In this document: positions 1 to 64,000 of the stretch, piece by piece
Position numbering within the stretch: the stretch's first letter is position 1
Layout: every line of letters starts with the position of its first letter
Sequence record: MN850621.1
Source of the DNA: Escherichia phage dhabil
Length of the DNA: 64,000 bases
Strand: one strand, 5' to 3'
Notes under the pieces: generated by a model
The model's input: the letters and a program-made list of their open reading frames with translations, nothing else
Database searches by the model: none
What the model was told of the DNA's origin: nothing
Program-made: the position numbers and the translations under genes

Positions 1-87
1 GGTATATTGGTCTGAGTCTAAACGTTCAATGGCGCGTTCAGCGAAGGCGTGCATTAAGGTTAGATAAATGGGGGTTAAAAATTTCAT
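1..87 (-). CDS. hypothetical protein, N-terminal fragment (gene continues beyond window start)
   Basis: ATG at 87 on minus strand, open frame to window edge (MKFLTPIYLTLMHAFAERAIERLDSDQYT...); not in ORF track because truncated. Confidence 0.3.
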   Translation of the reverse strand, partial: MKFLTPIYLTLMHAFAERAIERLDSDQYT

Positions 88-225
88 AGTTGTCTCTTAG
101 TTGTGGGCCGTTCCTTGGCACATTAATTCGTCCCTTTCTGCATTTACCCATTACCGCACTTGGGCTCGACCTTATTACAGGTTGGCGGGAGTCCCTCACA
201 GAATTGTGAGGTCCAGGTTGCTCCC

Positions 226-642
226 TTATGCGTAAATCGCCTTACCATAATGTTTGTACCAGGTAGGACGTTGTGCAATTTTTTCATCCAAACGGGCTTG
301 TGAAATAGCGATAGAAGCTTCGTGAGGAACATAATCACCACGGAATTCCTGAGGAATATCACTAATGTCCTGGACTGTAGTATCCTTGATATTAAAGCCA
401 CGTTTTAAACATTCAGCTATAAGCTCAATTTGACGCTTACGTAAAAATTCAAGCTTATCATAAAAGAATGTAACATGGCCTGTACCAAGGATAAAAGTAG
501 GGCTGATTTTAAAATCACGAACACGTTTACCGTTAGCAACATGCTTACGAACTGCACCGAAAACACGTGGTAATTCACGGTATTCAGCCATAAGGTGTTG
601 GTCGGCCAATTCAGATACTAAGGTAAGGTTGATACGAGTCAT
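226..642 (-). CDS. denV: endonuclease V, pyrimidine-dimer DNA glycosylase/AP lyase
   Basis: 138 aa, near-identical to T4 DenV as remembered ([26 protein letters not shown]...); SD AGGAG upstream. Confidence 0.95.
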
Positions 643-668
643 TTTAATCTCCTGTAGTTGATAGGTCT

Positions 669-697
669 ATAGTATCATGCCTACCGGAGATGTAAAC
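669..697 (-). promoter_or_regulatory. T4-type early promoter for denV (-35 GTTTAC, 17 nt spacer, -10 TACTAT)
   Basis: Minus-strand GTTTAC (692-697) and TACTAT (669-674); same cassette recurs upstream of other early ORFs. Confidence 0.5.
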
Positions 698-702
698 TGC
701 TT

Positions 703-1191
703 TTATCTATAAGCGGCCCAAGTACCTGTTTTAAAGGTGGCGATAACACGCTTGGCACGATTCGGGGTTTGCTTGTACCAACGAGACTGCGCCAGGTTAA
801 CTGCGGCGTCATCCCAACGTTTTTGTTGGAGCATACGCAGAGAGTTGGTAAATCCCGCTACACCAGCTTCACCCATTTGGAAGACCATATTAATCAATGC
901 ACAACGACGAACTTCGTCCAGCACATCATAAACCGGTTTCAATTTAGGATTGCGCATTATAGCTCTACGAGCATTTTCCACTGAACGATTAAAGAGTTGT
1001 TCAGCTTCAGCCATAGTAATACGACCATTACAAACTCGACCCATAAGCTTATCAAGTTCAGCGCGAGCAACATCTTTAGATGGGTTCTTGGTAACTAACT
1101 GGCCTATACCAATAGTCCAATAACCTTCGGTGTCTTTATAAAGATTTAAATCAAGACCTTCGTCTTGACGTAACATATCAAAAATATCCAT
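703..1191 (-). CDS. e: lysozyme (endolysin), T4 gene e homolog
   Basis: 162 aa, aligns along full length with T4 lysozyme (…[17 protein letters not shown]…[59 protein letters not shown]). Confidence 0.95.
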
Positions 1192-1195
1192 AATA

Positions 1196-1221
1196 CCTCC
1201 TGAGTATAGGAGGTATTTATA
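1196..1221 (-). promoter_or_regulatory. late promoter TATAAATA abutting an SD-sequestering hairpin for gene e
   Basis: Minus strand reads TATAAATA-cctcct-atactc-AGGAGG-tatta-ATG; the inverted repeat cctcct/aggagg contains the SD. Confidence 0.5.
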
Positions 1222-1671
1222 TCAAAAGAGCGAATCTAAAACCTTAAACATCGACGGGCCCATGACATATTCCCATTGCGGACGTTTAATCAAGGCGAAG
1301 GCATCAAATTCAGGAATCGTACGACCATCAGGGAACGTGTGGTAAGCTGTACATTTGCAATTCTTGAACTGCTCGTGTTCGACAGGCACAGTATATAAGA
1401 ACAGGTGTAGATTCTTATTGCTAGAATATTTGAACTCACCTAGGTCTTTCAGGAACGCAGGATCGTATGCAGTGAATCCAATCTCTTCTTCAGTTTCACG
1501 CATTGCTGCTTGAATAGGCTCTTCACCCGGTTCGACATGACCTTTAGGGATGTCCCATTTATGACGCATATTCTCTGGATTACGAGAACCTGTTACACGA
1601 CCCATAACCAATTCTTTATCGGCGGTCATAAACAAAATACCGGCGGATAGTTCTTTAACTTTTTTACTCAT
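1222..1671 (-). CDS. nudE: Nudix hydrolase (T4 e.1/NudE-like)
   Basis: 149 aa with Nudix box GHVEPGEEPIQAAMRETEEEIGF; position immediately downstream of e as in T4. Confidence 0.85.
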   Translation of the reverse strand: MSKKVKELSAGILFMTADKELVMGRVTGSRNPENMRHKWDIPKGHVEPGEEPIQAAMRETEEEIGFTAYDPAFLKDLGEFKYSSNKNLHLFLYTVPVEHEQFKNCKCTAYHTFPDGRTIPEFDAFALIKRPQWEYVMGPSMFKVLDSLF

Positions 1672-1900
1672 CGTCTCGTTTCCATGATTGGTTAAAAATG
1701 TCGCTCATTAAAATTTCAAGTCTATTTTCTAATGACGGACTTTCACTATCAGATATTTGGACCATATAATCAGAAATAGGTCGGAACATATCCAAGTCGC
1801 TTTCTAAATCTTCTTTGATTTTCTCTTCTGATGTTCCAGTGTCATAGGAATACAGATAAGAATCGCATGACTCAGATTTAATATAAATCGCAATACTCAT
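1664..1900 (-). CDS. hypothetical small acidic protein
   Basis: 78 aa ORF, start overlaps upstream stop (ATGA coupling), SD GAGGAA. Confidence 0.5.
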   Translation of the reverse strand: MSIAIYIKSESCDSYLYSYDTGTSEEKIKEDLESDLDMFRPISDYMVQISDSESPSLENRLEILMSDIFNQSWKRDDE

Positions 1901-2484
1901 TTACGGCATTCCTCAATAAAAGAGTTTAATGTATTTTTCTTAGTGATATCGTCATATACCTTTTTAACTTTAGAAATACGAAAAGGTACTTCAATAACTG
2001 CAGTCCATAAAAATGATGCGATAAGTCCTAAGATAGCCGCAGACATCGCTGAAGCAAATAGCGTAATAGGCAGGTCATTATCCGTTGTCAGGAAAAACCC
2101 TAGGAGTGGGAAAAATAATATCCCCATCCAAACATAGAACCTAGAACTCACCAATTTGTCGTATTCATCACTCCATGTACGGAAGCCGTATTTTTTGCTA
2201 TAACAAATCAATGGGTCCGGCGTCTGTTCTTTATGGGGTTCCGGTTGCCAACCATTTACGATATAGCCCATTTTATATTCCTCAATTAAAAGTTGTTTCA
2301 TTTCAGCAGTACATCCTGACCAATCTACTGTACTGGCTGAAATTCCTTCATCAGCATCATCAATATTTCGCCAGGACTTTTTAATAATCATATTCTCACC
2401 ATTTGGGATAATGATTCCGGCATTTTCAGACCGACGGATGAAGTTTACATCAACACCCATGCAACCAGGTTCATAAAGGGCCAT
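1897..2484 (-). CDS. hypothetical membrane protein with C-terminal FIxECR motif
   Basis: 195 aa; hydrophobic segment VWMGILFFPLLGFFL…AILGLIASFLWTAVI; C-terminus …NTLNSFIEECRK. Confidence 0.55.
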   Translation of the reverse strand: MALYEPGCMGVDVNFIRRSENAGIIIPNGENMIIKKSWRNIDDADEGISASTVDWSGCTAEMKQLLIEEYKMGYIVNGWQPEPHKEQTPDPLICYSKKYGFRTWSDEYDKLVSSRFYVWMGILFFPLLGFFLTTDNDLPITLFASAMSAAILGLIASFLWTAVIEVPFRISKVKKVYDDITKKNTLNSFIEECRK

Positions 2485-3170
2485 TACCAGCCCTCCATAG
2501 GGAATTCCAGATATACTTGAGCATTAACGCGGATTTCATTTGTAATCTTTTTAACACGGTCGGTATTACGAGACACACGACCAAACCAGCGCCATCCGTT
2601 ACTTACTGCACGGGAACCTGTATGCCATGTCTGCCAATCAAACTGGAGCAATGTACGGTCAGGAGCATCCCACTTGGTTAATTCATTAGACTCAATTTTT
2701 TCCAGAACTTCTTTATGCCACTGGCGATAGATAAGTTCGCCATCAGGAATCTGGCTAAATTGTGCAGTTCCGGTTGCAAAATAAGTAGGACACACATCAG
2801 CGTTAACAAGACCAAGAATATGTTCAGAATGGTATCGAGGGTTATCATAATCAGGTTGCCCTGCAGTAATAAAGTGTTGACCAACCGGAATATCCGGGCG
2901 TGGTACATCATCATGGTGATAACCTGGGATAGCAGGATACCAACCAGGCATCAGCATATGAACCCGAGAATCAAATACAACCTGGTCGGTGTTCCAATCA
3001 TCCGGCAGACTCATTATAAAGCTACGAGTAATAGGGCCACCATTATCAAAAGCGAAAGCCAATGAGCTGTTGAAGAACATAGTTTCGTTTTTGATTTTAT
3101 CGTTAGAAATTTTACCAGCGAAACCGCCTACTGCACGAGCTTGAGAATTAAAAGTTTTTGGGCTGTTCAT
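2484..3170 (-). CDS. hypothetical protein
   Basis: 228 aa ORF with SD TGAGGAAAATATT-ATG; no family recognised from sequence. Confidence 0.6.
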   Translation of the reverse strand: MNSPKTFNSQARAVGGFAGKISNDKIKNETMFFNSSLAFAFDNGGPITRSFIMSLPDDWNTDQVVFDSRVHMLMPGWYPAIPGYHHDDVPRPDIPVGQHFITAGQPDYDNPRYHSEHILGLVNADVCPTYFATGTAQFSQIPDGELIYRQWHKEVLEKIESNELTKWDAPDRTLLQFDWQTWHTGSRAVSNGWRWFGRVSRNTDRVKKITNEIRVNAQVYLEFPMEGW

Positions 3171-3180
3171 AATATTTTCC

Positions 3181-3411
3181 TCAGAAGCAAGTATTAACTT
3201 TACCAGTTGTGCTTACACATGTGTTACCGAGCTGAACACCTAAAGTACCATTAGGATTCATATGGAGATTATTACCGATCTTAACCGATGTACCATCTTT
3301 ACTGACAACGATTGAGGATTCAACTTGTGTTTCGTCTCCAACATCAACAATAAAAGGAACTGCAGCTAAAGCAACCAAGCTCAGGGCTAAAACACTCATG
3401 ATGGCTTTCAT
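3181..3411 (-). CDS. small secreted/periplasmic protein (signal peptide)
   Basis: Start taken at internal ATG after GGAG SD (MKAIMSVLALSLVALAAVPFIV…); conserved leader cassette upstream. Confidence 0.5.
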   Translation of the reverse strand: MKAIMSVLALSLVALAAVPFIVDVGDETQVESSIVVSKDGTSVKIGNNLHMNPNGTLGVQLGNTCVSTTGKVNTCF

Positions 3412-3476
3412 TTTATTCTCCAATTCACTCATTTGTTTTGATAGGTCTATAATAACATATCTTACGAGAATGTATA

Positions 3477-3689
3477 TTACTTTTTGTTGAAAAAGTACAT
3501 TTTACCTTTAGGGGATAAGGATACACGAAGTGCATTACCGATACCAACCGAACATTTAACCAGGTCAGCAGATTTCAATTCACCAAATGCTTGACGAAGG
3601 TCACCGTCACGAGTGTTAACCATCAGACATTTAGCACCAGCTGCACGAACTTCGTTTAACATGTTGATTGCTTGGTTAGAAAGTTTCAT
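3477..3689 (-). CDS. hypothetical small protein
   Basis: Start at ATG 6 nt after GGAG in the conserved leader (MKLSNQAINMLNEVRAAGAK…); the track ORF extends further 5' into the leader. Confidence 0.45.
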   Translation of the reverse strand: MKLSNQAINMLNEVRAAGAKCLMVNTRDGDLRQAFGELKSADLVKCSVGIGNALRVSLSPKGKMYFFNKK

Positions 3690-3720
3690 TTTATTCTCCA
3701 TTTCACTCTGTTGTTTTGAT

Positions 3721-3755
3721 AGGTCTATAGTATCACACCTATAGACCTTGTACAC
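3721..3755 (-). promoter_or_regulatory. early promoter with perfect 10-bp stem-loop (PeSL-like cassette)
   Basis: Minus-strand -35 GTGTAC (3750-3755), -10 TACTAT (3727-3732); inverted repeat aggtctatag (3721-3730) / ctatagacct (3739-3748). Confidence 0.55.
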
Positions 3756-3767
3756 TGTTTTATGCAA

Positions 3768-4727
3768 TTATTTTTCGAAAGGACGAATTAAATGTTGATT
3801 ACGCTTAAACCGGTTGATGTAGTCACTTTCACCTAGGGTCCTATACATATTCACTACAGCTTGGTAGTTTTCCCAGGCATACTCACGGAACCAACCTGAA
3901 GTGATTGAGGTGCACACTTTCTCAAGAGCCATATAGAAACTTGTGGCCGCTGGGATATTAAAGTCATTAGGAACCTGCGAACGCTCTAGAGCAAGTACAC
4001 ATGCTTCTTCATAAACCCCTGCCAGTTTAATAGCTTCAGGCAAAGCTTCAAACTTCTCACGAGAGGTCATGACTTCAGAACCATCTTTCATATAAAAGGT
4101 ATACGCTGGGCGTCCGGCTAATGCCACAGCTTCATGAATAGAGTCGTGGTCTAATGTATAGATGGTATCATTAAAGAACGATGATTTGTTTACATCTAAT
4201 TTAGGATGAGAATAGCTCAACGTTTCTTTCTGACGTTGCAGCATGATTTCTTGGAGCTCTTCATTCAAGGTTACACCTTTATTACGAAGGTATTTGATGT
4301 GGGACATCGTCTTCAAAAAGAAAGGGTTGTTCTTCAAATAACGATGGCTCATTTTGATGGCCAGACAGATATCAGGCGTGGCCCAATAGAAACCCGTCAT
4401 CCGATCTTTCTTAATATGTGTTTTAGCATAATTCAGAAGGCGGTAGCTTGAGGTGAAATCCTCATCTTGGAGTTCGCCGGTAATTTCACGTACGTTAGTC
4501 AAGGCGCGGACGATATAAGCTTCAAAATAGGTTTCTTTACCGTTGTGCATGCATTTAAAAGCCTGGACGTCAGGGTTGTCTACGTGTACATGGGCGCCAA
4601 ACATCTGTGCTTTAAAATTATTCCATGACCCCTGGTCGGCAATAAAATCCCAATCAGAATTTTCGATATACTTACTTTCAATCAGACCAGCGTGGTGCAG
4701 TGCACGAGAACCAATAACTAGCATCAT
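3768..4727 (-). CDS. hypothetical protein (319 aa)
   Basis: Long ORF with SD GAGGAAAATATT-ATG; no confident family assignment. Confidence 0.65.
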   Translation of the reverse strand: MMLVIGSRALHHAGLIESKYIENSDWDFIADQGSWNNFKAQMFGAHVHVDNPDVQAFKCMHNGKETYFEAYIVRALTNVREITGELQDEDFTSSYRLLNYAKTHIKKDRMTGFYWATPDICLAIKMSHRYLKNNPFFLKTMSHIKYLRNKGVTLNEELQEIMLQRQKETLSYSHPKLDVNKSSFFNDTIYTLDHDSIHEAVALAGRPAYTFYMKDGSEVMTSREKFEALPEAIKLAGVYEEACVLALERSQVPNDFNIPAATSFYMALEKVCTSITSGWFREYAWENYQAVVNMYRTLGESDYINRFKRNQHLIRPFEK

Positions 4728-4740
4728 AATATTTTCCTCA

Positions 4741-4908
4741 TTAATAAAGACGAGTTACTTCATATTTACCCAGTTCAGATTTTTTTGCTTCAATACGCGT
4801 TGCGGCTAGATTAGCAGCCTCTAGTGAAGAAAATTGGACCACTTGGGAAGTATTCTGCCTTACGCCACCTTGTGGGTGAGTAACAAAAACAATAAGAACA
4901 TTATACAT
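4741..4908 (-). CDS. hypothetical small protein (55 aa)
   Basis: Below the ORF-track size cutoff; found by manual translation (MYNVLIVFVTHPQGGVRQNTSQVVQFSSLEAANLAATRIEAKKSELGKYEVTRLY), SD TGAGGAAAATATT. Confidence 0.35.
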   Translation of the reverse strand: MYNVLIVFVTHPQGGVRQNTSQVVQFSSLEAANLAATRIEAKKSELGKYEVTRLY

Positions 4909-4929
4909 AATATTTTCCTCAGAGTAAAC

Positions 4930-5169
4930 TTAAATTTCAGCAACGTAATCGTTATGCAATTCCCACATATCATCAGAATTATTCTTAATGATAGGAATTA
5001 TCTCATTAGAGATTTCTTCGGCATAAGGGTCGTTGATACAGTGAGCGTCTTCAAAACGAACACCATAATCAGACTTCTTATAGGCAAAGCCATAAATCTT
5101 TTTAAACTTGGCACGACTAATGCGTACCGGCTCATCAGACTTATCAGACAGTGGAGAGTAATACCACAT
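4930..5169 (-). CDS. hypothetical small protein
   Basis: 79 aa ORF with SD AGGAG 6 nt upstream of ATG. Confidence 0.45.
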   Translation of the reverse strand: MWYYSPLSDKSDEPVRISRAKFKKIYGFAYKKSDYGVRFEDAHCINDPYAEEISNEIIPIIKNNSDDMWELHNDYVAEI

Positions 5170-5213
5170 AATGTTCTCCTCATGTTTGTGTAAGGTAATA
5201 GTAACACAAGTTT

Positions 5214-5564
5214 TTAGAGTTGTACATCACTTCTGCAATATTCTAAAAATAATTTATCGCTGTCTACTGTATCCCAACGCCGCCAAGATGGATTCCAGAC
5301 CAGAGCGTTGTCACCACAATCATTGAGCTTAAAATGGTCGTAGTACATGGCTATGTGTCTAGTCTCGTCACCGGAGAACCCTAGTATAGGCTCGCCGTGG
5401 GTATGATACATATGATGGTGCATTGAGAGGTCGCACTTATAAAACATCTCACGTTTACCACGAACGAACAAGAAAGCTTGCCCATTCATATAGAATTCTT
5501 TATCTGTTTTCAAAAGATATTTGAATACTGAATCTTTGTGCATAAGTCCTCCTACCACATCCAT
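5214..5564 (-). CDS. hypothetical His/Cys-rich protein
   Basis: 116 aa ORF (…CDLSMHHHMYHTHGEP…); alternative start at 5543 has the stronger SD (AGGAGGA). Confidence 0.5.
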   Translation of the reverse strand: MDVVGGLMHKDSVFKYLLKTDKEFYMNGQAFLFVRGKREMFYKCDLSMHHHMYHTHGEPILGFSGDETRHIAMYYDHFKLNDCGDNALVWNPSWRRWDTVDSDKLFLEYCRSDVQL

Positions 5565-5573
5565 GTGGCTAAA

Positions 5574-5801
5574 TTATTTTCCTAACGAAATACGAGTAGG
5601 TTTTTTACCAAAGTATTCTTCATAAGAACCATCTAAACGACCTGCTTTAGACCGGCAATATGAATCATACTTTTTATAATAGGCCATCTCAGTATTATAA
5701 CGTGGGTGTCTATCAGCCATAATAATACTTAACGGCCAACCTTTGGCATAATCGCGAAGACCGTTTATTTTATGAATGTATCTTTTCTTTAATTTTAGCA
5801 T
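5574..5801 (-). CDS. hypothetical small protein
   Basis: 75 aa ORF in a tightly packed minus-strand operon. Confidence 0.4.
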   Translation of the reverse strand: MLKLKKRYIHKINGLRDYAKGWPLSIIMADRHPRYNTEMAYYKKYDSYCRSKAGRLDGSYEEYFGKKPTRISLGK

Positions 5802-6019
5802 GAGCTTGGGTACCAGATTTTACCATCGGAGCGAGCAACGAAGGTACGACCAGCTTCTTCACCATAACAAGAGCTATTCAGCCAATCTTCAAGACGAACT
5901 TCACCATCATAATCATCAAGCTCAACACCAAAATCCTGAGCAGAAGCCATATCTTTTACTTTCTTATACAGCGCAGCCAGTTCAAGAGCTGCTTTTTCTA
6001 ATTCATTAATATTAGACAT
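5795..6019 (-). CDS. small acidic protein, paralog 5 of the C-terminal W-x-x-SS-C family
   Basis: 74 aa, ends …KIWYPSSC; member of the tandem array. Confidence 0.55.
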   Translation of the reverse strand: MSNINELEKAALELAALYKKVKDMASAQDFGVELDDYDGEVRLEDWLNSSCYGEEAGRTFVARSDGKIWYPSSC

Positions 6020-6028
6020 TTTATCACC

Positions 6029-6241
6029 TTAGCAAGACATAGAGGATGTAAACCAGAAACCTTCACCATCTGGGATACCGTAATCATCACGGACCCATTC
6101 GTAATCATCATATTCCGGATTCTTTGGGGAAATGTATTGTCCACGGCCGGAAACATGGAACTCTTCACCTGTTTCGTCAGCCACGGACTGACCTTTACGT
6201 ACTAATTCACGGATTTGTTTTTCAATTTCATCAATAGTCAT
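6029..6241 (-). CDS. small acidic protein, paralog 4 of the C-terminal W-x-x-SS-x-x-C family
   Basis: 70 aa, ends …GFWFTSSMSC; preceded by ggtaataaaATG-type RBS. Confidence 0.55.
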   Translation of the reverse strand: MTIDEIEKQIRELVRKGQSVADETGEEFHVSGRGQYISPKNPEYDDYEWVRDDYGIPDGEGFWFTSSMSC

Positions 6242-6250
6242 TTTATTACC

Positions 6251-6448
6251 TTAGCATTCGTAAGAGGAGGACACCCAAGAGGTACCACTAATAGTAATAC
6301 AACCGTTATAAAGCGTTATATGTCGTTCTAAGTCACGAGCACCATCAATATAGATATCAGCTTCTTCGCGTTCTTCTTTACAAATTTGAATAACGTTTTC
6401 AATTGCCGCAGCGGCAGTTCGGATTGCACAATCTAATTCACGAGACAT
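6251..6448 (-). CDS. small acidic protein, paralog 3 of the C-terminal W-x-x-SS-x-x-C family
   Basis: 65 aa, ends …TSWVSSSYEC. Confidence 0.55.
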   Translation of the reverse strand: MSRELDCAIRTAAAAIENVIQICKEEREEADIYIDGARDLERHITLYNGCITISGTSWVSSSYEC

Positions 6449-6457
6449 AATATTTCC

Positions 6458-6739
6458 TTAACATTCAGAAGAAGAGGACACCCAACCGCCAGTTGCGAGG
6501 TCAGTTGTATAGTCATGAGTATTAACAATAGCCCATTCAGGATGACCATCTTCTTCCCAATGGGCAAGGTCAGCTTTCAAGGCGCCAGGAGAATAATAGT
6601 CACCGCCCATACCGCGAGCAGGGTATATATTAAAATGAGTCTCATATTTGTCTGCAATTTCCTCGGCACGACGAATAGCTTCATGAATTTCTTTTACTGC
6701 GGCCAGAAGCTCTGGATGGTTATGATTATCATTCATCAT
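6458..6739 (-). CDS. small acidic protein, paralog 2 of the C-terminal W-x-x-SS-x-x-C family
   Basis: 93 aa, ends …GGWVSSSSEC. Confidence 0.55.
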   Translation of the reverse strand: MMNDNHNHPELLAAVKEIHEAIRRAEEIADKYETHFNIYPARGMGGDYYSPGALKADLAHWEEDGHPEWAIVNTHDYTTDLATGGWVSSSSEC

Positions 6740-6748
6740 AGCTTTTCC

Positions 6749-7039
6749 TTAGCACATTGCCGAAGAGGAGACCCAGGCACCAACTGTAACGACGCCATTT
6801 TCAACTTCACCGCCATTGTTTTCAATTTCATCTTTAAACCACTGGGAGCATTCATAACCAACAGGGTAGTAGGTACGTCCTGAGCCATAATCACCTGTTC
6901 CGAATTGAATACCGTACTTATCGGCAATAGCTTCACATTTGGATTCGATGATATCTACTTTACCGAGCAGGGCATAGATAGCTTTTTCTGCAGATTTCTC
7001 GTCGTTGTATTCAGGGATTTCAATTTCAATTTTATTCAT
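6749..7039 (-). CDS. small acidic protein, paralog 1 of the C-terminal W-x-x-SS-x-x-C family
   Basis: 96 aa, ends …GAWVSSSAMC. Confidence 0.55.
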   Translation of the reverse strand: MNKIEIEIPEYNDEKSAEKAIYALLGKVDIIESKCEAIADKYGIQFGTGDYGSGRTYYPVGYECSQWFKDEIENNGGEVENGVVTVGAWVSSSAMC

Positions 7040-7389
7040 GATTTACATTCCTTAATAAAGGTTTCAAGGTCATTACGTTTGGTTTGTTTTACATACTCAT
7101 TATAATTAGCCATCTCTAAAGCATATCTCTTACGGATGGGAGCATTCAAAGCATTTGTATGGCAAATATCATACACGAGAGGGATAAAATAAGCCACGAC
7201 AGCCGGAGCAATTATCATATAGAAACCCATCTCAATAGGCATGACTCCTTCGATTGCAGCCATAACTGTGGTCATTACCAGACCAACCAGACCGCCGAGC
7301 ATACCTGTGACAATTCCCGTGAATAAGGAAATAGCAATATCATATTCAGCCAATTGATAAACATGCGATGAAAGACTAGGCCGTTCCAT
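7036..7389 (-). CDS. hypothetical membrane protein with C-terminal FIxECK motif
   Basis: Start at internal ATG (MERPSLS…) preceded by SD AGAGG; multiple hydrophobic helices; C-terminus …NDLETFIKECKS. Confidence 0.5.
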   Translation of the reverse strand: MERPSLSSHVYQLAEYDIAISLFTGIVTGMLGGLVGLVMTTVMAAIEGVMPIEMGFYMIIAPAVVAYFIPLVYDICHTNALNAPIRKRYALEMANYNEYVKQTKRNDLETFIKECKS

Positions 7390-7918
7390 TTTGGACCTCT
7401 TTAGCGTATTCACGGCATTCAGCAATAAAGCGATTAAGCTTCCGTTGTTGTTTACGACTTTCTAATGTGTACTCAGCAGTTAAGATACCAAGCTCGGCTT
7501 TATCATAATTTTTAATATCAGTGTAAGATGGTCGACGGTCGACCATTCCAAATACATCACCATTTTCTAAAGCCACATAGCATACTAAATGGTAATCATC
7601 GTCTGCCATATTAAGAAGCACGCAATCATTGCTCTCATTTAAAGAATATACTGAATAACGTAGTCCAGCGAATTCCACTCGTTGAATAGCCAGATTTACG
7701 TCAATAATTTCCAAAGCATCTTCAAAAGAAAGGTCTTCAGCTAAAGCAAAAATAAAAGGTAATTTGGTAGTATCGCCACGGCTAGATGTTCTGCTTAAGA
7801 AATCGTTTGAATAGCCTAGGTCTTGGCGAATTCTATAAAGAACTGAATTGGTTTCATGGGAAAGACCACTATTTTTAAACCAATCAATATTTGATATAAG
7901 GTTATCATATAAACTCAT
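7376..7918 (-). CDS. hypothetical protein with FIAECR motif near C-terminus
   Basis: 180 aa ORF, SD GGAGGAGAGGAGAATATT-ATG. Confidence 0.55.
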   Translation of the reverse strand: MSLYDNLISNIDWFKNSGLSHETNSVLYRIRQDLGYSNDFLSRTSSRGDTTKLPFIFALAEDLSFEDALEIIDVNLAIQRVEFAGLRYSVYSLNESNDCVLLNMADDDYHLVCYVALENGDVFGMVDRRPSYTDIKNYDKAELGILTAEYTLESRKQQRKLNRFIAECREYAKEVQNGTA

Positions 7919-7931
7919 AATATTCTCCTCT

Positions 7932-7949
7932 CCTCCAAATAGGGAGACC
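7932..7949 (-). terminator. hairpin (gggagac-UUCG-gucuccc), likely minus-strand terminator/attenuator
   Basis: 7-bp GC-rich stem with UUCG tetraloop, short U tract on minus strand. Confidence 0.4.
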
Positions 7950-7966
7950 GAAGTCTCCCGGTAATA

Positions 7967-8560
7967 TTACTTAAGTGAATTAATGTAGTCTTCGATATCG
8001 GCTGAAGTCGTATCCATTCCAACTTGTGGGCCTTTAAACGTTTCTACACGCAGCAGGGTATCTTCAATATCAATCTTAGTCAATGCAGCGATTTCAACCA
8101 CATCATCGGCAGTAGCAATACCAAGGGCAGCCATATTACGAGTTTCACGAATGTACTCAAGCTTAACCGCTAGTTCCTGGCGAGAGTCATCAAGTTCCTT
8201 GACCTTCAGTTTAATTTCATTACGCATTTCGATATAATCGTCTGCTTTCTTACGAAGTTGATTAGCTGTACGACGATAAAGGAGGCCAAGTTTAGCATGC
8301 ACCTGGACATCGGCGCCTTCTTTAATCAGTTTACGAATTTCACGCTCTTTTGAAGCGGCGAGTTGGTCTTTTTCATTCGCTAACTCGCGAATACGTTTTT
8401 CTTCATTCACAGACTTAACATGAGCAGTCTGGAGTTCAGTAATTTTATCAATCAGGGTAGAAGCAGCTTTAGTATACTGGTCTTCGATTGACAGGTTCTG
8501 AGTCATTGCGGTACCCAGTTTAGAACGGATGAATTCAACGATTTTCTTTAAAGTGTTCAT
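7967..8560 (-). CDS. coiled-coil protein, possibly PspA/IM30-like
   Basis: Start at internal ATG ([10 protein letters not shown]…) with SD GAAGGA; predicted long heptad-rich helices; family call is tentative. Confidence 0.5.
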
Positions 8561-8597
8561 AGTATTTCCTTCAGTCGGTTGATATTTTGTAATCCAT

Positions 8598-8633
8598 GAG
8601 GACATTATACCCTGTCCTCTGAGGGTTGTAAAC
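8598..8633 (-). promoter_or_regulatory. strong sigma70-type early promoter with stem-loop over the -10
   Basis: Minus-strand -35 GTTTAC (8628-8633), -10 TATAAT (8604-8609), 18 nt spacer; inverted repeat gaggac/gtcctc flanks the -10. Confidence 0.55.
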
Positions 8634-8636
8634 ATT

Positions 8637-9035
8637 TTATTTCATTTTTGCTAGGCAAATTTCATTGGCTTCCCATTGAGCTTGCTTAATAATAGCTTTG
8701 GATACAGGAACCCTTTGACCATAAGTTTTTGACGTTGAGAGAACAATATATTTGTTTGCCTCATTATGCCAACCTAGTGATTTTTCACCATGAGTACCTT
8801 TAACCACAGCTGACACCTCAACAGAGCAACCACCATCAGAAATCTTGGTTTCTACAATCCATTCATTTCTCTCGACAGCTTCAATTTCCGATCTCCTTTT
8901 TTCTTCATACATGGCGGCCCAATCAGTTTTTGCCAAGCTGAAAGTAAGAGCTTTCTCTAATTCTTTGGCAGCTTTTTGTTGTTCAGGCGTTAATGAATTA
9001 TACAACTCTTGCATTTCTTTATCTTCGATATTCAT
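8637..9035 (-). CDS. hypothetical protein
   Basis: 132 aa ORF in the early accessory operon. Confidence 0.5.
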
Positions 9036-9092
9036 TATGCTCTCCTCAAATTACGGGCTCATAATATCTCAATCATGAGCCCGTGTAAACAA

Positions 9093-9356
9093 TTATTTCA
9101 TATTATTGAAATAATCTTCCGCATCAAAATCGTTATCGTGATAAACTTTGGTAGACAATTTGACGTACCCTTCGGCAGCAAACATATTAACCACAACCTT
9201 TACGGTATACCACTGTCCATCGTCATTACCCATTACTGCGTAGGTTTCAAATATGGGATGGTCATCACCTATAACCTTAATATCGTTAACAGTAGCACCA
9301 AATTCTTCAGGAACGCATTTCATAAAGAAATTAAACAATTCACCATAATTATCCAT
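9093..9356 (-). CDS. hypothetical small acidic protein
   Basis: Start at ATG 9356 after SD AAGGAG; the track start at 9371 is a GTG inside the conserved leader. Confidence 0.5.
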   Translation of the reverse strand: MDNYGELFNFFMKCVPEEFGATVNDIKVIGDDHPIFETYAVMGNDDGQWYTVKVVVNMFAAEGYVKLSTKVYHDNDFDAEDYFNNMK

Positions 9357-9391
9357 TTTACTCTCCTTCACTCTGTTGTTTTGATAGGTCT

Positions 9392-9420
9392 ATAGTATCA
9401 CGTTTAAAGGAGGTGTAAAC
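9392..9420 (-). promoter_or_regulatory. T4-type early promoter cassette (-35 GTTTAC, -10 TACTAT)
   Basis: Minus-strand GTTTAC (9415-9420), 17 nt spacer, TACTAT (9392-9397), followed by the conserved leader agacctatcaaaacaacagagtgaa. Confidence 0.55.
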
Positions 9421-9458
9421 AACTTTGTGAAATTATTTTTAGTTTAAACCCCCTAAAA

Positions 9459-9474
9459 GGAGACCGAAGTCTCC
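9459..9474 (-). terminator. rho-independent terminator (ggagac-UUCG-gucucc + U tract)
   Basis: Hairpin immediately 3' of the 9480..10103 gene, U tract on minus strand. Confidence 0.5.
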
Positions 9475-9479
9475 TTTCA

Positions 9480-10103
9480 TTATTTACGAGTCTTTTCGAA
9501 CTGAGCTGCGTCACCGGCCAGTCGGCGTGCTTGACGAAGTTTGTTGTCAATTTCTTCGCGCATAGGCTGGGTGTACTTAAGGCCTTCAACCGTCAGATAG
9601 AGACGATAAAGGTCTGGTGTGTCCAGGTTGTTAATGTGTTGACCGTTACGAAGAACATTGAATTCACGAACAAGGTGTTTAGTTTCGGATTCTATTTCAG
9701 AAACCAAAGAAGCCAGTTGGTTATATTTTTTAACAATAGTGCTGGTGTCGAACTTGATTTTAGGTTTAGGAGCTTCTTTTACAGGCTCTGCTTTAGGTGC
9801 TGCCGCAGGTTTAGGTGGTGCAACTTTGGTTGGGGCTGCAGGTTTAGCAACAGGAGCTTTAGCTGGTTTAGCAGGTTTAGTAGCGCCACCGGCTACGATA
9901 TCTTTAAAAGCTTTGGAAGCTTTGTAATATTCTTTCTGGTTACTAGTATCAAAACCATACATATCATAAACGTTTTTAAAGAACTCGGTAGTGGTTTTAG
10001 TCCCGGAAATTTTATCATAAGCAGCTTGCCACATATCTTTAGTCATGCGCACGCTGGCTTCAGTCAGAACGCTTTCGTTCAAAAATTCATTGTAAGTTTT
10101 CAT
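9480..10103 (-). CDS. internal head protein (IP) with capsid-targeting sequence and Ala/Pro/Lys-rich linker
   Basis: N-terminus MKTYNEFLNESVLTEA matches the T4 IP capsid-targeting sequence and protease cleavage motif (LTE|A); late promoter upstream. Confidence 0.6.
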   Translation of the reverse strand: MKTYNEFLNESVLTEASVRMTKDMWQAAYDKISGTKTTTEFFKNVYDMYGFDTSNQKEYYKASKAFKDIVAGGATKPAKPAKAPVAKPAAPTKVAPPKPAAAPKAEPVKEAPKPKIKFDTSTIVKKYNQLASLVSEIESETKHLVREFNVLRNGQHINNLDTPDLYRLYLTVEGLKYTQPMREEIDNKLRQARRLAGDAAQFEKTRK

Positions 10104-10131
10104 TATTGTTTCCTGTGTTAATTAACTTATC

Positions 10132-10139
10132 TATTTATA
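10132..10139 (-). promoter_or_regulatory. late promoter TATAAATA (minus strand) for the IP gene
   Basis: Exact TATAAATA ~30 nt upstream of ATG at 10103. Confidence 0.5.
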
Positions 10140-10140
10140 C

Positions 10141-10168
10141 AAAAAAGGCCCAACCTTTCGGAAGGGCC
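10141..10168 (-). terminator. rho-independent terminator at the 3' end of the tRNA/stable-RNA transcription unit
   Basis: Hairpin ggcccaaccuuucggaagggcc followed by U6 on minus strand. Confidence 0.65.
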
Positions 10169-10338
10169 TTTAACCTAGGGTAACCTTGTCGGGGTTCCAC
10201 CTGCTAGGCAAGTGTTCGGTGCGCCGTTTCAGCTGTGAGATAAGGGACTTTAAGAGGAACTCATGTACGCCTTAAAGTCGGGTCTTATTCAGGGAACTTC
10301 AGTCCGACGACTTACCGGTAGCGACCCGGTTTCTTGTT
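10169..10338 (-). ncRNA. possible small stable RNA(s) downstream of the tRNAs
   Basis: 170 nt with no ORF, relatively GC-rich, between tRNA-Arg and the terminator; inferred by analogy to T4 species 1/2 RNAs. Confidence 0.25.
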
Positions 10339-10414
10339 TGGTCGAGACAGTAGGGATCGAACCTACGACCCAGGACTTAGAAGGTCCTTGCTCTTCCTTC
10401 TGAGCTATGCCTCG
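10339..10414 (-). tRNA. tRNA-Arg (anticodon UCU)
   Basis: Manually folded cloverleaf: acceptor cgaggca/tgtctcg, anticodon stem aggac/gtcct, loop cuUCUaa, T-arm gtagg-ttcgatc-cctac, encoded CCA. Confidence 0.8.
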
Positions 10415-10418
10415 TATT

Positions 10419-10493
10419 TGGCGGACATGCATGGATTCGAACCATGGACCAATTGATTAACAGTCAACTGCTCTACCACTGAGCTACACATCC
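10419..10493 (-). tRNA. tRNA-Asn (anticodon GUU)
   Basis: Cloverleaf: acceptor ggatgtg, D-arm gctc-agtggta-gagc, anticodon loop cuGUUaa, T-loop ttcgaat, encoded CCA. Confidence 0.75.
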
Positions 10494-10497
10494 AAAT

Positions 10498-10571
10498 TGG
10501 TGGCCCTGGGTGGAATCGAACCACCATCCAGCGATTATGAGTCGCTCGCTTGACCGTCCAGCTACAGGGCC
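10498..10571 (-). tRNA. tRNA with CAU anticodon (Met, or Ile if lysidine-modified as in T4)
   Basis: Cloverleaf: acceptor ggccctg, anticodon stem agcga/tcgct, loop cuCAUaa, T-arm ggtgg-ttcgatt-ccacc, encoded CCA. Confidence 0.8.
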
Positions 10572-10656
10572 TTAATTCTATTATGAAAGGCTCTTTGAGG
10601 GAAGAACCTTTGGTAATAGAGGGTATTAATGATAGAGTAATAATATCACATAATTC

Positions 10657-10941
10657 TTAAAGCATATTAATATAGTCAAGTTTAATAGAAGCAATCTTCA
10701 AAGGGTTTTTAAAGATGTCGTATTCGACCAATCCATTTTCAGTTGCGGTATAAAAAGTAAAGTTAACAGAATTATAGCGATGGCTGTTAACTTTGAGTTT
10801 AACATCGCTTGAACTACGGCCAATATTAACCTGTTGAACATCAAGCACGGCATCTTTGCCGTAATTTCGAATCAACAACTCGGCTGCAACCTGATCGGAT
10901 TTATAGCCATTCTCTGGATTAGTAACCTTAACGTATAACAT
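10657..10941 (-). CDS. hypothetical protein
   Basis: 94 aa ORF, SD GAGGG, start overlaps upstream stop (TAAATG). Confidence 0.5.
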   Translation of the reverse strand: MLYVKVTNPENGYKSDQVAAELLIRNYGKDAVLDVQQVNIGRSSSDVKLKVNSHRYNSVNFTFYTATENGLVEYDIFKNPLKIASIKLDYINML

Positions 10942-11322
10942 TTAACCCTCGTCTACAATAGTGTGGGTATTGGCATTGACAATCTGCCACCAGTCAAAAC
11001 GATTGGAACCGTAACAAGGCTTATTCTCGTTTTCTTTAATGATATCGCGCAGTTCATCTTCAGTCGCGGCCTTTGCGATTAAGTCAGCATAACCGCCACG
11101 AGGATAATAGTTATCACCGGCAAAGAGCAAAAAGTTTGTTTTGATATTCTTGAATTCTTCAAGAGTAATAACTGTTCCACCCGGTTGAACAATATCTACA
11201 TAACTATATCCTAATTTCTGTGCTTCATTTACCGCTTCAAGCAGGGTGTCATGCGCCCACCCAATTTGGCAATCTGGTTTTTCAGATGGATTTGCTTGAT
11301 AATCCGCATACACTTTATACAT
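10942..11322 (-). CDS. hypothetical protein
   Basis: Start at internal ATG (MYKVYADYQ…) preceded by SD AGGTGAG. Confidence 0.5.
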   Translation of the reverse strand: MYKVYADYQANPSEKPDCQIGWAHDTLLEAVNEAQKLGYSYVDIVQPGGTVITLEEFKNIKTNFLLFAGDNYYPRGGYADLIAKAATEDELRDIIKENENKPCYGSNRFDWWQIVNANTHTIVDEG

Positions 11323-11323
11323 T

Positions 11324-11509
11324 TTACTCACCTTTAGAGATTTTATCCATAACGAAAGAGATTGAACCAATTAAGAATGCCACTACTAAAGAGATTATAT
11401 TCTCGGAAGTTGTAAGCAAATCCAACATGAATCCTGCAAACATACTAAAGCCAAAAGCAGTAACGGCGGCCAGTGCAGTAACATTTCTAATTAATTCACA
11501 ACGTTTCAT
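11324..11509 (-). CDS. small membrane protein (two predicted TM helices)
   Basis: Start after GGAG in the conserved leader (MKRCELIRNVTALAAVTAFGFSMFAGFMLDLL…). Confidence 0.5.
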   Translation of the reverse strand: MKRCELIRNVTALAAVTAFGFSMFAGFMLDLLTTSENIISLVVAFLIGSISFVMDKISKGE

Positions 11510-11545
11510 TTTATTCTCCAATCACTCATTTGTTTTGATAGGGCT

Positions 11546-11574
11546 ATAGTATCATCACTAGAGCCCGTTGTAAA
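11546..11574 (-). promoter_or_regulatory. early promoter cassette with imperfect stem-loop (PeSL-like)
   Basis: Minus-strand -35 TTTACA (11569-11574), 17 nt, -10 TACTAT (11546-11551); inverted repeat gggctctag/ctatagccc. Confidence 0.5.
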
Positions 11575-11579
11575 TAACT

Positions 11580-11858
11580 TTAAAGTGCTTTTTTCAAAAT
11601 ATCAAAGTGCTTGGTGGCGATGTAAACGGTTTTCATTACAGAAGATTCTTGAGCCGGGGAAATAACAATGCTCCCACCGTCTTTTTTAGCATGGTAACCG
11701 TCGCCCAGATAAACAGTACCTTTAAGTTCATCACCATTAAGACCGATAACCGGTTTACCTTCACGGCCTTTGTTTAGGGCTATAACTTCACTCATAACAC
11801 TGGCTTCAGTGATAGGAGCCACTTTTTGAGATTTACTAAATTCTTGATAAGTTTTCAT
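11580..11858 (-). CDS. internal head protein (IP) paralog with capsid-targeting sequence
   Basis: MKTYQEFSKSQKVAPITEA… (CTS with ITE|A cleavage motif); start at second in-frame ATG of the conserved leader. Confidence 0.55.
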   Translation of the reverse strand: MKTYQEFSKSQKVAPITEASVMSEVIALNKGREGKPVIGLNGDELKGTVYLGDGYHAKKDGGSIVISPAQESSVMKTVYIATKHFDILKKAL

Positions 11859-11896
11859 TTTGATTTCCATTTGGTTAGTTTGTTTTTGATAGGCCT

Positions 11897-11925
11897 ATAG
11901 TATCATCACTAAAGCCCTTTGTAAA
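11897..11925 (-). promoter_or_regulatory. early promoter cassette (PeSL-like)
   Basis: Minus-strand -35 TTTACA (11920-11925), 17 nt, -10 TACTAT (11897-11902). Confidence 0.5.
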
Positions 11926-11936
11926 ACATTTTTAAA

Positions 11937-12820
<884 letters not shown>

Positions 12821-12828
<8 letters not shown>

Positions 12829-13582
12829 TTTTATTTCCTAATAATTTATCAATAGTAGTGTATAGTTCAGAAAGAGTGCCGTTATTTTCAATAACAACGT
12901 CACCAGGTAAAATTGGTAGACCCGCTTCAGTGATGTGCGAGTCTTGTACTTGACCGGTTTCAGCGCGAACTACATGAATAATCGTAGCACCCATCGCTCT
13001 GAGCGAATCAATTTCGTGTGTTTGACGAACATCAGGTACGACATAGTATTTCGCATCAGAGTATATTTTATCAAAATAGTCTAAAGCGAACAACTTAACC
13101 CAATACATCTTATCAAATTGGTTAACAATAATATCAGTCCCAAGGGTCTGCATGAGACGACGTACTGACCAATTGTTATTTTTATTTATTACTTCAAATA
13201 GCTGGTCTTTTGTTTCTTCAGACAGATACTGGGCCGGGGTAAGACCATAATGATATGCGATACGAACATCAATTCCTGGAATAGGAAGGATATTATTCAG
13301 CTTAACAATAGCATGTTCAAAAATATCAACCACATCATACGGTTTTAAAGGAATTATTTCTTCACGGTCATAACCGATACCTTCAAAACAATTAAAATCT
13401 AATTTAGGCATATAGCTACGGTCGAATACAGGGTCATCAGATATGTATTCATAAGCTTCAGCCAGATACTTTTTAATAGGACCAGCGAGTTGGAATTTTA
13501 CGGAATCCATATTCTCAATTACATAGTTAGCAACGGTATCCTTACCGCTACGTTTGATTCCTACAATTGATATTAGTTTCAT
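12821..13582 (-). CDS. 1: deoxynucleoside monophosphate kinase gp1
   Basis: 253 aa, P-loop GIKRSGKDT and strong similarity to T4 gp1 (…MYWVKLFALDY…ATIIHVVR…). Confidence 0.9.
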
Positions 13583-14172
13583 TATTTTCTCATAGATGGA
13601 TGCATAGACATACGAGCCACACGTTGTTCGGCATACGAATCAATTTGTGGACGACCTGTAACTATTGTACCATCTATTTCTACAGCAAACGACTTGAAGT
13701 TGAATGTTGCCGTAGCGATTATAGCAGGGTCAGAATCTTCTTTATACGAGTATTGGATTTCCGATAAGTCGGATGGCCAACCGCCGTAGTAATGAATGCT
13801 CATTACGATTTTCTGTTTGTTGTTATCAAGGATATGGAGGGTAATCGCTTCAGGCAAGCCTTTAGGATGCCAGGCTTCGGATTCATGTGTTACATAGTTG
13901 TTTAATGATAGCATCCATTTATAAACGTCCATCCATGATTTCAGCTCACGGTCTACAAGAAAGTTTACAATCAAGGGGTCGAATTCTACTGTAGAACCTG
14001 GCAGCTTAGCACGATGTATGCCCTGGGTCGATCCGGGGACGTCTGAGATAGGAATATGGATACCCGGTAGTGTTACATCTTGTACGTTCAATTTGAATGA
14101 CTGCGTCATTCCTGAGTCACTAACCTCTAAGATAAAGTTGGTAGTGTTAGTTTGGTTAAATAAACCGTTCAT
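13582..14172 (-). CDS. 3: tail completion / sheath stabilizer protein gp3
   Basis: 196 aa ORF at the T4 gene 3 position between genes 1 and 2. Confidence 0.7.
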   Translation of the reverse strand: MNGLFNQTNTTNFILEVSDSGMTQSFKLNVQDVTLPGIHIPISDVPGSTQGIHRAKLPGSTVEFDPLIVNFLVDRELKSWMDVYKWMLSLNNYVTHESEAWHPKGLPEAITLHILDNNKQKIVMSIHYYGGWPSDLSEIQYSYKEDSDPAIIATATFNFKSFAVEIDGTIVTGRPQIDSYAEQRVARMSMHPSMRK

Positions 14173-14254
14173 AGGATTCCTATATTGCTTAAGTCCCAGA
14201 CAGTGTATAATGGTCCTAGGTCTATTCCATTCAATAACTGGCTGGGATAATAGA

Positions 14255-14905
14255 TTATTTTATAAATTCACGTAATCTTACAGGTGTCATAAAAGGCCAT
14301 TTGGCTATAGTTGGTTTTATCCAGTATCTTTCATGACATGTAGCTTTAAACGCCCGAACCATATCCTTGGCCTCTTCTATAGTATCCACACCAAATTGTT
14401 CACAAGTTTTCTTTCTGGCTTTATCCCATCTCCGTTTAGCAAGCTCTGCTTGGAGGTCTTTATTGGCAAAATGGCCATTATTCCTGTTATGTGTGGTTCC
14501 TTTAGTAGGGCTCCATCCTCGTCCCTTTACAAATCCTTTAGGGACAGGTTCGTCTGGGAATAATTTAATACACTTATCACCGTTATTATAATAAACCTTT
14601 CCGGTTTGGGTAGCTGTAATATTCTCAGAATGTTTACGTTTAAGCCACCCATAAAGCTTATTAGAACGACGAGGACCTTGAGTCATTGTCATAGCTGCAA
14701 AAGTTAGTCCAGGATGGCCCGGATGTATTTTAACTAATAGTTGATGTGCCAAATAATGTTCTTCAGGGGTTAAATCAACTAGGTTTGTAGATTCATCACC
14801 TCCACCCATACATCTAGGTAAGATATGATGAGACTCTGTATAGCAGGATAGTGCTCGTCCTTGAGCACGTTTAATTAATGAAGAATATATTTTCTGGTAA
14901 TCCAT
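14255..14905 (-). mobile_element. free-standing HNH homing endonuclease inserted between genes 3 and 2
   Basis: HNH motif …SHHILPRCMGGGDESTNLVDLTPEEHYLAHQ…; ATG at 14905 overlaps the gene 2 stop (TAATG); the track start at 14920 is TTG. Confidence 0.75.
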
Positions 14906-15741
14906 TATGCGTTCTTCCAAACTTTCTGAGCACTGTAACGCTTACCTTTAGACATAAACTGCTGAAGAGGAAGTAGGGTTACGTTAGCCCAATCAGAAGG
15001 TTTTATCTCTACTAAAGGTCCCTTGATATTTCCAGGGATATAAGCCTTAATCATCGCGTCAGCACCAGCAAATCCTTTTACCTTACTCCAATCAATTTTT
15101 AATTTGGTCGAGTTCGTAATGGTAGGCGTACTCGCGTATTGCTTCAGCAATTCTTCTAGAAATTGTTGGCGTGCTTTAGGCGGAATATAGTGTAAGTTCA
15201 ACCCATACATCAGATTATGCTTACCGAGCCCAAGATAAATGATTAAAGGATATTTGTCCCAGTAGGGTAATGTGTCCTTGTGTTTAGCATCATAGATATA
15301 AGCATAAAGCTTACCAGGAGATGGTTTAGATACCTGGTGTCCACGAATTCCTTTCTTTAATGTTTCTGTAAACCATTTAGCTGATTTATTGTTTACAGCA
15401 GCGCCTTCGTTAGCAATCTTATCACGAATACTCTTTCTAAAACTATTCACCAAAATTAATTGACGTTCGGCTTTGGTCAATTTATTGCCAGGTTTCTTCT
15501 GAAGTTTTTCGACCTGTACGGCAGTTTTAATTCGACTCGAGTATCGAGACATCGCAGATGTAAAGCTAGAATACTTAATGCCTTTATCTTCAGCGAATTT
15601 CTTAGACGAGACACCTTTGGCCTTAGCTTTGGCATATTCAACACCTAAAGCTATCCATTGTTGCTCTGAACGAGTAGGCTTAGAACCTTTTGTGGTTTCA
15701 GTGGCCTCATTGATGTAGGAAAATATACTCATCCTTTCCAT
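14905..15741 (-). CDS. 2: DNA end protector protein gp2
   Basis: 278 aa, basic; position and length as T4 gp2. Confidence 0.8.
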
Positions 15742-16178
15742 CCTAATTTTTTCAGTGAATGTTCGGTAATCAATCTAAAGTTGATACCCATTTTATCTGC
15801 GGTAGCTTTAGCGGCTTTCCACTTGTCACTATTCACAGACCAAGTATAATGTTCGTTAATATATCTCTTTTTAGCGGCAGTGGTCATTTTTACCGGAATC
15901 GCTGGAGGGTGGGTCTCTTTAAAAGGTTTGACTTCAAAAAAGAATTGTTGACCATTATCAAACTTAACCCAGAAGTCCATATAATATCGACGTTTCTTTC
16001 CTTCAGCATTACAAAAATATGGAATCACAACCTCTTCTGAATTCCATTGGACTACATTAGGATGATTATCAAGCCATCTCATTAGCCATGCTTCCCAAGA
16101 GGAACGATATTGGATTTTCTTCCAGTCACCTTTATATTTTTGTAAGTTTGTAGGTTTAAATTTCCCTGAGTAAGCCAT
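15729..16178 (-). CDS. 4: head completion protein gp4
   Basis: 149 aa ([21 protein letters not shown]…); synteny with 2 and 53. Confidence 0.85.
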
Positions 16179-16189
16179 AGTTGCCTCCT

Positions 16190-16212
16190 TATAAATATTA
16201 ATATTATTTATA
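16190..16212. promoter_or_regulatory. divergent late promoters: TATAAATA (+, 16190-16197) for gene 53 and TATAAATA (-, 16205-16212) for gene 4
   Basis: Exact T4 late -10 consensus on both strands in the 46-nt intergenic region. Confidence 0.6.
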
Positions 16213-16224
16213 CTCGGAGGCCCT

Positions 16225-16827
16225 ATGCTCTTCTCATTTTTCGATCCTATCGATTACGAATCAAAAACAGTCAAGCCGGATTCGGGCTCATTAACAAATG
16301 CCGATGTATTGAGCGTGCCGATGACTGATATATTTAGAAATTATAAAGAATATTTTGATAAAGTGGCTAAAAATTATACACTAAAGACTTATTATATCAA
16401 TGGGGCCCCTCGTCCAGAAGAATTGGCCCATCTTCTTTATGGCAATGTCCAATTATATTGGGTTCTACTTATGTGCAACAATATATATGACCCTTATTAT
16501 GGATGGATTACCGGGCAAGAAGCAGCATATCAAGCGGCAATCCAAAGATATTCTACCGACGGCGGAAACCAGGTCCTTTACCATGTAAACGAAAAAGGTG
16601 AGAAATTCTGGAATCTTGTCAACACACCGGAAAATCCGTATACTTGGTATGATAAAGGCGATACAGAAAAACGTTATCCTCAATACGAAGGTCCATTAGC
16701 CGCAGTAGATATTTACGAGGATGCCATTCGTAAAAATGAATATAAGCGCGAAATAAAGATTATTGACCCTAATGATATTGAGTCTTTTATTTCTGCCCTT
16801 ATTCGTGAAATGGAGAAAGCCCTCTAA
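16225..16827 (+). CDS. 53: baseplate wedge protein gp53
   Basis: 200 aa, high identity to T4 gp53 (MLFSFFDPIDYE…YINGAPRPEELA…QLYWVLLMCN…DPYYGWIT). Confidence 0.9.
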   Translation: MLFSFFDPIDYESKTVKPDSGSLTNADVLSVPMTDIFRNYKEYFDKVAKNYTLKTYYINGAPRPEELAHLLYGNVQLYWVLLMCNNIYDPYYGWITGQEAAYQAAIQRYSTDGGNQVLYHVNEKGEKFWNLVNTPENPYTWYDKGDTEKRYPQYEGPLAAVDIYEDAIRKNEYKREIKIIDPNDIESFISALIREMEKAL

Positions 16828-18569
16828 TGATTAACATGTCTGATAACGTAAGTTGGTTCGTCGGTGTAGTTGAAGACCGAATGGACCCACTCCAACAAGG
16901 TCGTGTACGCGTACGCGTATGGGGTATGCACCCGTATGAAAAAGTACAGGGCCCTGTAAAAGGCCTTCGTACGGAAGATTTACCATGGATGTCGGTATTA
17001 ATGCCTACATCTTCTGCCTCTGTTTCCGGTATCCAAACCGCTATGACTGGTATGGTCCCTGGTACACAAGTTTATGGCCATTTTCTTGATAAGTGGAAAT
17101 TAAACGGGCTTGTCCTTGGTACGTACGGTTCAGCATCAAAACAAAAGGCAAATCCAAACGAAGGTTTTAGTGACCCTACAGGGCAGTATCCGCTTTATTT
17201 AGGTAATGATGCCGCTGCACTAAACCGAGGTGGTGAAGTTGGATATGATGCCACTTCTAACGTAATACAAGATGCAAACACTGATGTAGGTATTAATCCT
17301 GACGGTTTGGATTTAAGCCAAGTTAAGCCTGATGATAATCCTAATTTCACAATAGAAAACATGCTTCATCGTGATGAAGGGCTTAGACTGAAGGTATATT
17401 GGGACACCGAAGGATACCCTACTATTGGTATAGGCCACCTTATTACTCCACAACCTATTAGAGATATGACCCAGATAAACAAAATATTATCTAATCAAAT
17501 AGGTCGAGAAGTTAAAGGTAATCCAGGTGCAATATCAATGGACGAGGCTTCTAAGTTATTCCAGGAAGACCTTAAAAAAGTTCAAAACGATATAGGTAGG
17601 CATAGTGTTGTAGGTCCGGTTTACAATAAAGAAAACCGTTCAAGACAAATGGCTCTTGAAAACATGGCTTTCCAAATGGGTTTAGGTGGACTTGCTAAAT
17701 TCCGTGGTATGCTCAGTGCTATGTTAATAGGCGATTATAAAAAGGCATTTGAGGAAGCTCGTAATTCAGTATGGTTTAACCAAACTAAGGGACGTGCCTC
17801 AAGGGTATCAATGATTATCCTTACCGGTAATATGGAATCATACGGTATTATGGCCCCTAAAGAAAGAGAATTTAATGGCCGTTCTTATAGGATGATTCAA
17901 ACCTTTGCAGCCCCTACAAATTCAGACCCAGCCGACCCATGGACTCCAGAAGATACAAGGATTCTTTTTAAAGAGCCGGATTCCAGTTATAAAGGCGAAT
18001 ATCCATATGTCCAAACCATGCAAACTGAAGGTGGGCATATCCAAGAATTCGATAACACACCAGGGCAAGAACGTTACCGATTAATTCACCCTACAGGTAG
18101 TTATGAAGAAGTTGCTCCTGATGGACGTAAAACTTCTAAGACCGTAGCCGACGGATATTATATGACCCAAGGCGATTCTAATACTTATGTTGGCGGTAAT
18201 AATAAAGTCAATATAGGTGGTGATGAAACCTATTATAATATGGCAAACGTTCGACGTCAAACTGACGGTTCTGAAAGCATCCATATTCGTGGTAACGAAA
18301 CCAAAACGGTAGAAGGCGACGGAACCCTTATTGTTAAAGGAAATGTTACGGTTATTGTTGAAGGCAATGCTGATATAACTGTTAAAGGTGATGCAAAAAC
18401 ATTAGTTGAAGGCAACCATGATTATACAGTAAATGGAAACGTTAAATGGTCGGTAAACGGAAACGTTGATATGACCGTTGCTGGTAATTGGTCTGAAACT
18501 ATGTCGACTATGAGTTCTATTGCATCCGGTCAATATACTATTGATGGTTCGAGGATTGACATTGGCTAA
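16827..18569 (+). CDS. 5: baseplate hub subunit and tail lysozyme gp5 (cell-puncturing device)
   Basis: 580 aa; N-terminal OB-fold region, central lysozyme domain (DEGLRLKVYWDTEGYPTIGIGHLI), C-terminal beta-helix repeats (VNGNVKWSVNGNVDMTVAGN). Confidence 0.9.
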   Translation: MINMSDNVSWFVGVVEDRMDPLQQGRVRVRVWGMHPYEKVQGPVKGLRTEDLPWMSVLMPTSSASVSGIQTAMTGMVPGTQVYGHFLDKWKLNGLVLGTYGSASKQKANPNEGFSDPTGQYPLYLGNDAAALNRGGEVGYDATSNVIQDANTDVGINPDGLDLSQVKPDDNPNFTIENMLHRDEGLRLKVYWDTEGYPTIGIGHLITPQPIRDMTQINKILSNQIGREVKGNPGAISMDEASKLFQEDLKKVQNDIGRHSVVGPVYNKENRSRQMALENMAFQMGLGGLAKFRGMLSAMLIGDYKKAFEEARNSVWFNQTKGRASRVSMIILTGNMESYGIMAPKEREFNGRSYRMIQTFAAPTNSDPADPWTPEDTRILFKEPDSSYKGEYPYVQTMQTEGGHIQEFDNTPGQERYRLIHPTGSYEEVAPDGRKTSKTVADGYYMTQGDSNTYVGGNNKVNIGGDETYYNMANVRRQTDGSESIHIRGNETKTVEGDGTLIVKGNVTVIVEGNADITVKGDAKTLVEGNHDYTVNGNVKWSVNGNVDMTVAGNWSETMSTMSSIASGQYTIDGSRIDIG

Positions 18570-18603
18570 TATTTTACCTATGAGCACTGATTTAGGAGAC
18601 TCC

Positions 18604-19101
18604 ATGGAAGGAGCCTCAATCGATGTTACGTTTACCGCTCAATTAGAAACAAACGAAACATTAGTTGAAATAAATATAACAGAATATGAGCCAACAGAAG
18701 GCATTATTGTCGATGGGGCTCGTTTATACGGAACCTATGAATCGGTATTTGGATTCTCTGAAGATGCGTTAAAATATCGATTAGGTGATGAATTTAAAAC
18801 AGCAGGTTCATGGAAAGATTTACCAGAGGACAAGAGCACTCAATTATACCTCTGGAAAGCCCCTGGTAATCTTCAGAAGACTTTTTCCTATACTGTCACA
18901 TTAATCTATGACTTTCAGGAAGAGTCATCAGGAGGTGATACAGGGAGCTCAGGAGGAAGTAATTCTAGAGCCGGTAGCGAAACCGACCCTCCTCCAGCAC
19001 CAGTAAGAAAAACCCTTACTAAGGTTTATACCAAGGTTATAGTGGGTAATTGGAGCAAATGGGCTAATCAACTCAGAGAATATGTATATGCGAGGCCATA
19101 A
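18604..19101 (+). CDS. hypothetical baseplate-region protein (5.1-like)
   Basis: Start at ATG 18604 with SD AGGAGA; the track ORF starts earlier at 18520 inside gene 5. Confidence 0.5.
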
Positions 19102-19394
19102 TGTCGGGCTTAAGTTATAACCAATGCGTAACCGCAGGTCATGAAGCATGGCCTCCTACAGTAATAAATGCCACCCAGGGTAAAGTATTTACAGGCGGCA
19201 TTCCTGTATTAGTCGATGGGGACCCAATAACTCCTCATACAGAAATTAAAAAACCATATGAAACCCACGGTGGGGTAACCCAACCTAGAACATCAAAGGT
19301 ATATGTTACAGGCAAAAAGGCTGTCCAGATGGCAGACCCTATTTCGTGCGGTGATACAGTCGCACAAGCCTCATCTAAAGTATTCATAAAATAG
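19101..19394 (+). CDS. 5.4: PAAR-repeat spike tip protein gp5.4
   Basis: 97 aa, same length as T4 gp5.4; ATGA start-stop overlap with upstream ORF. Confidence 0.8.
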
Positions 19395-19402
19395 GAATTA
19401 AA

Positions 19403-21361
19403 ATGGCTACTCCTACGAATTACCAATTAACAAGAACCGTTAACGCTATCCCAAAAGTATTTGTGGGAGCTACGTTTGAAGAAATTAAAAAGAATATTAT
19501 AGACTGGCTTTCCAGCCAGGACGAATTTAAGGATTATGATTTCGTTGGTTCTCGAATGAATATCCTTATTGATATGCTTGCTTATAATACCCTTTATATG
19601 CAGCAATTTGCTAACACAGCTTTATACGAATCTTTTATAGGAACAGCAAACCTTCGTTCTTCTGTTGTCCAAGCTGCACAAGACAATGGATATCTCCCTA
19701 GTTCTAAGTCTGCAGCTAAAACTACGGTAATGCTCACATGCACGCAAGCCCTTAATGAAAAGAATATTCGTATCCCTAGAGGTACCAAATTCTTGGCTTA
19801 TGCACGTGATACATCAGCAGACCCATATTCTTTTGTGACAACTGATAACGTTATCGCAGTGCGAGACGTTAATAATCAGTATTGGCCTATTGTTTCTTTG
19901 GCCCAGGGACGTATTATTCGTACTGAACTTAAATATGACCCTAAAACTCCTATTCTTATTCGTGACCCTGATATTGATAGACAAGAAGTTAGACTTTACG
20001 TTGATGGCGCAGAATGGATTAACTGGACCAATAAATCAATGGTCCACGCTGGCAGTACTTCAACAATTTATTATATGCGTGAAACCGTAGATGGTAATAC
20101 AGAATTCTTCTTTGGTGAGGGTGAAGCCGAGAAATCTGTTGCGGGTGGAGTATTGGAAGCTAATTATATCGGCGGCCTAAAACCTGTTAAAGATTCTACT
20201 ATCGTCATCGAATATCTTCGTACAGATGGTGAAGTTGCTAACGGTGCGGTGGACTTCAGTTATGCTGACTCCTTGGCTTATATTACTGTAGAAAAAATTA
20301 CTGAAAACTATAACGACGACCCTGATTATGTGGGTGCTGATGGTGGTGGCGACCCTGAAGATATTGAACGAATCCGTGAATTGGCTGTAGTTAAGCGTGA
20401 AGCCCAGATGCGTGCTGTAACAGGAACCGACTACGATACATTCGTATCCGAACGTTTTGGTTCTATCGTGCAAGCAGTACAAACCTTTACAGACCCAAAT
20501 AAACCCGGTTATGCTTTTGTCACCATTAAACCTAAATCAGGGCTATATTTGACCGCGGTCCAACGTGAAGATATCCAAGACTATCTAAAAGAATTTAACT
20601 TAGCCCCTATTACCGCTTCTGTTATTTCTCCCGATTATTTGTTCTTAAAGCATAAAATTAAGGTATCGTATGCCTTGAATAAATTACAGGAATCTGAACA
20701 GTGGTTATCGGCCCAAATTCTTTCTCAGATAGACCGTTATTATATTAACGAAGTAGAAATTTTTAACCACGGATTCGCTAAGTCAAAAATGCTGACTTAT
20801 ATTGATAATGCTGACCATAGTATTTTAGGCTCCTCTGCTACCATAACAATGGTTCGTGAGGTATTGAACTTTTTCAAAACTCCTGAGTCAGGTATTAAAT
20901 ACTATAATCAATACACTAACCGTTCTGTGGTTTCTAGTGAATTTGAGTTTGTCCCTACTAACGTTTCTGAAGACCACCCGGCATATAATGTACGAATTGC
21001 CGCTACAGATAAAGACGAACGTGGTGATGGTAAAATGGTTATTGGGCCTTTCCGTCCAGGAGATGTAATTGAAAACCAATATATTAAACCATATACAGGA
21101 AATGACTTTGATAAAATGCCTGCTCCTGCAGACCAATCCGTTTATTACGTTATAGGTGAAATCGATTATTATTCAGATTTCATTTTCTGGGACATCGCGG
21201 CTATTGGTTTAACGTCCGACCGTTTTGAAGTTCAATCTATAGAACTTTATGCGGGACCTGACCAAGATAACATCTTTACAAAAGATGGTTCATTAATCGT
21301 ATTTGAAGATGACCTCCGCCCTCAATACACGACCATTGAATTAGAACCTATTACAATATAA
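19403..21361 (+). CDS. 6: baseplate wedge protein gp6
   Basis: 652 aa; size and order match T4 gene 6. Confidence 0.85.
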   Translation: MATPTNYQLTRTVNAIPKVFVGATFEEIKKNIIDWLSSQDEFKDYDFVGSRMNILIDMLAYNTLYMQQFANTALYESFIGTANLRSSVVQAAQDNGYLPSSKSAAKTTVMLTCTQALNEKNIRIPRGTKFLAYARDTSADPYSFVTTDNVIAVRDVNNQYWPIVSLAQGRIIRTELKYDPKTPILIRDPDIDRQEVRLYVDGAEWINWTNKSMVHAGSTSTIYYMRETVDGNTEFFFGEGEAEKSVAGGVLEANYIGGLKPVKDSTIVIEYLRTDGEVANGAVDFSYADSLAYITVEKITENYNDDPDYVGADGGGDPEDIERIRELAVVKREAQMRAVTGTDYDTFVSERFGSIVQAVQTFTDPNKPGYAFVTIKPKSGLYLTAVQREDIQDYLKEFNLAPITASVISPDYLFLKHKIKVSYALNKLQESEQWLSAQILSQIDRYYINEVEIFNHGFAKSKMLTYIDNADHSILGSSATITMVREVLNFFKTPESGIKYYNQYTNRSVVSSEFEFVPTNVSEDHPAYNVRIAATDKDERGDGKMVIGPFRPGDVIENQYIKPYTGNDFDKMPAPADQSVYYVIGEIDYYSDFIFWDIAAIGLTSDRFEVQSIELYAGPDQDNIFTKDGSLIVFEDDLRPQYTTIELEPITI

Positions 21362-21389
21362 GCCTCTTAGGAGGCTTTGAGGAGATTTA

Positions 21390-24300
21390 ATGTCTGTGCA
21401 AGCGCCTTCCGTTACTAGTTTGAGAATTGATAAACTCTCGGCTAACCATGTAAGTATTCTTTGGGATGACGTAGGCGCCAATTTCTATTATTTCGTAGAA
21501 CTGGCCCAAACCAAGGATGCGGGTGAATCTATACCCGATGATAAGTTATTTTGGAGAAATTTAGGTTACACCCCGAACAATAACTGGTTCGAAGAAAGAT
21601 TTATTTCTCCTAATTCGTTTTATAAAATGCGTGTCGCTGTAGCTGCTCAAGGATTTGAACAATCTGAATGGGTTTATACAGAAGAATTCGAGACATTTTC
21701 TACCAACGCATATACCTTCGAGCATATGCGAGAATTCACTTTATCCAATAAATTCATTGAAGAAAAATTTACCAAAAATAACCAGAATTACGTGGATTTT
21801 AATAGTGATGCCATTATGGCTTCTATGATGACAGAGGATTTTACTTGGACTCCATCGTATTCTCACCTTTCTTCAATTTCTAATTATGTATTAAAGGCTG
21901 ACCGCTTTCATGAGATTCAAGGAAGTATTCAAGCCGTATGTAAGGACCCTAATCGTTCCATTTTAATGGAGCTTGGTGGTGTACTTTATCTTTTAGAAAG
22001 ATTTCAGAACACTGCTAAGGTATCTAATGACAAAGCTCAAAACTGGCACTATATTCGTTTGTTTAATGACCGAGTAGGTAACCCGGTTTCACGTACGGCC
22101 CATTACCAAACGGACACCACAACTTATGTTTTAGGTTATGACCGTATATTTTACGGACGTAAATCGAGCGATATCAGATGGTCTGCTGACGATGTACGTT
22201 TTAGCTCACAAGACGTGACATTTGCTAAAATTGGTAGTGATATCGACCTTGATTTTGAAATTGAAATTTTTGGTTCTTATGCCCGTTTACCATTAGCTAT
22301 TTCTACTATAGCAGAGGCAATGTGTGCTTCGGATGATTTTATTTACGTGGCTGCTAGAGACAGAGTTTATAAAGCAAAAACCACCGATGCGCCTATTGAT
22401 ACCGACCCAGGTTCTCCTACTTATGGTGAAAAAATATTTGAAAGTGGATATTCGACCATAACCGGCAACCCTAAAGCAGTTTGTTATAAATTGGACTCTA
22501 TTCAAGGAAATACTTTTGCCTTAATTACGGGTGAAGTTAAAGAAGAAAGAATGGACCCTACTAAAGAAGAAAACGTGGTTGATTCTGAATCTAAAGGCGT
22601 TTATTGGTTGGATGCTGAAACTGATACATGGACCAGAGTATTTGGTAATACTGAAGAAGAGAGACGTCGTATTGAGCATGGTTATACCAGCATGTCTACA
22701 GACGGTGAAGAAATATTCTTTAGCTCAAGTAACTTCAAATACGAGGTGGAAGTTGACAACGAATTGCCTTTAGAATACCCTATCGTGGCTTCTGCCGTAA
22801 AATACGTTAAGGATGAGCAGTGGATTCATGATAAACATTATCTGATGATGAGCTTTAGAGCCAACAGTAAATCAGATTTTAAAGAATTCAAACCTGGCCG
22901 AATGGCTTATTACGCCGAACCATTCTTTAGTTGGTCTAGACGCGATGGAACCCGCTCTTGGATTACCACAAGTAATCATGCGATGGTAGTTTATAACGAT
23001 GCATTATATCAGAAAATTATTGATTTAAACAGTGGTTCTTCTCCAGAGCGTATTATCCGTGAAATTTGGGATAAAGGCTTTTGTACCGTAACATGCCCTA
23101 ACATTGAATTCAGCGGATTTAAAAAATATTCTTCAGGTATTATGATTCACAAATCATCAGGTGAATTGGTAGGATATTTCGAGTTCGATTATCGAGTTCG
23201 AGATGAAGTTAGAATAATTTGGAAGCCTAAAGAAATAATGTTTACCGCAGAGCTCCAAAACCAAGAGCATGAAATCCCATGGACCCCTAAAGAAGAAACA
23301 GGTGAACAAGACCCTGATTTGCGTCCTTTATTGGTTAAAATGGTCCCTGATAGTTATTTGCTTCAAGATTCTAACTTTGAAAAATTCTGCGAATATTATC
23401 TTCAGTTTATTAGTGATGGCTCTGGCACTCATTATAATAACCTATTAAATCTTATTCGTAACCAATATCCTCGTGAAGAAGACTCGTGGGAATATTTGTG
23501 GTCCGAAATCTATAAACGTAATATCTACCTGTCTAAAGAAAAGCGCGACGAAGTGGTTCGTTTCTTCCAGGCTCGTCAATCGGATTTCTGGTCTACAAAA
23601 GGTACCGAGGCTTCTTATAAGTTCCTGTTTAAATTGCTTTATAACGAAGATGTCGAAATTGATATAGAGTCTAAGAACTCTATTGAATATGATATCATTG
23701 TAGAATCCGATAACATCAGTGAAGATATTGTCGGCCAAACAATTTATACCCCTACAGGAAGAAGTAATGTTACTTATATAGAACGAAATTATAAAGATGG
23801 TAAATTGCAATGGCGTTTAACCATTCATAATCTTTTAGGTCGTTTTATAGTGGGTCAAGAGATTAAATCTGAACGCACATCATTTAAAGGTATGATAGTG
23901 CAGGGTGTACGCGGTAAAGAATTGTTAAGTAACAATATCGATTATATTAACCGCAACCGTTCTTATTATGTTATGACTATTAAATCCAACCTCCCTACTT
24001 CTCGATATCGTAATGATGTATTGAGATTTGTCCACCCTGTAGGATTTGGTTTTATAGGGATTACGTTGCTTTCTATGTTTGTTAACGTCGGTTTGACATT
24101 AAAGCACACGGAAACCATTATTAATATACTTAAGAACTATAAGTGGGACTCAGGTCTTCCATCTGAATGGTATGATAGAGTTGCTGTAATCGGATTTGAT
24201 GGTAATATAGAACGAGACCCTAGAACAGGGCTCCCGGTTTATAACGTTGGACCTAAAGCAGGTGAACCGTTTGATATTCCTGCTGATTATGACGCAGAAA

Positions 24301-24482
24301 ATGATTTCTCTGTATTCCAAGGCCAATTACCTCATGAACGTATTAAAAAGCATAGTCCTTTATTTGACCAAAGTGCAGTAACATTTTCAAAATGGCGTGC
24401 TTTAGTTGATGACAGACTTAAAGCTGATATAGGAAACCCTAGAGACCCGCAAGACCCAACTCAGGTAAAAATTGATGATTAA
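21390..24482 (+). CDS. 7: baseplate wedge initiator gp7
   Basis: 1030 aa; size and order match T4 gene 7 (1032 aa). Confidence 0.85.
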   Translation: MSVQAPSVTSLRIDKLSANHVSILWDDVGANFYYFVELAQTKDAGESIPDDKLFWRNLGYTPNNNWFEERFISPNSFYKMRVAVAAQGFEQSEWVYTEEFETFSTNAYTFEHMREFTLSNKFIEEKFTKNNQNYVDFNSDAIMASMMTEDFTWTPSYSHLSSISNYVLKADRFHEIQGSIQAVCKDPNRSILMELGGVLYLLERFQNTAKVSNDKAQNWHYIRLFNDRVGNPVSRTAHYQTDTTTYVLGYDRIFYGRKSSDIRWSADDVRFSSQDVTFAKIGSDIDLDFEIEIFGSYARLPLAISTIAEAMCASDDFIYVAARDRVYKAKTTDAPIDTDPGSPTYGEKIFESGYSTITGNPKAVCYKLDSIQGNTFALITGEVKEERMDPTKEENVVDSESKGVYWLDAETDTWTRVFGNTEEERRRIEHGYTSMSTDGEEIFFSSSNFKYEVEVDNELPLEYPIVASAVKYVKDEQWIHDKHYLMMSFRANSKSDFKEFKPGRMAYYAEPFFSWSRRDGTRSWITTSNHAMVVYNDALYQKIIDLNSGSSPERIIREIWDKGFCTVTCPNIEFSGFKKYSSGIMIHKSSGELVGYFEFDYRVRDEVRIIWKPKEIMFTAELQNQEHEIPWTPKEETGEQDPDLRPLLVKMVPDSYLLQDSNFEKFCEYYLQFISDGSGTHYNNLLNLIRNQYPREEDSWEYLWSEIYKRNIYLSKEKRDEVVRFFQARQSDFWSTKGTEASYKFLFKLLYNEDVEIDIESKNSIEYDIIVESDNISEDIVGQTIYTPTGRSNVTYIERNYKDGKLQWRLTIHNLLGRFIVGQEIKSERTSFKGMIVQGVRGKELLSNNIDYINRNRSYYVMTIKSNLPTSRYRNDVLRFVHPVGFGFIGITLLSMFVNVGLTLKHTETIINILKNYKWDSGLPSEWYDRVAVIGFDGNIERDPRTGLPVYNVGPKAGEPFDIPADYDAENDFSVFQGQLPHERIKKHSPLFDQSAVTFSKWRALVDDRLKADIGNPRDPQDPTQVKIDD

Positions 24483-25479
24483 TTCAACAGTAATATATCG
24501 TTCTATTGTTACTTCTAAATTTAGAACGGAAAAGATGTACAACTTTTACAGAACAATCGGTGATGGTGAAGACCAGAACACGATGTATGTATCTTTCGGG
24601 AGAGCCCAACCATGGGCTCCTAACGAAAACGACCCAGGCTTTGCTCCACCGTATCCTGTAGATGATTCTGAGGGCGTAGAGGACGTCTGGACAAACATGA
24701 TGGGTTGTGTTAAGGTTTATAAGAGTATGTTGGATTGTGTTGTTCCTCGCAAAGACTGGGGCGATACCTCTTATCCTAATCCTTTCACATTCCAGATTGG
24801 TGAAATTGTAGTGGCGAATAGCCAGCCGCAAAACCGTACTGATGTTGGTGCAGGTTGGATGGTTTATCGTTGTGTGGATGTTCCTGAATCCGGAGCATGC
24901 TCTATTTTATCTCTTGATAATAAAACCGAGTGTATTAAACTTGGCGGTAAATGGACCGCAAACGTCCCTTCAGTTAAAGCTCCAGCAGGACAAGGCGATA
25001 CCGAAGGTATGGTTGATACCGGCGATGGGTATCTTTGGGAATATCTTTATGAGATTCCACCTGATGTAAGTATCAACCGTTGTACCAATGAATATATTGT
25101 AGTTCCATGGCCGGAAGAAATTGCTGAAGACCCTGAACGTTGGGGATACGAGAATAACCTCACTTGGCAACAAGACGATTACGGATTGATTTATCGTATT
25201 AAAGGCAATACTATTCGTTTTAAAGCATTCTTAGATTCAGTTTATTTCCCTGAATTTAGTTTGCCAGGGAATAAAGGATTTAGACAACTTTCAATAATTT
25301 CCAACCCATTGGAAGCTAAAGCCCACCCATCAGACCCGATCATTAAAGCCGAAAAAGAGTACTATGACGTTATAGACCTCTCCCGCCACTCCGGTGAAAT
25401 GATTTATATGGAAAACCGTCCTCCGGTTATTCGTTCCATGGACCAAACCGAAGAAATTAACATTATCTTCGAATTCTAA
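24475..25479 (+). CDS. 8: baseplate wedge protein gp8
   Basis: 334 aa from ATG 24475; strong identity to T4 gp8 (…VIYR.IVTSKFRTEKM…NRCTNEYIVVPWPEE…). Confidence 0.9.
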   Translation: MINSTVIYRSIVTSKFRTEKMYNFYRTIGDGEDQNTMYVSFGRAQPWAPNENDPGFAPPYPVDDSEGVEDVWTNMMGCVKVYKSMLDCVVPRKDWGDTSYPNPFTFQIGEIVVANSQPQNRTDVGAGWMVYRCVDVPESGACSILSLDNKTECIKLGGKWTANVPSVKAPAGQGDTEGMVDTGDGYLWEYLYEIPPDVSINRCTNEYIVVPWPEEIAEDPERWGYENNLTWQQDDYGLIYRIKGNTIRFKAFLDSVYFPEFSLPGNKGFRQLSIISNPLEAKAHPSDPIIKAEKEYYDVIDLSRHSGEMIYMENRPPVIRSMDQTEEINIIFEF

Positions 25480-25506
25480 TAAAGGGCCGCAAGGCCCTTT
25501 CGGGGG

Positions 25507-25514
25507 TATAAATA
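25507..25514 (+). promoter_or_regulatory. late promoter TATAAATA for gene 9
   Basis: Exact consensus ~27 nt upstream of the gene 9 ATG, just after the gene 8 terminator-like hairpin. Confidence 0.55.
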
Positions 25515-25540
25515 CATTATATCAATAATGAGGCATACCT

Positions 25541-26401
25541 ATGATTAAGCAAACTGGTAAATTACTAATTGACGTTGGTGAAATTGGTAATGCTAGCACC
25601 GGCGACATTCTTTATGACGGTGGTGTTAAACTAAACACCGACTTAAACAACATCTATAATACCTTTGGTGACCAACGTAAAACCGCTCTTACAGGCGAAA
25701 CTACCGGTCAGAAATTACATGCCACTGGATACTATCAAAAATTTGGCGATACCGACCAAGCAAGTTCTGTTGACCTTGGTTCTTTGGTTGATATTGATGC
25801 TTCTACAGGTTCTATAGTGTTAACCACGGTAAAAGGAGCCGTAGGTGAAGGTATTGAAATAATTAACTCTAATGGAAGTATTTCAGCTACCAACTATCTT
25901 GAAATCCGTATATTGGATTCGTTTTTAAACCATCCTACATCAACCCTAAGAATAGTAACTCCTTATACTAGAGTTCTATTATGGTGTGTAAGTGACATCA
26001 ACGGTATAGCTGTATGGGATTATTCTATTGAGAGCATGTTTGGTGATAAACGAGTGCCGTTAAATAGAACATATAACATTTCTAACGTACCTAGAGATAT
26101 ACCGGTGGTTTTTTCAGGTCAATATTCTTTGGTCAAGCTTTTAGTTACCGCAGTAAATGCTAATGAAACCATTTATAAAGCTTCTGAATATCTTTTGTTT
26201 ATGGATAACCAAGCTAAAAAAATATATTCCACCGAATATGCTGTTATCCGTCGTGGACAGACCACTGATGAAGACGAAATTTACAAACTCGATTTTAAAT
26301 TTGATACCTCTAACTATATAGTGGCTACGGCATCATCTGAAACCCCTATGAGATTAGCAATTAAAGTCGTAGATACCCAAACTATTGGAGTTCCATTATA
26401 A
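25541..26401 (+). CDS. 9: baseplate wedge / long-tail-fiber socket protein gp9
   Basis: 286 aa; size and order as T4 gp9. Confidence 0.85.
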   Translation: MIKQTGKLLIDVGEIGNASTGDILYDGGVKLNTDLNNIYNTFGDQRKTALTGETTGQKLHATGYYQKFGDTDQASSVDLGSLVDIDASTGSIVLTTVKGAVGEGIEIINSNGSISATNYLEIRILDSFLNHPTSTLRIVTPYTRVLLWCVSDINGIAVWDYSIESMFGDKRVPLNRTYNISNVPRDIPVVFSGQYSLVKLLVTAVNANETIYKASEYLLFMDNQAKKIYSTEYAVIRRGQTTDEDEIYKLDFKFDTSNYIVATASSETPMRLAIKVVDTQTIGVPL

Positions 26402-28212
26402 TGAAACAAGAATTAAAAATAGGCCAGGCCGTTGATGATGGCTCCGGAGATTACCTGCGCGCAGGTGGTCTAAAAATCAATAATAACTTTAACGAGTTAT
26501 ACTATCAATTAGGTGATGGAGATAATCCTCACGCTGCTGGTGCCTGGAAACAATATTCTACTGCAGATGGTCCTTTACTTAATGCTGTTATGGGTCATAG
26601 CTATACGTTGAATACCCAGGGTGGAAGGATTAACGTTCAACTTCCTAAAGGTACCCCTTCAGAATATAACTTTGTAATTCGTTTGCGTGACGTTTATTCT
26701 TCTTGGCAAGCTAACCCTGTAACAATTATACCTGCTCCAGGTGATACGATTAAAGGCTCTGCTGTACAGGTTGAAATAGCCCGTAACTTTGCTGACCTTG
26801 AACTTGTCTATTGTGCTCCGGGTCGCTGGGAATATGTTGAGAACAAGCAAGTTAACCGTATTCCAAATAACGACCTCGCTACTGTAGCAACCAAACAGTT
26901 TATTGCTACTGAAGGCCAAACCGATTTCTTGGATATTTTCCCAGGATTAACCTATAATATTTCTAGTCTTAGCGTAATTCAACGTGGTAACACCTTGTTT
27001 TATGGTGTAGATGATATATTTGATGAAGCCACTTCAGAGTTCGGTAGCCCAGGCGCTAACCCAGGCGAATTGGTTGAATTGAACGGTAAAGATATCCGTT
27101 TGAAATATCCATGTGAAGCCGGTGATACAGTAATCATTAAATCCTATAACGATGGATTGGCCCAATGGCGTAGTTCTTATAATCGTCGTGATATTACTAT
27201 TTTAGATAAAACCCTTACCCATGAAACCACAGTTAACGGTTCTAAAGTAGTATTAGACCTTTCTACCATACAGACTATTACCGCGGTGGAATTAAATGTT
27301 TCTCCTACAAGCCCTATTAACCCTAATGCTTGCCAGGTAATGCTTAACAGTACTTTATTGCACCAAGCTGGTACTGCAGGGTTCCCTGCTTTCTATTGTG
27401 AAGGTGTTGATACTGATGATGCAGCTCTTTGTGCTGATTCGGGTGGTGTATGGACACAATCTAAATCTGATTATATTTTGAATATTGCAGATGACGATAA
27501 AATCGAATCATTCGAATTTGGACGTAAATTAGAACATGGTGATATCCTTACCGTAATTTGGTATAATAATGATATTGGTACTACCATGACTATTGATGAG
27601 ATTTTGGATACTACAAATGATATCTACATTTCTCAAGGTCCTTCGGTGTCTTTAACCGGCCAGGTTCGTATTACTGATGTGGATAATCCATTTTCTCCTA
27701 ACTTTGAACCTGTTGCAGAATCCGAAGTTTCTATTAATACGGCTGCAGTGATGTTCGATTTGTTCCATCCAATAGGGACAATTTACGAGAACACGGTGAA
27801 CCCTAATAACCCTGCAACTTATATGGGTATGGGTAGTTGGAAACGTTTATCTGATAGTTTCCTTGTAGGTTGGTCGCCGGATGCAGATTCATTGTTCAAT
27901 GCGAACAATAACGATTTGGATTCTTCTGGTATTCCTAAATCTACCGCAGGTGGAACAGGTGGTTCTCATAATATTTCGATTAAATATGAAAATGTTCCTG
28001 AACTTAATACAGATGACAAGGTATTAGTTGCTGATGATAATGGCCCTATTGTTATCGGTGGATGTTTGGTAGACCCGGATGCACAAGGTCCTGCTTATAC
28101 CAAATATCGTGAAGATAAAGCTACAATAAACAAGCAGCAATCTACAACGCCTATTCCAATTAATACATTGCCTCCATATACAACCGTTTATCGCTGGGTG
28201 AGGATTGCGTAA
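26401..28212 (+). CDS. 10: baseplate wedge protein gp10
   Basis: 603 aa; ATGA coupling to gene 9; size and order as T4 gp10. Confidence 0.85.
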   Translation: MKQELKIGQAVDDGSGDYLRAGGLKINNNFNELYYQLGDGDNPHAAGAWKQYSTADGPLLNAVMGHSYTLNTQGGRINVQLPKGTPSEYNFVIRLRDVYSSWQANPVTIIPAPGDTIKGSAVQVEIARNFADLELVYCAPGRWEYVENKQVNRIPNNDLATVATKQFIATEGQTDFLDIFPGLTYNISSLSVIQRGNTLFYGVDDIFDEATSEFGSPGANPGELVELNGKDIRLKYPCEAGDTVIIKSYNDGLAQWRSSYNRRDITILDKTLTHETTVNGSKVVLDLSTIQTITAVELNVSPTSPINPNACQVMLNSTLLHQAGTAGFPAFYCEGVDTDDAALCADSGGVWTQSKSDYILNIADDDKIESFEFGRKLEHGDILTVIWYNNDIGTTMTIDEILDTTNDIYISQGPSVSLTGQVRITDVDNPFSPNFEPVAESEVSINTAAVMFDLFHPIGTIYENTVNPNNPATYMGMGSWKRLSDSFLVGWSPDADSLFNANNNDLDSSGIPKSTAGGTGGSHNISIKYENVPELNTDDKVLVADDNGPIVIGGCLVDPDAQGPAYTKYREDKATINKQQSTTPIPINTLPPYTTVYRWVRIA

Positions 28213-28877
28213 TGACTTTAACAGAAATGAAAAGCGGGTTAAAATCCCGCCTTGCCGACTTTTTAGAATTTTCTTTTACAACTAATCAACCTGCCGCAGT
28301 GGCAGGTCAACGCCCTATTGGTGGTCCATCGGCAAACCAAACCCGAAAAGGCGTTTATTACCCTACAGTCCAAAGTGCTATTGATGATATTGCTTTCCGC
28401 GCAGAACTTCCTGTTAATGCGGTGGTAACTACTACCGAAAACAGAGCGCCTGGCTTTATCCAACAATCTGATAAATTAACTTTCTCTGGCTCCATTTCTT
28501 CTGGTGGCGAATTAGGCGATACGGTTATAATTAAGGTATTTGGTTTGCCTGTTGAAGTTATTGTGGGTGATTCTTCGGTTCTGGTTGCTTCTAAAGTTAA
28601 CGATGTTTTTATAAGCGCTATTGCTAATAGTTATATTTTAGCAGAAACCTCTATCGACCCTCTGGACCAATCTACTTTAAACATTAAATATAACGACTAC
28701 CAAAACCATATTTTTGAGCCATTTAAACAGGCTGGATGTACCATTTCCCAAACTATAGTCCAAGAGCCTCGTGCAGGTTATGGATACTGGGAATATTTAG
28801 GTTCTACTACAGAATCTATGACCGGTGGAACTATAAATGGAACTACAACTTTATATCACTATAAGCGAGTAAGTTAA
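28212..28877 (+). CDS. 11: baseplate wedge / short-tail-fiber attachment protein gp11
   Basis: 221 aa; coupled to gene 10; size and order as T4 gp11. Confidence 0.85.
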   Translation: MTLTEMKSGLKSRLADFLEFSFTTNQPAAVAGQRPIGGPSANQTRKGVYYPTVQSAIDDIAFRAELPVNAVVTTTENRAPGFIQQSDKLTFSGSISSGGELGDTVIIKVFGLPVEVIVGDSSVLVASKVNDVFISAIANSYILAETSIDPLDQSTLNIKYNDYQNHIFEPFKQAGCTISQTIVQEPRAGYGYWEYLGSTTESMTGGTINGTTTLYHYKRVS

Positions 28878-30409
28878 TGTCTACAAATACACTAAAACAT
28901 ATAAGTGATAAATCGGAATTTAAAACATTCGACCCTACCGGGTCGAATTTTGACCCTAGTATTACCAACGTCCAAGACGCCTTATCATCCATTTCTGCTA
29001 TAGGTGTTACAGGTAATATTCCGGCCGCATCCGAAACAGAACAGGGTATTATTAGATTAGCCACCCAACAAGAAGTTATTGATGGCACTGATACTTTCTC
29101 TGCTGTGACCCCGGCTACTTTAAAAGGCCGCTTGGACATTCCTACTCAAGCAACTGAAACCTATGTAGGTATCACACGTTATGCTACTAATGATGAGGCC
29201 ATCGCTGGGACAGAGACCCAGGCTGCAATCGTAGCATCATCTTTGAAGGCTACTATAGATTATACATTCACCAATCGTTTAGCCACAGAGAACACTACAG
29301 GTGTACTCAAGATTTCAACCTTGCCAGCGGCTTTAGCGGGTACAGATGATACTACGGCTATGACGCCTCTTAAAACCGCACAGGCAATTGGAGCCGCTAC
29401 ATCGGCCTTACCAACTTATGCAAGTGCAACACAAACTACTGAAGGTATTGTTAGAATCGCGACAAATGCCGAAGTGGCAAATGGCACATTGACTAATGGC
29501 GTCGCAATTTCTCCATCAGGGCTTATTTCTTTAACTTCTAATACTTCTCGACGTGGACTGGTTCAATTAGCCACTGGAGCTGAAGTTTCGGCCGGAATTG
29601 ATGCAAATAAAGCTATTACGCCTCAAACCCTTTTGTCAAGAACGGGTAATACCGGTAGAATAGGCCTTCTTAAAACCACAACTACCGTGGGTTCTGGCGA
29701 TGGAAGTACAGCATTGGCATATAATGCTAACGTTATTTCTACCACCGGTGGTACTATTAATGGTACTTTAAACGTTAATGGTACTTTACGTCGTAATGGG
29801 CGTGATGTTGTTACTGTCGACCAATTAAAAGATTCTGTTCCTATTGGTACTATCGTTATGTGGGGAGGCCAAATTAACAATATCCCTGCAGGTTGGGCCG
29901 TTTGTGATGGTGGTAACTCTGGTGAGCAAGGATTCCGAAACGTAGTTGGTAGTAAATGGGGCTCAACTGGTGCTCGTCCTGACTTCCGTGGATTATATCC
30001 TAGAGGTGCAAACCAAACTAATGACGGTGGATTAAAAGAATGGGACGCCAACGTTAGAATTAGAGACGCCAAAGGTAACGACGCCAAAGGCAAACCAAAA
30101 TTAGGTGTAGGTTGTGGTTCATATGGACACGGTACAGTACAAGCTCAACAACTTCGGTTCCATAAACATGCAGGTGGTTTTGGTGAACATGATAACGCAG
30201 GTGCTTTTGGTAACACTGTTCGTTCCAACTTTGCCGGTACTCGTAAAGGATTAGACTGGGATAACCGTTCTTACTTTACAAACGAAGGATACGAAATTGA
30301 CGGTTCCGGTTCACGAGATTCAAGAACTACCCTAAACAGTGAAGGGTTAATTGGTAACGAAAACCGTCCTTGGACTATGTCCATCCTATTCATTATTAAA
30401 GTTGCTTAA
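28877..30409 (+). CDS. 12: short tail fiber protein gp12
   Basis: 510 aa; repetitive Thr/Ala-rich N-terminal fibre repeats and C-terminal receptor-binding domain; synteny. Confidence 0.85.
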   Translation: MSTNTLKHISDKSEFKTFDPTGSNFDPSITNVQDALSSISAIGVTGNIPAASETEQGIIRLATQQEVIDGTDTFSAVTPATLKGRLDIPTQATETYVGITRYATNDEAIAGTETQAAIVASSLKATIDYTFTNRLATENTTGVLKISTLPAALAGTDDTTAMTPLKTAQAIGAATSALPTYASATQTTEGIVRIATNAEVANGTLTNGVAISPSGLISLTSNTSRRGLVQLATGAEVSAGIDANKAITPQTLLSRTGNTGRIGLLKTTTTVGSGDGSTALAYNANVISTTGGTINGTLNVNGTLRRNGRDVVTVDQLKDSVPIGTIVMWGGQINNIPAGWAVCDGGNSGEQGFRNVVGSKWGSTGARPDFRGLYPRGANQTNDGGLKEWDANVRIRDAKGNDAKGKPKLGVGCGSYGHGTVQAQQLRFHKHAGGFGEHDNAGAFGNTVRSNFAGTRKGLDWDNRSYFTNEGYEIDGSGSRDSRTTLNSEGLIGNENRPWTMSILFIIKVA

Positions 30410-30418
30410 GGAAATAAA

Positions 30419-32581
30419 ATGATTGACAAACTGAGTATTAAAGAACTTCCGTTTGTCGATGGTGTACCTGATGCATCCCAAGAGCGTATCCGTTGGATAC
30501 GCAATGGCGAATGTATTGAAGGAGCCACGACTAAATACGGTCACGACGGTAATTTGAATGCCCCTGCTTTAGGAGTACAAACTAACGTAGTTAGATTAGA
30601 AGAAAACAGCATAGCTTCTAAAGACAAAATTAACGAGCTTGTGGATAACGTTAATTTGATTAATGAAGCCCTTGATATTTCTACTGATACGGCTGTTATT
30701 CAGCAAATTGAAAAGAACCGTGTCGATATATTGGCTGTAGATGAAAAGGCTTCCGAGACTAAAAAGGACTTAGGCGACTTAACAGTTAATTTTAATTTTT
30801 TAGAAGAAGATGTCGGTTATTATGACCCGTCTTTAGATGGCCCGTATCTCACTGTTAGAGAAAATATAAATCTTCTTAAATCAGAAATTGGCCATTATGC
30901 AAACCAAGATATAAACAGCCAGCCGCTTCCTCCCGGTGAAACTTCTGAAGCCACCGGTATGAAACGTCGTATTATGGATAATACCAGTGCTATTGTCGAC
31001 CATTCGCAACGTATAGATACCCTTGAAAAGAATTATGAAGATTCTGATGTAGGTCAACTTGGGCTTAAACTTAACGAAATTCGTGAAGAACTTGGTCCAC
31101 ATATTGATACGGTAGGTAAACAACCTGCTTATACTAGAATTTCAGCTCTCGAAACGGCAGCCGTAAACTTTAATGAATCGATAGATTCTATCAAAACCAG
31201 TATAGGCTTTAATAAGGGCTCTATTGATACCAGAGTAACTACATTAGAAACTAAAACGTCTACTTTAGAAAACACTGTTAATAATGGATTGGTCCCTAGG
31301 GTTACTGCAGTAGAAACTGCCATCGGTACTGCCGATACCCCTACGTCTATTAACGGCAGATTGGGCGGCTTGCGTACTGATGTTAATGAGTTAAAAACCA
31401 TAGTTGGTGCTAGTTCATCTGAAGGGCTTCGTTTCCAGGTTTCTGATATAGACCGTAAAATCGGTGCGGATGTGAGTCCGGCAGCAGGAACAATCAATAA
31501 ACGTTTGAACGACCTTACAACTCAAGGCAATACTTCAGCCTCTACTATTCAGGATTTGCAGGCCGAAATTGGTAATAACCAAACAGGCATCAAAGGTTCT
31601 ATTCTTAAAATCACCAACCAAATTGAAGGAACCAACCCTAACGGTAGTACCGTAGAAGAACGAGGATTAATAAACTCGGTTAAAGGCCTTGAAGCTCAGA
31701 TGCCTACTAAATTGGGTGAAGCACCTACTGATGGTAAATTGTATGGACGTAAGGATTCGGCATGGACGGAAATCCTTGATGGTACTACAGAAATCGATGC
31801 AGTAAAAGCTTCTTTATTGGTTACTGATGGTAAGGTATCAGCCTTAACGGCTAGAGTCGATACTAATGACGCCTCCATTTCTTCTCTTGATACCAGAACT
31901 GGTGCTTTAAACACTTCAGTAGGAGAAATTAAAGCCGATGTTGTTTTGTTAAAATCCAAAGACACTGAGCAAGATAATCGTATTACTGCTTTGGAAGAAA
32001 GTGACGTAACTATTAATGGCAAAATAACCGCATTGGAAACCAAGACGGATACAACCGATTCTGATGTTACGGCTTTGGCTTTAGATGTGAGTTCTATAGA
32101 ATCACAATTAACCCCTATTAAAGCCGATATAACCAAGAATAAAGGTGATATCGTTACTTTAACCGGGCGAGTAGCAGCTAATGAAGGCGAAATTACTGAT
32201 ATTAAATTAGATACCGCTAAAATAGCTCCTTTAACAACTCGTGTAACAACAGCTGAAGGTAAAATAACTACACTTCAGTCCGATTTAGCCGCAGTTAAGG
32301 TTGAATCGGATAAAGTAGAAGGAATTGATACTCGATTAGGTACATCTGAAGGTAAAATAACTACCCTTGAAACAGGTTTGGCTGCCGTTAAAGTTGAATC
32401 TGATAAAGTTGCCGATTTAGGAACCCGTTTAACCGCCGCCGAAGGTAAAATTACAGCCTTAGAAACAGAATTAGCTAAACGTCCGCCGGTGGCTCCTGCT
32501 GCAGACGGACTCCCGTACGTTCTGGTTGATAACGCATGGGTATTATTGTCTGATTTTGTGACTTTAAACTCAGCACCATAA
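30419..32581 (+). CDS. wac: fibritin (neck whiskers), extended form
   Basis: 720 aa coiled coil ending in a foldon-like C-terminus (…GLPYVLVDNAWVLLSDF); longer than T4 fibritin (about 487 aa). Confidence 0.85.
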   Translation: MIDKLSIKELPFVDGVPDASQERIRWIRNGECIEGATTKYGHDGNLNAPALGVQTNVVRLEENSIASKDKINELVDNVNLINEALDISTDTAVIQQIEKNRVDILAVDEKASETKKDLGDLTVNFNFLEEDVGYYDPSLDGPYLTVRENINLLKSEIGHYANQDINSQPLPPGETSEATGMKRRIMDNTSAIVDHSQRIDTLEKNYEDSDVGQLGLKLNEIREELGPHIDTVGKQPAYTRISALETAAVNFNESIDSIKTSIGFNKGSIDTRVTTLETKTSTLENTVNNGLVPRVTAVETAIGTADTPTSINGRLGGLRTDVNELKTIVGASSSEGLRFQVSDIDRKIGADVSPAAGTINKRLNDLTTQGNTSASTIQDLQAEIGNNQTGIKGSILKITNQIEGTNPNGSTVEERGLINSVKGLEAQMPTKLGEAPTDGKLYGRKDSAWTEILDGTTEIDAVKASLLVTDGKVSALTARVDTNDASISSLDTRTGALNTSVGEIKADVVLLKSKDTEQDNRITALEESDVTINGKITALETKTDTTDSDVTALALDVSSIESQLTPIKADITKNKGDIVTLTGRVAANEGEITDIKLDTAKIAPLTTRVTTAEGKITTLQSDLAAVKVESDKVEGIDTRLGTSEGKITTLETGLAAVKVESDKVADLGTRLTAAEGKITALETELAKRPPVAPAADGLPYVLVDNAWVLLSDFVTLNSAP
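32238..32475 (+). repeat. in-frame tandem repeats (~90 bp unit) encoding coiled-coil segments of fibritin
   Basis: Repeated AEGKITTL(Q/E)(S/T)(D/G)LAAVKVESDKV… units visible in both protein and DNA. Confidence 0.6.
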
Positions 32582-32587
32582 TAAAAA

Positions 32588-32606
32588 GGGCTTCGGCCCT
32601 TTTTTG
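32588..32606 (+). terminator. rho-independent terminator after wac (gggc-UUCG-gccc + U6)
   Basis: GC stem with UUCG loop followed by tttttt. Confidence 0.65.
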
Positions 32607-32607
32607 C

Positions 32608-32615
32608 TATAAATA
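32608..32615 (+). promoter_or_regulatory. late promoter TATAAATA for gene 13
   Basis: Exact consensus immediately 3' of the wac terminator. Confidence 0.6.
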
Positions 32616-32636
32616 CGGTTATTAGAGGAATAAAAT

Positions 32637-33569
32637 ATGGCAAGCGAATCATTCAACCCTAAGCAACTCAAGGACGCTATTCTGCGCCGCCTGGGTGCAC
32701 CGATTACAAATATTGAAGTAACTACAGACCAAGTATATGATTGCATCCAGCGTGCTCTAGAGCTCTACGGTGAATACCATTATAACGGGTATAACAAAGG
32801 ATATCAGGCTTTTTATATCGGCCACGACGATGAAGAAAAATTCCGTAATGGTGTATTCGACCTTAAAGGACGTAATATATTTGCAGTAACACAAATTTTG
32901 AGAACTAACGTTGGTTCTTTAACATCTATGGATGGGCAAGCAACTTATCCCTGGTTTACAGATTTTGTATTAGGCTTAGCTGGTATTAATGGTGGGCTTG
33001 GGTCTTCATGTAACAGTTTCGGACCTAATGCCTTCGGCGCCGACCTTGGTTATTTTACGCAGCTAATGCAATATCGTTCTATGATGCAGGACCTTTTGGT
33101 TCCACTACCAGATTATTGGTATAACGATGCCACTGAACAATTGAAGGTAATGGGTAACTTTGTTAAAGGCGATTTTATTGTAATCGAAGTTTATACTCGT
33201 TCTTTTAATGGGGTTGATTCTATGGTTGGAAATACCGTAGGCTATGGTTATGCTTCGGCCTGTGGTGAAAACGAATGGAGCCCAGGTGCTATTTGGGATA
33301 ACCCATCTCGTCGTATTTCCGGTATGCGCGTAGGCGAGGACCTCGGCCTTCAGGACGGTGCATATAATAACCGTTGGGTTAAAGATTATGCCACTGCATT
33401 GGTTAAAGAAGTCAATGGCAATATTCTAGCCAAACACCAAGGCATGCAACTTGCAGGTGGAACCACTGTAGATGGTATTCGATTGATTGAAGAGGCTCGT
33501 TTAGAAAAAGAACGTCTTCGTGAAGAATTAGATTTGCTCGACCCACCAACACCTATTTTAATTGGATAA
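32637..33569 (+). CDS. 13: neck protein gp13
   Basis: 310 aa; size and order as T4 gp13. Confidence 0.85.
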
Positions 33570-33571
33570 TT

Positions 33572-34345
33572 ATGGCTACTTTCGATTCGAGTTTATTCGC
33601 TAAGCTAGAAGATAATACTGGCTATGCTAACACGAACGAAACTGAAATAATGAACCCATTCGTCAACTTTTATCGCCATGAGAACACCCAAACATTGGCT
33701 GATGCTTTAGTTGCTGAGTCTATTCAAATGCGTGGTATCGAGCTTTATTATATACCACGTGAATATGTTAAACCAGACCAGCTATTTGGCGAAGACCTTC
33801 AGAACAAATTTACTAAAGCCTGGAAGTTTGCAGGTTATTTAGATTCCTTTGAAGGTTATTCCGGTGACAATACTTATTTCAGTAAGTTCGGTATGATGGT
33901 TAATGATGAAGTAACAATCACAATTAACCCTAACCTTTTTAAACATCAATGCAATGGTACTGAACCTGTTTCAGGTGACTTGATTTATTTCCCTATGGAC
34001 AACAGTCTATTTGAAATTAATTGGGTTCAACCTTACGACCCGTTCTATCAAGTTGGTACAAACGTCCAGCGTCGTATTACTGCTACCAAGTTCATTTATA
34101 ATGGTGAAGAACTTCGTCCTGAATTACAGAGAAATGAAGGTATTAATATTCCTGAATTCAGTGAGCTTGATTTAATGCCTGTTAAAAATATCGACGGGTT
34201 GGCTGATATCTCTGATATCCAATATGAAGAGGTTAATGAGATTAATGCTGAAGCAGCGGAATTCGTACATCCTTATGTGGTGATTAATGGTAGAGGAGAA
34301 GATGCTCCTCCTACAGCATTTGATGATGCTTTTTTAGATGATTAA
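33572..34345 (+). CDS. 14: neck protein gp14
   Basis: 257 aa; size and order as T4 gp14. Confidence 0.85.
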
Positions 34346-34384
34346 ATAATACATGGCGCATAGTGCGCCATTTTAGGAGGTTTG

Positions 34385-35247
34385 ATGTTTGGACATTGGT
34401 ATAATAGTTCGCTACGTCGCTATATTGTTTTGATGGGTGATTTATTTTCCCATGTTCAAGTAGCACGTCAAAGAGAAGATACAGGGCTTAAATTTATTAA
34501 GGTTCCTATTACGTATGCTTCTAAAGAAAGATTTATGGCTAATTTAGGTAAGTGGACCGCAGTTCAAAATATCCCAAATCCTAATATGTCCCCAAAAGAA
34601 AGGGCTGAACAAAAAGCTAAAGTGGAAACTGTTCTTCCACGTATGAACCTCCAAATGGTTGACATGCTTTATAACTCACAATACAAAACGGCTCTTCAAA
34701 ATAGAACACAAATTCAATTTGAGAATGGAGACCCTCGGAAACGAGTCAGCCAATATTCTCCTACTCCAGTAAAAATGATTTTTGAACTGGGTATTTACAC
34801 TAGAACTCAAGATGATATGTTCCAGATTGTGGAACAAATTATGCCGTATTTCCAACCTCACTTTAATACAACAATTACCGAACTCTATACAAACGAAATT
34901 AAATTTGACCGTGATATTCGTATTGTGTTCCAATCTATAGCAATGGACGAACAATTAGAAGGTGATACCACTTCACGTCGTCGCTTAGAATGGTCTATGA
35001 TGTTTGAGGTTAACGGATGGCTATATCCTCCTGTTAAAGAAATGGAAGGCGAAATCAAAACCATTTATCTTGATTTCTTTGCCAACTCTAAAGAACTCGC
35101 TCCTGAAGGTAATTTTGAATCGGTTGATAGCGAAGTAGTTCCTAGAGGCGTAGAAGAAAAAGAATGGGATGGTAAGTCCATTCAAACGTATTCACAAGAT
35201 ATTCCGGTGCCTGTTGAACCAGAGCCTCCAGCACCAAGGAGAAACCC

Positions 35248-35251
<4 letters not shown>
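34385..35251 (+). CDS. 15: tail sheath stabilizer / tail terminator gp15
   Basis: 288 aa from ATG 34385 (SD AGGAGG); preceded by hairpin atggcgca-tag-tgcgccat; the track start at 34382 is TTG. Confidence 0.85.
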
Positions 35252-37561
<2,310 letters not shown>

Positions 37562-37590
37562 ACAATAAAGCATAACCAAGAGGATTCAAA

Positions 37591-39573
37591 ATGGCTTTAT
37601 TATCACCGGGCATTGAGCTCAAAGAAACGTCCGTACAGAGTACTGTCGTTCGTAACGCAACGGGTCGTGCAGCGCTGGTAGGTAAATTCCAGTGGGGCCC
37701 TGCTTTCCAGGTAACTCAGATTACTAATGAAGTTGAACTGGTTGATTTATTTGGAGGTCCTAATAACGAAGTAGCAGATTACTTTATGTCTGGTATGAAC
37801 TTCCTCCAGTATGGTAATGACCTTCGCACAGTTCGTGTTGTTAGTCGCGAATTTGCTAAAAACGCATCTCCTATCGCTGGTAACATTGAGACCACTATTA
37901 CTACGGCCGGTTCCAACTATGCAGTAGGCGATAAAATCAATATTAAATATAACCAAACTGTAGTCGAATCTGAAGGTCGTGTGACTTCTGTAGATACAGA
38001 CGGTAAAATTCTTTCCGTGTTTATTCCGTCAGCAAAAATTATTGCTTATGCACGTTCTTTAAACCAGTATCCTACCCTTGGCCCAGCTTGGACCGCTGAA
38101 GTTACTTCTGCATCTTCCGGTGTTTCTGGTACTATTACCGTAGGTAAAATTGTTACGGATTCCGGTATTCTTTTGACTGAAGCAGAGAATAGTGAAGAAG
38201 CTATTACTTCTCTTGAATTCCAAGCTTCTCTTAAGAAATTTGCTATGCCAGGCGTAGTGGCTCTTTATCCTGGTGAAATTGGTTCTACTCTGGAAGTAGA
38301 AATCGTTTCCAAAGCCGCTTATGATGCTGGTTCTTCTAAAATGCTGGATATTTATCCTGGCGGCGGTACCCGTGCTTCTATTGCCAAGGCAGTATTTAAT
38401 TACGGACCACAAACAGATGACCAATACGCAATTATTGTTCGTCGCGATGGCGCTATCGTAGAATCTGTCGTACTTTCTACCAAAGAAGGTGAAAAAGACG
38501 TTTACGGTAATAACATTTATCTTGACGACTATTTCGCTAAAGGTACTTCCAACTATATTTTTGCTACCTCTTTGAACTGGCCTAAAGGCTTCAGCGGTAT
38601 CATTAATCTGATGGGCGGTGTTTCTGCTAACGATAAAGTTACTGCAGGCGATTTGATGCAAGGTTGGGATTTGTTTGCCGATCGTGAAGCACTCCATATT
38701 AACCTGCTTATTGCCGGTGCTGTTGCTGGTGAAGGCGACGAAGTGGCTTCTACTGTTCAGAAACACGTTGTGAGTATTGCTGATGAACGTCAGGATTGCT
38801 TAGCATTTATTTCTCCTCCTAAAGGACTGTTGGTTAACGTTCCACTGACTCGTGCAGTAGATAACCTTATTGACTGGCGTACCGGTGCTGGTAATTTCGA
38901 TGCCAACAACATGAACATCAGTACCACTTATGCTGCTATTGATGGTAACTATAAATATCAGTATGACAAATATAATGACGTAAACCGTTGGGTACCACTG
39001 GCTGCTGATATGGCTGGTTTGTGTGCACGTACTGATGATGTGTCTCAGCCTTGGATGTCTCCTGCTGGTTATAACCGTGGTCAGATTCTTAACGTTCTGA
39101 AATTGGCAATTGAACCACGCCAAGCACAACGCGACCGCATGTACCAGGAAGCTATTAACCCAGTTGTTGGTTTTGCTGGTGGTGATGGTTTCGTATTGTT
39201 TGGTGATAAGACTGCAACTAAAGTTCCATCTCCGATGGACCACATTAACGTTCGCCGTCTGTTCAACATGCTTAAGAAAAATATCGGTGATGCCTCTAAA
39301 TATAAACTGTTTGAATTGAACGATAACTTCACTCGTTCAAGCTTCCGTATGGAAGTTTCTCAGTACTTAGATGGTATTAAGGCACTTGGTGGGATTTATG
39401 AAGGACGTGTGGTTTGTGATACTACAGTGAACACCCCTGCGGTTATCGACCGTAACGAGTTTATTGCTAATATATACGTAAAACCTTCTCGTTCTATTAA
39501 CTACATCACGTTGAACTTCGTTGCAACGAGCACTGGTGCTGATTTTGATGAATTGATTGGACCTTTAGTATAA
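37591..39573 (+). CDS. 18: tail sheath protein gp18
   Basis: 660 aa; size and order as T4 gp18 (659 aa). Confidence 0.9.
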   Translation: MALLSPGIELKETSVQSTVVRNATGRAALVGKFQWGPAFQVTQITNEVELVDLFGGPNNEVADYFMSGMNFLQYGNDLRTVRVVSREFAKNASPIAGNIETTITTAGSNYAVGDKINIKYNQTVVESEGRVTSVDTDGKILSVFIPSAKIIAYARSLNQYPTLGPAWTAEVTSASSGVSGTITVGKIVTDSGILLTEAENSEEAITSLEFQASLKKFAMPGVVALYPGEIGSTLEVEIVSKAAYDAGSSKMLDIYPGGGTRASIAKAVFNYGPQTDDQYAIIVRRDGAIVESVVLSTKEGEKDVYGNNIYLDDYFAKGTSNYIFATSLNWPKGFSGIINLMGGVSANDKVTAGDLMQGWDLFADREALHINLLIAGAVAGEGDEVASTVQKHVVSIADERQDCLAFISPPKGLLVNVPLTRAVDNLIDWRTGAGNFDANNMNISTTYAAIDGNYKYQYDKYNDVNRWVPLAADMAGLCARTDDVSQPWMSPAGYNRGQILNVLKLAIEPRQAQRDRMYQEAINPVVGFAGGDGFVLFGDKTATKVPSPMDHINVRRLFNMLKKNIGDASKYKLFELNDNFTRSSFRMEVSQYLDGIKALGGIYEGRVVCDTTVNTPAVIDRNEFIANIYVKPSRSINYITLNFVATSTGADFDELIGPLV

Positions 39574-39697
39574 TCTATTATCCCAGGCTGTAATATAAAG
39601 AACCTAAAACCATTATACCATGGGTTTGGTTACAGCGTACATCACGTAGAATTGCGCCTGGGATTGATTAACTATCAGGAATATGATTTATCAACTG

Positions 39698-39705
39698 TTA
39701 TAAAT
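39698..39705 (+). promoter_or_regulatory. late promoter TATAAATA for gene 19
   Basis: Exact consensus within the 173-nt 18-19 intergenic region. Confidence 0.55.
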
Positions 39706-39758
39706 AAATTAATCAGAACGTTCCTGGTGTGGCCAGGAACTGACTTATGAGGCATCCC

Positions 39759-40250
39759 ATGGAGTTGACAGATATCACTCGTGCGTTTGAGTCAGGTGAC
39801 TTTGCACGCCCTAACCTTTTCGAAGTGGAAATTCCATTTCTTGGTAAAAACTTTAGCTTTAAATGTAAAGCAGCACCTATGCCGGCAGGCATTGTAGAAA
39901 AAGTACCGGTTGGCTACATGAACCGTAAAATTAACGTAGCTGGCGACCGTACGTTTGATGATTGGACTATTACCATTTATAACGATGATGCCCATGACAC
40001 CCGTCAGGCAATTGTCGATTGGCAAAACCTCTGCCACGGTATGACCAATGAAATTACCGGTGCTGCACCTGCAGAATATAAGAAACAAGCAATTGTTCGA
40101 CAGTTCCACCGTGATGGTAAGACTGTGACTAAAGAAGTTACAATTTATGGCTTATGGCCTACTAACGTTGGTGAAGTCCAGATGGATTGGGATTCAAACA
40201 ACGAGGTAGAAACTTTCGAATCTACGTTCGCTATCGATTGGTGGGAATGA
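39759..40250 (+). CDS. 19: tail tube protein gp19
   Basis: 163 aa from ATG 39759 (SD GAGG); high identity to T4 gp19 (…TRAFESGDFARPNLF.VEI…); the track ORF starts 12 nt earlier. Confidence 0.9.
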   Translation: MELTDITRAFESGDFARPNLFEVEIPFLGKNFSFKCKAAPMPAGIVEKVPVGYMNRKINVAGDRTFDDWTITIYNDDAHDTRQAIVDWQNLCHGMTNEITGAAPAEYKKQAIVRQFHRDGKTVTKEVTIYGLWPTNVGEVQMDWDSNNEVETFESTFAIDWWE

Positions 40251-40251
40251 G

Positions 40252-40259
40252 TATAAATA
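40252..40259 (+). promoter_or_regulatory. late promoter TATAAATA for gene 20, followed by hairpin aggagc-UUCG-gcuccu
   Basis: Exact consensus overlapping the gene 19 stop; hairpin at 40272-40287 in the leader. Confidence 0.55.
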
Positions 40260-40307
40260 GAATTATAAAGGAGCTTCGGCTCCTTATCCCATTCATCGGA
40301 GACTCTA

Positions 40308-41882
40308 ATGGCAAACTTTAATACAATATTAAGTTTTCTTAAGCCATGGGCTAATGAAGACGAAAAAGAATATAAACAACAATTAAATAACAATTTAGAG
40401 TCTGTCACTGCACCTAAGCTTGATGATGGCGCTCGCGAAATTGAAACCCAAGAGCAAAATATTCCTTATAATGCTCTTATGCAACAAATGTTTGGTAGTA
40501 ATGAGCCTGAAGTTAAAAACACCAGGGAACTCATTGATACCTACCGTAATTTGATGAACAACTATGAAGTCGACAATGCCGTTCAAGAAATTGTGTCTGA
40601 CGCTATTGTCTACGAGGATGATAAAGAAGTAGTTGCATTGAATTTAGACGGCACGGAATTTAGTCAATCAATTAAAGATAAAATTTTGGCTGAATTTAGT
40701 GAAGTTTTAAACCTTTTAAATTTCCAACGTAAAGGCACTGACCATTTCCAACGTTGGTATGTAGACTCGAGAATATTCTTTCATAAAATTATAAACCCTA
40801 AAAAAATGAAAGATGGCGTACAAGAGCTTCGACGCTTAGACCCGCGCCAAGTCCAATATATTCGTGAAATCGTTACACGTATGGAAGACGGCGTTAAAAT
40901 TGTAGACGGGTATCGCGAGTTTTTCGTTTACGACACAGGCCATGAAAGTTATTGCGCTGATGGACGCATTTATTCAGCCGGGACTAAAGTTAAAATTCCT
41001 CGTGCTGCCGTAGTTTATGCACATTCCGGATTATTAGATTGTTGCGGTAAAAACATCATTGGCTATTTGCAACGTGCTATTAAGCCTGCAAACCAGCTTA
41101 AATTGATGGAAGACGCAATGGTCATCTACCGTATTACACGTGCTCCTGACCGTCGTGTGTTTTATATCGATACAGGTAATATGCCTTCACGTAAGGCTGC
41201 AGCACAAATGCAACATATCATGAACACGATGAAAAACCGTGTGGTGTATGATGCTTCGACAGGTAAAATTAAAAACCAACAACATAATATGTCTATGACT
41301 GAAGACTATTGGTTGCAACGTCGTGACGGTAAAGCGGTAACAGAAGTTGATACAATGCCAGGTGCTACTGGTATGAGTGATATGGATGATGTTCTTTATT
41401 TCCGCACAGCACTTTATCGTGCACTGCGTATTCCAGAGTCACGTATCCCTAGTGAATCTAATTCAGGCGTTATGTTTGATGCCGGTACAGCAATCACTCG
41501 TGATGAGTTGAAATTTGCTAAATGGATTCGCCAGCTACAAAACAAATTTGAAGAAATTTTCCTAGACCCGTTAAAAACAAACCTCATTCTTAAAAAGATT
41601 ATTACAGAAGATGAGTGGGAAAAGGAAATAAATAATATTAAAGTTACGTTCAATCGTGATAGCTATTTCAGTGAAATGAAAGATGCGGAAATCATGGAAC
41701 GCAGAATCAATATGCTAACGATGGCTGAACCATTTATTGGTAAGTATATTTCACATCAAACGGCTATGAAAGATTTCCTTCAGATGACTGACGAAGAAAT
41801 TAATCAAGAAGCTAAGCAAATTGAAGAAGAGTCTAAAGAGGCTCGTTTCCAAAACCCAGATGAAGAAGAAGAGGATTTCTAA
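40308..41882 (+). CDS. 20: portal vertex protein gp20
   Basis: 524 aa, same length as T4 gp20; synteny. Confidence 0.9.
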
Positions 41883-42160
41883 TGGAAGATTTAATCGAAG
41901 CTATTAAATCAAACGACCTCGTAGCAGTTCGTAAAGCAGCAGCCCCGCTTATCGAATCTCGAGTAGCCGCTTTGATTGAAGCCCGTAAAGCAGAAATTGC
42001 TCGCTCCGTTATGATTGAAGGCGAAGAAGCCGACGAAGATGACGAAGACGAAGATAAAGACGAAAAATCCGATAAAGCAGATAAGAAAGACAAAAAAGAA
42101 TCTGACGATGCGGATGAAGGTGATGACGGCGATGATGATGAAGACGAGGACGACGAATAA
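41882..42160 (+). CDS. 67: prohead core protein gp67 with extended poly-acidic C-terminal tail
   Basis: 92 aa; C-terminus is almost entirely D/E/K; ATGA coupling to gene 20. Confidence 0.75.
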
Positions 42161-42588
42161 TGTTCCTTATCCCTGATGATTACGAATTAACTCTAGAAAG
42201 CGTAGAGGCCAAAATTCCAGAAGCACAGGGACGTTTTGCTACTCTTTCTGAAGCCCTCGAGAAAAGCGATATAAATAATCTTGTAGAGAACATGATTGCT
42301 GATGGTGATATCGATACAGCTATCGCCATTGCCTCTTTGAATGAAAATATGGCTCTTAACGAATTTATCGTTAAGCACGTCTCTTCTAAAGGTGAGCTTA
42401 CTCGTACTAAAGATATTAAAACCCGTCAACGCAACGCTTATCAAACGACTGGGTTGTCTAAAGCAAAACGCCGTCAGATTGCTCGCAAAGCGTCTAAAAC
42501 CAAACGTGCTAACCCGTCTACTCAAGTACGTGCTGAACGTAAGCGTAAGAAAGCTCGTTCTAAACGTAAAGCCTTTGGACTTAACTAA
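42160..42588 (+). CDS. 68: prohead core protein gp68
   Basis: 142 aa, basic C-terminus; size and order as T4 gp68. Confidence 0.8.
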
Positions 42589-43223
42589 TGAAACCTGAAT
42601 TGCTCATCGAACATTGGGGACAACCAGGTGAAATTATCGATGGGGTTCCGATGTTGGAATCTCATGATGGAAAAGATTCTGGACTTGCCCCGGGCCTTTA
42701 TATAGAAGGCATATTCATGCAAGCCGAAGTGGTTAACCGTAATAAACGCCTTTATCCAAAACCTATTTTGGAAAAAGCTGTTGCTGATTATATGGCAGAA
42801 CAGGTTGCTACTAAACAAGCTTTAGGAGAATTAAATCATCCGCCTCGTGCTAACGTCGACCCTATGCAAGCCGCTATTATTATTGAAGATATGTGGTGGA
42901 AAGGTAATGACGTTTATGGACGTGCTCGTATTATTGAAGGCGACCATGGTCCTGGTGATAAACTAGCTGCTAATATTAGAGCCGGTTGGGTGCCTGGTGT
43001 TAGTTCTCGTGGTCTAGGTTCTTTAACTGAAACCAATAAAGGATATAAGCGTGTAAACGAAGGTTATAAATTAACCGTCGGTGTTGATGCAGTATGGGGT
43101 CCATCTGCTCCTGATGCTTATGTAACTCCTAAACAAATTACAGAATCACAAACGGTAGATACCGATACCAGTGCCGATGACGCCTTTATGGCTCTCGCAG
43201 AGGCCATGAAAAAAGCGTTATAA
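42588..43223 (+). CDS. 21: prohead core scaffold protein and protease gp21
   Basis: 211 aa; size and order as T4 gp21 (212 aa). Confidence 0.9.
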   Translation: MKPELLIEHWGQPGEIIDGVPMLESHDGKDSGLAPGLYIEGIFMQAEVVNRNKRLYPKPILEKAVADYMAEQVATKQALGELNHPPRANVDPMQAAIIIEDMWWKGNDVYGRARIIEGDHGPGDKLAANIRAGWVPGVSSRGLGSLTETNKGYKRVNEGYKLTVGVDAVWGPSAPDAYVTPKQITESQTVDTDTSADDAFMALAEAMKKAL

Positions 43224-43226
43224 ATA
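43219..43226 (+). promoter_or_regulatory. late promoter TATAAATA for gene 22
   Basis: Exact consensus overlapping the gene 21 stop. Confidence 0.55.
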
Positions 43227-43253
43227 TTATTATCTAAACAACAGGACTACAAA

Positions 43254-44069
43254 ATGCTTAAAGAACAACTGATCGCCGAAGCACAGAATATTGATGCTTC
43301 CGTTGCTCTTGACAGTATTTTCGAATCAGTTAATATTTCTCCGGAAGCAAAAGAAACTTTCGGCACTGTATTCGAAGCTACCGTCAAGCAACACGCCGTT
43401 AAACTGGCTGAATCTCATATCGCTAAAATCGCTGAAAAAGCGGAAGAAGAAGTTGAGAAAAATAAAGAAGAAGCTGAAGAAAAAGCTGATAAGAAAATCC
43501 AAGAAGCTGCCGGTCGTTTCCTTGACCACGTCGCTAAAGAATGGATGGCTGAAAACCAGCTGGCTGTTGATAAAGGTATTAAAGCCGAACTGTTCGAATC
43601 CATGTTGATGGGTATGAAAGAACTGTTTGTTGAACATAACGTGGTTGTTCCAGAAGAAGCAGTAGACGTTGTCGCTGAAATGGAAGAAGAATTGGCTGAA
43701 CAGAAAGCTGAAACCGCTCGTTTGTTCGAAGAAGTTGGCAAGCGTGACGCATATATTAATTACGTACAGCGTGAACAAGCTGTTATGGAAGCAACCAAAG
43801 ACCTGACTGAATCTCAGAAAGAAAAAGTTAGTTCTCTGGTAGAAGGCATGGATTATTCCGATGCATTTGGTAAAAAAATTGGCGCTATCGTTGAAATGGT
43901 TAAGGGTCAGACCGACGTTGAAAAACCAATCACTGAAGCCGCTATAAATAAAACTGAAGACGATGCTGCAGCACTGAATTATATTTCGGAAGCAGTTGAA
44001 GAAAAAGGCGCTAAGCCTACCCTGTCCTTCGCGGACCTGTCTGCAATCGCAGCATCTCGAATTTCTTAA
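43254..44069 (+). CDS. 22: prohead core scaffold protein gp22
   Basis: 271 aa, E/K/A-rich helical; size and order as T4 gp22. Confidence 0.9.
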   Translation: MLKEQLIAEAQNIDASVALDSIFESVNISPEAKETFGTVFEATVKQHAVKLAESHIAKIAEKAEEEVEKNKEEAEEKADKKIQEAAGRFLDHVAKEWMAENQLAVDKGIKAELFESMLMGMKELFVEHNVVVPEEAVDVVAEMEEELAEQKAETARLFEEVGKRDAYINYVQREQAVMEATKDLTESQKEKVSSLVEGMDYSDAFGKKIGAIVEMVKGQTDVEKPITEAAINKTEDDAAALNYISEAVEEKGAKPTLSFADLSAIAASRIS

Positions 44070-44090
44070 TTTAATAAGGTTATACAACAC

Positions 44091-45650
44091 ATGAAAAAGA
44101 ATGCATTAGTACAAAAATGGTCCGCTCTGCTGGAAAACGAAGCTCTTCCTGAAATCGTTGGTGCTTCTAAACAAGCTATCATCGCTAAAATCTTTGAAAA
44201 CCAGGAACAAGATATTCTGACCGCTCCTGAATATCGTGACGAAAAAATCTCCGAAGCATTTGGTTCTTTCCTGACTGAAGCTGAAATCGGTGGTGACCAC
44301 GGTTATGATGCTACCAATATCGCAGCTGGCCAGACCTCTGGTGCTGTAACTCAGATTGGGCCGGCAGTAATGGGTATGGTTCGTCGTGCTATTCCTCATC
44401 TGATTGCTTTTGATATTTGTGGTGTTCAGCCTCTGAATAACCCTACCGGCCAGGTATTTGCACTGCGCGCAGTATACGGTAAAGACCCTATCGCTGCTGG
44501 CGCTAAAGAAGCTTTCCACCCGATGTATGCTCCGAATGCTATGTTCTCTGGTCAGGGTGCTGCTCAGACTTTTGAAGCACTGGCTGCAGGTAAAGTTCTG
44601 GAAGTTGGTAAAATTTATTCTCACTTCTTCGAAGCTACCGGTTCTGCACACTTCCAGGCTGTTGAAGCCGTAACCGTTGATGCTGCTGCTACCGATGCTG
44701 CTAAACTGGATGTTGCCGTAACCGCTCTGTTGGAAGCTGGTCAGCTGGCTGAATTGGCTGAAGGTATGGCTACTTCTATCGCTGAACTTCAGGAAGGCTT
44801 TAACGGTTCTCAGGACAACCCGTGGAACGAAATGGGCTTCCGTATCGATAAACAAGTTATCGAAGCTAAATCCCGTCAGCTGAAAGCAAGTTACTCCATC
44901 GAACTGGCACAGGACCTTCGTGCAGTACACGGTATGGATGCAGATGCTGAACTGTCCGGTATCCTTGCTACCGAAATTATGCTCGAAATCAACCGTGAAG
45001 TTATTGATTGGATTAACTACTCTGCACAGGTTGGTAAATCTGGTATGACCAACACCGTTGGCGCTAAAGCTGGTGTGTTTGACTTCCAGGACCCGATCGA
45101 TATCCGTGGTGCTCGTTGGGCCGGTGAGAGCTTTAAAGCCCTTCTGTTCCAGATTGATAAAGAAGCAGCCGAAATCGCTCGTCAGACCGGTCGTGGTGCT
45201 GGTAACTTCATCATCGCTTCCCGTAACGTAGTTAACGTACTGGCTGCAGTTGATACTTCTGTAAGTTATGCAGCTCAAGGTCTGGGTCAAGGTTTCAACG
45301 TTGACACCACTAAAGCAGTATTTGCCGGTGTTCTTGGTGGTAAATATCGCGTTTACATCGACCAGTATGCCCGTGCTGATTACTTCACCATCGGTTATAA
45401 AGGTTCCAACGAAATGGACGCAGGTATCTACTACGCCCCTTACGTTGCACTGACCCCGCTGCGCGGTTCCGATCCGAAGAACTTCCAGCCGGTAATGGGC
45501 TTCAAAACTCGTTACGGTATCGGTATTAACCCGTTCGCTGACCCAGCTGCTCAGGCACCTACCAAACGTATTCAGAATGGTATGCCGGACATCGTTAACA
45601 GCCTCGGTCTGAATGGTTACTTCCGTCGCGTTTATGTTAAAGGTATCTAA
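44091..45650 (+). CDS. 23: major capsid protein gp23
   Basis: 519 aa, roughly 85% identical to T4 gp23 by eye (…GSFLTEAEIGGDHGY…IAAGQTSGAVTQIGPAVMGMVRRAIP…). Confidence 0.97.
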   Translation: MKKNALVQKWSALLENEALPEIVGASKQAIIAKIFENQEQDILTAPEYRDEKISEAFGSFLTEAEIGGDHGYDATNIAAGQTSGAVTQIGPAVMGMVRRAIPHLIAFDICGVQPLNNPTGQVFALRAVYGKDPIAAGAKEAFHPMYAPNAMFSGQGAAQTFEALAAGKVLEVGKIYSHFFEATGSAHFQAVEAVTVDAAATDAAKLDVAVTALLEAGQLAELAEGMATSIAELQEGFNGSQDNPWNEMGFRIDKQVIEAKSRQLKASYSIELAQDLRAVHGMDADAELSGILATEIMLEINREVIDWINYSAQVGKSGMTNTVGAKAGVFDFQDPIDIRGARWAGESFKALLFQIDKEAAEIARQTGRGAGNFIIASRNVVNVLAAVDTSVSYAAQGLGQGFNVDTTKAVFAGVLGGKYRVYIDQYARADYFTIGYKGSNEMDAGIYYAPYVALTPLRGSDPKNFQPVMGFKTRYGIGINPFADPAAQAPTKRIQNGMPDIVNSLGLNGYFRRVYVKGI

Positions 45651-45666
45651 GACCTAACCTTATTAT

Positions 45667-45695
45667 GGGAGACTTCGGTCTCCCATTCTTGTTTC
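45667..45695 (+). terminator. rho-independent terminator after gene 23 (gggagac-UUCG-gucuccc + U-rich tract)
   Basis: 7-bp stem, UUCG tetraloop, followed by attcttgtttc. Confidence 0.7.
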
Positions 45696-45737
45696 TGTAC
45701 TATAGTAACACGTGGGAACCTTGCTGTAAACAACTTT

Positions 45738-45745
45738 TATAAATA
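45738..45745 (+). promoter_or_regulatory. late promoter TATAAATA for gene 24
   Basis: Exact consensus ~28 nt upstream of the ATG. Confidence 0.55.
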
Positions 45746-45773
45746 AACATATACCCTCAATAAGGAAAGCGCA

Positions 45774-47057
45774 ATGGCAAAGATTAACGAATTACTGCGC
45801 GAGTCAACAACTACTACCAGCAACTCATTGGGTCGCCCTAATCTTGTTGCTTTGACCCGTGCTACCACTAAACTAATTTATCGCGATATCATCGCTGAAC
45901 AACGTACAAACCAACCTATCGCTGCGTTGTATGGTGTCAAATATCTTACCCCTGATAATGAATTCAGTTTCCAAACCGGTGCAGTTTATGGTGGTGAAGT
46001 TGGTTCTAAAGACCGTGAAACTATCCCGGAACTCACAGATAAAGCCCAGGCGATTGCCAAGGGTGACTACTTTAAGTATCAGAATGTGGTTTATAAGGCT
46101 CTTCAAGCAAGCCCACTCGCATCCACTAGCGCTACAGAATTGGCCGATGCTCTTCAAGAAGGTTTGGTGTCATTAACGTGTCGTTTGGTTCCTGATGCAG
46201 CCCATACCACTAAATTTGAAGAGAGTGATGTAGAAATCTCTGATGCTGTATTCCAGGTTAATAAATGGAATGCCCCTGTTAAGACCCGTAAATTGAAGAC
46301 TGCTTTGACCGTAGAATTAGCACAGGATATGGAATCAAATGGCTTCGACGCCCCTGCATTCTTAGAAGACCTCCTGGCTACAGTAATGGCAGATGAAATT
46401 AATAAAGATGTTCTGCAATCCCTAATAACCGTATCCAAACGCTATAAAGTTACGGGTGTATCTGATAATGGCATCATCGATTTGACTTATGATAGTGCTC
46501 CAGAATCTGCACGTAAACTTTATGAAATTGTTTGTGAGATGAATTCTGAAATCCAGAAAACTACTTCTTATTCGGGTACGTTTGTTGTGGCTTCAAGTCG
46601 TGTGGCTGCAATGCTTGCAGGTTCTGGCTGGTTAAAACATAGACCTGAAGATAATAATTGGCTCCCAGAAACGGCCTATGGTTATTTGTTGAATGGATTA
46701 CCTCTGTTCTGTGACGTTAACAGCCCATTGGATTATGTTATCGTAGGTGTTAAAGAGAACTATGGTGGTAATGAAGTTGTCGGTTCTATTTTCTATGCCC
46801 CATATACAGAAGGCCTGGATTTAGACGACCAAGAACACGTTGGTGCTTATAAGGTTATTGTCGACCCGGATTCATTACAGCCTTCTATTTCTCTGATGGT
46901 TCGTTATGCACTGTCCGCTAACCCGTACACCGTAGCTAAAGACGATAAAGAAGCTCGTGTTATCGATGCAACCAATATGGATTTAATGGCTGGTCAGAGT
47001 AATATGTCTTATCTGCTTGGTGTTAAACTTCCAGCAATTATTTACGAGGCTGATTAA
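45774..47057 (+). CDS. 24: capsid vertex protein gp24 (ortholog copy)
   Basis: 427 aa, same length as T4 gp24 and high identity (MAKINELLRESTTT.SNS.GRPNLVALTRATTKLIY…). Confidence 0.9.
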   Translation: MAKINELLRESTTTTSNSLGRPNLVALTRATTKLIYRDIIAEQRTNQPIAALYGVKYLTPDNEFSFQTGAVYGGEVGSKDRETIPELTDKAQAIAKGDYFKYQNVVYKALQASPLASTSATELADALQEGLVSLTCRLVPDAAHTTKFEESDVEISDAVFQVNKWNAPVKTRKLKTALTVELAQDMESNGFDAPAFLEDLLATVMADEINKDVLQSLITVSKRYKVTGVSDNGIIDLTYDSAPESARKLYEIVCEMNSEIQKTTSYSGTFVVASSRVAAMLAGSGWLKHRPEDNNWLPETAYGYLLNGLPLFCDVNSPLDYVIVGVKENYGGNEVVGSIFYAPYTEGLDLDDQEHVGAYKVIVDPDSLQPSISLMVRYALSANPYTVAKDDKEARVIDATNMDLMAGQSNMSYLLGVKLPAIIYEAD

Positions 47058-48337
47058 TGTCTAAGATTATAGACCTAATTAAAGAATCCACATTGACGGC
47101 TGCCAACTCGGTTGGCCGTCCTGCTCTTCTTTCATACACCCAAGCAACTAATAAACGAATCTTTAAAGCCCTAGTTGCTGAACAAAAAACAAGCCAACCT
47201 GTTGCTGCTCTGTACGGGGTTCGTGTACTTAACCCTGACGACAAAATGACTTATCTTGGTGGCGCTACATTTGCAGGCCAGATTGGTATGTCGGAACGTG
47301 AAAATATTCCTGAATTTACCGATTCGTCTACAGCTTATGCAGCCGGCGATATGTTCCAGTTTGAAAGTGTAGTGTTTAAAGTTCTAGAAGCATCTCCTTT
47401 CGCCGGAACCACGGAAACCGACCTCGGTGAAGTTATTTCTGAAGCAGTGGCCGCTGGGCATATTCGTATGGTATCAGATGCTGCTATTACTTCTAAATTC
47501 GAACAAGGCCATCCTGAAATTGCTGAAGCAGGCTTCCGTATTGACAAATGGCAATCTGAAGTTAAATCACGTAAACTGAAAACTTCATTGACAGTCGAAT
47601 TGGCCCAAGACCTAGAATCAAACGGGTTTAATGCTCCTAATTTCATTGAAAATCTGCTAGGCATTCAAATGGCAGAAGAAATTAATAAGGACGTATTACA
47701 GTCATTAATTACAGTGAGTTCTCGTTTTAAAGTCCAGGGTGTTTCTGAAAAGGGCGTATTGGACCTTACTAACCCACGTTATGATAATGCCCAGGACCGT
47801 GCTCGTACATTATATTATTACATGTGTGAGATGAACTCTGCCGTCCAACGTCAAACTTCTTTCGCTGGGACTTATGCCGTAGCTAGTTCTCGTTGTGCTG
47901 CTATTCTCGCTGCATCCGGTTGGGTTGAGAAAAAGGAAGACCAAGATGAATTGGCTTATGGTGTATTAAAGAATGGTCTACCTCTTTATGCCGATATGAA
48001 TAGTCCATGTGATTATGTTATTGTTGGTGTAAATGCTCAGATGGGTGAAGGACAGACGGTCGCATCTTTATATTATGCGCCTTATACGGAAGGTTTGGAT
48101 GTGGTTGATGAAGAAGGTGATACTTCAGTAGGTGAATTTAAGGTTATTGTTGACCCAGAAAGCTTACAACCTACAGTAGCATTGCTTGCTCGTTATGCAT
48201 TGACTGCAAACCCTTATACCGTCGCTAAGGACGATAAAGAAGCCCGCATTATTGATGGTTCTGATATGGACAAAATGGCTAACCAAAGCCAGTTGAGTTC
48301 TTATCTCGGTGTTAAACTTCCACCACTAGAAAAATAA
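47057..48337 (+). CDS. capsid vertex protein gp24 paralog (second tandem copy)
   Basis: 426 aa, roughly half identical to the upstream gp24 copy by eye; ATGA-coupled to it. Confidence 0.8.
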   Translation: MSKIIDLIKESTLTAANSVGRPALLSYTQATNKRIFKALVAEQKTSQPVAALYGVRVLNPDDKMTYLGGATFAGQIGMSERENIPEFTDSSTAYAAGDMFQFESVVFKVLEASPFAGTTETDLGEVISEAVAAGHIRMVSDAAITSKFEQGHPEIAEAGFRIDKWQSEVKSRKLKTSLTVELAQDLESNGFNAPNFIENLLGIQMAEEINKDVLQSLITVSSRFKVQGVSEKGVLDLTNPRYDNAQDRARTLYYYMCEMNSAVQRQTSFAGTYAVASSRCAAILAASGWVEKKEDQDELAYGVLKNGLPLYADMNSPCDYVIVGVNAQMGEGQTVASLYYAPYTEGLDVVDEEGDTSVGEFKVIVDPESLQPTVALLARYALTANPYTVAKDDKEARIIDGSDMDKMANQSQLSSYLGVKLPPLEK

Positions 48338-48338
48338 A

Positions 48339-48363
48339 AGGGACCGTAAGGTCCCTTTATTGT
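48339..48363. terminator. bidirectional rho-independent terminator between the gene 24 paralog (+) and rnlB (-)
   Basis: Hairpin gggacc-GUAA-ggtccc flanked by A-rich 5' and T-rich 3' tracts. Confidence 0.65.
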
Positions 48364-49371
48364 TTATTTGGATACTAATTCAATCCATACAGCTCGTAGC
48401 GTATCTTTAACGCACTCAATAAGCTGCTTTTTAACTTCAACAGGGTTTTCTGCATCGGTTAATTCTAATTCTTCGCGGGCTGCCTCTTCCAAAATATCTT
48501 GGACCGTCAGTCCCATTACCTTTCCAAAATCTTTAGGTGATACTTCACCAATCTTACTGATAACGTTGTTAATACGGTTAACAGTCACATAATCTGTGAA
48601 TTGTTGTAATAAATCTAAATCGTCTTGGGATAATACTACTGCAACTTTAATAGGCTTATCAGATTTTTTCTTCTCGCTGAATTTAGAGTTCTTGCATTTA
48701 ATTGCTACACGATTTCCATTAGGCAGCCAAAGCGGATAACAAGGTTTTAATACGTACCCTTCAGCGGTAAATACTTCGCCTTTTGCTTCGGCATTCCACA
48801 CATGAGCATTAGCTTCGGCTAGCCCGACATTATCTACTGTAAAATTATAATCAGGAAGGACGGAATCTAAATCATTTGGCAATTTAATAAGGTCTTCAAA
48901 TTTACCACGACCTAAAAGTGGTGCCATTTTAAATTTGAACGTCTTACAAAATGATTCCATCATATAATCGTCGACATAAGTCACATCGCCGCTTTCGGTG
49001 GTAACAATAATGTCAAATACATAAAAATCTTTATCACCGTAATCAACGTTCTTCTGAATGCCTGTTCCAGCGAATTCACCGAAAACTTGATAAGATACGG
49101 CTGCTGAAGTTTCCATAATATCTTGTATAGATTTAATAGAATCAGCGTAGTTCTTAAGTACAATTTCATAACCATAGAAATCTTCAGCAGGGAGAATTGG
49201 GCCAGTGCGCTTGGCGCATGTGACTGCGTCACGTTCTATGATTAAACTAAAGTTGGTTCCATGAATCTTCTCACGTGCTACCCATTCACCACCAGTCAAA
49301 CCATTGGTACGGAGTTTTTCGATAAACTTACTGTTGTAGTGGTTTTCCAGACTGCTATATTTCTTGAACAT
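48364..49371 (-). CDS. rnlB: RNA ligase 2 (Rnl2)
   Basis: 335 aa, high identity to T4 Rnl2 ([20 protein letters not shown]…, nucleotidyltransferase motif KIHGTN). Confidence 0.92.
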
Positions 49372-49485
49372 AAATCACCATAATAAATATAATTAAATAG
49401 AAGAGCTAGTAATCTTCTGTCACCAAGCCAAATGGTTTAACGGAAGGACCTAGACCCATTATAACACACCTAAATTTAAAGCATA

Positions 49486-49737
49486 TTACTTTAGACCAAA
49501 AACGCGCTTTGCGCTGACCTTTTTGTTGTTTAATCTTTTACGATACACAACTTTCTCTTTTGCTTTAAACTTGGCCTTAGCATTCTCAACTTCGGCCCAG
49601 GCTTTAGCCATATCTCTGGCAGTTCCGCCAATCTTTTTAGCAATATCAATAAAATTCATACCCGATTCATGTAAAAAATGTACTTTAATCTTATCCATAA
49701 CAGTTCTCTTGTGATTTGAACTATTCAATAGTAACAT
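49486..49737 (-). CDS. hypothetical small basic protein, possible DNA-binding (24.2/24.3 region)
   Basis: 83 aa ORF; start may instead be the internal ATG at 49698 (MDKIKVHF…). Confidence 0.4.
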   Translation of the reverse strand: MLLLNSSNHKRTVMDKIKVHFLHESGMNFIDIAKKIGGTARDMAKAWAEVENAKAKFKAKEKVVYRKRLNNKKVSAKRVFGLK

Positions 49738-49767
49738 GAGAATTTTAACTTGTAAACAGGAGATTTT

Positions 49768-51273
49768 ATGTCAGACAATCCATTATACGGGCATGATGGT
49801 AGAGGCCACTTTAGAGGCGTATCATTAGTAGAAGTTCCACAGAACAAATCATTGGAATTTGTGGACATACTCACTAGTGAAAGCACCTTAGACCCTACTA
49901 TGCTAGATTCTTCTCAAAGCTATGGACTTGAATTTATAAAACAAGCTTCTAGGGAAGGCGCGTTGGCCCATTTAGGTATAACTAATGAGATGCTAACACC
50001 TGGTACTGAAGGTCCACAAGGCCCTAAAGGAGACCCAGGGCCGCAAGGTATTCAAGGTAACCCCGGTCCTAAAGGAGAAAAGGGCGAACCAGGACCAGTA
50101 GGTCCAGAAGGTCCTAAAGGAGACCCGGGTTCACCAGGAAAAGAAGGCCCTCAGGGTTTACAAGGGGCCCAAGGAGAAGTAGGACCGCAAGGACCACAAG
50201 GTCCTATAGGCCCGGCAGGTTTGGTGTGGAAGGGAGCCTGGGATGAATCTACCCAATACTCTAAAGACGATGCAGTTGGATACCAGGGAGCTTCTTATTT
50301 TTGCATCAGTTCTAATACAGGAACAATACCTCCTAGCGAAGGAGTTTGGGCACTATTGGCTAATATCGGTGCACCAGGTCCTCAAGGACCAACAGGCCCA
50401 ACCGGCCCTCAAGGTCCACAAGGCGCGCCAGGCCAAGATGGTAATGGGTTTATCTGGGCCGGAAACTGGGCCCTTGGTTCGTCTTATTATATAAACGATT
50501 TGGTCCAGTGCGAAGGGTCTTCTTGGATTTGTATCCAGGATAATATAGCAAATAATGATAGTTATCCTGGGAGTGGAGACCTGTGGGCCGATTATTGGAA
50601 TTTATTTGTAAAAGAAGGGCGTCCAGGAAATCCCGGAGAAGATGGTGCACCTGGAGAGCAAGGTGCCCAAGGACCGCAAGGCGACCCAGGTCCTAAAGGT
50701 GAAAAGGGTGAACCCGGGCCACAAGGTATTCAAGGTCCTATAGGTCCTGCAGGTGCGCCAGGCAAAGATGCAGTATTTGATGTCGATTCTTTAACCCAGT
50801 CTCAATTAAAATCTTTATATGATAAACTTTTCCCATTCTATCCACCTAGATATTGGAAAGGCTCTTTAAGATTTGATAAGCCTCTGAACACTTCAGAGTG
50901 GAAGGAAATACGTTTGTGGGACCTTAATATGGTTCTTCATGTTCGCATGTACTCATCTGTAGGCATCCATATAAGGGCTACTAATGCAGGTCTTACTAAT
51001 AGGCTTGATATTAAAAGATTTACCAACTATGAAAACGGAATAGAATGTGCCAACTGGAGTAATGTGTTGTGGTCATCATCTCCTGAATTATTCGACGATT
51101 TGGCTTATTCTAGTGCAAGACAATTTAACCGTTACGAAATATTTGACCGTGATACTAGAAAATACTACACTGTATCTGTGTTTATTGTAGGCGGCCCTCT
51201 TAATACGACTACAGATATCCCTGTTGAAGTTTTATTTTCTGTCGAAGACCATACCAATATGAGCACGTTTTAA
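49768..51273 (+). CDS. collagen-like protein with two chitin-binding-type (CBM5/12-like) modules and a C-terminal globular domain
   Basis: 501 aa; three Gly-X-Y blocks (about nt 50002-50194, 50347-50424, 50623-50769) separated by W…Y…D.V.Y.G..Y.C modules; SD AGGAG. Confidence 0.8.
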
Positions 51274-51282
51274 GGAGGTTAA

Positions 51283-52149
51283 ATGATTGTACTTAAAATA
51301 AATGGTCCTAGATATGAATTGGTTGGCAGGACAGTAACCTTTTATACCGGGTTTGTATTACCACCCGGTTCTACTCTAGATGACGTAGAAATTAATTGGT
51401 ATAAAAACGATGTCCATATTCCACAACTTCCTACCGAAGACCCTTTTGAATTAAATTTATGGGAAGTAGGATTCCCGGCGGCAGGAACATTTTATGCGAC
51501 CATAACAAATAAGAAAAGTGGTGAAATAACAAAGAGTAACGAAATAGAACTTGAAATAGGTACCCTTCCAAGAAGAATAGTCCTAGATATAAACTCTAGG
51601 GAATTAATATATGCCAATATAGGAGAAACAGTTTCACTTCGCCCGTCGTGTAGAGTGGAACCCACTTATGCCGAAAGAATTTGTAGATGGTATAGAGATG
51701 GAGTAGAATTATCTAAAGACGAAGATATTGATATATTAATAGACGACCCTGATAAATTTGGAGATTATACATTAAAATCTATAGCGACCTGCGAAGGAGC
51801 ATATATCCCTGCTTCTGAAGAACTTTTAGTTGAAATAAAACCTAGGGATGATGTATTGCAGTGCCCTTTCATATATGATAACGACCTTAATGCTTATTTA
51901 CCATATGGCGGTGGAAGAAATGAATCGTATATGTGGATAGGTTGGTGGGTATGGGACGAAATAAGAGAAGCCGTTAGATTGGGAGAAGATTGGACTTTGG
52001 ATATAAACAACAGCCCATACAAGTATAAATGTGAGTTACAAAAAGTAGCCGACCTTTTGTCTAAGTATCCTGAAGTAGAGATACAAGAGTCGAGAAATGG
52101 CTACATCTTAGAAAGGAAAGACTTAGTTTACGTCCCTCCTGAAAAATAA
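51283..52149 (+). CDS. Hoc-like capsid decoration protein paralog (novel N-terminal domains + Hoc capsid-binding C-terminus)
   Basis: 288 aa; C-terminal ~75 aa (YMWIGWWVWDEI…YPEVEIQESRNGYILER) matches the C-terminus of the Hoc protein on the opposite strand; coupled to the collagen gene (TAAGGAGGTTAAATG). Confidence 0.7.
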   Translation: MIVLKINGPRYELVGRTVTFYTGFVLPPGSTLDDVEINWYKNDVHIPQLPTEDPFELNLWEVGFPAAGTFYATITNKKSGEITKSNEIELEIGTLPRRIVLDINSRELIYANIGETVSLRPSCRVEPTYAERICRWYRDGVELSKDEDIDILIDDPDKFGDYTLKSIATCEGAYIPASEELLVEIKPRDDVLQCPFIYDNDLNAYLPYGGGRNESYMWIGWWVWDEIREAVRLGEDWTLDINNSPYKYKCELQKVADLLSKYPEVEIQESRNGYILERKDLVYVPPEK

Positions 52150-52153
52150 TAAA

Positions 52154-52172
52154 GGGCCTACGGGCCCTTTTT
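52154..52172 (+). terminator. rho-independent terminator after the Hoc-like paralog
   Basis: Hairpin gggcc-UACG-ggccc followed by ttttt. Confidence 0.6.
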
Positions 52173-52337
52173 GGTATGTAAAATTTTATCTATAGTAGCT
52201 ATTATCCCAAAAAAGGAACTAATGCATGTGAAAAGAGCCAATATAGAAGCAAACAACCCACTAGTTAATGAAATTAACGAAAACAAAAACAGCACTATAA
52301 AGAAAACCAACAACCCTATATCTTTGTTAAATTTCAT
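52158..52337 (-). CDS. small hydrophobic membrane protein (59 aa)
   Basis: Below the track cutoff; manual translation MKFNKDIGLLVFFIVLFLFSLISLTSGLFASILALFTCISSFFGIIATIDKILHTKKGP; SD AGGTGG 4 nt upstream of ATG. Confidence 0.4.
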   Translation of the reverse strand: MKFNKDIGLLVFFIVLFLFSLISLTSGLFASILALFTCISSFFGIIATIDKILHTKKGP

Positions 52338-52404
52338 ATATCCACCTATTAAAAATTATTCGTCAATAACTTAATCTCCCGAAACATTATCATAAACTAA
52401 ATAA

Positions 52405-52418
52405 GGGCCTTGCGGCCC
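52405..52418 (-). terminator. hairpin terminator downstream of hoc
   Basis: gggcc-GCAA-ggccc followed on minus strand by ttattt. Confidence 0.45.
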
Positions 52419-52422
52419 TTTA

Positions 52423-53835
52423 TTAATAAACGTAATCGTAAATAATTCCAGCATCCAAAGCGGTTCTGTGAATAATTCTACCATTACGAGATTCCTGTAC
52501 ATCAACCTCAGGATAATCGGCTACCATTTTTTGAAGGGTATAACGATGGAGATAATATTCACTATCAGGTTCGTCAGTTTTCCAGTCTTTGCCTTCAAGG
52601 GTCATTTTCTGAATTTCGTCCATAACCCACCAACCACACCAAATATAAGCTGAATTACGAACTGGTAGCGGATGAACGTAAGGTAGTTCGCCCTCTGGTT
52701 CAGGAGCGACTTTAGCCGTAATTGTTACATTACCGGATTTTGTGACGGTCACAGAATTATAGTCGGTAGCCGAAACCACAACAGAAACTTCAATAACCTG
52801 TGAACCTTCAGCGCTTGTGTCAATTACTAATGTATCCGTAGCACCCACAACAGGTGAACCATCTTTCTTCCAAGAATAAGCAAAAGTAGCACCACTAGGC
52901 GCACCGACTACCGTGGCTTTAAAAGAAGCCGGGATTCCTTCAGAGACAGTAATAGAAGCAGGCGTTAAATTAACAGAAACACCTGCCATAGTCTTTTTAG
53001 TAATTGTTACACTTCCTGTTTTGGTAACGGTTAAATCATTATAATCCGTACCTTTTAGGAGTACCGAAACTTCAATAGAGTAAGAACCTATTGTAGACGT
53101 ATCAACAGCAAGAGTATTACTGCTTTCGCCCGGAATAATAGAACCGTTTTTCTTCCAAGAATAAGTTGCATTTACGCCGGAAGGAGCGCCGACTACATCC
53201 GCTTTAAACTGTGCAGATGAGTCTTTCTCTGTACTAATTGAGGCCGGTGTTAAAGTAACAGAAACACCTGATATAGTTTTCTTAACAAAAGTTACCGCAG
53301 CACCTTTAGTAGCGGTACCCGGGTTATATTCAGGGGCGGTAACAGTAACTTCACAGTTCAACGTGTAATTTGCTTCCGCGGCTTCGGTTACAGTAATAGT
53401 TTTACCAGTTTGGCCAGAGATTACGCTGGTGTTACGTTTCCAAACATAAGCAATTGTTGCACCTGCAGGTGCACCCGTCACGTTAGCAGTAACAACTTGA
53501 GATTGGCCAACTTCTTTAGAAACAGAAATAGGGTCCAAAGCCAAAGAAATAGACATGGTCTTATTAGCTACGGTAACTTCAAAAGTATCTTCAGCTACCT
53601 CAGGTTCGCCTTCAGCCGGAGTAGAAGTTGCTACTACTTTTAAAACTTTCTTACCTACAGGTGCAGCACCTGTATATTTCAAAACATTGGTTGCTTCTGG
53701 ATTAGAAGCACCATCAATAGACCATACATATGTAATGGTTCCTTCTACAGCTGCACCTGTTGCGGTAGCAGTGTAGTTAGCACTTTCGCCTATTTTAATA
53801 GACGCTGTGCCGGCTATACTTACAGTAAAAGCCAT
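52423..53835 (-). CDS. hoc: highly immunogenic outer capsid protein Hoc (four Ig-like domains + capsid-binding domain)
   Basis: 470 aa; C-terminus …PEPEGELPYVHPLPVRNSAYIWCGWWVMDEIQKMT.EGKDWKTD… closely matches T4 Hoc; four internal Ig-like repeats versus three in T4. Confidence 0.9.
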   Translation of the reverse strand: MAFTVSIAGTASIKIGESANYTATATGAAVEGTITYVWSIDGASNPEATNVLKYTGAAPVGKKVLKVVATSTPAEGEPEVAEDTFEVTVANKTMSISLALDPISVSKEVGQSQVVTANVTGAPAGATIAYVWKRNTSVISGQTGKTITVTEAAEANYTLNCEVTVTAPEYNPGTATKGAAVTFVKKTISGVSVTLTPASISTEKDSSAQFKADVVGAPSGVNATYSWKKNGSIIPGESSNTLAVDTSTIGSYSIEVSVLLKGTDYNDLTVTKTGSVTITKKTMAGVSVNLTPASITVSEGIPASFKATVVGAPSGATFAYSWKKDGSPVVGATDTLVIDTSAEGSQVIEVSVVVSATDYNSVTVTKSGNVTITAKVAPEPEGELPYVHPLPVRNSAYIWCGWWVMDEIQKMTLEGKDWKTDEPDSEYYLHRYTLQKMVADYPEVDVQESRNGRIIHRTALDAGIIYDYVY

Positions 53836-53844
53836 ATTTTACCC

Positions 53845-54516
53845 TTATTTTAAAGTTACGAAAGATGAATTACGCGTTTCACGTACTAATACTGAACCAT
53901 TACGATTGATGTAATAAATCAGACTGAATAGTGTTTGGTGGGCAGATGGGTGTTGGAAATCTTTAGGGCGTTCTTTCCAATCAGGGGTTTCGGTAATCCA
54001 TTGATAAATCCACCAAGGCACAGTACAATACCCTGGGTTTTTACCAATGAGTAAAAGATTAGGGCTAAAGTTTTCAGGTAAAGAGAATACAGGTTTTTCA
54101 GATTCAATAACCTCGGCCACAGCCTCTTTGAATTTCTCTTCGACAAACGGGACGTCTTCTTCAATAATCTCTACCTTAGGAAGTTCGGCTACCTCAATAA
54201 CTTCAACTACCGCTTCAGGGGCATCAAATAATAGGGTAGCCTCTTCTTTGGCGGGTTCGGCACCATCAACAAATTCGTTAGCGCCTGTGAGTTCGTCGGC
54301 GGCATCAATCAAATCAGAAATAGACAAACCTTCGGTTTCTGGAAGTGGTTCATCAGCCAGGGCTTTAAGGCCTTCAGAGATATCGATAATCAAATTATCA
54401 AACGAACGGGTTTTCTTAAGTTTCAAACCGAATTGTTCGCCGTATTCGATTAACTTAGCTTTAGCTTCTTTTTTATCTTCGAGTGCACGAAGCTCTTCAA
54501 TATATTGAGTATCCAT
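53845..54516 (-). CDS. inh: Inh-like protein (inhibitor of prohead protease), acidic
   Basis: 223 aa acidic protein in the T4 inh position between hoc and uvsW. Confidence 0.6.
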   Translation of the reverse strand: MDTQYIEELRALEDKKEAKAKLIEYGEQFGLKLKKTRSFDNLIIDISEGLKALADEPLPETEGLSISDLIDAADELTGANEFVDGAEPAKEEATLLFDAPEAVVEVIEVAELPKVEIIEEDVPFVEEKFKEAVAEVIESEKPVFSLPENFSPNLLLIGKNPGYCTVPWWIYQWITETPDWKERPKDFQHPSAHQTLFSLIYYINRNGSVLVRETRNSSFVTLK

Positions 54517-54535
54517 AATTAGTCTCTTGTTGGTG

Positions 54536-54557
54536 TATAAATATAATTATATTTATA
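54536..54557. promoter_or_regulatory. divergent late promoters: TATAAATA (+, 54536-54543) for uvsW and TATAAATA (-, 54550-54557) for inh
   Basis: Exact late consensus on both strands in the 55-nt intergenic region. Confidence 0.5.
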
Positions 54558-54571
54558 ACTGAGAATTAGAC

Positions 54572-56068
54572 ATGCAAATTCAAGTACATTTTGATAATTT
54601 TAGTCATGTTCGTGTTGAGTGTGATGAATCCACCTTCTACGAACTCAGAGACTATTTCAGCTTTGAAGCTGATGGATATAAATTTAACCCTAAATACCGT
54701 TACGGGCAATGGGACGGGAGAATTCGTCTTCTAGATTATAACCGTAAACTTCCGTATGGTCTAGTCCCACAAATTAAAAAATTCGCTGACCAGTTTGAAT
54801 ACTCTCTTTGGATAGACCCACGTATTCTTGAACAGGAAGATATTTCTCGCGAAGATTTTGACTCATGGGTGGCTTCACAAGAGATTTATTCAGGTTCTAC
54901 CAAGATTGAGCCACATTGGTACCAGAATGAAGCCGTATACAACGGTCTGACAAAACGTCGTGCAATTCTGAATTTACCTACATCCGCAGGTAAATCATTG
55001 ATTCAGGCGCTCCTGAGTCGATATTACGTTGAGAACTATGAAGGTAAAATTCTTATCTTAGTTCCTACTACTGCACTTGTCGACCAGATGATTAATGACT
55101 TCATCGATTATCGTTTGTTCCCTAAAGCCGCTATGCTTGGTATTCGTTCAGGTACTGCTCGTGATTCTGATGCAATGATTTATGTTTCAACTTATCAAAC
55201 GGCTATTAAACAACCTAAAGAATGGTTTGCTCAGTTTGGTATGTTTATGAATGACGAATGCCATTTGGCAACAGGTAAATCAATTTCTACCATCATCGAA
55301 GGCCTTACCAATTGTATGTTTAAATTCGGTTTGTCCGGTTCTTTAAAAGACGGTAAAGCCAATTTAATGCAATATATGGGTTTGTTTGGTGATGTGTTTA
55401 AGCCAGTATCCACTTCACAGTTAATGGAAGAAGGACAGGTAACTGATTTAAAAATAAACAGTATTTTCCTTCGTTATCCGGATGAATTCACTGTTAAGAT
55501 GAAAGGTAAAGATTACCAATCAGAAATTAAAGTCATTACTAAGGCTACTCGTCGTAATAAATGGGTTGCTAATTTAGCTGTTAAACTCGCTAAGAAAGAA
55601 GAGAACGTATTCCTGATGTTTAAAAACATCGAGCACGGTAAAACTCTTTTTGAAATGGTTAAAGAGCAACATAAAGAAGTTTATTACGTATCAGGTGAAG
55701 TTAATACAGAAACTCGTAATGCTCTTAAAGTAATGGCGGAAAATGGTAAGGGTATTATTGTTGTGGCAAGTTATGGTGTGTTCTCTACTGGTATTTCCGT
55801 TAAGAACCTCCACCATGTAATATTTGCACATCCGGTAAAATCCAAAATCATTGTACTCCAGACAATAGGTCGTGTGCTCCGTAAACATGCTTCTAAATCA
55901 ACAGCACAAGTTTGGGACATTATAGACGACATGGGCGTTAAGCCTAAATCAGCAAATGCTAAAAAGAAATATGTTCATTTGAATTATGCATTAAAACATG
56001 CCTTAGAACGTATTCAACGTTATGCTGACGAGAAATTTAATTACGTAATGAAACAGGTGGATTTATGA
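54572..56068 (+). CDS. uvsW: UvsW DNA/RNA helicase
   Basis: 498 aa, high identity to T4 UvsW (…VHF..FSHVR..C.ESTF.ELRD.FSFEADGY.FNP…, Walker A PTSAGKS). Confidence 0.95.
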   Translation: MQIQVHFDNFSHVRVECDESTFYELRDYFSFEADGYKFNPKYRYGQWDGRIRLLDYNRKLPYGLVPQIKKFADQFEYSLWIDPRILEQEDISREDFDSWVASQEIYSGSTKIEPHWYQNEAVYNGLTKRRAILNLPTSAGKSLIQALLSRYYVENYEGKILILVPTTALVDQMINDFIDYRLFPKAAMLGIRSGTARDSDAMIYVSTYQTAIKQPKEWFAQFGMFMNDECHLATGKSISTIIEGLTNCMFKFGLSGSLKDGKANLMQYMGLFGDVFKPVSTSQLMEEGQVTDLKINSIFLRYPDEFTVKMKGKDYQSEIKVITKATRRNKWVANLAVKLAKKEENVFLMFKNIEHGKTLFEMVKEQHKEVYYVSGEVNTETRNALKVMAENGKGIIVVASYGVFSTGISVKNLHHVIFAHPVKSKIIVLQTIGRVLRKHASKSTAQVWDIIDDMGVKPKSANAKKKYVHLNYALKHALERIQRYADEKFNYVMKQVDL

Positions 56069-56292
56069 AGTCCTTTAAAGAAGTTATCTATGAAGCCTCT
56101 ATCGAGAGCTTCATGTCTAAAATTAGTTCTTGTCAAACCATGGACGGTTTGAAGGAATTGGAGAAGTATTACAAAACTCGTAGTAAAGAAGCTGAACTTC
56201 GAGATTCGGATGATATCAGTGTTCGTGATGCCCTGGCAGGTAAACGGGCTGAATTAGAATCCATGGATGACGAAGAGCAAGAAGAGTTCTAA
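56065..56292 (+). CDS. uvsW.1: UvsW.1 small acidic protein
   Basis: 75 aa, ATGA-coupled to uvsW as in T4. Confidence 0.7.
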   Translation: MKSFKEVIYEASIESFMSKISSCQTMDGLKELEKYYKTRSKEAELRDSDDISVRDALAGKRAELESMDDEEQEEF

Positions 56293-56324
56293 AAACAAAA
56301 AGGGCCCAACCTTTCGGAAGGGCC
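56291..56324 (-). terminator. rho-independent terminator (same 22-mer hairpin as at 10147-10168)
   Basis: ggcccaaccuuucggaagggcc followed on minus strand by uuuuuguuuuu. Confidence 0.6.
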
Positions 56325-56354
56325 AATAACCATAAAATGGCTATACACACTAGA

Positions 56355-56522
56355 CTAAAGTAATAATTGGGTTTCGTTCAGCTGTTCTTCAGTGTTTTCC
56401 GTAACAGGCATGCTTTGAACGTAATTATAACATGGACCCGGATGAACCGGACCTTTTTCTGTTTCAACAACCAATGCAGCATCGATTGGAGTTTTACAGA
56501 CAACGCAAATCTTATCTGACAT
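56355..56522 (-). CDS. small Cys-containing protein (uvsY.-2-like position)
   Basis: 55 aa (MSDKICVVCKTPIDAALVVETEKGPVHPGPCYNYVQSMPVTENTEEQLNETQLLL); SD GGAGA; below track cutoff. Confidence 0.4.
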   Translation of the reverse strand: MSDKICVVCKTPIDAALVVETEKGPVHPGPCYNYVQSMPVTENTEEQLNETQLLL

Positions 56523-56550
56523 GATTGTCTCCTTAGTTTATCTTACATAT

Positions 56551-56649
56551 CTATTTATTACTTGCTAAAGCGGCATTAATGAATTCTTGGAGAAGTTTCA
56601 TCTTATCGGCATCTACTTTAATGGGTTTGGTATTTTTAGTACGTCTCAT
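56551..56649 (-). CDS. very small ORF (32 aa, uvsY.-1-like position)
   Basis: ATG overlaps the uvsY stop (TAATG); MRRTKNTKPIKVDADKMKLLQEFINAALASNK. Confidence 0.25.
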   Translation of the reverse strand: MRRTKNTKPIKVDADKMKLLQEFINAALASNK

Positions 56650-57083
56650 TATTTACCTGCCTCAAATTGCCTCATCTCATGCATGGTCTTAAGGTTAAAA
56701 CCTCGCGCTTTAATAGCATCAAGGGCTGAACTACAAAAGTCCTGTAATAAAGCCCAATATTGAATTGATGTATCTATTTTAATCACGCTAGAATCTGCGG
56801 CCATTACAGTCTTTAATTCTGACTTCTCATACTGGTCCATACAAACCTCATCACCGGGCTCTCCACGTCCCGTGTAGAAATCTAATCGCTTCTTAAGAGA
56901 GGTCTTTTTCTGGATTTCTAATCGCATTATCTCTTTCTTACAATTCGTATACAGCCTTAGCCATTTGCTGTGCAGCAAAACGTTGTTCTGTACTTCATAC
57001 TGTAAACGGGTCCCATCAATCTTTAAATCTTCATCTAATGCATCTTGGAATGATTCCAATTTATATTCAATCTCTTTACTCAT
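56649..57083 (-). CDS. uvsY: recombination mediator UvsY
   Basis: 144 aa from ATG 57083 (SD AGGAAA); strong identity to T4 UvsY (…LQYE…KKEI/M.RLE.QKK…YEKSE.KTV…IKARGF…M..FEAGK). Confidence 0.9.
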   Translation of the reverse strand: MSKEIEYKLESFQDALDEDLKIDGTRLQYEVQNNVLLHSKWLRLYTNCKKEIMRLEIQKKTSLKKRLDFYTGRGEPGDEVCMDQYEKSELKTVMAADSSVIKIDTSIQYWALLQDFCSSALDAIKARGFNLKTMHEMRQFEAGK

Positions 57084-57141
57084 CGCATGTTTCCTGTGTA
57101 ATAACCATAGGACCATTATACACTATTCATTTGAACAGCAA

Positions 57142-57531
57142 TTAACCACTCTGTGAGAGCTGGATTCTAATTTGCTCTAATGTATCCGGGTCATCAACAA
57201 TACTAAACTGGACAGTTACTATAATAGAGTTGTCATCATAAACAGGGGTAACGCCTACGGCAAGAGCAGAAATTCTGGGTTCGAAGTTCCGCACAGCGGA
57301 AACTATATTACGCTTAATGGTATCTGTGATTAATGGAGTAATATTCTCAAATAGTTGATTACTGATATCACAACCAAATTCAGGCATAAAAGGGCGAGAA
57401 CCCTTACGGGTGGTAATAATGCCTAGCAAACTGTTTTTTACTGCACGGGCCCCTGTAGCTTTAGCGACGTCTCTATTCCAAGACGTCCTCATTTCAGGGT
57501 CTAAATCTGAATACATTTTATTGATATTCAT
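57142..57531 (-). CDS. 25: baseplate wedge protein gp25 (lysozyme-fold, sheath initiator)
   Basis: 129 aa, high identity to T4 gp25 (…NSLLGIITTRKGSRPF.PEFGCD.S.QLFEN.TPL…). Confidence 0.9.
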   Translation of the reverse strand: MNINKMYSDLDPEMRTSWNRDVAKATGARAVKNSLLGIITTRKGSRPFMPEFGCDISNQLFENITPLITDTIKRNIVSAVRNFEPRISALAVGVTPVYDDNSIIVTVQFSIVDDPDTLEQIRIQLSQSG

Positions 57532-58154
57532 TACATCACCTTAAAGAACTCTTTAAGTCCCTCAATAACATGGACGGTATGTTCACCACATTCACAAGAA
57601 ATAGGTATGGCCAAAATAGGCTTAGGGGCAACTAGAGCATCATAAACTTCTTTTATATCTTTTTCTGTTATCACAGAATAAAGGTCATCAAGTTCCGCAT
57701 CACTTAAATCGGAAAGAAAAAGCTTTTCGCCTGCAGAAGTTAAAATATAATCGATACACCCTGCGACCATCATAGCTCTATTTTTATCTTCAAAGAGTTT
57801 AGGATATCTGAACACGATTTTAAAGTTGCCAAAGTCTTTAATAACATCTGGCTCTTTACCTAATGTTGCGCGAGTTAGTGTCATAGGAACAACCTGTGAG
57901 CGACCACAACTACAAACCCACTCACGTTCTATATTAACTTCAGCTAATGAATGGGCCCACAGGTTTATCACCAGGAGCTCAGATTCTTGCTTGTTTAAAT
58001 CACGAGCATCTGTGCAATTCGAAATGAGTTCATTGATAAAGGACTCTATTCTGCCTTCTAATTTAGCTTGGAGCAAGTCCTTATACTCTCTGAGGGTAAA
58101 TGCTCTGCATTTTATGGTTTTGTTTTTAATTTTTACGTCAAAAGTATAATTCAT
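57531..58154 (-). CDS. 26: baseplate hub protein gp26
   Basis: 207 aa; size and position as T4 gp26; SD AGGAGAAG. Confidence 0.8.
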   Translation of the reverse strand: MNYTFDVKIKNKTIKCRAFTLREYKDLLQAKLEGRIESFINELISNCTDARDLNKQESELLVINLWAHSLAEVNIEREWVCSCGRSQVVPMTLTRATLGKEPDVIKDFGNFKIVFRYPKLFEDKNRAMMVAGCIDYILTSAGEKLFLSDLSDAELDDLYSVITEKDIKEVYDALVAPKPILAIPISCECGEHTVHVIEGLKEFFKVM

Positions 58155-58172
58155 TGTCTTCTCCTTTAAGCT

Positions 58173-58184
58173 TATTTATAAATA
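58173..58184. promoter_or_regulatory. overlapping divergent late promoters TATTTATAAATA (gene 26 on minus, gene 51 on plus)
   Basis: TATAAATA on + (58177-58184) and on - (58173-58180) sharing 4 bp. Confidence 0.55.
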
Positions 58185-58204
58185 CATCAATAAGAGGACA
58201 CCCT

Positions 58205-58957
58205 ATGGCTAATATAGTACGTTGTGAAATGCCCGATGGAGTCCACCGATTTAAACCTTTTACAGTAGCTGATTATCGTGATTTTATTTTGATTCGAAAT
58301 GACATGAATAATAAATCACCTGAAGAGCAAAAACAAATTTTAGATGAGTTACTGGAAGAATACTTCGGTGAATATCCTATGTCATGGCGCCCGTATATGT
58401 TCATTGAACTTTACACGTCATCACTCGGCAAGACCAAAATTCCTATCCGATACACTTGCAGTAAGTGTGAAAAGGATAAACAAGTCTTATTCAATTTGAA
58501 ACAGGCCAAGTTAGATAACCCTACAATTGAAGTGGCTGGCTTGAAACTAACATTCAAATTTCCGGAAATAGAATATCACGACAAATCTGAATTGATTTTG
58601 AACACCCTCCAAACCGTCGAAGATGAAAATGGGACATATAATTGGACTGACCTTTCTGAAGAAGACCAGTTGGCCGTAATAGATGCTATAGACTTATCCA
58701 CTTTAGAGGATATAGTCAAACAAACAAGCCCTATTCATTTCGAACTCAAATATGGATGCTGTAATCGTAGAACAATTACGTATACCGATATTTTAGAGGT
58801 GTTTAAGCTTATAGTCAATCCGGATGAGATATTTTTATTTTACCAAATAAACCATTTATTGGTAAAGAACAATTATTCATTAGAAAGCATTATGCAGATG
58901 ATTCCAATCGAACGCGGTATTGCTTTGTCTTTGGTTGAAAAGGACCTTAAGAAATGA
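58205..58957 (+). CDS. 51: baseplate hub assembly catalyst gp51
   Basis: 250 aa from ATG 58205 (SD AAGAGGA); T4 gp51 is about 249 aa; the track ORF starts 51 nt earlier without an RBS. Confidence 0.8.
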
Positions 58958-60123
58958 GTTCAAAAACTATGCAGCGTGAAGGCTTTCCTAATATTAGTAT
59001 ACGCCTTTACGAAGATTATGACGCCTGGTTAGAGCATCGTTTTGTTGAACTAGGCGCGACATTTACTACCCTAACAATGCGTGATGGCCTTTACGGTAGT
59101 AATGAAGGATTGCTCCAGTTTTATGATGCAAAAAACCTTCATACTAAAATGGATGGTGAACAAATTATCCAAGTTTCTGTTAAGAATGCCAACTCTGAAC
59201 GTACCCAATCAAGAATTTACGGAAGTAAACACTTTGCAGTAGGGGTGGATTCTAAGGGCGACAATATCATAACAATACAACTCGCCCCTATCCACTTTTT
59301 AGAAAATCTTAAATTCGGACGTATGTTCTTCCCTAGCGTTCAAGAAACATTAACAGAAATGATTGGTGTTATTTACCAAGACCGTCCGTTACTTGCTCCT
59401 CCTTTGAACGGAATAAACGTTTACGTTCCTAATGTTCCGTGGTGTGATTCTATGGACAGATATATGGAATTTGTGCGAGAAGTAGGTATGGCTGTTGAAT
59501 CCGATAAATTTGTATTTGTCTGGGAAGATATAGATGGTATTTCTATCATGGACTACGAATTTATGGTTAATCAGGAGCCTATCAATTTTGTGGTTGGTGA
59601 GCCTCGTTTAATAGGCCAATACGTCCAAGATATGGATACCCCTATTGCATTTGATTTTGAGTGGCTAACTAAAGCTAACCAACATACCAGAAAGCCATAC
59701 GAAAATGCTACAGTATATGCCCATTCGTTCCTAGATAAAAACGCTACACGAATTACTTTTGGTGATGGACAAAACAGTATATTGGTTTCTCGTTCAGGTG
59801 GATATTCTGATTATACCTACCGAAACGGATTTGAAGAAGCTGATAGATTAGTTACAATGGCCCAGTATGATGGCTATGCTCATTGTAAGGTATACGGTAA
59901 CTTTGAATTAACTCCAGGTGATAAGATTAATTTCTATGACCCTAAAAACCAATTCCAGTACGATTTTTATGTAGACGAAGTTATTCATGAAGTGAGTAAC
60001 AATACATCAATTACAAACCTTTATATGTTTACTAATGGTAAGCCTATTAAGATTGAAGAACCACCGAAGGTTAAAAATGAACTTAAAACTGATACTCCCG
60101 ATCAAGAAAATAACGCTGGGTGA
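58954..60123 (+). CDS. 27: baseplate hub protein gp27
   Basis: 389 aa; ATGA-coupled to gene 51; size as T4 gp27 (391 aa). Confidence 0.85.
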
Positions 60124-60598
60124 TAAAGAGATTTCCATTCCTAAATTAGGTCTTAAACACCAAAAATTGGTTAAAGATGAAAAAGACCCATATAAAGCTC
60201 TTCATATATTAATGAATTCCATTTATAAGGGTTTAACTGCGGCCGAAACCGATTTCGCTGCTCTTCATCTTTTAGAATTCAACGGACGGTTGAAAGAAAA
60301 GGTAACTAAGGACGGGTTTACGTATAACCTAAATGACCTTTATATCTGCCAGCGACTTGAATTCCAATTCCAAGGTAAAACATTTAAATTCAAATCGCAC
60401 GAACCATTCCAAACCTTTGGTCCGGTTGATAGTGTATTACAATCTCTTTACCTTGGTAACGATGTACCAGATTTTCTGGATATGCCTGCCTTTGTTGCTA
60501 CATGGGCCGACGATATAACTTCTACTGTAGCTATCCCTGGTCCTAATGGTCCTATCAAAGGATTGCTTAAAATCATGGATATCTTAAATGAAGAATGA
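60077..60598 (+). CDS. 28: baseplate hub distal subunit gp28
   Basis: 173 aa from ATG 60077 ([11 protein letters not shown]…); overlaps the 3' end of gene 27 in another frame. Confidence 0.75.
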
Positions 60599-62324
60599 AT
60601 CTAATCAGAATAGTTTTCGTCGCAATAAACTGATTGAAGAAATGGCTCCTCAGCGTCGTGCTGAGGCGCTAGCCCAAACTCAGAACGATGAATTAGGAAA
60701 TATATCAGATGTTTTATCTGATTCCCAGGCGGCGTCTGAATTGCTCTCTGAAGTGGTTGAGACAAAGTCCAATCAGATTATTAATTCTGTAGATAGAGTA
60801 GATAAAAGCGTCCAAGACGTTGTCGCTGGAACAGAATTAACAGCTGAAGCTATATCAGAACAAACCCAACAGTCTAAAGCTCTTTCGGATGCATTAAACG
60901 AAAAGATTAATAAGCTTTCTAATATGTTGGAGGCTAAATTTTCCGGTATTTCTATTCCACCGGACGGGAGCTCATTAAAGGTTATTGAAGACTCTATTCC
61001 GGAAGAACCCAAGGCCGAAACTCCTAAAGTCCCTGCTGTTGTTGAAGATATTCTTCCGCCTGAAGATAATAAACCTGACGCCGAATTTATGCCAGAGCCT
61101 CCTAAAAATTCGGATGAAGGTAAAGAAGGTGATAAGTCTTCTCTTTCTGATAAAATCGAAGCCCTTACAAAAATAACCGAAAAAGGATTTAAAGCTTCTA
61201 TAGGCGTCGCTGATAGAATTTCAGGCATGCTTTTTAAGTATACTATTACTGCTGCTGCAGAAGCCGCTAAACTTGCCGCAGGTTTAGCCCTTTTAATATT
61301 TGGTATAGATGCTATTCGTGTATACTTCCAATATTTCATGGACCAATTTAATGAAGGATGGAAAAAATTTAACGATAAGTTTAAAGAATGGGGACCTGTA
61401 CTTGAAGGCTTAATGACCTGGGCCAAGAATGCTGAAGCTATGTTTAGCGAAAGAAATTGGCTAGGTCTGGCAGAAGCTATTATTCGCGGTATGGTTAATC
61501 TTACCAAAAATATGGCACAACTGTTAATGCTCGGTATTTCTAAATTGATTTCTGCCATTTTAAGTAAAATACCAGGTATGGGCGAGTTGGCTGAAAACGT
61601 AGAGGCATCCGCTTTAATGTCATATCAACAAAATACCGGAGCCACTTTAGATGACGAAGACCAAACTAAAGTAGCCAAGTATCATGATAGACGTTCTGCC
61701 GAGGCTTTAGAAGCAGCCGAGAAAATGAATAAGAAGTATAAGGATAAACCCGAGCTTATAAACCAGGCAGAGAAATACGGTAACCTTACTAAAGAACAAG
61801 CTGACCAATTACGCGCAGGTGGAATTGACACAAGCTTCCGTGACCTCCCTGAAGAAGAACGTTTAGAGTATTTCAAGAAACGTGATAAAGCACAGGCCGA
61901 TATTATTCGTTTAACTCAAACCGCCGATAATATAATGAAGCCTGATTCTAAAGATATCGAAAATGCCAAGGCATTTAAAGCGGATATCGAGAAACAATTG
62001 GCTGACCCTATTATGGCTAAAGGTGGAGCACCTAAGGACCTTAATATCCAGCAATTACTTGATAAGATGAATAAATCTTTAGAGAAATTTAACGAAGCTG
62101 AAAAGCCTAAACCTGCTTCTGTAGCGGAATCTCCTGAAAACACCCAGGTTAAAAAGGTTGACGAGCAAATGAGAGCAAAGGAAAATGCTAAATATAGTCA
62201 GCAAGCTCCAACTCAAATAAATCAGCAAACGAATATCAAGAAAACGAGTAAGACCAGTTATAATTTACCACCACAGTCTTCTACTCCTGCTCCTGGTATG
62301 CGTCAAGCTACTAAAGTTAATTAG
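60588..62324 (+). CDS. 29: baseplate hub / tail-length determinator gp29
   Basis: 578 aa, long helical protein; size and order as T4 gp29. Confidence 0.85.
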   Translation: MKNESNQNSFRRNKLIEEMAPQRRAEALAQTQNDELGNISDVLSDSQAASELLSEVVETKSNQIINSVDRVDKSVQDVVAGTELTAEAISEQTQQSKALSDALNEKINKLSNMLEAKFSGISIPPDGSSLKVIEDSIPEEPKAETPKVPAVVEDILPPEDNKPDAEFMPEPPKNSDEGKEGDKSSLSDKIEALTKITEKGFKASIGVADRISGMLFKYTITAAAEAAKLAAGLALLIFGIDAIRVYFQYFMDQFNEGWKKFNDKFKEWGPVLEGLMTWAKNAEAMFSERNWLGLAEAIIRGMVNLTKNMAQLLMLGISKLISAILSKIPGMGELAENVEASALMSYQQNTGATLDDEDQTKVAKYHDRRSAEALEAAEKMNKKYKDKPELINQAEKYGNLTKEQADQLRAGGIDTSFRDLPEEERLEYFKKRDKAQADIIRLTQTADNIMKPDSKDIENAKAFKADIEKQLADPIMAKGGAPKDLNIQQLLDKMNKSLEKFNEAEKPKPASVAESPENTQVKKVDEQMRAKENAKYSQQAPTQINQQTNIKKTSKTSYNLPPQSSTPAPGMRQATKVN

Positions 62325-62326
62325 GA

Positions 62327-63421
62327 TTGATAATGAAAGTAAAAGAAATTGACATTGACGTAGCCTCCTTGTTTAAAGGAGGTTCAAAGACCTCCGCCGG
62401 CCAGTCTAAAGCTAAACCGGTCCAAACTACAGTAACGGCCCAATACCCAGCAGAAAGGGCCTCTGGTAATGACACCTCTACGGATATGGTGTTAAGCGAT
62501 TTATATAAAAACGGGCTACTTTTTACAGCATATAATTTTAGCTCTCGTGTATCACCCGATTTGCGTAATGACCGTTCAAGCCAAATGACTAAAAAGTTTT
62601 CAAAAGCCGCTAGTAAACTTACCGGTAATACCGGAGGATTCAGTGCGGTTAAAAACTTGTTTAGTAACAACTCTAAAGGAGTTAAATTTGATAGCCAGGC
62701 TTTAGCCAATATTTTGCTCCCACGTTCTAAATCTGATGTTGATTCGGTTACCCATAAATTTAATGATGTAGGCGAATCATTAATTACTAAAGGTGGTGGT
62801 ACTGCTACCGGTATTTTGAGTAACGTTGCCAGTACTGCTGTATTTGGAGCATTGGAATCCGTAACTAACGGCGTAATGGCCGATTCAGGTGAGCAAATAT
62901 ACACAACCGCCCGTAGTATGTATGCAGGGCCAGATAACCGTACTAAGGTATTTACTTGGGAAATGACCCCTAGAAACGCCCAAGACCTTATTCAGATTAT
63001 TAAAATATACGAAATCTTTAATTACTATTCTTATGGTGAAACCGGTAACTCTGCCTTCGCCGGTGAATTAAAAGAGAAGATTGATACTTGGTACCGTTCC
63101 ACATTTAAAAAAGAAGCTATTGATAACTTTGACGGCAAACTATTAGGCGAAGGTATTACGAGCTTCCTTTCTAATGTTATTGTGGTAAGTAACCCAACTA
63201 TTTGGTATATTCGAAACTTTGGTGATAGTAGTTCATACGATGGCCGTGAAGATATTTTCGGACCCTGCCAAATCCAAAGTATACGATTTGATAAAACTCC
63301 TGATGGACATTTTAACGGTTTGGCTATTGCTCCTAACTTACCATCTACGTTTAGTTTAGAAGTTACTTTCCGTGAAATCATTACTTTGAACCGTGGCTCA
63401 CTTTATACGGAAGGATTCTAA
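62327..63421 (+). CDS. 48: baseplate-tail tube junction protein gp48
   Basis: 364 aa, same length as T4 gp48; synteny. Confidence 0.85.
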   Translation: MIMKVKEIDIDVASLFKGGSKTSAGQSKAKPVQTTVTAQYPAERASGNDTSTDMVLSDLYKNGLLFTAYNFSSRVSPDLRNDRSSQMTKKFSKAASKLTGNTGGFSAVKNLFSNNSKGVKFDSQALANILLPRSKSDVDSVTHKFNDVGESLITKGGGTATGILSNVASTAVFGALESVTNGVMADSGEQIYTTARSMYAGPDNRTKVFTWEMTPRNAQDLIQIIKIYEIFNYYSYGETGNSAFAGELKEKIDTWYRSTFKKEAIDNFDGKLLGEGITSFLSNVIVVSNPTIWYIRNFGDSSSYDGREDIFGPCQIQSIRFDKTPDGHFNGLAIAPNLPSTFSLEVTFREIITLNRGSLYTEGF

Positions 63422-64000
63422 TGTATACTTTACAAGAATTTCAAAACCAGGCAATTAATATTGACCTACAGAGGAATAACCTGTTTAGTGTAGTATTTGC
63501 TACAGTTCCTTCTTCTAAATCCCAAGCGCTCCTCGACCAGTTCGGTGGAGCTTTATTTAACAATATCCCATTGAACACTGATTTGTTTGGAATTACTCAA
63601 GGAGAGTTGACTCAAGGTGTTACGACATTAGTGACCGCGGGCACTCAGAAGTTGATTCGTAAGTCAGGCATAAGTAAATATCTGATTGGTGCTATGTCAT
63701 CCAGGGTTGTGCAGAGCTTACTAGGTGAGTTTGAAGTCGGGACTTATCTGATGGATTTTTTCAATATGGCTTATCCTACGGCAGGTCTTTTAGTCCATGC
63801 TGTTAAAATCCCAGATAATACTTTGAACTATGAAATGGATTTGAATCACAACTCGCCTAATATCAAAATTACCGGAAGAGAATATTCTCCATTGGTATTA
63901 AGCTTCCGTATGGATTCTGAAGCTGCTAACTACCGTGCTTTTAATGATTGGGTCAACAGTGTCCAAGACCCTATTACACAATTAAGAGCATTGCCAGAGG
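63421..64000 (+). CDS. 54: baseplate tail-tube initiator gp54 (truncated at window end)
   Basis: ATGA-coupled to gene 48; open to the window edge; synteny. Confidence 0.8.
   Translation, partial: MYTLQEFQNQAINIDLQRNNLFSVVFATVPSSKSQALLDQFGGALFNNIPLNTDLFGITQGELTQGVTTLVTAGTQKLIRKSGISKYLIGAMSSRVVQSLLGEFEVGTYLMDFFNMAYPTAGLLVHAVKIPDNTLNYEMDLNHNSPNIKITGREYSPLVLSFRMDSEAANYRAFNDWVNSVQDPITQLRALPE

What the first reader, a model, noticed from the sequence alone, without database searches (positions are those of the whole stretch)
5795..7039. Tandem array of five small acidic paralogs ending in W-x-x-S-S-x-x-Cys
Five consecutive minus-strand ORFs (65-96 aa), each with its own ggtaataaaATG-type RBS, end in …GAWVSSSAMC, …GGWVSSSSEC, …TSWVSSSYEC, …GFWFTSSMSC and …KIWYPSSC. 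Serine codons vary synonymously (tcc, tct, tcg, agc, tca), so selection is on the peptide rather than the DNA. The N-terminal halves are helical and acidic. I do not recognise this family; a conserved terminal cysteine after a Ser-rich tail suggests a shared post-translational modification, metal ligand or docking motif. Small acidic early proteins in T4-like phages are often host-takeover or anti-restriction factors such as DNA mimics.
Basis: seen in the sequence. Interest (0 to 1): 0.75.

Follow-up and report, generated by a model that had tools for sequence, protein, structure and literature searches.

The report
Cys-tailed small proteins partnered with nucleotidyltransferase
The five small acidic genes are real members of a large, unstudied phage protein family whose invariant Trp-x-x-Ser-Ser-(x-x)-Cys end almost always sits just upstream of one particular nucleotide-transferring enzyme, which points to an undescribed two-part phage system.

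Summary
Five same-frame minus-strand ORFs (96, 93, 65, 70 and 74 aa; pI 4.3-4.8) each end in W-x-x-S-S-(x-x)-Cys-stop. Shuffled sequence gives 0.04 such ORFs. All five are under purifying selection (dN/dS 0.02-0.5). The window is Escherichia phage CLB_P2, a T4-like Dhakavirus.

The small genes lie upstream of a 319-aa protein (window 3768-4727, DUF7277+DUF7275):
- 78-81 of 84 loci fetched by the enzyme carry the small genes.
- 35 of 35 loci fetched by the small protein carry the enzyme.
- The loci span T4-like, ~150-kb and jumbo phages.

My best reading is that the tail is the handle by which these proteins engage that enzyme, most likely as serine acceptors for a nucleotide. An antitoxin-like inhibitor role is the main rival. 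The DNA-mimic idea has no support beyond acidity.

The parts
6749..7039 (-). Paralog 1, 96 aa, subtype A (…GDYGSGRTYYP…GAWVSSSAMC). This is the ancestral type, found from E. coli to Aeromonas phages.
   Evidence: ORF. PHROG 899 E 1e-22. tblastn finds it in 366 phage records. AF2 pLDDT 90.9. dN/dS about 0.1.
6458..6739 (-). Paralog 2, 93 aa (…ARGMGGDYYSPG…GGWVSSSSEC)
   Evidence: PHROG 899, E 1e-18. dN/dS about 0.25.
6251..6448 (-). Paralog 3, 65 aa, a shortened form lacking the Gly-rich loop (…TSWVSSSYEC)
   Evidence: phrog_4882, E 2e-36. dN/dS about 0.05. Matches the family HMM.
6029..6241 (-). Paralog 4, 70 aa (…GFWFTSSMSC). It is the fastest-evolving copy.
   Evidence: PHROG 899, E 3e-14. 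dN/dS 0.1-0.5.
5795..6019 (-). Paralog 5, 74 aa, subtype B. It has an internal DWLNSSCYGEE motif plus the terminal WYPSSC.
   Evidence: Subtype B is conserved as far as the Aeromonas phages CC2 and 60AhydR15PP.
3768..4727 (-). Partner enzyme, 319 aa. The N-terminal domain is a Pol-beta-type nucleotidyltransferase (DUF7277; G6 S7 D25 D27 E69 invariant). The C-terminal domain is a conserved helical domain (DUF7275; K125, H128, H194, D195, H198, E240, E241, E248 and R249 conserved even in distant homologs).
7099..7123 (-). T4-type middle-promoter-like site (MotA box TGCTTTA, 12 nt, TATAAT) about 60 nt upstream of the ATG of paralog 1
   Evidence: 12 matches in the window against 2.9 expected. This is a consensus match only.
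8604..8632 (-). Strong sigma-70/early-promoter-like site (TTTACA-17-TATAAT, 11 of 12) at the head of the e.6-like to array transcription unit
   Evidence: This is a consensus match only.
4900..4928 (-). Sigma-70-like site (TTTACT-17-TATAAT) upstream of the enzyme gene
   Evidence: This is a consensus match only.

Best explanation
The five ORFs and the 319-aa gene at 3768-4727 form one functional module, found in many unrelated large phages. It consists of a MenT-like nucleotidyltransferase plus one to seven small acidic alpha/beta proteins. These small proteins have a divergent body and a shared end, W-x-x-S-S-(x-x)-Cys-COOH.

I propose that this end is the element the enzyme recognises. The most likely mechanism is that the near-invariant serine at W+3 (or W+4) is presented to the enzyme's active site and receives a nucleotide as a phosphodiester (Ser-O-NMP, possibly extended). 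The Trp and the terminal Cys would act as positioning or metal-contacting determinants. The modified small proteins would then act during early or middle infection, each paralog on its own target.

What is shown: the genes are real, the motif is conserved, the gene linkage is near-obligate, the enzyme has an intact nucleotidyltransferase catalytic set, and its fold is MenT-like.

What is inferred: physical contact between the two components, the serine as acceptor, and any downstream role.
For: **Linkage in both directions.**
- Of 84 loci retrieved through the enzyme, 81 carry same-strand upstream ORFs with the tail (three of these are spurious intragenic matches, so 78 is the firmer count). 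77 carry sequence-homologous small genes; of 162 such ORFs, 152 end in Cys.
- All 35 loci retrieved through the subtype-B motif carry the enzyme 0-2.3 kb downstream.
- Two divergent metagenomic members also sit directly upstream of a DUF7275 gene.

**Only these two families travel together.** The module sits between e.3 and e.2 in E. coli T4-likes, between nrdD and nrdC in an Aeromonas phage, and next to rnlA in CC2. It also occurs in ~150-kb and 350-370-kb phages. No third gene family is conserved with it.

**The enzyme looks active.** G6, S7, D25, D27 and E69 are invariant.

**Motif statistics favour a hydroxyl acceptor.** Ser at W+3 is present in 378 of 380 members and Ser at W+4 in 349 of 380. 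All six Ser codons are used.

**Several divergent paralogs share one handle** (1-7 per locus). This fits several substrates for one enzyme better than a single stoichiometric inhibitor.

**Precedents.** The MntA nucleotidyltransferase poly-adenylylates its partner HepT, GlnD uridylylates PII, and CitX/MdcG attach a nucleotide-derived group to a Ser of small acidic carrier proteins. These are recalled from established knowledge and were not tested here.
Against: - No direct evidence of contact exists. I could not run complex prediction.
- The closest structural relatives (MenT1, MenT3, MenT4) modify tRNA 3' ends, not proteins (PMC10435456).
- RNA ligase, phosphoesterase and tRNA genes recur nearby, so the true substrate may be RNA.
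- The model places the Trp in a beta-strand, so part of the motif's conservation may be structural.
- About five of the 84 enzyme loci lack the small genes.
- Distant short DUF7275 enzymes pair with a different small family.
- A few members carry one or two residues after the Cys.
Confidence: 0.38

Rival explanations
1. Antitoxin-like regulators. The enzyme is a MenT-type tRNA-modifying nucleotidyltransferase, used for host shut-off or tRNA repair. The small acidic proteins bind it non-covalently and block or time its activity. The long N-terminal helix and the tail would occupy the electropositive active-site cleft as a pseudo-substrate.
For: - MenT1's antitoxin MenA1 is a 68-aa protein encoded just upstream. 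Its long central helix lies across the active site (PMC10435456).
- The phage proteins are likewise small and acidic, encoded upstream on the same strand, and begin with a roughly 30-residue helix.
Against: - A lytic phage has no obvious need for toxin-antitoxin addiction.
- One to seven divergent paralogs per single enzyme is unusual for antitoxins.
- A near-invariant Ser-Ser plus terminal Cys is more than simple occlusion requires.
- There is no sequence relation to MenA1, and the enzyme gives no DUF1814/AbiEii Pfam hit.
Confidence: 0.25
2. Specificity adaptors or ligand carriers. Each paralog docks on the enzyme through the common tail and either brings a different target (a tRNA or host protein) or binds the enzyme's nucleotide product. 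The Gly-rich YGxGG loop and the Ser-rich helix cap would form a phosphate-binding pocket, sponge-like.
For: - The bodies diverge while the handle stays invariant.
- Aromatic and Gly-rich positions are conserved (Y-G-x-G-G-x-Y-Y, W), together with serines at the start of a helix.
- One enzyme serves many small proteins.
Against: - Paralogs 3 and 5 lack the Gly-rich loop yet keep the tail.
- A strongly acidic protein is not an obvious nucleotide or RNA binder.
- No fold similarity was found to solved structures, which would include known sponge proteins if represented.
Confidence: 0.15
3. One reading: stand-alone host-takeover or anti-restriction proteins (DNA mimics). The C-terminal motif addresses a host factor, and proximity to the enzyme is incidental synteny.
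For: - They are acidic (pI 4.3-4.8).
- The promoter context looks early or middle.
- They lie in a hyperplastic region of T4-like genomes that is rich in accessory genes.
Against: - Linkage to the enzyme survives relocation to different genomic sites and different phage families.
- No structural similarity to any solved protein was found.
- The hosts span Escherichia, Aeromonas, Klebsiella, Pseudomonas and unknown jumbo-phage hosts, so a single conserved host target for the tail is less likely than the co-encoded enzyme.
Confidence: 0.07
4. RiPP-like maturation. The enzyme activates a serine by O-nucleotidylylation. Elimination gives dehydroalanine, and the terminal Cys adds to it, forming a lanthionine-type C-terminal ring. 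Alternatively, a Trp-Cys crosslink forms.
For: - Tandem arrays of precursor-like paralogs share a conserved Ser/Cys end next to a putative modifying enzyme.
- The S-x-x-C spacing in subtype A matches common lanthionine ring sizes (general knowledge).
Against: - The proteins are confidently folded domains, not leader-plus-core peptides.
- No known RiPP enzyme family lies nearby.
- The S-S-C spacing of subtype B is poor for ring closure.
- I know of no precedent for nucleotidylylation-driven dehydration.
Confidence: 0.05

Closest known systems
MenAT1 toxin-antitoxin (MenT1 nucleotidyltransferase + 68-aa MenA1), and the wider MenT/AbiEii (DUF1814) family
   Different: The enzyme gives no DUF1814/AbiEii Pfam match. 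It has a larger, differently conserved C-terminal domain (DUF7275). The partners are unrelated to MenA1, come in 1-7 copies, and carry the W-x-x-S-S-(x-x)-C end. The module is encoded by lytic phages, not bacterial chromosomes.
HepT-MntA (HEPN-MNT) type VII toxin-antitoxin, GlnD-PII and CitX-CitD (from general knowledge)
   Same: Each is a Pol-beta-fold nucleotidyltransferase that covalently attaches a nucleotide, or a nucleotide-derived group, to a hydroxyl side chain of a small partner protein encoded beside it. This is the mechanism I favour here.
   Different: The partners here are not HEPN, PII or acyl-carrier folds (no Pfam hit and no solved structural relative). The candidate acceptor is a serine near the C-terminus. 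Nothing has been shown biochemically.
Phage DNA-mimic anti-restriction proteins (Ocr, ArdA, Arn)
   Same: They are small, very acidic phage proteins expressed early.
RlaP (PF10127), the RNA-ligase-associated Pol-beta nucleotidyltransferase of phages
   Same: It is a phage-borne Pol-beta-type nucleotidyltransferase often found near RNA ligase or RNA-repair genes. RNA ligase genes lie near the DUF7275 gene in CC2, Limpid, DSS3_VP1 and one metagenomic contig.
   Different: It is a different Pfam family, with no PF10127 hit. No Cys-tailed partner proteins are described for RlaP.
PHROG 899 / PHROG 4882 and Pfam DUF7277/DUF7275
   Same: The window proteins are members by HMM score.
   Different: These entries are unannotated sequence clusters. 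I found no description of the motif or the linkage in the searchable literature.

Membership tests
PHROG 899 / 4882 (small proteins) | Significant match to the family HMM | tested here: met
   E-values of 1e-22, 1e-18, 3e-14 and 4e-10 to phrog_899, and 2e-36 to phrog_4882.
Cys-tailed family as defined in this report | Protein ends in W-x-x-S-[SN]-(x-x)-C, with Cys last or next to last | tested here: met
   All five ORFs do. Among 380 family members, Ser at W+3 is present in 378 and Cys is terminal in about 97%.
Cys-tailed family as defined in this report | Encoded upstream of, and on the same strand as, a DUF7275 nucleotidyltransferase | tested here: met
   The enzyme lies at window 3768-4727, 1.07 kb downstream of paralog 5. 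General linkage is shown.
MenAT / AbiE nucleotidyltransferase toxin-antitoxin | Toxin belongs to the DUF1814/AbiEii sequence family | tested here: not met
   No PF08843 or other nucleotidyltransferase Pfam hit appears, even at E<=5, across 38 homologs.
MenAT / AbiE nucleotidyltransferase toxin-antitoxin | MenT-like bilobed nucleotidyltransferase fold with a GS/DxD core | tested here: met
MenAT / AbiE nucleotidyltransferase toxin-antitoxin | Enzyme is growth-toxic by adding nucleotides to tRNA 3' ends, and the upstream gene neutralises it | not testable with these tools
   This needs expression and tRNA assays.
DNA-mimic anti-restriction proteins (Ocr/ArdA/Arn) | Strong net negative charge | tested here: met
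   pI 4.3-4.8 with charge -6 to -11.
DNA-mimic anti-restriction proteins (Ocr/ArdA/Arn) | Fold or sequence related to a known mimic | tested here: not met
DNA-mimic anti-restriction proteins (Ocr/ArdA/Arn) | Binds and inhibits a restriction or defence nuclease | not testable with these tools
   This needs pull-downs or plating assays.
RiPP precursor peptides | Unstructured leader-plus-core peptide next to a known RiPP maturase (LanB/M/KC, YcaO, radical SAM and similar) | tested here: not met
   The model is a folded alpha/beta domain with pLDDT 90.9. No such Pfam families occur in the window genes or in 103 neighbouring ORFs.
HEPN-MNT (type VII toxin-antitoxin) | Partner of the nucleotidyltransferase is a HEPN RNase (Rx4-6H) | tested here: not met
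   No HEPN or other Pfam family is found in 68 small proteins.
GlnD-like bifunctional nucleotidyltransferase/HD enzymes | Second domain is an HD phosphohydrolase | tested here: inconclusive

The most novel reading that the evidence does not exclude
This would be a phage-specific protein-nucleotide conjugation system. A MenT-like nucleotidyltransferase has been re-targeted from tRNA 3'-OH to a serine hydroxyl presented by a dedicated W-x-x-S-S-(x-x)-Cys module. It writes a nucleotide, or a short nucleotide chain, onto a diversifying family of small acidic effector proteins with a new fold. These conjugates would then act as decoys or inhibitors of host RNA- or nucleotide-based defences.
Probability: 0.3. 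Interest if true: 0.85.

Novelty: new variant of a known kind. Interest (0 to 1): 0.7.

Why it matters
**Scale.** The small-protein family has at least 253 clusters at 50% identity. The enzyme family has 2,277 database proteins and appears in 733 of 50,697 deposited phage genomes. Hosts include Escherichia, Klebsiella, Aeromonas, Acinetobacter and Pseudomonas phages, and some of these phage groups include therapeutic candidates. No function, paper or structure is attached to either family.

**What the linkage gives.** It turns five anonymous ORFs into a testable two-component hypothesis with clear residues to mutate: Ser at W+3 and W+4, the terminal Cys, and the enzyme's D25 and D27.

**If the serine-nucleotidylylation reading holds**, it would add a new substrate class to the MenT/AbiEii enzyme superfamily and a new kind of phage post-translational chemistry.

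**If the inhibitor reading holds**, it would show toxin-antitoxin-like logic operating inside lytic phages.

Either result would annotate thousands of phage genes.

Tried and rejected
- **Sequence annotation of the small proteins.** Pfam, NCBIfam, PADLOC and PDB sequence searches found nothing beyond noise.
- **Word-indexed homolog searches.** Using the paralog alignment and a 68-sequence alignment returned mostly close relatives. The exhaustive HMMER search was needed.
- **Locus retrieval.** The search for related loci with the broad small-protein alignment failed because no conserved stretch was long enough. A subtype-B alignment worked.
- **AFDB50 fold search.** The library was unavailable.
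- **RlaP identity for the enzyme.** Rejected, because RlaP is PF10127 and does not match.
- **Link to arabinosyl/pentosyl-cytosine DNA modification.** I considered this because RB69-like phages and Thanatos carry the module. I rejected it because the implicated genes are different loci, and the module also occurs in unrelated phages.
- **Toxicity-screen literature for a related Yersinia phage.** The toxic hits are neighbouring membrane proteins, and the family members were not among the genes I could identify.
- **A third conserved component of the module.** None was found by ORF clustering or by a Pfam scan of 103 neighbouring ORFs.
- **A Cys-Cys link between enzyme and partner.** Enzyme C272 tracks partner presence, but the pattern is phylogenetically confounded, and C243 is not conserved.
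- **Stop-codon read-through polyprotein.** I considered this because all five ORFs share a frame. I judged it unlikely: the stops are TAA, each ORF has its own ribosome-binding site and ATG, and the spacing is not conserved outside Dhaka/Mosigvirus.
Full report
**What is there.** The window is 99.9% identical to Escherichia phage CLB_P2, a T4-like Dhakavirus of the JS98 group. On the minus strand between 7039 and 5795 lie five ORFs of 96, 93, 65, 70 and 74 aa. They end in GAWVSSSAMC, GGWVSSSSEC, TSWVSSSYEC, GFWFTSSMSC and KIWYPSSC. All five share one reading frame. Each is separated from the next by TAA plus exactly nine bases, and the stop codon overlaps a Shine-Dalgarno-like AAGG.

A regular expression for the tail at an ORF end finds only these five in all six frames of the 64-kb window. 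Shuffled sequence gives 0.04 hits. The proteins are acidic, with pI 4.3-4.8 and charge -6 to -11. The fifth ORF also carries an internal copy of the motif (DWLNSSCYGEE).

**They are real genes under selection on the peptide.** Against orthologs in ten related phages, dN/dS is about 0.1 for paralog 1, 0.25 for paralog 2, 0.05 for paralog 3, 0.1-0.5 for paralog 4 and 0.1 for paralog 5. Across 194 family members the conserved serines use all six Ser codons, and the Cys uses both TGC and TGT. This rules out a DNA- or RNA-level explanation for the motif.

Promoter-like sites fit early and middle expression. There is a strong sigma-70-like site at 8632-8604. A T4-type MotA-box site (TGCTTTA-N12-TATAAT) lies at 7123-7099, about 60 nt upstream of the first ATG. 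These are consensus matches only.

**How big and how conserved the family is.** Four paralogs match PHROG 899 and the third matches PHROG 4882, both labelled 'unknown function'. No match exists in Pfam, NCBIfam or PADLOC, and no solved structure matches by sequence. tblastn with paralog 1 finds 366 phage records from Escherichia, Aeromonas, Enterobacter, Klebsiella, Serratia and other hosts.

An exhaustive HMMER search of 1.84 billion representative proteins gave 253 clusters at E<=0.001. Of the 146 newly listed hits, 135 end in Cys and 132 fit the motif. Eight more carry only one or two residues after the Cys.

Pooling 380 distinct members and anchoring on the last Trp gives these counts:
- Ser at W+3: 378 of 380
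- Ser at W+4: 349 of 380
- Cys at W+7: 314
- Cys at W+5: 53

Two old subtypes exist. Subtype A has …GDYGSGRTYYP…GxWxSSSxxC. Subtype B has …DWLSSSCYGEG…WxxSSC. Both occur even in distant Aeromonas phages.

**The key finding is an obligate partner enzyme.** In four distant phages the small genes sit directly upstream of a gene of about 300-320 aa, even though the genomic neighbourhood differs:
- between e.3 and e.2 homologs in Mosigvirus
- near the tRNA genes in Karamvirus
- between nrdD and nrdC in Aeromonas phage 60AhydR15PP
- beside rnlA in CC2

In the window this gene is 3768-4727 (319 aa, Pfam DUF7277+DUF7275).

I tested the linkage in both directions:
- Eighty viral contigs fetched by homology to the enzyme, plus the four loci above, gave 84 loci. 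They include ~150-kb phages and 350-370-kb jumbo phages. Of these, 81 have same-strand upstream ORFs with the tail; three of those are spurious intragenic matches, so 78 is the firmer count. 77 contain BLAST-clustered family members.
- Thirty-five contigs fetched by the subtype-B motif all carry the enzyme 0-2.3 kb downstream.
- Two divergent metagenomic members looked up independently are also immediately upstream of a DUF7275 gene.

Copy number ranges from one to seven per locus. No third gene family is conserved with the pair. T4 lacks the whole block at the syntenic e.3/e.2 junction.

**What the enzyme is.** It has 2,277 database relatives and occurs in 733 phage records. G6, S7, D25, D27 and E69 are invariant, which is the Pol-beta nucleotidyltransferase signature. 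So are many C-terminal residues. K125, H128, H194, D195, H198, E240, E241, E248 and R249 hold even in homologs of 26-35% identity.

At the sequence level the phage enzyme is not a DUF1814/AbiEii member, and it is not RlaP.

**Interpretation.** The evidence strongly supports (about 0.8) that the five ORFs are partners of this enzyme and that the shared end is the partnership element. Which kind of partnership is inference.

I favour acceptor substrates, meaning serine O-nucleotidylylation (0.38). My reasons are:
- a hydroxyl residue is the most invariant feature
- the enzyme retains a full catalytic set
- several divergent bodies share one handle
- nucleotidyltransferases that modify small neighbouring proteins are well known (MntA-HepT, GlnD-PII, CitX-CitD; general knowledge)

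The main rival is an antitoxin-like, non-covalent inhibitor modelled on MenA1 (0.25). After that come adaptor or ligand-carrier roles (0.15), a stand-alone DNA mimic (0.07) and RiPP-like Ser/Cys crosslinking (0.05).

**Evidence against my preferred reading.**
- Every characterised close structural relative acts on tRNA.
- RNA ligase, phosphoesterase and tRNA genes recur near the module.
- The Trp appears to be part of the fold.
- About five enzyme loci lack the small genes.
- Short DUF7275 enzymes in KVP40-like, Streptomyces and Gordonia phages pair with a different ~100-aa family instead.

**Novelty.** Full-text searches for the Pfam and PHROG identifiers, for the RB69 and phage 31 ORF names, and for relevant keyword combinations found no description of the motif, the family or the linkage. 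The components exist only as unannotated database clusters. I classify it as a new variant of a known kind: a nucleotidyltransferase with a small partner protein. It has a new partner fold and motif, and it sits in lytic phages.

Noticed in passing
window 5795-7039: All five ORFs share one reading frame, with TGY-TAA followed by exactly 9 nt before each ATG. The same 9-nt spacer occurs in Mosigvirus PhAPEC2 (L002 4294/4304 and 4576/4586). This is consistent with tandem duplication and translational coupling. Read-through is unlikely.
   Followed up: partly
L124 3327-3620; L121 4630-4965; L122 4600-4887: Short (~250 aa) DUF7275 enzymes in KVP40-like phi-pp2, Streptomyces phage Limpid and Gordonia phage ClubL lack Cys-tailed neighbours. 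They sit beside another conserved ~100-aa family (…YFKTxYYxS…VEVxPxxxTITxYV) that has no Pfam match. It may be an alternative partner, or a split-off part of the reduced N-terminal domain.
   Followed up: partly
L128 2395-4099: A metagenomic contig carries seven tandem small genes upstream of its DUF7275 gene. Five of them keep the terminal Cys motif. P0189 (155 aa) is a two-domain fusion of the family.
   Followed up: partly
L005 1-615; L121 2064-2723; L123 1265-2810; L125 4422-4868, 7083-7670 and 9371-10327; L128 5449-6012 and 6554-7309: RNA ligase, metallophosphoesterase, ART-PolyVal and GatB/YqeY-domain genes recur within a few kb of the module in non-T4 phages. This hints that the enzyme belongs to an RNA or tRNA repair or conflict neighbourhood.
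   Followed up: partly
window 3768-4727 (residue C272 of the enzyme): Enzyme Cys272 is Cys in 81 of 82 loci that have Cys-tailed partners. It is Ile in three distant partner-less homologs. C243 varies (C, Y or M). This could hint at thiol or metal chemistry between enzyme and partner, but the pattern is confounded by phylogeny.
   Followed up: partly
window 7036-7425 and 7376-7918; L129 7652-9270: The genes just upstream of the array are homologs of T4 e.3/e.4 (membrane protein) and e.5. In T4, e.4-e.3-e.2-nudE are contiguous. The roughly 4-kb block from the five small genes through the enzyme is therefore an insertion relative to T4.
   Followed up: yes
window 4930-5169, 5214-5564, 5574-5801, 4741-4908: Four small ORFs lie between the array and the enzyme (PHROGs 7065 and 9796, and a 79-aa protein shared with Mosigvirus). 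They are lineage-specific fillers and are not conserved with the module elsewhere. Their function is unknown.
   Followed up: partly
window 10339-10571: Three phage tRNA genes (Arg-TCT, Asn-GTT, Met-CAT) lie 3.3 kb upstream of the array on the same strand.
   Followed up: no
A3 member scan: One family member gave a weak hit to the Nif11 RiPP-leader domain (E 0.003), and another to the Lant_dehydr_N domain (E 0.017). Each is a single, sub-threshold hit, most likely chance.
   Followed up: no

Follow-up and report, generated by a model that had tools for sequence, protein, structure and literature searches.

Does the cluster of three tRNA genes in Escherichia phage dhabil (MN850621.1) correspond to the T4 locus that encodes eight tRNAs and two small stable RNAs, and what is encoded by the stretch between the last of these genes and the terminator? 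To answer this we analyzed 64,000 nucleotides of the record, hereafter called the window, whose numbering is used throughout. The locus lies on the minus strand, and a preliminary description, made from the sequence alone, had suggested the equivalence to T4. The genes surrounding the locus are 57B, the gene for an internal head protein and trna.2 on the upstream side and e.8 and e.6 on the downstream side, and because of these neighbours the locus can be recognized as corresponding by synteny to the T4 tRNA region. The suggestion is further supported by the annotation of the T4 sequence X03016, where eight tRNAs are followed by "species 2 RNA", "species 1 RNA" and a potential terminator. In the RB27 record two ncRNAs, rnaD and rnaC, are annotated directly 3' of tRNA-Arg. 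The deposited record of the phage studied here has the three tRNAs annotated, and nothing from tRNA-Arg to the next CDS.

A sequence comparison gave 100% identity between the window and phage dhaeg (MN850609; Tevenvirinae, Dhakavirus, JS98 group) and 97-99% identity to IME08, JS10 and JS98. Since a published review table gives three tRNA genes for JS98 and JS10, the reduced set is an already known state of JS98-type phages. Read along the minus strand, the region 10141-10664 consists of a MotA-type promoter, a leader hairpin, three tRNAs, rnaD, a trailer and a terminator. We conclude that the locus is a further, unannotated example of the known T4-like operon in reduced form. In all high probability the region as a whole is the Dhakavirus version of the T4 tRNA/stable-RNA operon, including an rnaD gene, a tRNA-Ile2 and a role of the tRNAs in codon supply.

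In the 64-kb window ARAGORN predicted three tRNA genes and no more, each on the minus strand and with the CCA end encoded. Along this strand they appear in the order CAU (tRNA-Ile2 type, 10498..10571), Asn-GUU (10419..10493) and Arg-UCU, which reads AGA (10339..10414). These coordinates match exactly those of the preliminary description, where three CCA-ended genes with 4-nt spacers had been noted and a check by a tRNA finder and Rfam proposed. Both ARAGORN and Rfam support all three cloverleaves, as the RF00005 scores were 62.6, 72.6 and 63.8 bits for the CAU, Asn and Arg genes, respectively (gathering score 29 bits). Sub-threshold Rfam matches to YrlA, Plastid-ycf2 and permuted tmRNA were rejected, being the tRNAs themselves. 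The tRNA-Asn has the anticodon loop CUGUUAA and the discriminator G73 of E. coli asnT, and the tRNA-Arg has the anticodon loop CUUCUAA of argU. The tRNA-Arg groups with the RB27 lineage, far from T4's own tRNA-Arg.

The CAU tRNA had been proposed to be possibly a tRNA-Ile, as in T4. It was aligned with the E. coli K-12 tRNA genes taken from the annotated genome, where the best match was a gene named tRNA-Ile by PGAP; 57 of 76 positions were identical to ileX and 53 of 77 to metT. The likeness to E. coli tRNA-Ile2 (ileX, in which CAU is converted to lysidine-AU) comprises the acceptor pairs 1-5 (G1-C72, G2-C71, C3-G70, C4-G69 and C5-G68), the discriminator A73 and the whole anticodon arm, GCGACUCAUAAUCGC with the stem AGCGA/UCGCU, which is identical in the two, whereas the D and T arms of the phage tRNA differ from those of ileX. 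Two of these pairs, C4-G69 and C5-G68, are required by E. coli TilS (PMC1635315). In the elongator metT the corresponding pairs are U4-A69 and A5-U68, which the CAU tRNA lacks, and the anticodon stem is different. In comparison with metT and metZ the features of an initiator tRNA, a C1xA72 mismatch and a GGG/CCC anticodon stem, were likewise absent. The T4 counterpart is annotated as tRNA-Ile and agrees with the CAU tRNA in the anticodon loop and in the acceptor strand on the 5' side, GGCCCUG. These sequence features place the CAU tRNA with tRNA-Ile2 and not with tRNA-Met, in keeping with the earlier proposal, and the enrichment of AUA but not of AUG points the same way. Host TilS would convert its anticodon to lysidine-AU, and the tRNA, presumably charged with isoleucine, would then read AUA.

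Codon usage was compared between ORFs from the same caller, 73 in the window (19,593 codons) and 43 in 50 kb of E. coli K-12 (14,638 codons). The most enriched codon was AGA, with 7.6 per 1000 codons in the window and 1.8 in E. coli (4.1-fold), and ATA ranked third (12.0 vs. 3.8, 3.1-fold). The two Asn codons were more frequent by 1.4-fold (AAT, 29.1 vs. 20.2) and 1.1-fold (AAC, 25.3 vs. 22.6), and ATG was not enriched (26.2 vs. 27.0). The tRNAs would thereby add decoding capacity for AGA and AUA, two codons that E. coli seldom uses and that are 3-4 fold enriched among the phage ORFs, and also for the abundant Asn codons. The codon counts support such a supply role as a good fit for the Arg-UCU and Ile2 tRNAs and as a loose fit for tRNA-Asn, which is explained less well because the enrichment of AAT and AAC is mild.

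Both the identity of the CAU tRNA and the purpose of the set can be read differently. GenBank records list the gene as tRNA-Met and ARAGORN gives the same answer, in each case from the anticodon alone. That it is an elongator tRNA-Met is nevertheless extremely improbable, as it combines C4-G69 and C5-G68 with an anticodon arm identical to that of ileX, has none of the distinguishing acceptor pairs of metT, is closer to ileX than to metT over its length and has tRNA-Ile genes as counterparts in E. coli (by PGAP) and in T4; the enrichment of ATA and not of ATG speaks against tRNA-Met as well. Because of the Ile2 acceptor pairs, the ileX-identical arm and these counterparts, the records of the phages most likely misannotate the gene as "tRNA-Met", going by the anticodon alone. 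As to purpose, the three tRNAs might mainly be spare parts that replace host tRNAs cleaved by host or colicin anticodon nucleases, rather than codon supplements. Replacement of this kind is a familiar theme in T4-like and T5-like phages, and it would account for a tRNA-Asn that codon enrichment justifies weakly. We still regard it as unlikely to be the main role, as the first and third ranks of AGA and AUA fit codon supply well and the anticodon loops of the Arg and Asn tRNAs, like the CAU arm, are identical to those of the host genes and carry no changes of the nuclease-resistance type. The identity of the loops argues against nuclease-resistant variants; a simple replenishment of cleaved tRNAs is still compatible with it.

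Upstream of the tRNAs we located a predicted T4-type middle promoter (10640..10664), both by motif and by alignment with T4, RB27 and PhAPEC2. A perfect MotA box, TGCTTTA (10658-10664), lies about 70 nt before the first tRNA and is followed after a 12-nt spacer by the -10 sequence TATTAT (10640-10645), in agreement with the MotA promoter form of TGCTTYA, 11-13 nt and a sigma-70 -10 element TAnnnT. Neither the box nor the -10 varies in the alignment with T4, RB27 and PhAPEC2, and the two correspond in position to the -35 and -10 of PM2 in X03016. In the window the pattern TGCTTYA-N11-13-TANNNT was matched six times, as compared to 1.8 expected, and none of 100 shuffles reached six. Taken together, motif and homology identify a predicted PM2-homologous MotA-box middle promoter as the head of the tRNA operon. 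Between this promoter and the first tRNA lies a conserved leader hairpin (10587..10610), AAGGUUCUU-CCCUCA-AAGAGCCUU, with the pairing read from the sequence. It is kept in T4, RB27 and PhAPEC2, and in PhAPEC2 the changed arms AAGGUGCU/AGUGCCUU preserve the pairing.

At the other end, the tRNA/stable-RNA operon is closed by an intrinsic terminator (10141..10168), composed of a GC-rich hairpin (10147-10168) with a 7-9 bp stem, a GAAA tetraloop and a 2x2 U/U internal loop, and of a U6 run (10141-10146). The hairpin and U6 pointed out in the preliminary description are thus present both in the sequence and in the folds, and they are homologous to the annotated terminator of T4, as they align with the "pot. 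terminator" at 4929-4952 of X03016. At one stem pair 11 sequences have CG and 3 have the compensatory GC. A simple terminator scan did not list 10141-10168, probably because of the internal loop. Directly past the terminator and 28 nt upstream of the ATG of the next ORF is the sequence TATAAATA (10132-10139), which we take to match the T4 late-promoter consensus. By analogy with established T4 biology one precursor transcript would cover the whole unit, and host RNase P together with 3'-processing nucleases would yield the mature tRNAs and a stable RNA D of ~120 nt; CCA addition would be unnecessary for the three tRNAs, in which CCA is encoded.

The stretch between tRNA-Arg and the terminator (10169-10338) had been called ORF-free, which is right in substance, as it holds no deposited CDS and is touched in the mechanical ORF list only by two short frames, of 46 and 47 aa, that enter the tRNA genes. 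The further idea that it encodes stable RNAs held for one of the two T4 RNAs: an rnaD homologue is present and rnaC is missing. The T4 rnaD (species 2 RNA) orthologue is 121 nt long (10217..10337), unannotated in the deposited record, and aligns end to end with RB27 rnaD and with the T4 "species 2 RNA", its ends at 10217 and 10337 being set by the T4 and RB27 annotation only. Pairwise alignment with RB27 rnaD showed two near-identical ends and a diverged middle. A covariance model built from the alignment scored the window copy with 133.7 bits (E about 3e-35) and found no second copy elsewhere in the window and exactly one per locus. In Rfam neither rnaD nor the trailer had a match on the RNA strand of 10141-10338 even at E<=10, and RB27 rnaD and rnaC had no Rfam match either, at the gathering score or at E<=10; a hit to MicC overlapping the same interval on the opposite strand (E 5.9) was taken as noise.

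By BLAST, rnaD-like sequence is present in 734 phage records, all of them T-even-type phages of Enterobacteriaceae. The covariance model also recovered divergent copies, e.g. in UPEC01, and as the sole distant-genus candidate a tentative one in Enterobacter phage IME523 (15.5 bits), located in an unannotated gap, where the motif order is kept and helix P3 (see below) is fully different in sequence but complementary (GAAU/AUUC). Outside phages, a blastn search of 5,426 E. coli genomes with rnaD and the trailer gave no match and an exact scan of 185,579 GTDB representative genomes did not find the invariant rnaD core, and host mimicry or a host origin of rnaD was rejected on these grounds. Three other ideas were also discarded. 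The 3' end of rnaD is CACCA in T4 and CACCG in the window, with CACAG or CACCU in others, which does not fit a tRNA-like RNA with a CCA end. A small ORF of 12 codons (ATG...TGA) of the T4 type lacks its ATG in the window and in most other copies (AACAAG, ATTAAG, GACAAG). Finally, the complementarity of the P1 loop sequence GUCGCU to AGCGAC in the anticodon stem of tRNA-Ile2 was treated as a coincidence, as the stem of the T4 tRNA-Ile differs.

The structure of rnaD was predicted with RNAalifold from 18 unique sequences (the window, T4, RB27, PhAPEC2 and 14 IMG/VR contigs). In the consensus the 5' tail AAGAA is followed by the P1 hairpin and, after an AA linker, by a long rod with interruptions, in which P2, P3 and P4 lead up to a variable apical hairpin; P1 has 5 bp and an invariant 7-nt loop, GUCGCUA, and P2 has 7 bp with a bulged C. 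Over the 24 consensus pairs and 18 sequences 97.2% of the positions are paired, as compared to 32-51% in controls with slid 3' partners. Changes on both sides occur in six pairs, located in the P1 closing pair, P3 and P4 (0-2 in the slid controls), and the covariation score was reached by none of 500 shuffles. As examples, 10 sequences have U-A and 7 have A-U at the closing pair of P3, and at one pair of P4 7 have A-U and 6 have G-C. Since P2 and four of the five P1 pairs are invariant in the set, covariation support is limited to the P1 closing pair, P3 and P4, and with this scope the predicted hairpin-plus-rod fold is backed by covariation. Across genera no change is seen in the basal 60% of rnaD; in the UPEC01 copy the internal loop GACUGA/GAAA is replaced by paired bases. 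The apex occurs in at least three unrelated sequences (the dhaeg/JS98, T4/RB27 and L008/L013 types), each of which folds as a hairpin, and as these apices are found in differing combinations with the flanks, they point to modular exchange.

Within the tRNA operon rnaD sits upstream of the common trailer and terminator and, in the window as in T4 and RB27, follows directly on the CCA of tRNA-Arg. An ORF lies between tRNA-Arg and rnaD in relatives from Mosigvirus and Gaprivervirus, with rnaD there starting right after the stop codon, and in some relatives a U run is found directly 3' of rnaD. Because of these positions after ORF stop codons rnaD is not tied to tRNA-Arg, and in terms of gene arrangement it is an independent module. 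An alignment with RB27 showed that rnaC (species 1 RNA; 139 nt, with a tRNA-like T arm, 3' of rnaD) is missing by a clean deletion between rnaD and the trailer, and other IMG/VR contigs have the same rnaC-less arrangement. By BLAST rnaC is found in 744 other phage records, in 491 of them at >=99% identity, and it is thus much more conserved than rnaD. That rnaD was kept and the more conserved rnaC lost implies that the functions of the two RNAs can be separated. As rnaC is missing, no RNase P site is located 3' of rnaD, and the 3' end of rnaD may therefore differ here; possibly rnaD stays joined to the trailer and terminator as a species of ~200 nt.

The trailer itself (~48 nt, 10169..10216) was defined by an alignment of 14 trailers and is present in one copy in the window. 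Its core, AACACUUGCCUAGCAGGUGGAACCCCGACAAGGUU at 10182-10216, is near-invariant across genera, and the form common to the loci, AACACUUGCC(U)UAGCAGGUGGAACCCCGACAAGGUU, is near-invariant in every locus and more conserved than the terminator stem. The trailer accompanies the terminator rather than rnaC or rnaD, as illustrated by the L005 locus, where it follows an ORF ~500 nt downstream of rnaD. The predicted hairpins show no variation in the alignment, and two alternative folds are nearly isoenergetic; a single-rod fold, for which the CCUAGGU and GCAAGGC versions look compensatory, has an energy close to that of a three-hairpin fold. The conservation could reflect a small RNA derived from the 3' end, a site for processing or protein binding, or a signal at the DNA level.

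The T4 RNAs RNAC and RNAD, stable and detected late in infection, were already known in the 1970s. About 50 years on, the literature contained no functional assignment for RNAD, and reviews and recent omics papers still give the function of RNAC and RNAD as unknown. As a functional hint we found only a convergent rnaD SNP, seen in three lines obtained by evolving a T4-like phage on a semi-permissive host. As a working guess, which we consider less likely than not, rnaD may be a trans-acting protein-binding or decoy RNA. The invariant base (P1 loop, P2 and the internal loops) would then be the recognition surface, and the swappable apical hairpin a stabilizing or specificity extension. A wider picture joins two proposals: that rnaD is modular, host-adaptive and trans-acting, with a base that binds a conserved host or phage protein (e.g. 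as a decoy for a nuclease or defence sensor) and an apex that tunes specificity and was swapped by recombination among at least three unrelated sequences, and that the trailer plus terminator (~75 nt) is a third, undescribed, 3'-end-derived small RNA of T-even-type phages. Taken jointly this is speculative and quite unlikely to be right in all its parts.

Two other readings dispense with a trans-acting RNA, and we give little credence to either. The stretch 10169-10338 might be a mere 3' trailer or a decaying, functionless relic of the T4 stable-RNA genes, as would fit the loss of rnaC here and the L030 locus, where a T5orf172-type ORF has taken the place of most of rnaD. In laboratory hosts, moreover, T4 can do without its whole tRNA region. 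A relic would, however, hardly keep the basal 60% of its sequence invariant across genera and its helices paired through compensatory changes, nor remain autonomous in contexts as varied as after tRNA-Arg, after ORF stops and with its own U run, and the conservation of the trailer exceeds that of the adjoining terminator stem. As rnaD lies next to the CCA of tRNA-Arg here and in T4 and RB27, it could alternatively be a cis-acting element for the processing or stability of the tRNA-Arg precursor. The ORF that separates the two in Mosigvirus and Gaprivervirus relatives argues against this reading, as does the accumulation of T4 species 2 RNA as a discrete stable RNA, reported for T4 only.

For the annotation of this phage our results imply several corrections: rnaD is to be added, the "tRNA-Met" becomes a probable AUA-reading tRNA-Ile2, and the predicted middle promoter and the terminator can be placed. 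Secondary to this, the covariation-backed rnaD model with an invariant base and a swappable apex, the separability of rnaD and rnaC and the ultra-conserved trailer are new here. As rnaD and rnaC are both outside Rfam, the rnaD alignment could seed a family. The structure, the apex exchange and the trailer offer concrete targets for deletion and pull-down experiments.

Among the closest known systems are JS98, JS10 and IME08, Dhakavirus members whose 97-99% identity extends across the locus, with the same Arg, Asn and "Met" tRNAs and an rnaD that is unannotated there too. Some relatives differ by insertions of ~0.5-1.4 kb with extra small ORFs within their locus; in the nucleotide search the matches of CLB_P2, JS10, C6 and UP19 to the window were broken into 2-4 pieces. 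RB27 (Tequatrovirus) has closely related Met(CAU), Asn and Arg genes with rnaD directly after, but has 10 tRNAs and keeps rnaC. In T4 (X03016) the PM2-driven arrangement is subcluster II tRNA-Arg, species 2 RNA (rnaD), species 1 RNA (rnaC) and terminator. With this the window shares the syntenic flanks, a homologous MotA-box promoter, leader, rnaD, trailer and terminator, and an rnaD that begins 1-2 nt past the CCA of tRNA-Arg. It differs from T4 in having three tRNAs instead of eight, no segB-type insertion, no rnaC, an rnaD apical domain unrelated in sequence and a tRNA-Arg from another lineage.

The trailer between rnaD and the terminator (window 10169-10216, minus strand) has a core, AACACUUGCC(U)UAGCAGGUGGAACCCCGACAAGGUU, that in our alignment of 14 trailers (A6) shows almost no variation in Tequatrovirus, Mosigvirus, Dhakavirus and Gaprivervirus, and that exceeds both the terminator stem and the rnaD apex in conservation. 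The trailer goes with the terminator and not with rnaC or rnaD. In the IMG/VR contig L030 the final ~12 nt of rnaD are all that remains of the gene, together with the trailer, and its place after tRNA-Arg is occupied by an ORF of 219 aa (L030 1629-2288, minus strand) with T5orf172/MUG113 domains of the mobile nuclease type, which continues into the trailer and ends in ...HLPCRWNPDKV*. Another arrangement was seen in the Gaprivervirus phages UPEC01 (rnaD at L024 447-563) and MN01 (L027 447-570) and in an untyped IMG/VR contig (L005 4101-4224, minus strand), where rnaD is preceded by a small ORF and directly followed by a U run, as if its rod helix P2 also served as terminator stem. In UPEC01 rnaD, paired GGCCUG/CAGGC stands where the conserved internal loop GACUGA/GAAA sits elsewhere.

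Three contigs carry an extra element of ~66 nt (L011 ~1039-1104, minus strand; L012 ~326-391 and L013 ~249-314, plus strand), positioned with a T4-type tRNA-Arg on one side and rnaD on the other. It has the parts of rnaD in the same order, with a 5' hairpin of 6 bp joined through an AA linker to a short rod that has CGGCGCAAC as its end, retains the GACUGA motif and folds with a z of -3.2. The element, apparently a shortened paralogue of rnaD, was not picked up by the covariance model built from 18 rnaD sequences. A match of 15.5 bits was obtained in the Enterobacter phage IME523 (Kanagawavirus), in an unannotated gap from tRNA-His to tRNA-Met (L031 359-464, plus strand; gaps around it 301-617 and 840-1000), and we tentatively regard this highly diverged sequence as rnaD-like. 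More unannotated, structured-looking sequence is found near the rnaC homologue of this phage.

rnaC is absent from Rfam, and its conservation is extreme, as the RB27 gene (L001 2556-2694) has at least 99% identity in 491 phage records. The 3' end of RB27 rnaC is tRNA-like, with a T arm and acceptor stem, and the tRNA-Sec model matched it only weakly (16.6 bits).

Immediately 3' of the terminator U run lies TATAAATA (window 10132-10139, minus strand), which matches the T4 late-promoter consensus and occurs 19 times in the window versus 8.2 expected. The ATG of ORF 9480-10103 begins 28 nt downstream. The C-terminal part of this ORF, which is presumably driven by the late promoter, contains the low-complexity Ala/Pro/Lys-rich run KPAKPAKAPVAKPAAPTKVAPPKPAA (window 9800-9890, minus strand).

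The tRNA-Arg(UCU) of the window (10339-10414, minus strand) is of the RB27 type, whereas that of T4 (L004 4539-4613) has little in common with it except the anticodon and T loops. Since the T4 type stands beside the same rnaD in L011-L013, the tRNA-Arg gene has been swapped between lineages. In the close relatives CLB_P2, JS10, C6, UP19 and IME281 the 601-nt query was matched in 2-4 pieces across 1.1-2.0 kb, and these split matches mark the tRNA/rnaD locus as an insertion hotspot for small ORFs, comparable to the insertion of segB in T4.

Follow-up and report, generated by a model that had tools for sequence, protein, structure and literature searches.

The open reading frame lodged between genes 2 and 3 of Escherichia phage dhabil (MN850621.1) is very probably a functional Mob-family free-standing homing gene that entered a dhaeg-like Dhakavirus very recently through endonuclease-initiated gene conversion. 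We analysed a 64,000-nt stretch of this genome, hereafter the window, which belongs to a Dhakavirus (JS98-like) and whose positions supply all coordinates given below. The locus amounts to a natural experiment, as a recipient-type genome (dhaeg or CLB_P2), donor-type metagenome contigs and the recombinant (the window) can be compared directly.

Genomic context of the endonuclease gene

A sequence-only reading had placed an ORF of 216-221 aa between structural genes 3 and 2, with its ATG overlapping the gene 2 stop as TAATG. The position agrees with the ORF list and the PHROG matches of the neighbours (Table 1), and the overlap is read directly: plus-strand positions 14903-14907 are CATTA, hence TAATG on the minus strand, so that the endonuclease ATG and the gene 2 TAA stop have an A in common. 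As for length, the 216 aa counted from the ATG at 14905 hold, whereas the 221-aa form (14255..14920, minus), counted from a TTG at 14920, was rejected. All orthologues begin at an ATG (MNYQ or MDYQ), which makes the 216-aa form the real protein, and the TTG falls within gene 2. A Shine-Dalgarno-like GGAAG lies 8 nt upstream of the start, within gene 2. Similar packing of start on stop (TAATG, ATGA, TTGA or TGATG) is also found in Kosakonia phage 305, KFS-EC3, P479 and Serratia phage SP1.

Table 1. Features of the gene 2-gene 3 region and of the endonuclease, with window coordinates
Feature	Position	Strand	Description and evidence
Gene 3 (tail completion, sheath stabiliser)	13582..14172	minus	PHROG 45; 100% aa identity to dhaeg gp3; gp3 in JS98
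Gene 2-gene 3 intergenic region, kept downstream of insert	14173..14254	minus	Alignment with insert-less relatives
Homing endonuclease ORF	14255..14905	minus	216 aa; TAA stop 14255-14257, ATG 14903-14905; ORF list, PHROG 655
C-terminal helical region, residues 144-216	14258..14476	minus	Helices in model; gene 2-adjacent copies
Middle beta-hairpin module, residues 101-143	14477..14605	minus	Common to MobE-like and other phage homing endonucleases
N-terminal HNH nuclease domain, residues 1-100	14606..14905	minus	mobB/mobE homology, profile, AlphaFold model
Probable beta-beta-alpha core, residues 24-54	14744-14836	minus	H26, H27, N41, H50, H54
TAATG overlap, gene 2 stop/endonuclease start	14903..14907	minus	Direct sequence reading
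Gene 2 (DNA end protector)	14905..15741	minus	PHROG 429, E = 1.9e-80; annotated gp2 in JS98, dhaeg
Co-converted 3' end of gene 2	14908..14997	minus	Donor markers 14920-14980; first recipient marker 14998
T4-type late promoter TATAAATA, perfect, upstream of gene 4	16205..16212	minus	Pattern search

Genes 1 and 4 lie on the outer sides of gene 3 and gene 2, respectively, and transcription of this minus-strand cluster runs in the order 4, 2, ORF, 3, 1. Genes 2 and 3 are both intact despite the insert. The 650-nt insert separates the gene 2 stop from the intergenic TCTATTATC. At the head of the intergenic region stands T-CTATTATC (14246-14254), a conserved motif that insert-less phages have after their gene 2 stop. 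Aligned with dhaeg, the insert is bordered by TAAT at each end, and not by a 3-nt AAT repeat, a description of the junction that was rejected; the stop codon of the endonuclease restores TAA followed by TCTATTATC. An Rfam search of 13400-16300 found no intron and no other RNA family, and we consequently rejected an intron-encoded endonuclease.

An HNH endonuclease related to the T4 Mob proteins

The match to PHROG 655 ('homing endonuclease', E = 7.3e-55) and tblastn matches to the endonuclease in 1054 phage records exclude a chance ORF. The best T4 match is mobB (47.7% identity over residues 1-99, E = 4e-21 by tblastn), while mobE of RB9 aligns over residues 1-142 (40.4% identity, E = 8e-22 by tblastn). 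The clear HNH motif claimed in the sequence-only reading, TESHHILPRCMGGGDESTNLVDLTPEEHYLAHQ, is present in the translation as quoted and is backed by profile and homology searches; Pfam does not recognise it, no family matching the endonuclease even at E = 10. The sole NCBIfam match was IscB (E = 0.05), far short of the IscB cut-off. The Mob lineage is too divergent for curated HNH models, and these misses weaken the curated-model route but leave the residue-level evidence untouched.

That evidence comes first from 121 homologues, which show no variation at N41 and H54 and at least 90% conservation at H26, H27 and H50. A single-sequence search of the PDB gave at best E = 0.3-0.7, and a profile search was required: the family profile matched the HNH of EcoKMcrA (E = 0.0025, residues 24-53 aligned) and, over the HNH core, a group II intron maturase (E = 0.022) and Cas8-HNH (E = 0.033). 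The HNH catalytic-residue pattern (HH 26-27, N41, H50/H54) aligns to the EcoKMcrA core, and the AlphaFold model (pLDDT 95.8) has strands at 24-27 and 42-45 and a helix at 47-60, which suggests a beta-beta-alpha topology.

The middle module, modelled with strands at 104-107 and 112-115, has the family consensus G-T-x-W-I-x-N-G...I-P-x-G-W-x-x-G-R; MobE-type matches reach residue 142, and a PADLOC 'HEase' match covers residues 91-130 (E = 4e-5). An anti-phage defence protein was considered and rejected, PADLOC returning only this weak 'HEase' match and a match to the HNH core of DpdF. Beyond the module, the model has helices at 149-171, 176-189, 196-202 and 208-215 with pLDDT >90. Among the matches listed, all full-length ones at 50% identity or more adjoin gene 2 and those elsewhere in genomes cover mainly the N-terminal part; within this set, residues 144-216 appear to be restricted to gene 2-adjacent endonucleases. 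This C-terminal region is presumed to be a target-specificity or DNA-binding domain, since the Mob family is described in such terms (PMC2988022). The protein thus has the Mob-type architecture, with homology to MobA-E in the N-terminal domain and a distinct region at the C-terminus, and its identification as a homing endonuclease is borne out by PHROG, tblastn and profile searches, all of which point to the T4 Mob (HNH) family of free-standing enzymes.

Distribution and conservation of orthologues

Far from being universal in its lineage, which the sequence-only reading had named as a refuting condition, the insert occurs in only 10 of the 92 matching phage records. The closest relatives, dhaeg and CLB_P2 (98.8-98.9% identity over the flanks), are without the ORF, and comparison with them makes the insertion point exact. 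JS98 and JS10 have zero homing endonuclease genes (Table 5, PMC2993671). At least five genera nonetheless contain orthologues at this exact nucleotide position. Further Dhakavirus copies lie between genes 2 and 3 of QL01, C6, ABTNLS3, SHP1, 04086 and LQ5, with amino acid identities of 94-97%, and other orthologues occupy this site in Kosakonia phage 305 (78%), P479 and Serratia phage SP1 (51%); those of Tequatrovirus and Gaprivervirus are 60-63% identical. The QL01 and ABTNLS3 proteins (94-97% identity) are annotated 'homing endonuclease', and those of the Tequatrovirus phages RB32, RB33 and HY03 'putative site-specific intron-like DNA endonuclease', the RB32 orthologue since 2006. These annotated orthologues share the start codon placed on the gene 2 stop, a length of 216-220 aa and a common architecture. 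Our literature searches found no paper that describes this endonuclease lineage and none with experiments on an orthologue. The window allele differs from the sampled Dhakavirus copies by ~7-8% of nucleotides (dS about 0.33) and, unlike the annotated orthologues, resides in a dhaeg-type backbone that is otherwise without the ORF. A scan of IMG/VR for a Tequatrovirus population sample yielded only three close loci.

Both halves of the protein evolve with a dN/dS of 0.05-0.08, which indicates an active gene as judged from its substitutions. The 12 orthologues examined, from at least five genera and with identity down to 51%, are all intact, with no decayed copies. Such purifying selection could also mean that a real endonuclease is no longer primarily selfish and is kept for the benefit of the phage, for instance through marker exclusion against other Dhakaviruses or a late DNA-processing role alongside gp2. 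The placement of the ORF in a late structural operon fits this idea, as does the fact that marker exclusion by homing endonucleases is known (PMC2988022). Yet most close relatives, including the 99.9% identical dhaeg, do without the ORF, and a sporadic distribution is typical of a selfish element. A benefit to the phage would moreover supplement the homing mechanism rather than replace it, and as an explanation in its own right we find it quite improbable.

Recent acquisition, probably by gene conversion

The window and dhaeg are about 99.9% identical over 50 kb, and 15 of their 50 differences fall within 14920-14983, with no substitutions in 14984-16890. A second small mosaic patch between the two lies in fibritin (32272-32435). 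The metagenome contigs L076 and L077 encode an identical endonuclease in a backbone that is 92-94% identical to the window; their ORF differs from ours at 3 synonymous sites only, and 14905-14982 is identical. In a three-way comparison the window is recipient-type (dhaeg) at 493 of 512 informative sites and donor-type at 14, which are consecutive (14920-14980) and abut the ORF; the remaining five are private to dhaeg, since CLB_P2 matches the window there. The window base at 14983 is found in neither dhaeg nor L076. Recipient-type markers at 14243, the first on the gene 3 side, and at 14998 stand on either side of the donor-type tract, which therefore measures 726-754 nt. Within gene 2 the patch replaces V-M-M by T-L-L and changes a Ser codon from TCA to AGT.

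Because the window is donor-type only at sites abutting the insert and dhaeg-type elsewhere, the ORF (650 nt) and 76-93 nt of gene 2 must have been received by gene conversion, a tract that reads as the footprint of homing. The expectation of a recent mobile insertion is thereby supported, the window being equivalent to dhaeg plus a 650-nt insert and an adjoining 64-bp block of 14-15 substitutions. Sporadic presence and co-conversion of flanking sequence, the hallmarks of a Mob-type element, are found together: 10 of 92 records, a dhaeg genome without the insert and a bounded donor tract. The tract is asymmetric, reaching 76-93 nt into gene 2 and no more than 11 nt towards gene 3; as the footprint of a single event, this asymmetry may be due to chance or to mismatch repair. 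The two contigs are best regarded as donor-like rather than as the actual donor, given the 3 synonymous differences in the ORF.

The same patch of ~740 nt could have been carried in by ordinary homologous recombination, with the ORF as a passive passenger and no break made by its protein. T4-like phages recombine at very high frequency, which counts for this explanation, and the fibritin patch shows mosaicism elsewhere between the window and dhaeg. The donor-type tract nevertheless matches the position of the endonuclease gene, starting precisely at its edge, and a crossover on the gene 3 side would have had to occur inside 11 nt or less of shared sequence. The strong purifying selection requires a selected activity, the gene recurs at the identical nucleotide position in at least five genera, and it belongs to the same family as MobE, the driver of just such conversion (PMC2790892). 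We thus regard passive transfer as improbable.

A sharply bounded patch is, taken alone, symmetrical for gain and loss, and the patch allele of dhaeg is the commonest insert-less allele. The ancestor might consequently have carried the ORF, with dhaeg and CLB_P2 losing it precisely by recombination with an insert-less phage. In that case the ORF and patch should be ~7-8% diverged from L076, like the backbone, but only 3 of about 730 nt differ. Furthermore, the window equals dhaeg in the segment from gene 2 to gene 53, where CLB_P2 departs at 17 sites; the insert-less allele is nevertheless common to dhaeg and CLB_P2. Such a reversal of polarity is extremely unlikely, and we retain the recent gain of the ORF by homing.

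Expression signals

The pattern search for the late promoter TATAAATA gave 19 matches in the window against 8.2 expected. The one upstream of gene 4 is the sole match on the minus strand from 16212 to 10139, which makes it the likely promoter of the 4-2-endonuclease-3-1 unit, and the endonuclease ORF is likely read from it. Gene 2 is presumed to provide both the transcription and the translational coupling of the ORF. Sites resembling sigma-70 promoters and terminators occur at chance level only. Among Mob genes, the promoterless cassette is a feature of mobA, C, D and E and not of every member. T4 mobE itself is promoterless and co-transcribed with the upstream gene (PMC2790892). Folding around the start codon (z = +0.7) gave no hairpin hiding the ribosome binding site, and that of the downstream intergenic region (z = -1.7) no evidence of a terminator. 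The ORF contains a hairpin of terminator-like form (14708-14723), which is no more than expected by chance and resembles the internal terminator of mobE only superficially.

Proposed homing mechanism and candidate target site

From the family membership, presence/absence polymorphism, insertion point, donor tract and purifying selection described above, we infer how expression, catalysis, cutting and immunity may proceed. The ORF, presumably promoterless, would be read late in infection within the gene 4-2-3-1 transcript, and ribosomes re-initiating where it overlaps gene 2 (UAAUG) would translate it at a low level. Nicking or cutting of DNA would fall to the N-terminal HNH domain (H26/H27, N41, H50/H54), while the lineage-specific C-terminal helical region would bind the target. 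When an insert-less relative infects the same cell, the enzyme would break its empty allele at the gene 2 end or close to it; the candidate site consists of the gene 2 stop and the conserved TCTATTATC after it. With the endonuclease-carrying genome as the template for repair of the break, the recipient would then acquire the gene together with neighbouring donor sequence. The carrier allele would be protected by the insert, which splits the site into two halves, and/or by the linked substitutions.

The target site is probably within or abutting gene 2. The resolution of the conversion tract is about 20 nt, and the putative cut site would thereby be confined to roughly 100 bp around the gene 2 end. 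In a survey of 55 loci, CTATTATC comes after the endonuclease stop in carriers and, in the insert-less genomes of genera that include carriers, after the gene 2 stop; its association with carriers is confounded by phylogeny. No gene 2 substitution divides all carriers from all non-carriers; GTT versus GTA at 14920 nearly does so, VR5 and some other genera being exceptions. Insert-less phages display spacer variants in which the gene 2 TAA is followed by T-, TAAT-, TCTTAAT- or TCTTCTTAATCTTCTTAAT-, and carriers have an unusual synonymous recoding beside the insert, the serine TCA being AGT here and AGC in Tequatrovirus. One tentative and on balance doubtful explanation is a bipartite site, made of the last gene 2 codons and stop plus TCTATTATC, for which spacer indels and synonymous recoding would be resistance alleles. 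Were this true, endonuclease and target would still be engaged in an arms race at this locus, and the conversion tract would be read as a cut at the insertion site followed by resection on one side only, into gene 2. Diversity at the gene 2 end in insert-less phages is elevated (pi = 0.13 versus a mean of 0.05). We rejected this end as a unique diversity hot spot, gene 4 windows being equally diverse.

The element alters three residues of the DNA end protector gp2 while moving. For Dhakavirus phage-therapy candidates, the event is a warning that isolates which are nearly identical may still differ in their active selfish nucleases.

Comparison with known homing systems

T4-like phages have mosaic genomes that are shaped by free-standing homing endonucleases, which also give rise to marker exclusion when infections are mixed. 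To our knowledge, only MobE and MobA have been studied within the Mob (HNH) class, MobE by means of enzyme assays and phage crosses (PMC2790892). With MobE (and MobA) our protein shares a homologous N-terminal HNH domain and the middle module (40% over residues 1-142 to RB9 MobE). Both genes are free-standing, packed against the upstream gene and sporadic among close relatives, and both are inherited with co-conversion of flanking sequence (PMC2790892); like mobE, the window ORF probably has no promoter of its own. They differ in the C-terminal ~75 residues, which are unrelated, in their location, mobE lying between nrdA and nrdB and the window ORF between genes 2 and 3 of the late structural operon, and in the RNA hairpin hiding the ribosome binding site, of which the window ORF gives no evidence (fold z = +0.7). 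MobB, the gene of which lies between alpha-gt and alpha-gt.2 and the target of which is unknown (Table 1, PMC2988022), has only the nuclease domain in common with our protein (47.7% over residues 1-99).

SegF and SegG provide the parallel for the proposed process, as a break in the insert-less genome is repaired by copying the gene and flanking markers, resulting in localised marker exclusion ('intronless homing', PMC2988022). Unlike our protein, they belong to the GIY-YIG catalytic family, which makes double-strand breaks, and they are found at other loci. I-HmuI and I-HmuII of Bacillus phages also join an HNH core to a modular DNA-binding region and nick one strand, as do MobA and MobE (PMC2988022). 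They are intron-encoded, whereas the window locus has no intron, and neither has a significant sequence or fold match to the endonuclease. Taken with these systems, the dhabil gene is an ordinary kind of element in an unusually clean natural example, rather than a new kind of system.

Structure of the locus and of the encoded protein

The window comes from a T4-like Dhakavirus of the JS98 group. A reading of the sequence alone had placed an HNH homing endonuclease gene between genes 3 and 2, and the minus-strand gene order 4, 2, ORF, 3, 1 confirms this position. The quoted peptide, SHHILPRCMGGGDESTNLVDLTPEEHYLAHQ, was found in the translation. Initiation at the ATG at 14905 yields 216 aa and at an in-frame upstream TTG at 14920 221 aa; since all orthologues start with MNYQ or MDYQ, the ATG is the real start. 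Direct reading of the sequence verified the reported TAATG overlap, in which this ATG and the gene 2 stop codon have an A in common. The gene 4 product, annotated as structural, has a nuclease-fold match over the entire PF08722 profile (Tn7 TnsA-like endonuclease N-terminal domain; E = 2.2e-23, Pfam).

Features of the gene 4 to gene 1 region and modules of the endonuclease
Feature	Description	Position	Strand
Gene 4	Head completion	15729-16178	-
Gene 2	DNA end protector	14905-15741	-
Endonuclease ORF	Between gene 2 and gene 3	14255-14905	-
Gene 3	Tail completion	13582-14172	-
Gene 1	dNMP kinase	12821-13582	-
Beta-hairpin module	After nuclease domain; common to MobE-like proteins	residues 101-143	
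Helical region	After beta-hairpin module; only in copies adjoining gene 2	residues 144-216	

Pfam returned no family matching the protein at E values up to 10 and NCBIfam no usable match, so the "clear HNH motif" of the sequence-only reading had to be tested. The protein matches PHROG 655 'homing endonuclease' (E = 7.3e-55), and tblastn matched it to 1054 phage records, including T4 MobB (47.7% identity over the N-terminal ~100 residues, E = 4e-21) and RB9 MobE (40.4% over residues 1-142, E = 8e-22). A profile built from 121 homologues aligned residues 24-53 with the HNH cores of EcoKMcrA (E = 0.0025), a group II intron maturase (E = 0.022) and Cas8-HNH (E = 0.033), whose catalytic positions correspond to H26/H27, N41 and H50. 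N41 and H54 are invariant in this set of homologues; H26, H27 and H50 are each conserved in at least 90% of its members. Confident AlphaFold models (pLDDT 91.5 over the full length, 95.8 for residues 1-100) contain strands 24-27 and 42-45 and a helix at 47-60, consistent with a beta-beta-alpha arrangement. Profile, homology and conserved residues thus uphold an HNH core, although not one that Pfam detects even at E = 10. Rfam detected neither an intron nor any other RNA family in 13400-16300; the gene is therefore free-standing.

Distribution and insertion point

Far from being universal, the insert is carried by only 10 of the 92 phage records matching positions 13400-15900, i.e., QL01 (two records), C6, ABTNLS3, SHP1, 04086, E33, LQ5 and two others; in the remaining records the alignment is split by a 650-nt gap. 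The type phages JS98 and JS10 reportedly lack homing endonuclease genes altogether (Table 5, PMC2993671). The top matches, Escherichia phages dhaeg and CLB_P2, lack the insert and have flanks 98.8-98.9% identical; dhaeg is ~99.9% identical to the window across 50 kb. Comparison of the empty site of dhaeg (...GCA TAA|TCTATTATCCCAGCC) with the filled site (...GCA TAA TGG ATT ... AAA TAA|TCTATTATCCCAGCC) defines the insertion point as gene 2 TAA|TCTATTATCCCAGCC and the insert as 650 nt, essentially a bare ORF with TAAT at either edge. The endonuclease's own stop codon restores the TAA|TCTATTATC junction, and all 82 nt of intergenic sequence before gene 3 are preserved.

Orthologues occupy the identical nucleotide position in other lineages, with their start codon upon the gene 2 stop: Kosakonia 305 (Kanagawavirus, 78% aa identity), P479 (Gaprivervirus, 63%), KFS-EC3 (60%), RB32, RB33 and HY03 (Tequatrovirus), Serratia SP1 (Muldoonvirus, 51%) and two IMG/VR genomes. 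The ORF is intact in every copy examined. The RB32 copy was annotated in 2006 as 'putative site-specific intron-like DNA endonuclease'; since same-site orthologues are already annotated in many genomes, this is a known kind of element, and our literature search found no paper studying them at the gene 2/gene 3 site. Other Mob-like HNH genes fill nearby gaps in related phages, between genes 4 and 2 in P479 (L006 1033-1680), besides its 2/3 copy, and upstream of gene 4 in L019, L024-L026, L046, L048 and L057. The small virion-gene block around genes 4/2/3 is a repeated landing zone for such genes.

Direction of transfer

Right of the insert, the window differs from dhaeg by 15 substitutions in 1,986 nt (14905-16890), all of them confined to 14920-14983, within the final 26 codons of gene 2, with none farther out. 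This patch changes gp2 from V-M-M to T-L-L and recodes one serine (TCA to AGT). An exact-protein look-up found the endonuclease encoded by two metagenome contigs, L076 (ENA ERZ27280537) and L077 (Logan ERR2241754), with backbones only 92-94% identical to the window. Their ORF differs at three positions, all synonymous, and 14905-14982 is identical.

In a three-way comparison over 12000-18800, dhaeg and L076 differ at 512 informative sites, 493 of which have the dhaeg base in the window. The L076 base occurs at 14 consecutive sites (14920-14980) abutting the ORF and at 5 isolated ones, the latter being private dhaeg changes because CLB_P2 agrees with the window there; at 14983 the window resembles neither. 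From this pattern, the imported tract, probably a footprint of homing, falls between recipient-type markers at 14243 and 14998; besides the ORF, it takes in 76-93 nt of gene 2 and, towards gene 3, no more than 11 nt. Had the gene been ancestral and later lost in dhaeg, ORF and patch should match the backbone in their divergence from L076; they fall far short of it, which contradicts such a loss and settles the direction of the event. The suspected recent mobile insertion is accordingly supported, a ~99.9% identical relative lacking the ORF and a donor-type tract abutting it.

The 50 differences from dhaeg over 50 kb form two clusters, at the end of gene 2 and in fibritin, plus ~20 scattered SNPs. 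The fibritin (wac) cluster (32272-32435) comprises 13 substitutions and ~93 nt extra in the window, with an HSP break at 32316/32342 at which 68 nt of dhaeg align twice; the pattern suggests gain or loss of a coiled-coil repeat unit. At ~7382-7403, a 22-nt repeat stands where dhaeg has ~345 nt more (L078 6262-6584, hypothetical genes dhaeg_125/126). Identity to dhaeg is 98.4% in 1-7403 versus 99.9% in 14904-64000.

Candidate target site

CTATTATC lies 4-22 nt past the gene 2 stop in insert-less Dhakavirus, Kanagawavirus-like phages, Gaprivervirus and Tequatrovirus. Carriers, too, come from these genera, and no copy of this endonuclease lineage was seen in T4-like lineages devoid of CTATTATC, an association confounded by phylogeny. 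The 8-mer follows the endonuclease stop in 5 of 7 carriers examined. The target may consist of the end of gene 2 plus CTATTATC, a site split by insertion. The one-sided conversion tract, representing one event only, is compatible with a break at the insertion point or close by, followed by resection into gene 2. Alternatively, cleavage may occur inside gene 2, within its final ~90 nt, comparable to the MobE cut 122-126 nt inside nrdB (PMC2790892). Diversity is high at the end of gene 2 (pi = 0.13-0.175 vs a mean of 0.05), which ranks among the most variable parts of the locus without being unique in this.

In insert-less phages (L009-L021, L079, Dhakavirus records), the stretch separating the gene 2 stop from CTATTATC, precisely where the insert sits in carriers, varies by small indels: nothing extra in dhaeg, TAA in JS98, TCTTAA in VR5 and an 18-nt TCTTCTTAA repeat in L017. 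Such indels may represent escape alleles, or else scars left by an earlier loss. Next to the endonuclease gene, a serine codon has switched family in two genera, from TCA to AGT at 14932-14934 (window, L076/L077) and from TCA to AGC in KFS-EC3 (L007) versus insert-less Tequatroviruses (L079-L081). Gene 2 has one additional codon and a TGA stop in KFS-EC3, P479 and L044. Two insert-less phages have carrier-type codons at the end of gene 2, vB_EcoM_005 (L013) the QL01-type ATA-GGA-TTA otherwise found in carriers and VR5 (L010) the carrier-linked GTT; such codons might have been left by an earlier loss or acquired through recombination with carriers.

Selection and expression

Between the window copy and the other Dhakavirus copies, and likewise the single Kosakonia copy, dN/dS is 0.05-0.08 (dS ~0.33), in the nuclease and C-terminal halves alike, which argues for a working protein rather than a decaying relic such as I-TevIII.

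Gene 4 is closely preceded by a perfect T4 late promoter, TATAAATA (16205-16212, minus strand), and a pattern search found no second one on that strand between 16212 and 10139; the window holds 19 copies versus 8.2 expected. Between genes 53 and 4, two copies stand back to back (16190-16197, plus; 16205-16212, minus). Sigma-70-like and terminator-like sites occur at chance level only. The ORF is probably a promoterless cassette read within the late 4-2-3-1 transcript, and would be translated, again probably, by re-initiation at UAAUG aided by GGAAG 8 nt upstream; no hairpin occluding the start was indicated by RNA folding. A terminator-like hairpin within the ORF, TCCGGGCCATCCTGGA (14708-14723, minus), recalls the internal terminator of mobE; its U-tract is poor, and the region has 3 terminator-like sites against 2.0 +/- 1.3 by chance.

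Comparison with known systems

The locus adds a clean natural triple of donor, recipient and recombinant, which narrows the presumed cut site and allows direct testing. Mob proteins combine an HNH domain with a distinct, presumably DNA-binding C-terminal region (PMC2988022), a layout found here together with a homologous HNH domain, a free-standing position, sporadic distribution and co-conversion of flanking DNA. Sequence comparisons thus support a Mob-family member and putative homing nuclease. Its inferred expression would parallel that of T4 mobE, which lacks a promoter and is read as part of the nrdA transcript (PMC2790892). It presumably works in the same way as T4 MobE and MobA and, more broadly, resembles the Seg enzymes of 'intronless homing'.

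Follow-up and report, generated by a model that had tools for sequence, protein, structure and literature searches.

A JS98-type fibritin in Escherichia phage dhabil with two foldon-like motifs and a coiled-coil spacer that differs by whole 31-residue units among close relatives

The wac gene of Escherichia phage dhabil raises the question of what makes its product so much longer than the fibritin of T4, and whether the additional length is genuine, recent and still changing. In this work, the gene was examined within a window of 64,000 nt of sequence record MN850621.1, the whole stretch of DNA that was analysed, and all coordinates refer to this window. The coding sequence of wac (fibritin, neck whiskers) at 30419..32581 is on the plus strand, as are its segments and the two elements downstream of it that are mapped below, and it encodes 720 aa followed by a stop codon. 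The assignment comes from the ORF list, the T4 fibritin match and the PHROG search, in which the product matched phrog_1056 'fibritin neck whisker' with E=6e-194. The initial annotation had set 720 aa against about 487 in T4, and this stands: the open reading frame is real and there are 233 extra residues. The product is 100% identical to the Escherichia phage dhabil fibritin (P0001). Several database labels attached to wac, namely 'phospholipase', 'hypothetical protein' and 'Zn-ribbon protein', are incorrect. ORFs antisense to the gene also exist, e.g., 32275-32652 with 125 aa, but no sign of a genuine gene was noticed in them.

By phmmer, residues 5-432 of T4 fibritin (PDB 2bsg_A, 487 aa) align to residues 6-430 of the query with E=1.5e-73, and together with the match to 3j2o_A this defines a T4-collinear part (30434..31708) made of the N-terminal neck-attachment domain and the segmented coiled-coil shaft. 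The N-terminal T4 fragments PDB 1ox3/2ibl match aa 6-84 with E ~1e-14, and P17, Q21 and W26 are invariant across 56 homologues. The shaft at aa 47-430 carries a heptad signal (z=4.8) and is predicted by AF2 as helices broken by loops. AF2 modelled a single chain (pTM 0.22), with pLDDT ~68 over both of the hairpins described below and <50 at aa 580-599; the model was read for secondary structure only and speaks for neither a trimer nor a straight rod. Further Pfam and PHROG matches (HMMR_N, CALCOCO1, CENP-F, SbcC, hemolysin, minor head protein) were rejected as compositional, being either under the Pfam cut-offs or within the coiled coil.

The surroundings of the gene are likewise those of a T4 neck module. 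Gene 12 (short tail fibre; gp12 at 28877-30409) lies upstream and gene 13 (neck protein; gp13 at 32637-33569) downstream, with gp10/gp11/gp12 on one side and gp13/gp14/gp15 on the other. The order gene 12-wac-gene 13 is also annotated in JS98, JS10, IME08 and VR5. Thus, three features of a T4-type fibritin were found here, namely the N-terminal neck-attachment domain, the homologous segmented shaft and the location between genes 12 and 13. The interval from wac to gene 13 is 55 nt and contains a hairpin and a late-promoter motif but no extra ORF. The terminator-like hairpin (AAAAAGGGC-UUCG-GCCCUUUUU, 32583..32604; RNA fold -12 kcal/mol, z=-2.6) stands directly 3' of the stop codon and is followed by T residues; a consensus terminator scan listed no terminator after wac. 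The T4 late-promoter consensus TATAAATA at 32608..32615 precedes the start of gene 13 by 22 nt, and 19 copies of this consensus occur in the window compared with 8.2 expected.

Two foldon-like motifs were found in the protein, and the one overlooked in the initial annotation, which was made from the sequence alone, lies internally at aa ~430-456 (31706..31786; TKLGEAPTDGKLYGRKDSAWTEILDGT, also given as KLGEAPTDGKLYGRKDSAWTEILDG). It was recognised by Pfam, by alignment with the T4 foldon and in the AF2 model: Pfam Fibritin_C matches aa 373-452 and not the C-terminus, 10 of 16 residues are identical to the T4 foldon EAPRDGQAYVRKDGEW, and a beta-hairpin is predicted at 442-445/448-451. The internal motif is found at aa 427-444 in 18/18 two-motif cluster representatives. 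The C-terminal foldon-like domain covers aa 687-720 (32477..32578; KRPPVAPAADGLPYVLVDNAWVLLSDFVTLNSAP) and shares 13 of 25 residues with the T4 foldon across one 1-residue gap. PDB 1avy matches aa 645-714 with E=0.01, and in the AF2 model a hairpin at 700-703/706-709 is followed by a short helical turn. The internal motif carries EAPTDGKLYGRKDSAW at aa 434 and the terminal one VAPAADGLPYVLVDNAW at aa 691, and beta-hairpins are predicted in both. The terminal domain differs from the T4 foldon in having hydrophobic residues (Val/Ala and Leu) at the Glu5/Arg15 positions and an additional residue inserted between AP and DG.

It could be argued that the internal motif is what is left of an ancestral C-terminus, now decaying and without a present role, and that the terminal foldon works alone. 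The mean column conservation of the internal motif is 80%, compared with 97% in the terminal domain, which is nearly invariant among the 18 representatives. Moreover, the hydrophobic tail of the internal motif is changed from WVLLSTF to WTEILDG, and some relatives (P0017-P0020, 525-547 aa) have no pattern-matching motif at this place. On the other hand, all 18 two-motif representatives keep the core AP.D.K.Y.R....W.E unchanged, even where overall identity to the query falls to 54%, and AF2 predicts a hairpin here. The internal motif also retains Glu/Asp and Arg where the T4 foldon has Glu5 and Arg15, which form a salt bridge between subunits. The internal and the terminal motif are both treated as foldon motifs in the literature, and the JS98 fibritin is reported to fold with these motifs only (PMC3797505). 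A relic without function seems rather improbable to us.

A fibritin of this kind, with two T4-like foldon motifs and a coiled-coil spacer of variable length, has been described as the JS98 type (Letarov & Krisch, 2013, PMC3797505, citing Latypov et al., 2007). The same paper describes self-trimerisation of the JS98 fibritin and folding of this type with no dedicated chaperone gene downstream, in contrast to the AehI type. Both defining elements, the two foldon-like motifs and the coiled-coil spacer of variable length, were found in the dhabil protein. The gpwac of JS98 itself (AAU29287.1, 751 aa) belongs to the same genus, occupies the same gene position and shares 72% aa identity; its terminal foldon region (RPPVAPAADGLPYVLVDNAWVLLSDFV) is identical to that of dhabil, and the sole difference lies in how many 31-aa units are present, 3 in JS98 and 2 full units in dhabil. 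T4 fibritin (487 aa; PDB 2bsg, 3j2o, 1aa0, 1avy) has the collinear shaft, a foldon-like C-terminus and the gene 12/13 neighbours in common with dhabil, but its single foldon at aa 457-483 comes after one short coiled-coil segment, whereas in dhabil a foldon-like motif appears already at aa 430-456 and is followed by ~230 more coiled-coil residues and then a second foldon. Short fibritins with a single foldon and a length of 455-459 aa, such as that of Pectobacterium phage PM2 (P0033), share the dhabil shaft. Their foldon lies at aa 432-438, where dhabil has its internal motif; they end there, while the dhabil protein is ~265 residues longer. With a probability of roughly 90%, we regard the gene as the wac (fibritin) gene of a Dhakavirus (JS98-like, Tevenvirinae) with JS98-type architecture, i.e., a T4-like shaft, an internal foldon-like motif, a coiled-coil spacer and a terminal foldon-like domain.

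The extra length itself was attributed in the initial annotation to in-frame tandem coiled-coil repeats, including near-identical ones of ~30 aa at nt 32238-32475, upstream of a foldon-like C-terminus. The location holds, and the array was mapped at 32237-32476 with a unit of 31 aa (93 nt), but the near-identity and the attribution of the extension to repeats do not. The whole coiled-coil spacer of ~230 aa consists of 152 aa of plain heptads and then 2.6 copies of the unit. Of the 233 extra residues relative to T4, only 80 are in 31-aa units; two thirds are non-repeated heptad coiled coil after the internal foldon-like motif. The non-repeated first part of the spacer (aa 455-606, 152 aa; 31781..32236), recognised by self-similarity, the AF2 model and similarity to PDB 4lin, is periodic only at multiples of 7 (lags 14, 63, 49, 42, 21 and 28; z 5.5-6.3). 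AF2 helices are predicted at 455-581 (pLDDT up to 94) and 603-685.

Unit 1 (aa 607-637, 32237..32329; TRVTTAEGKITTLQSDLAAVKVESDKVEGID) belongs to family D1 of the repeat search and scores 54.9 bits with the unit HMM, and unit 2 (aa 638-668, 32330..32422; TRLGTSEGKITTLETGLAAVKVESDKVADLG) was recovered by the repeat search, the unit HMM and alignment. Partial unit 3 (18 aa; aa 669-686, 32423..32476; TRLTAAEGKITALETELA) matches unit HMM positions 1-18 with 17.7 bits and forms the last coiled-coil segment, which runs into the C-terminal foldon-like motif; by a weak alignment, it is equivalent to the last pre-foldon segment of T4. The self-similarity at lag 31 over aa 455-686 is far beyond chance (z=9.1 vs 300 shuffles). 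The units are not near-identical, however. Units 1 and 2 are identical at 21/31 aa and 67/93 nt (72%), their longest identical run is 19 nt, and 18 of the 31 codons are changed, 8 of them synonymously and 10 non-synonymously. Tandem Repeats Finder reported no repeat over 30000-33000, down to a minimum score of 30, because the units are too diverged; they were detected instead by the separate repeat search and the protein-level lag analysis. Given this divergence between units 1 and 2, the 31-aa units are old, and the array is not a fresh expansion.

A recent expansion private to dhabil and made of near-identical tandem repeats is therefore very hard to sustain, even though no self-similarity in the C-terminal third is stronger than the one with a period of 31 aa. 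Besides the divergence of the units and their small share of the extra residues, the spacer and the second foldon are common to 92 phage records and have been described since 2007/2013; the comparative data already refute this explanation. A less remote alternative is that the spacer came into wac from a different phage fibre gene, of the P22-like tail needle gp26 type, and did not arise by duplication within wac. The extended coiled coil of tail needle gp26 (PDB 4lin) is similar to the spacer over 127 residues (E=2.3e-7), RVTTAEGxIxxLQ-type units occur in both fibre proteins, phrog_1219 'tail needle protein' matches aa 594-635, and there are weak matches in Bacillus and Lactobacillus phage tail proteins. 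Scores between coiled coils of similar composition are, however, inflated. Furthermore, the last pre-foldon segment of T4 (IKANETNIASVTQEVNTAKGNISSLQGDVQALQ) aligns weakly with the unit region at aa 595-627, so the unit may be native to wac, and one duplication or deletion inside the gene would be enough (Letarov & Krisch, PMC3797505). Capture is unlikely in our judgement, if the least unlikely of the alternatives. Membership of the gp26 family was rejected as well: the resemblance does not extend beyond coiled-coil residues 498-626, the N-terminus is a fibritin domain and the context is a T4 neck module, whereas gp26 has another N-terminal domain and another site in the virion.

By comparing wac among close relatives, a change in the number of 31-aa units was observed between phages that are otherwise ~99% identical. 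In dhaeg (99.4% nt identity over wac), exactly one 93-nt unit is missing from the nucleotide alignment; the breakpoints fall inside the shared GTTGAATCNGATAAAGT, and the missing sequence corresponds to one unit's worth. CLB_P2 (98.8-99.2% identical) has an in-frame extra 156 nt (52 aa) at the repeat array, and the flanks of both the dhaeg gap and the CLB_P2 insertion are essentially identical. The proposal that the array is a plausible site of ongoing length variation is in this way borne out. Across the genus, wac lengths of 514, 515, 529, 689, 720, 734, 737, 751, 768, 772 and 799 aa occur, in increments of 31 aa to which a 17-aa part-unit may be added. Using the unit HMM, 1 unit was counted in dhaeg, 2 in dhabil, ESCO10 and MX01, 3 in JS98 and NC-G, and 4 plus the 17-aa part-unit in JS10 and IME08. 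The spacer between the motifs ranges over 37-321 aa among the 18 two-motif representatives and is 242 aa in dhabil. In AnYang and JS98-C3 (514-515 aa; JS98-C3 gpwac is ABW89019.1, 515 aa), the junction sequences show that almost the whole spacer is absent.

Misassembly is a well-known problem at tandem repeats, and a copy number that differs among close relatives could in principle be assembly noise, with units collapsed or expanded by the assembler. The units are, however, only 72% nt identical and share no identical run longer than 19 nt, and ordinary short reads therefore span and distinguish them. The identical 720-aa protein is also present on 6 contigs of other public assemblies, e.g., ENA ERZ27280638 (174 kb) and Logan SRR34902438, and the two-unit architecture recurs in ESCO10, MX01 and IME540, whose nt identity ranges from 92.6% to 74%. 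Moreover, every variant is in frame and differs by whole or defined part-units. An assembly artefact thus appears unlikely as the source of the repeat number, and we give it almost no credence; the variation in unit number is taken as genuine. The JS98-type architecture was already known, and what is added here, a minor point, is the difference of whole 31-residue units among close relatives. No report of spacer length changing in 31-aa steps was found in the literature searched, Latypov et al. (2007) being outside that search.

The unit number would most likely change by unequal homologous recombination or replication slippage between 93-nt units, to judge from breakpoints in short stretches common to neighbouring units, e.g., GTTGAATCNGATAAAGT. 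The AnYang and JS98-C3 forms probably reflect a larger event of like kind, between the DGKVSALT and EGKITALET motifs, deleting almost the whole spacer. By homology with the T4 and JS98 fibritins, the protein would trimerise from its foldon motif(s), bind the gp13/gp14 neck with its N-terminus and form the collar and whiskers, and the whiskers would help long tail fibre attachment and keep the fibres retracted, a retraction that in T4 takes place at low pH, low temperature and low ionic strength. At a rise of 1.5 A per helical residue, each unit would add ~4.6 nm of whisker and the whole spacer ~34 nm. The idea that longer whiskers match longer fibres was rejected: by tblastn, gp34, which forms the proximal long-tail-fibre half, spans 4047 nt in JS98, MX01 and Bp7, with wac products of 751, 720 and 529 aa, and its length does not co-vary with that of wac. 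The constant gp34 length therefore puts in doubt how much weight the extra length carries for the T4-style contact between whisker and fibre.

One could speculate that the whisker has two functional ends, although we consider this a long shot. Residues 1-456 would be the equivalent of a short fibritin and make the T4-style long-tail-fibre contact, and the distal spacer with the terminal foldon would act as a separate arm that can be tuned in length, its unit number shifting fast by recombination in the manner of a contingency locus. The fixed position of the internal motif across spacers of 37-321 aa and the constant length of gp34 are consistent with this. If it were true, the arm could tune environmental sensing or a contact with something other than the tail fibre, for instance the surface of the host or adjacent fibres. 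Beyond a tidy annotation the finding matters little, since the architecture is published and the exact protein is already a GenBank fibritin. Nevertheless, dhabil, dhaeg and CLB_P2 form a natural series in spacer length, AnYang and JS98-C3 are natural variants that lack nearly all of the spacer, and together they offer a ready set for studying the effects of whisker length on tail-fibre retraction, adsorption and environmental sensing.

The fibritin (neck whisker) gene wac is the only long ORF at 30419..32581; it is on the plus strand, starts with ATG, and encodes 720 aa. It lies downstream of the homologues of gp10 (26401-28212), gp11 (28212-28877), and gp12 (28877-30409) and upstream of those of gp13 (32637-33569), gp14, and gp15. 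The ORF matched PHROG 1056, 'fibritin neck whisker' (E=6e-194), and T4 fibritin (PDB 2bsg_A, 487 aa; E=1.5e-73), with query residues 6-430 collinear with T4 residues 5-432, and it was therefore identified as wac. It is 233 residues longer than T4 fibritin, which agrees with the excess of about 230 in the initial annotation. The protein itself is not new to public databases: it is 100% identical to the database cluster P0001, 'fibritin neck whiskers protein [Escherichia phage dhabil]'. At the nucleotide level, wac is 99.4% identical to that of Escherichia phage dhaeg and ~99% to that of CLB_P2, both Tevenvirinae of the JS98-like genus Dhakavirus. Some public records contain annotation errors, wac being labelled 'phospholipase' in ESCO10 (L004), 'hypothetical protein' in CLB_P2 (L001), and 'predicted nucleic acid-binding Zn-ribbon protein' in the JGI homologue P0014. 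In ESCO10, neighbours of wac are mislabelled too: the gp12 homologue is called 'baseplate wedge subunit', and 'baseplate hub subunit and tail lysozyme' is the label of the gene at the position of gp14. The annotated wac start of IME08 (L003) lies 69 nt too far upstream, so that it overlaps gene 12.

Pfam Fibritin_C, a model of the last ~90 residues of T4 fibritin, matches aa 373-452 and not the wac C-terminus. The sequence KLGEAPTDGKLYGRKDSAWTEILDG, which follows the T4-collinear shaft, is an internal foldon-like motif overlooked in the initial annotation. Its core EAPTDGKLYGRKDSAW is identical to the T4 foldon EAPRDGQAYVRKDGEW at 10 of 16 positions, gap-free, and the C-terminus PVAPAADGLPYVLVDNAWVLLSDFV at 13 of 25 with a one-residue gap. 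A monomer AF2 model based on 56 aligned homologues (mean pLDDT 74, pTM 0.22), usable for local structure alone, predicts β-hairpins at 442-445/448-451 and 700-703/706-709 and, between them, two long helices (455-581 and 603-685). Both motifs are present in 18 of the 65 homologue clusters; the internal one starts at aa 427-444 in all 18, and a spacer of 37-321 aa separates it from the terminal one (242 aa in the window). Fibritins of 455-459 aa have a single terminal foldon at aa 432-438, the site of the internal motif here. Column conservation in the two-motif clusters is 97% for the terminal motif, which is almost invariant, and 80% for the internal motif, in which AP.D.K.Y.R....W.E is kept despite the lower conservation. 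Three foldon-like motifs (~aa 436, 465, 526-584), two of them merely ~29 residues apart, were seen in P0037 (Escherichia phage EcS1, 607 aa), P0039 (550 aa), and P0042 (Serratia phage CHI14, 584 aa). The metagenomic fibritins P0036 (644 aa) and P0046 (662 aa) are without the internal foldon, have a single T4-type terminal foldon (GAGYITEAPKDG...), and owe their length to GKVSALETSNTxLT-type repeats of 14 aa, a different way of extending the whisker.

The architecture of wac is a previously described fibritin type. The 'JS98-type', with two T4-like foldon motifs and a coiled-coil spacer of variable length, was already listed by Letarov and Krisch (2013; PMC3797505), who also listed eight C-terminal variant forms of fibritin; according to these authors, a single deletion in the JS98 type could have given the T4 type, and JS98 fibritin, like that of T4, was reported to fold into trimers with foldon motifs alone. 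The sole addition here is that the length varies by steps of a 31-aa unit between near-identical isolates. The spacer (aa 498-626; 31910-32300) resembles the coiled coil of the P22-like tail needle gp26 (PDB 4lin; E=2.3e-7), and the motif RVTTAEGxIxxLQ is common to both chains. This likeness to a solved structure supports a coiled-coil conformation of the spacer, and hints that coiled-coil repeat modules may be shared, or convergent, between unrelated phage fibres.

The repeat search gave two direct copies of 93 nt (32237-32329 and 32330-32422, 72% identity), corresponding to unit 1 (aa 607-637, TRVTTAEGKITTLQSDLAAVKVESDKVEGID) and unit 2 (aa 638-668, TRLGTSEGKITTLETGLAAVKVESDKVADLG), and a partial unit 3 (aa 669-686, TRLTAAEGKITALETELA) is continuous with the C-terminal domain. 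Self-similarity of aa 455-686 was highest at lag 31 (z=9.1 vs 300 shuffles), then at lags 14, 7, and 21, and the 31-aa periodicity is far above chance. Tandem Repeats Finder detected none in the wac repeat region. Thus, the tandem repeats proposed initially are present and correctly placed; their description as near-identical was overstated, because units 1 and 2 share 21 of 31 residues and differ in 18 codons (8 synonymous, 10 non-synonymous). Nor are they the main source of the extension, since only 80 of the 233 extra residues belong to units, and the 152 preceding residues (aa 455-606) have periodicity at heptad multiples only, with no 31-aa repeat. Hydrophobic positions 3, 10, 13, 17, 20, 22, 27, and 30 recur identically among units, and we read the unit as four heptads plus a 3-residue stammer.

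Three observations speak against the repeat number being an assembly artefact: no identical stretch between units 1 and 2 is longer than 19 nt, six contigs from other assemblies, among them a 174-kb ENA and a 62-kb Logan contig, carry the identical 720-aa protein, and the two-unit arrangement also exists in phages with a nucleotide identity of 74-93% in wac. For the comparison of lengths that the initial annotation had proposed, wac was translated from ten Dhakavirus genomes and units were counted with a profile of the unit. One full unit and the terminal partial are present in dhaeg (689 aa), two full units in the window, ESCO10, MX01, and IME540 (720 aa), two units and a part-unit in UP19 (734 aa), three full units in JS98 and NC-G (751 aa), three units and a 17-aa part-unit in VR5 and EcWhh-1 (768 aa), and four units and a 17-aa part-unit in JS10 and IME08 (799 aa). 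CLB_P2 (772 aa) is irregular, with 7- and 14-aa sub-duplications. The length variation thought plausible in the initial annotation is therefore borne out, wac spanning 514-799 aa. The decisive evidence is the nucleotide alignment with the window, in which dhaeg has a clean 93-nt gap whose ends fall within GTTGAATCNGATAAAGT, common to adjacent units, and CLB_P2 has a 156-nt in-frame insertion following GGTTTGGCTGC. The flanks of both are virtually identical to the window, so the unit number has shifted within the time needed for ~1% of other sites to change. The change was most probably produced by slippage or unequal recombination between units.

The short natural forms AnYang (L007, 514 aa), JS98-C3 (EU224420, L014; 515 aa), and Bp7 (P0016, 529 aa) keep both foldons with the spacer nearly lost. 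In AnYang, the junction VKASLLVAEGKITALETEL reflects a deletion with DGKVSALT and EGKITALET, two copies of the motif xGK(I/V)(T/S)ALx, at its ends, and the same repeat-mediated process thus apparently operates across ~200 aa and not only from one unit to the next. By megablast, JS10 and JS98 match only the last ~300 nt of the window wac (nt 1866-2163, 90% identity) and AnYang-like phages only its first 1415 nt (91%), so wac is mosaic. The end carrying the repeats and terminal foldon has been either conserved or swapped separately from the shaft. Directly after the stop codon lies a UUCG-tetraloop hairpin (AAAAAGGGC-UUCG-GCCCUUUUU, -12 kcal/mol; 32583-32615 together with TATAAATA), which a consensus terminator scan did not pick up. 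The T4 late-promoter consensus TATAAATA lies 3 nt after the hairpin and 22 nt upstream of the gene 13 start; the window has 19 copies of it where 8.2 would be expected, most of them on the plus strand at 37-46 kb.

By analogy with T4 and JS98, the N-terminal domain of the wac protein would bind the neck, three chains would form a parallel segmented coiled coil, and trimerisation would be nucleated by the foldon motifs. The whiskers would then aid long tail fibre attachment and keep the fibres retracted ('up') until conditions favour adsorption. An α-helix rises ~1.5 Å per residue, so the contribution to whisker length, if the spacer is extended, would be ~34 nm for its 231 residues and ~4.6 nm per unit. 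A 'longer whisker, longer fibre' relation was considered by tblastn with JS98 gp34 (1349 aa), the proximal half of the long tail fibre. The full-length match spans 4047 nt in JS98, MX01, and Bp7 (wac 751, 720, and 529 aa), 3966 nt in JS10, NC-G, and VR5 (799, 751, and 768 aa), and ~3870 nt in dhaeg and ESCO10 (689 and 720 aa), and the relation was rejected because these three span classes do not track wac length. The tail-fibre module is thus mosaic within Dhakavirus, the gp34 of dhaeg and ESCO10 being only ~70% identical to that of JS98. Since wac and gp34 lengths do not co-vary and the internal motif position is fixed, there is room for the speculation that the constant part of wac makes the T4-like fibre contact, and that the distal arm may do something else or be merely tolerated.
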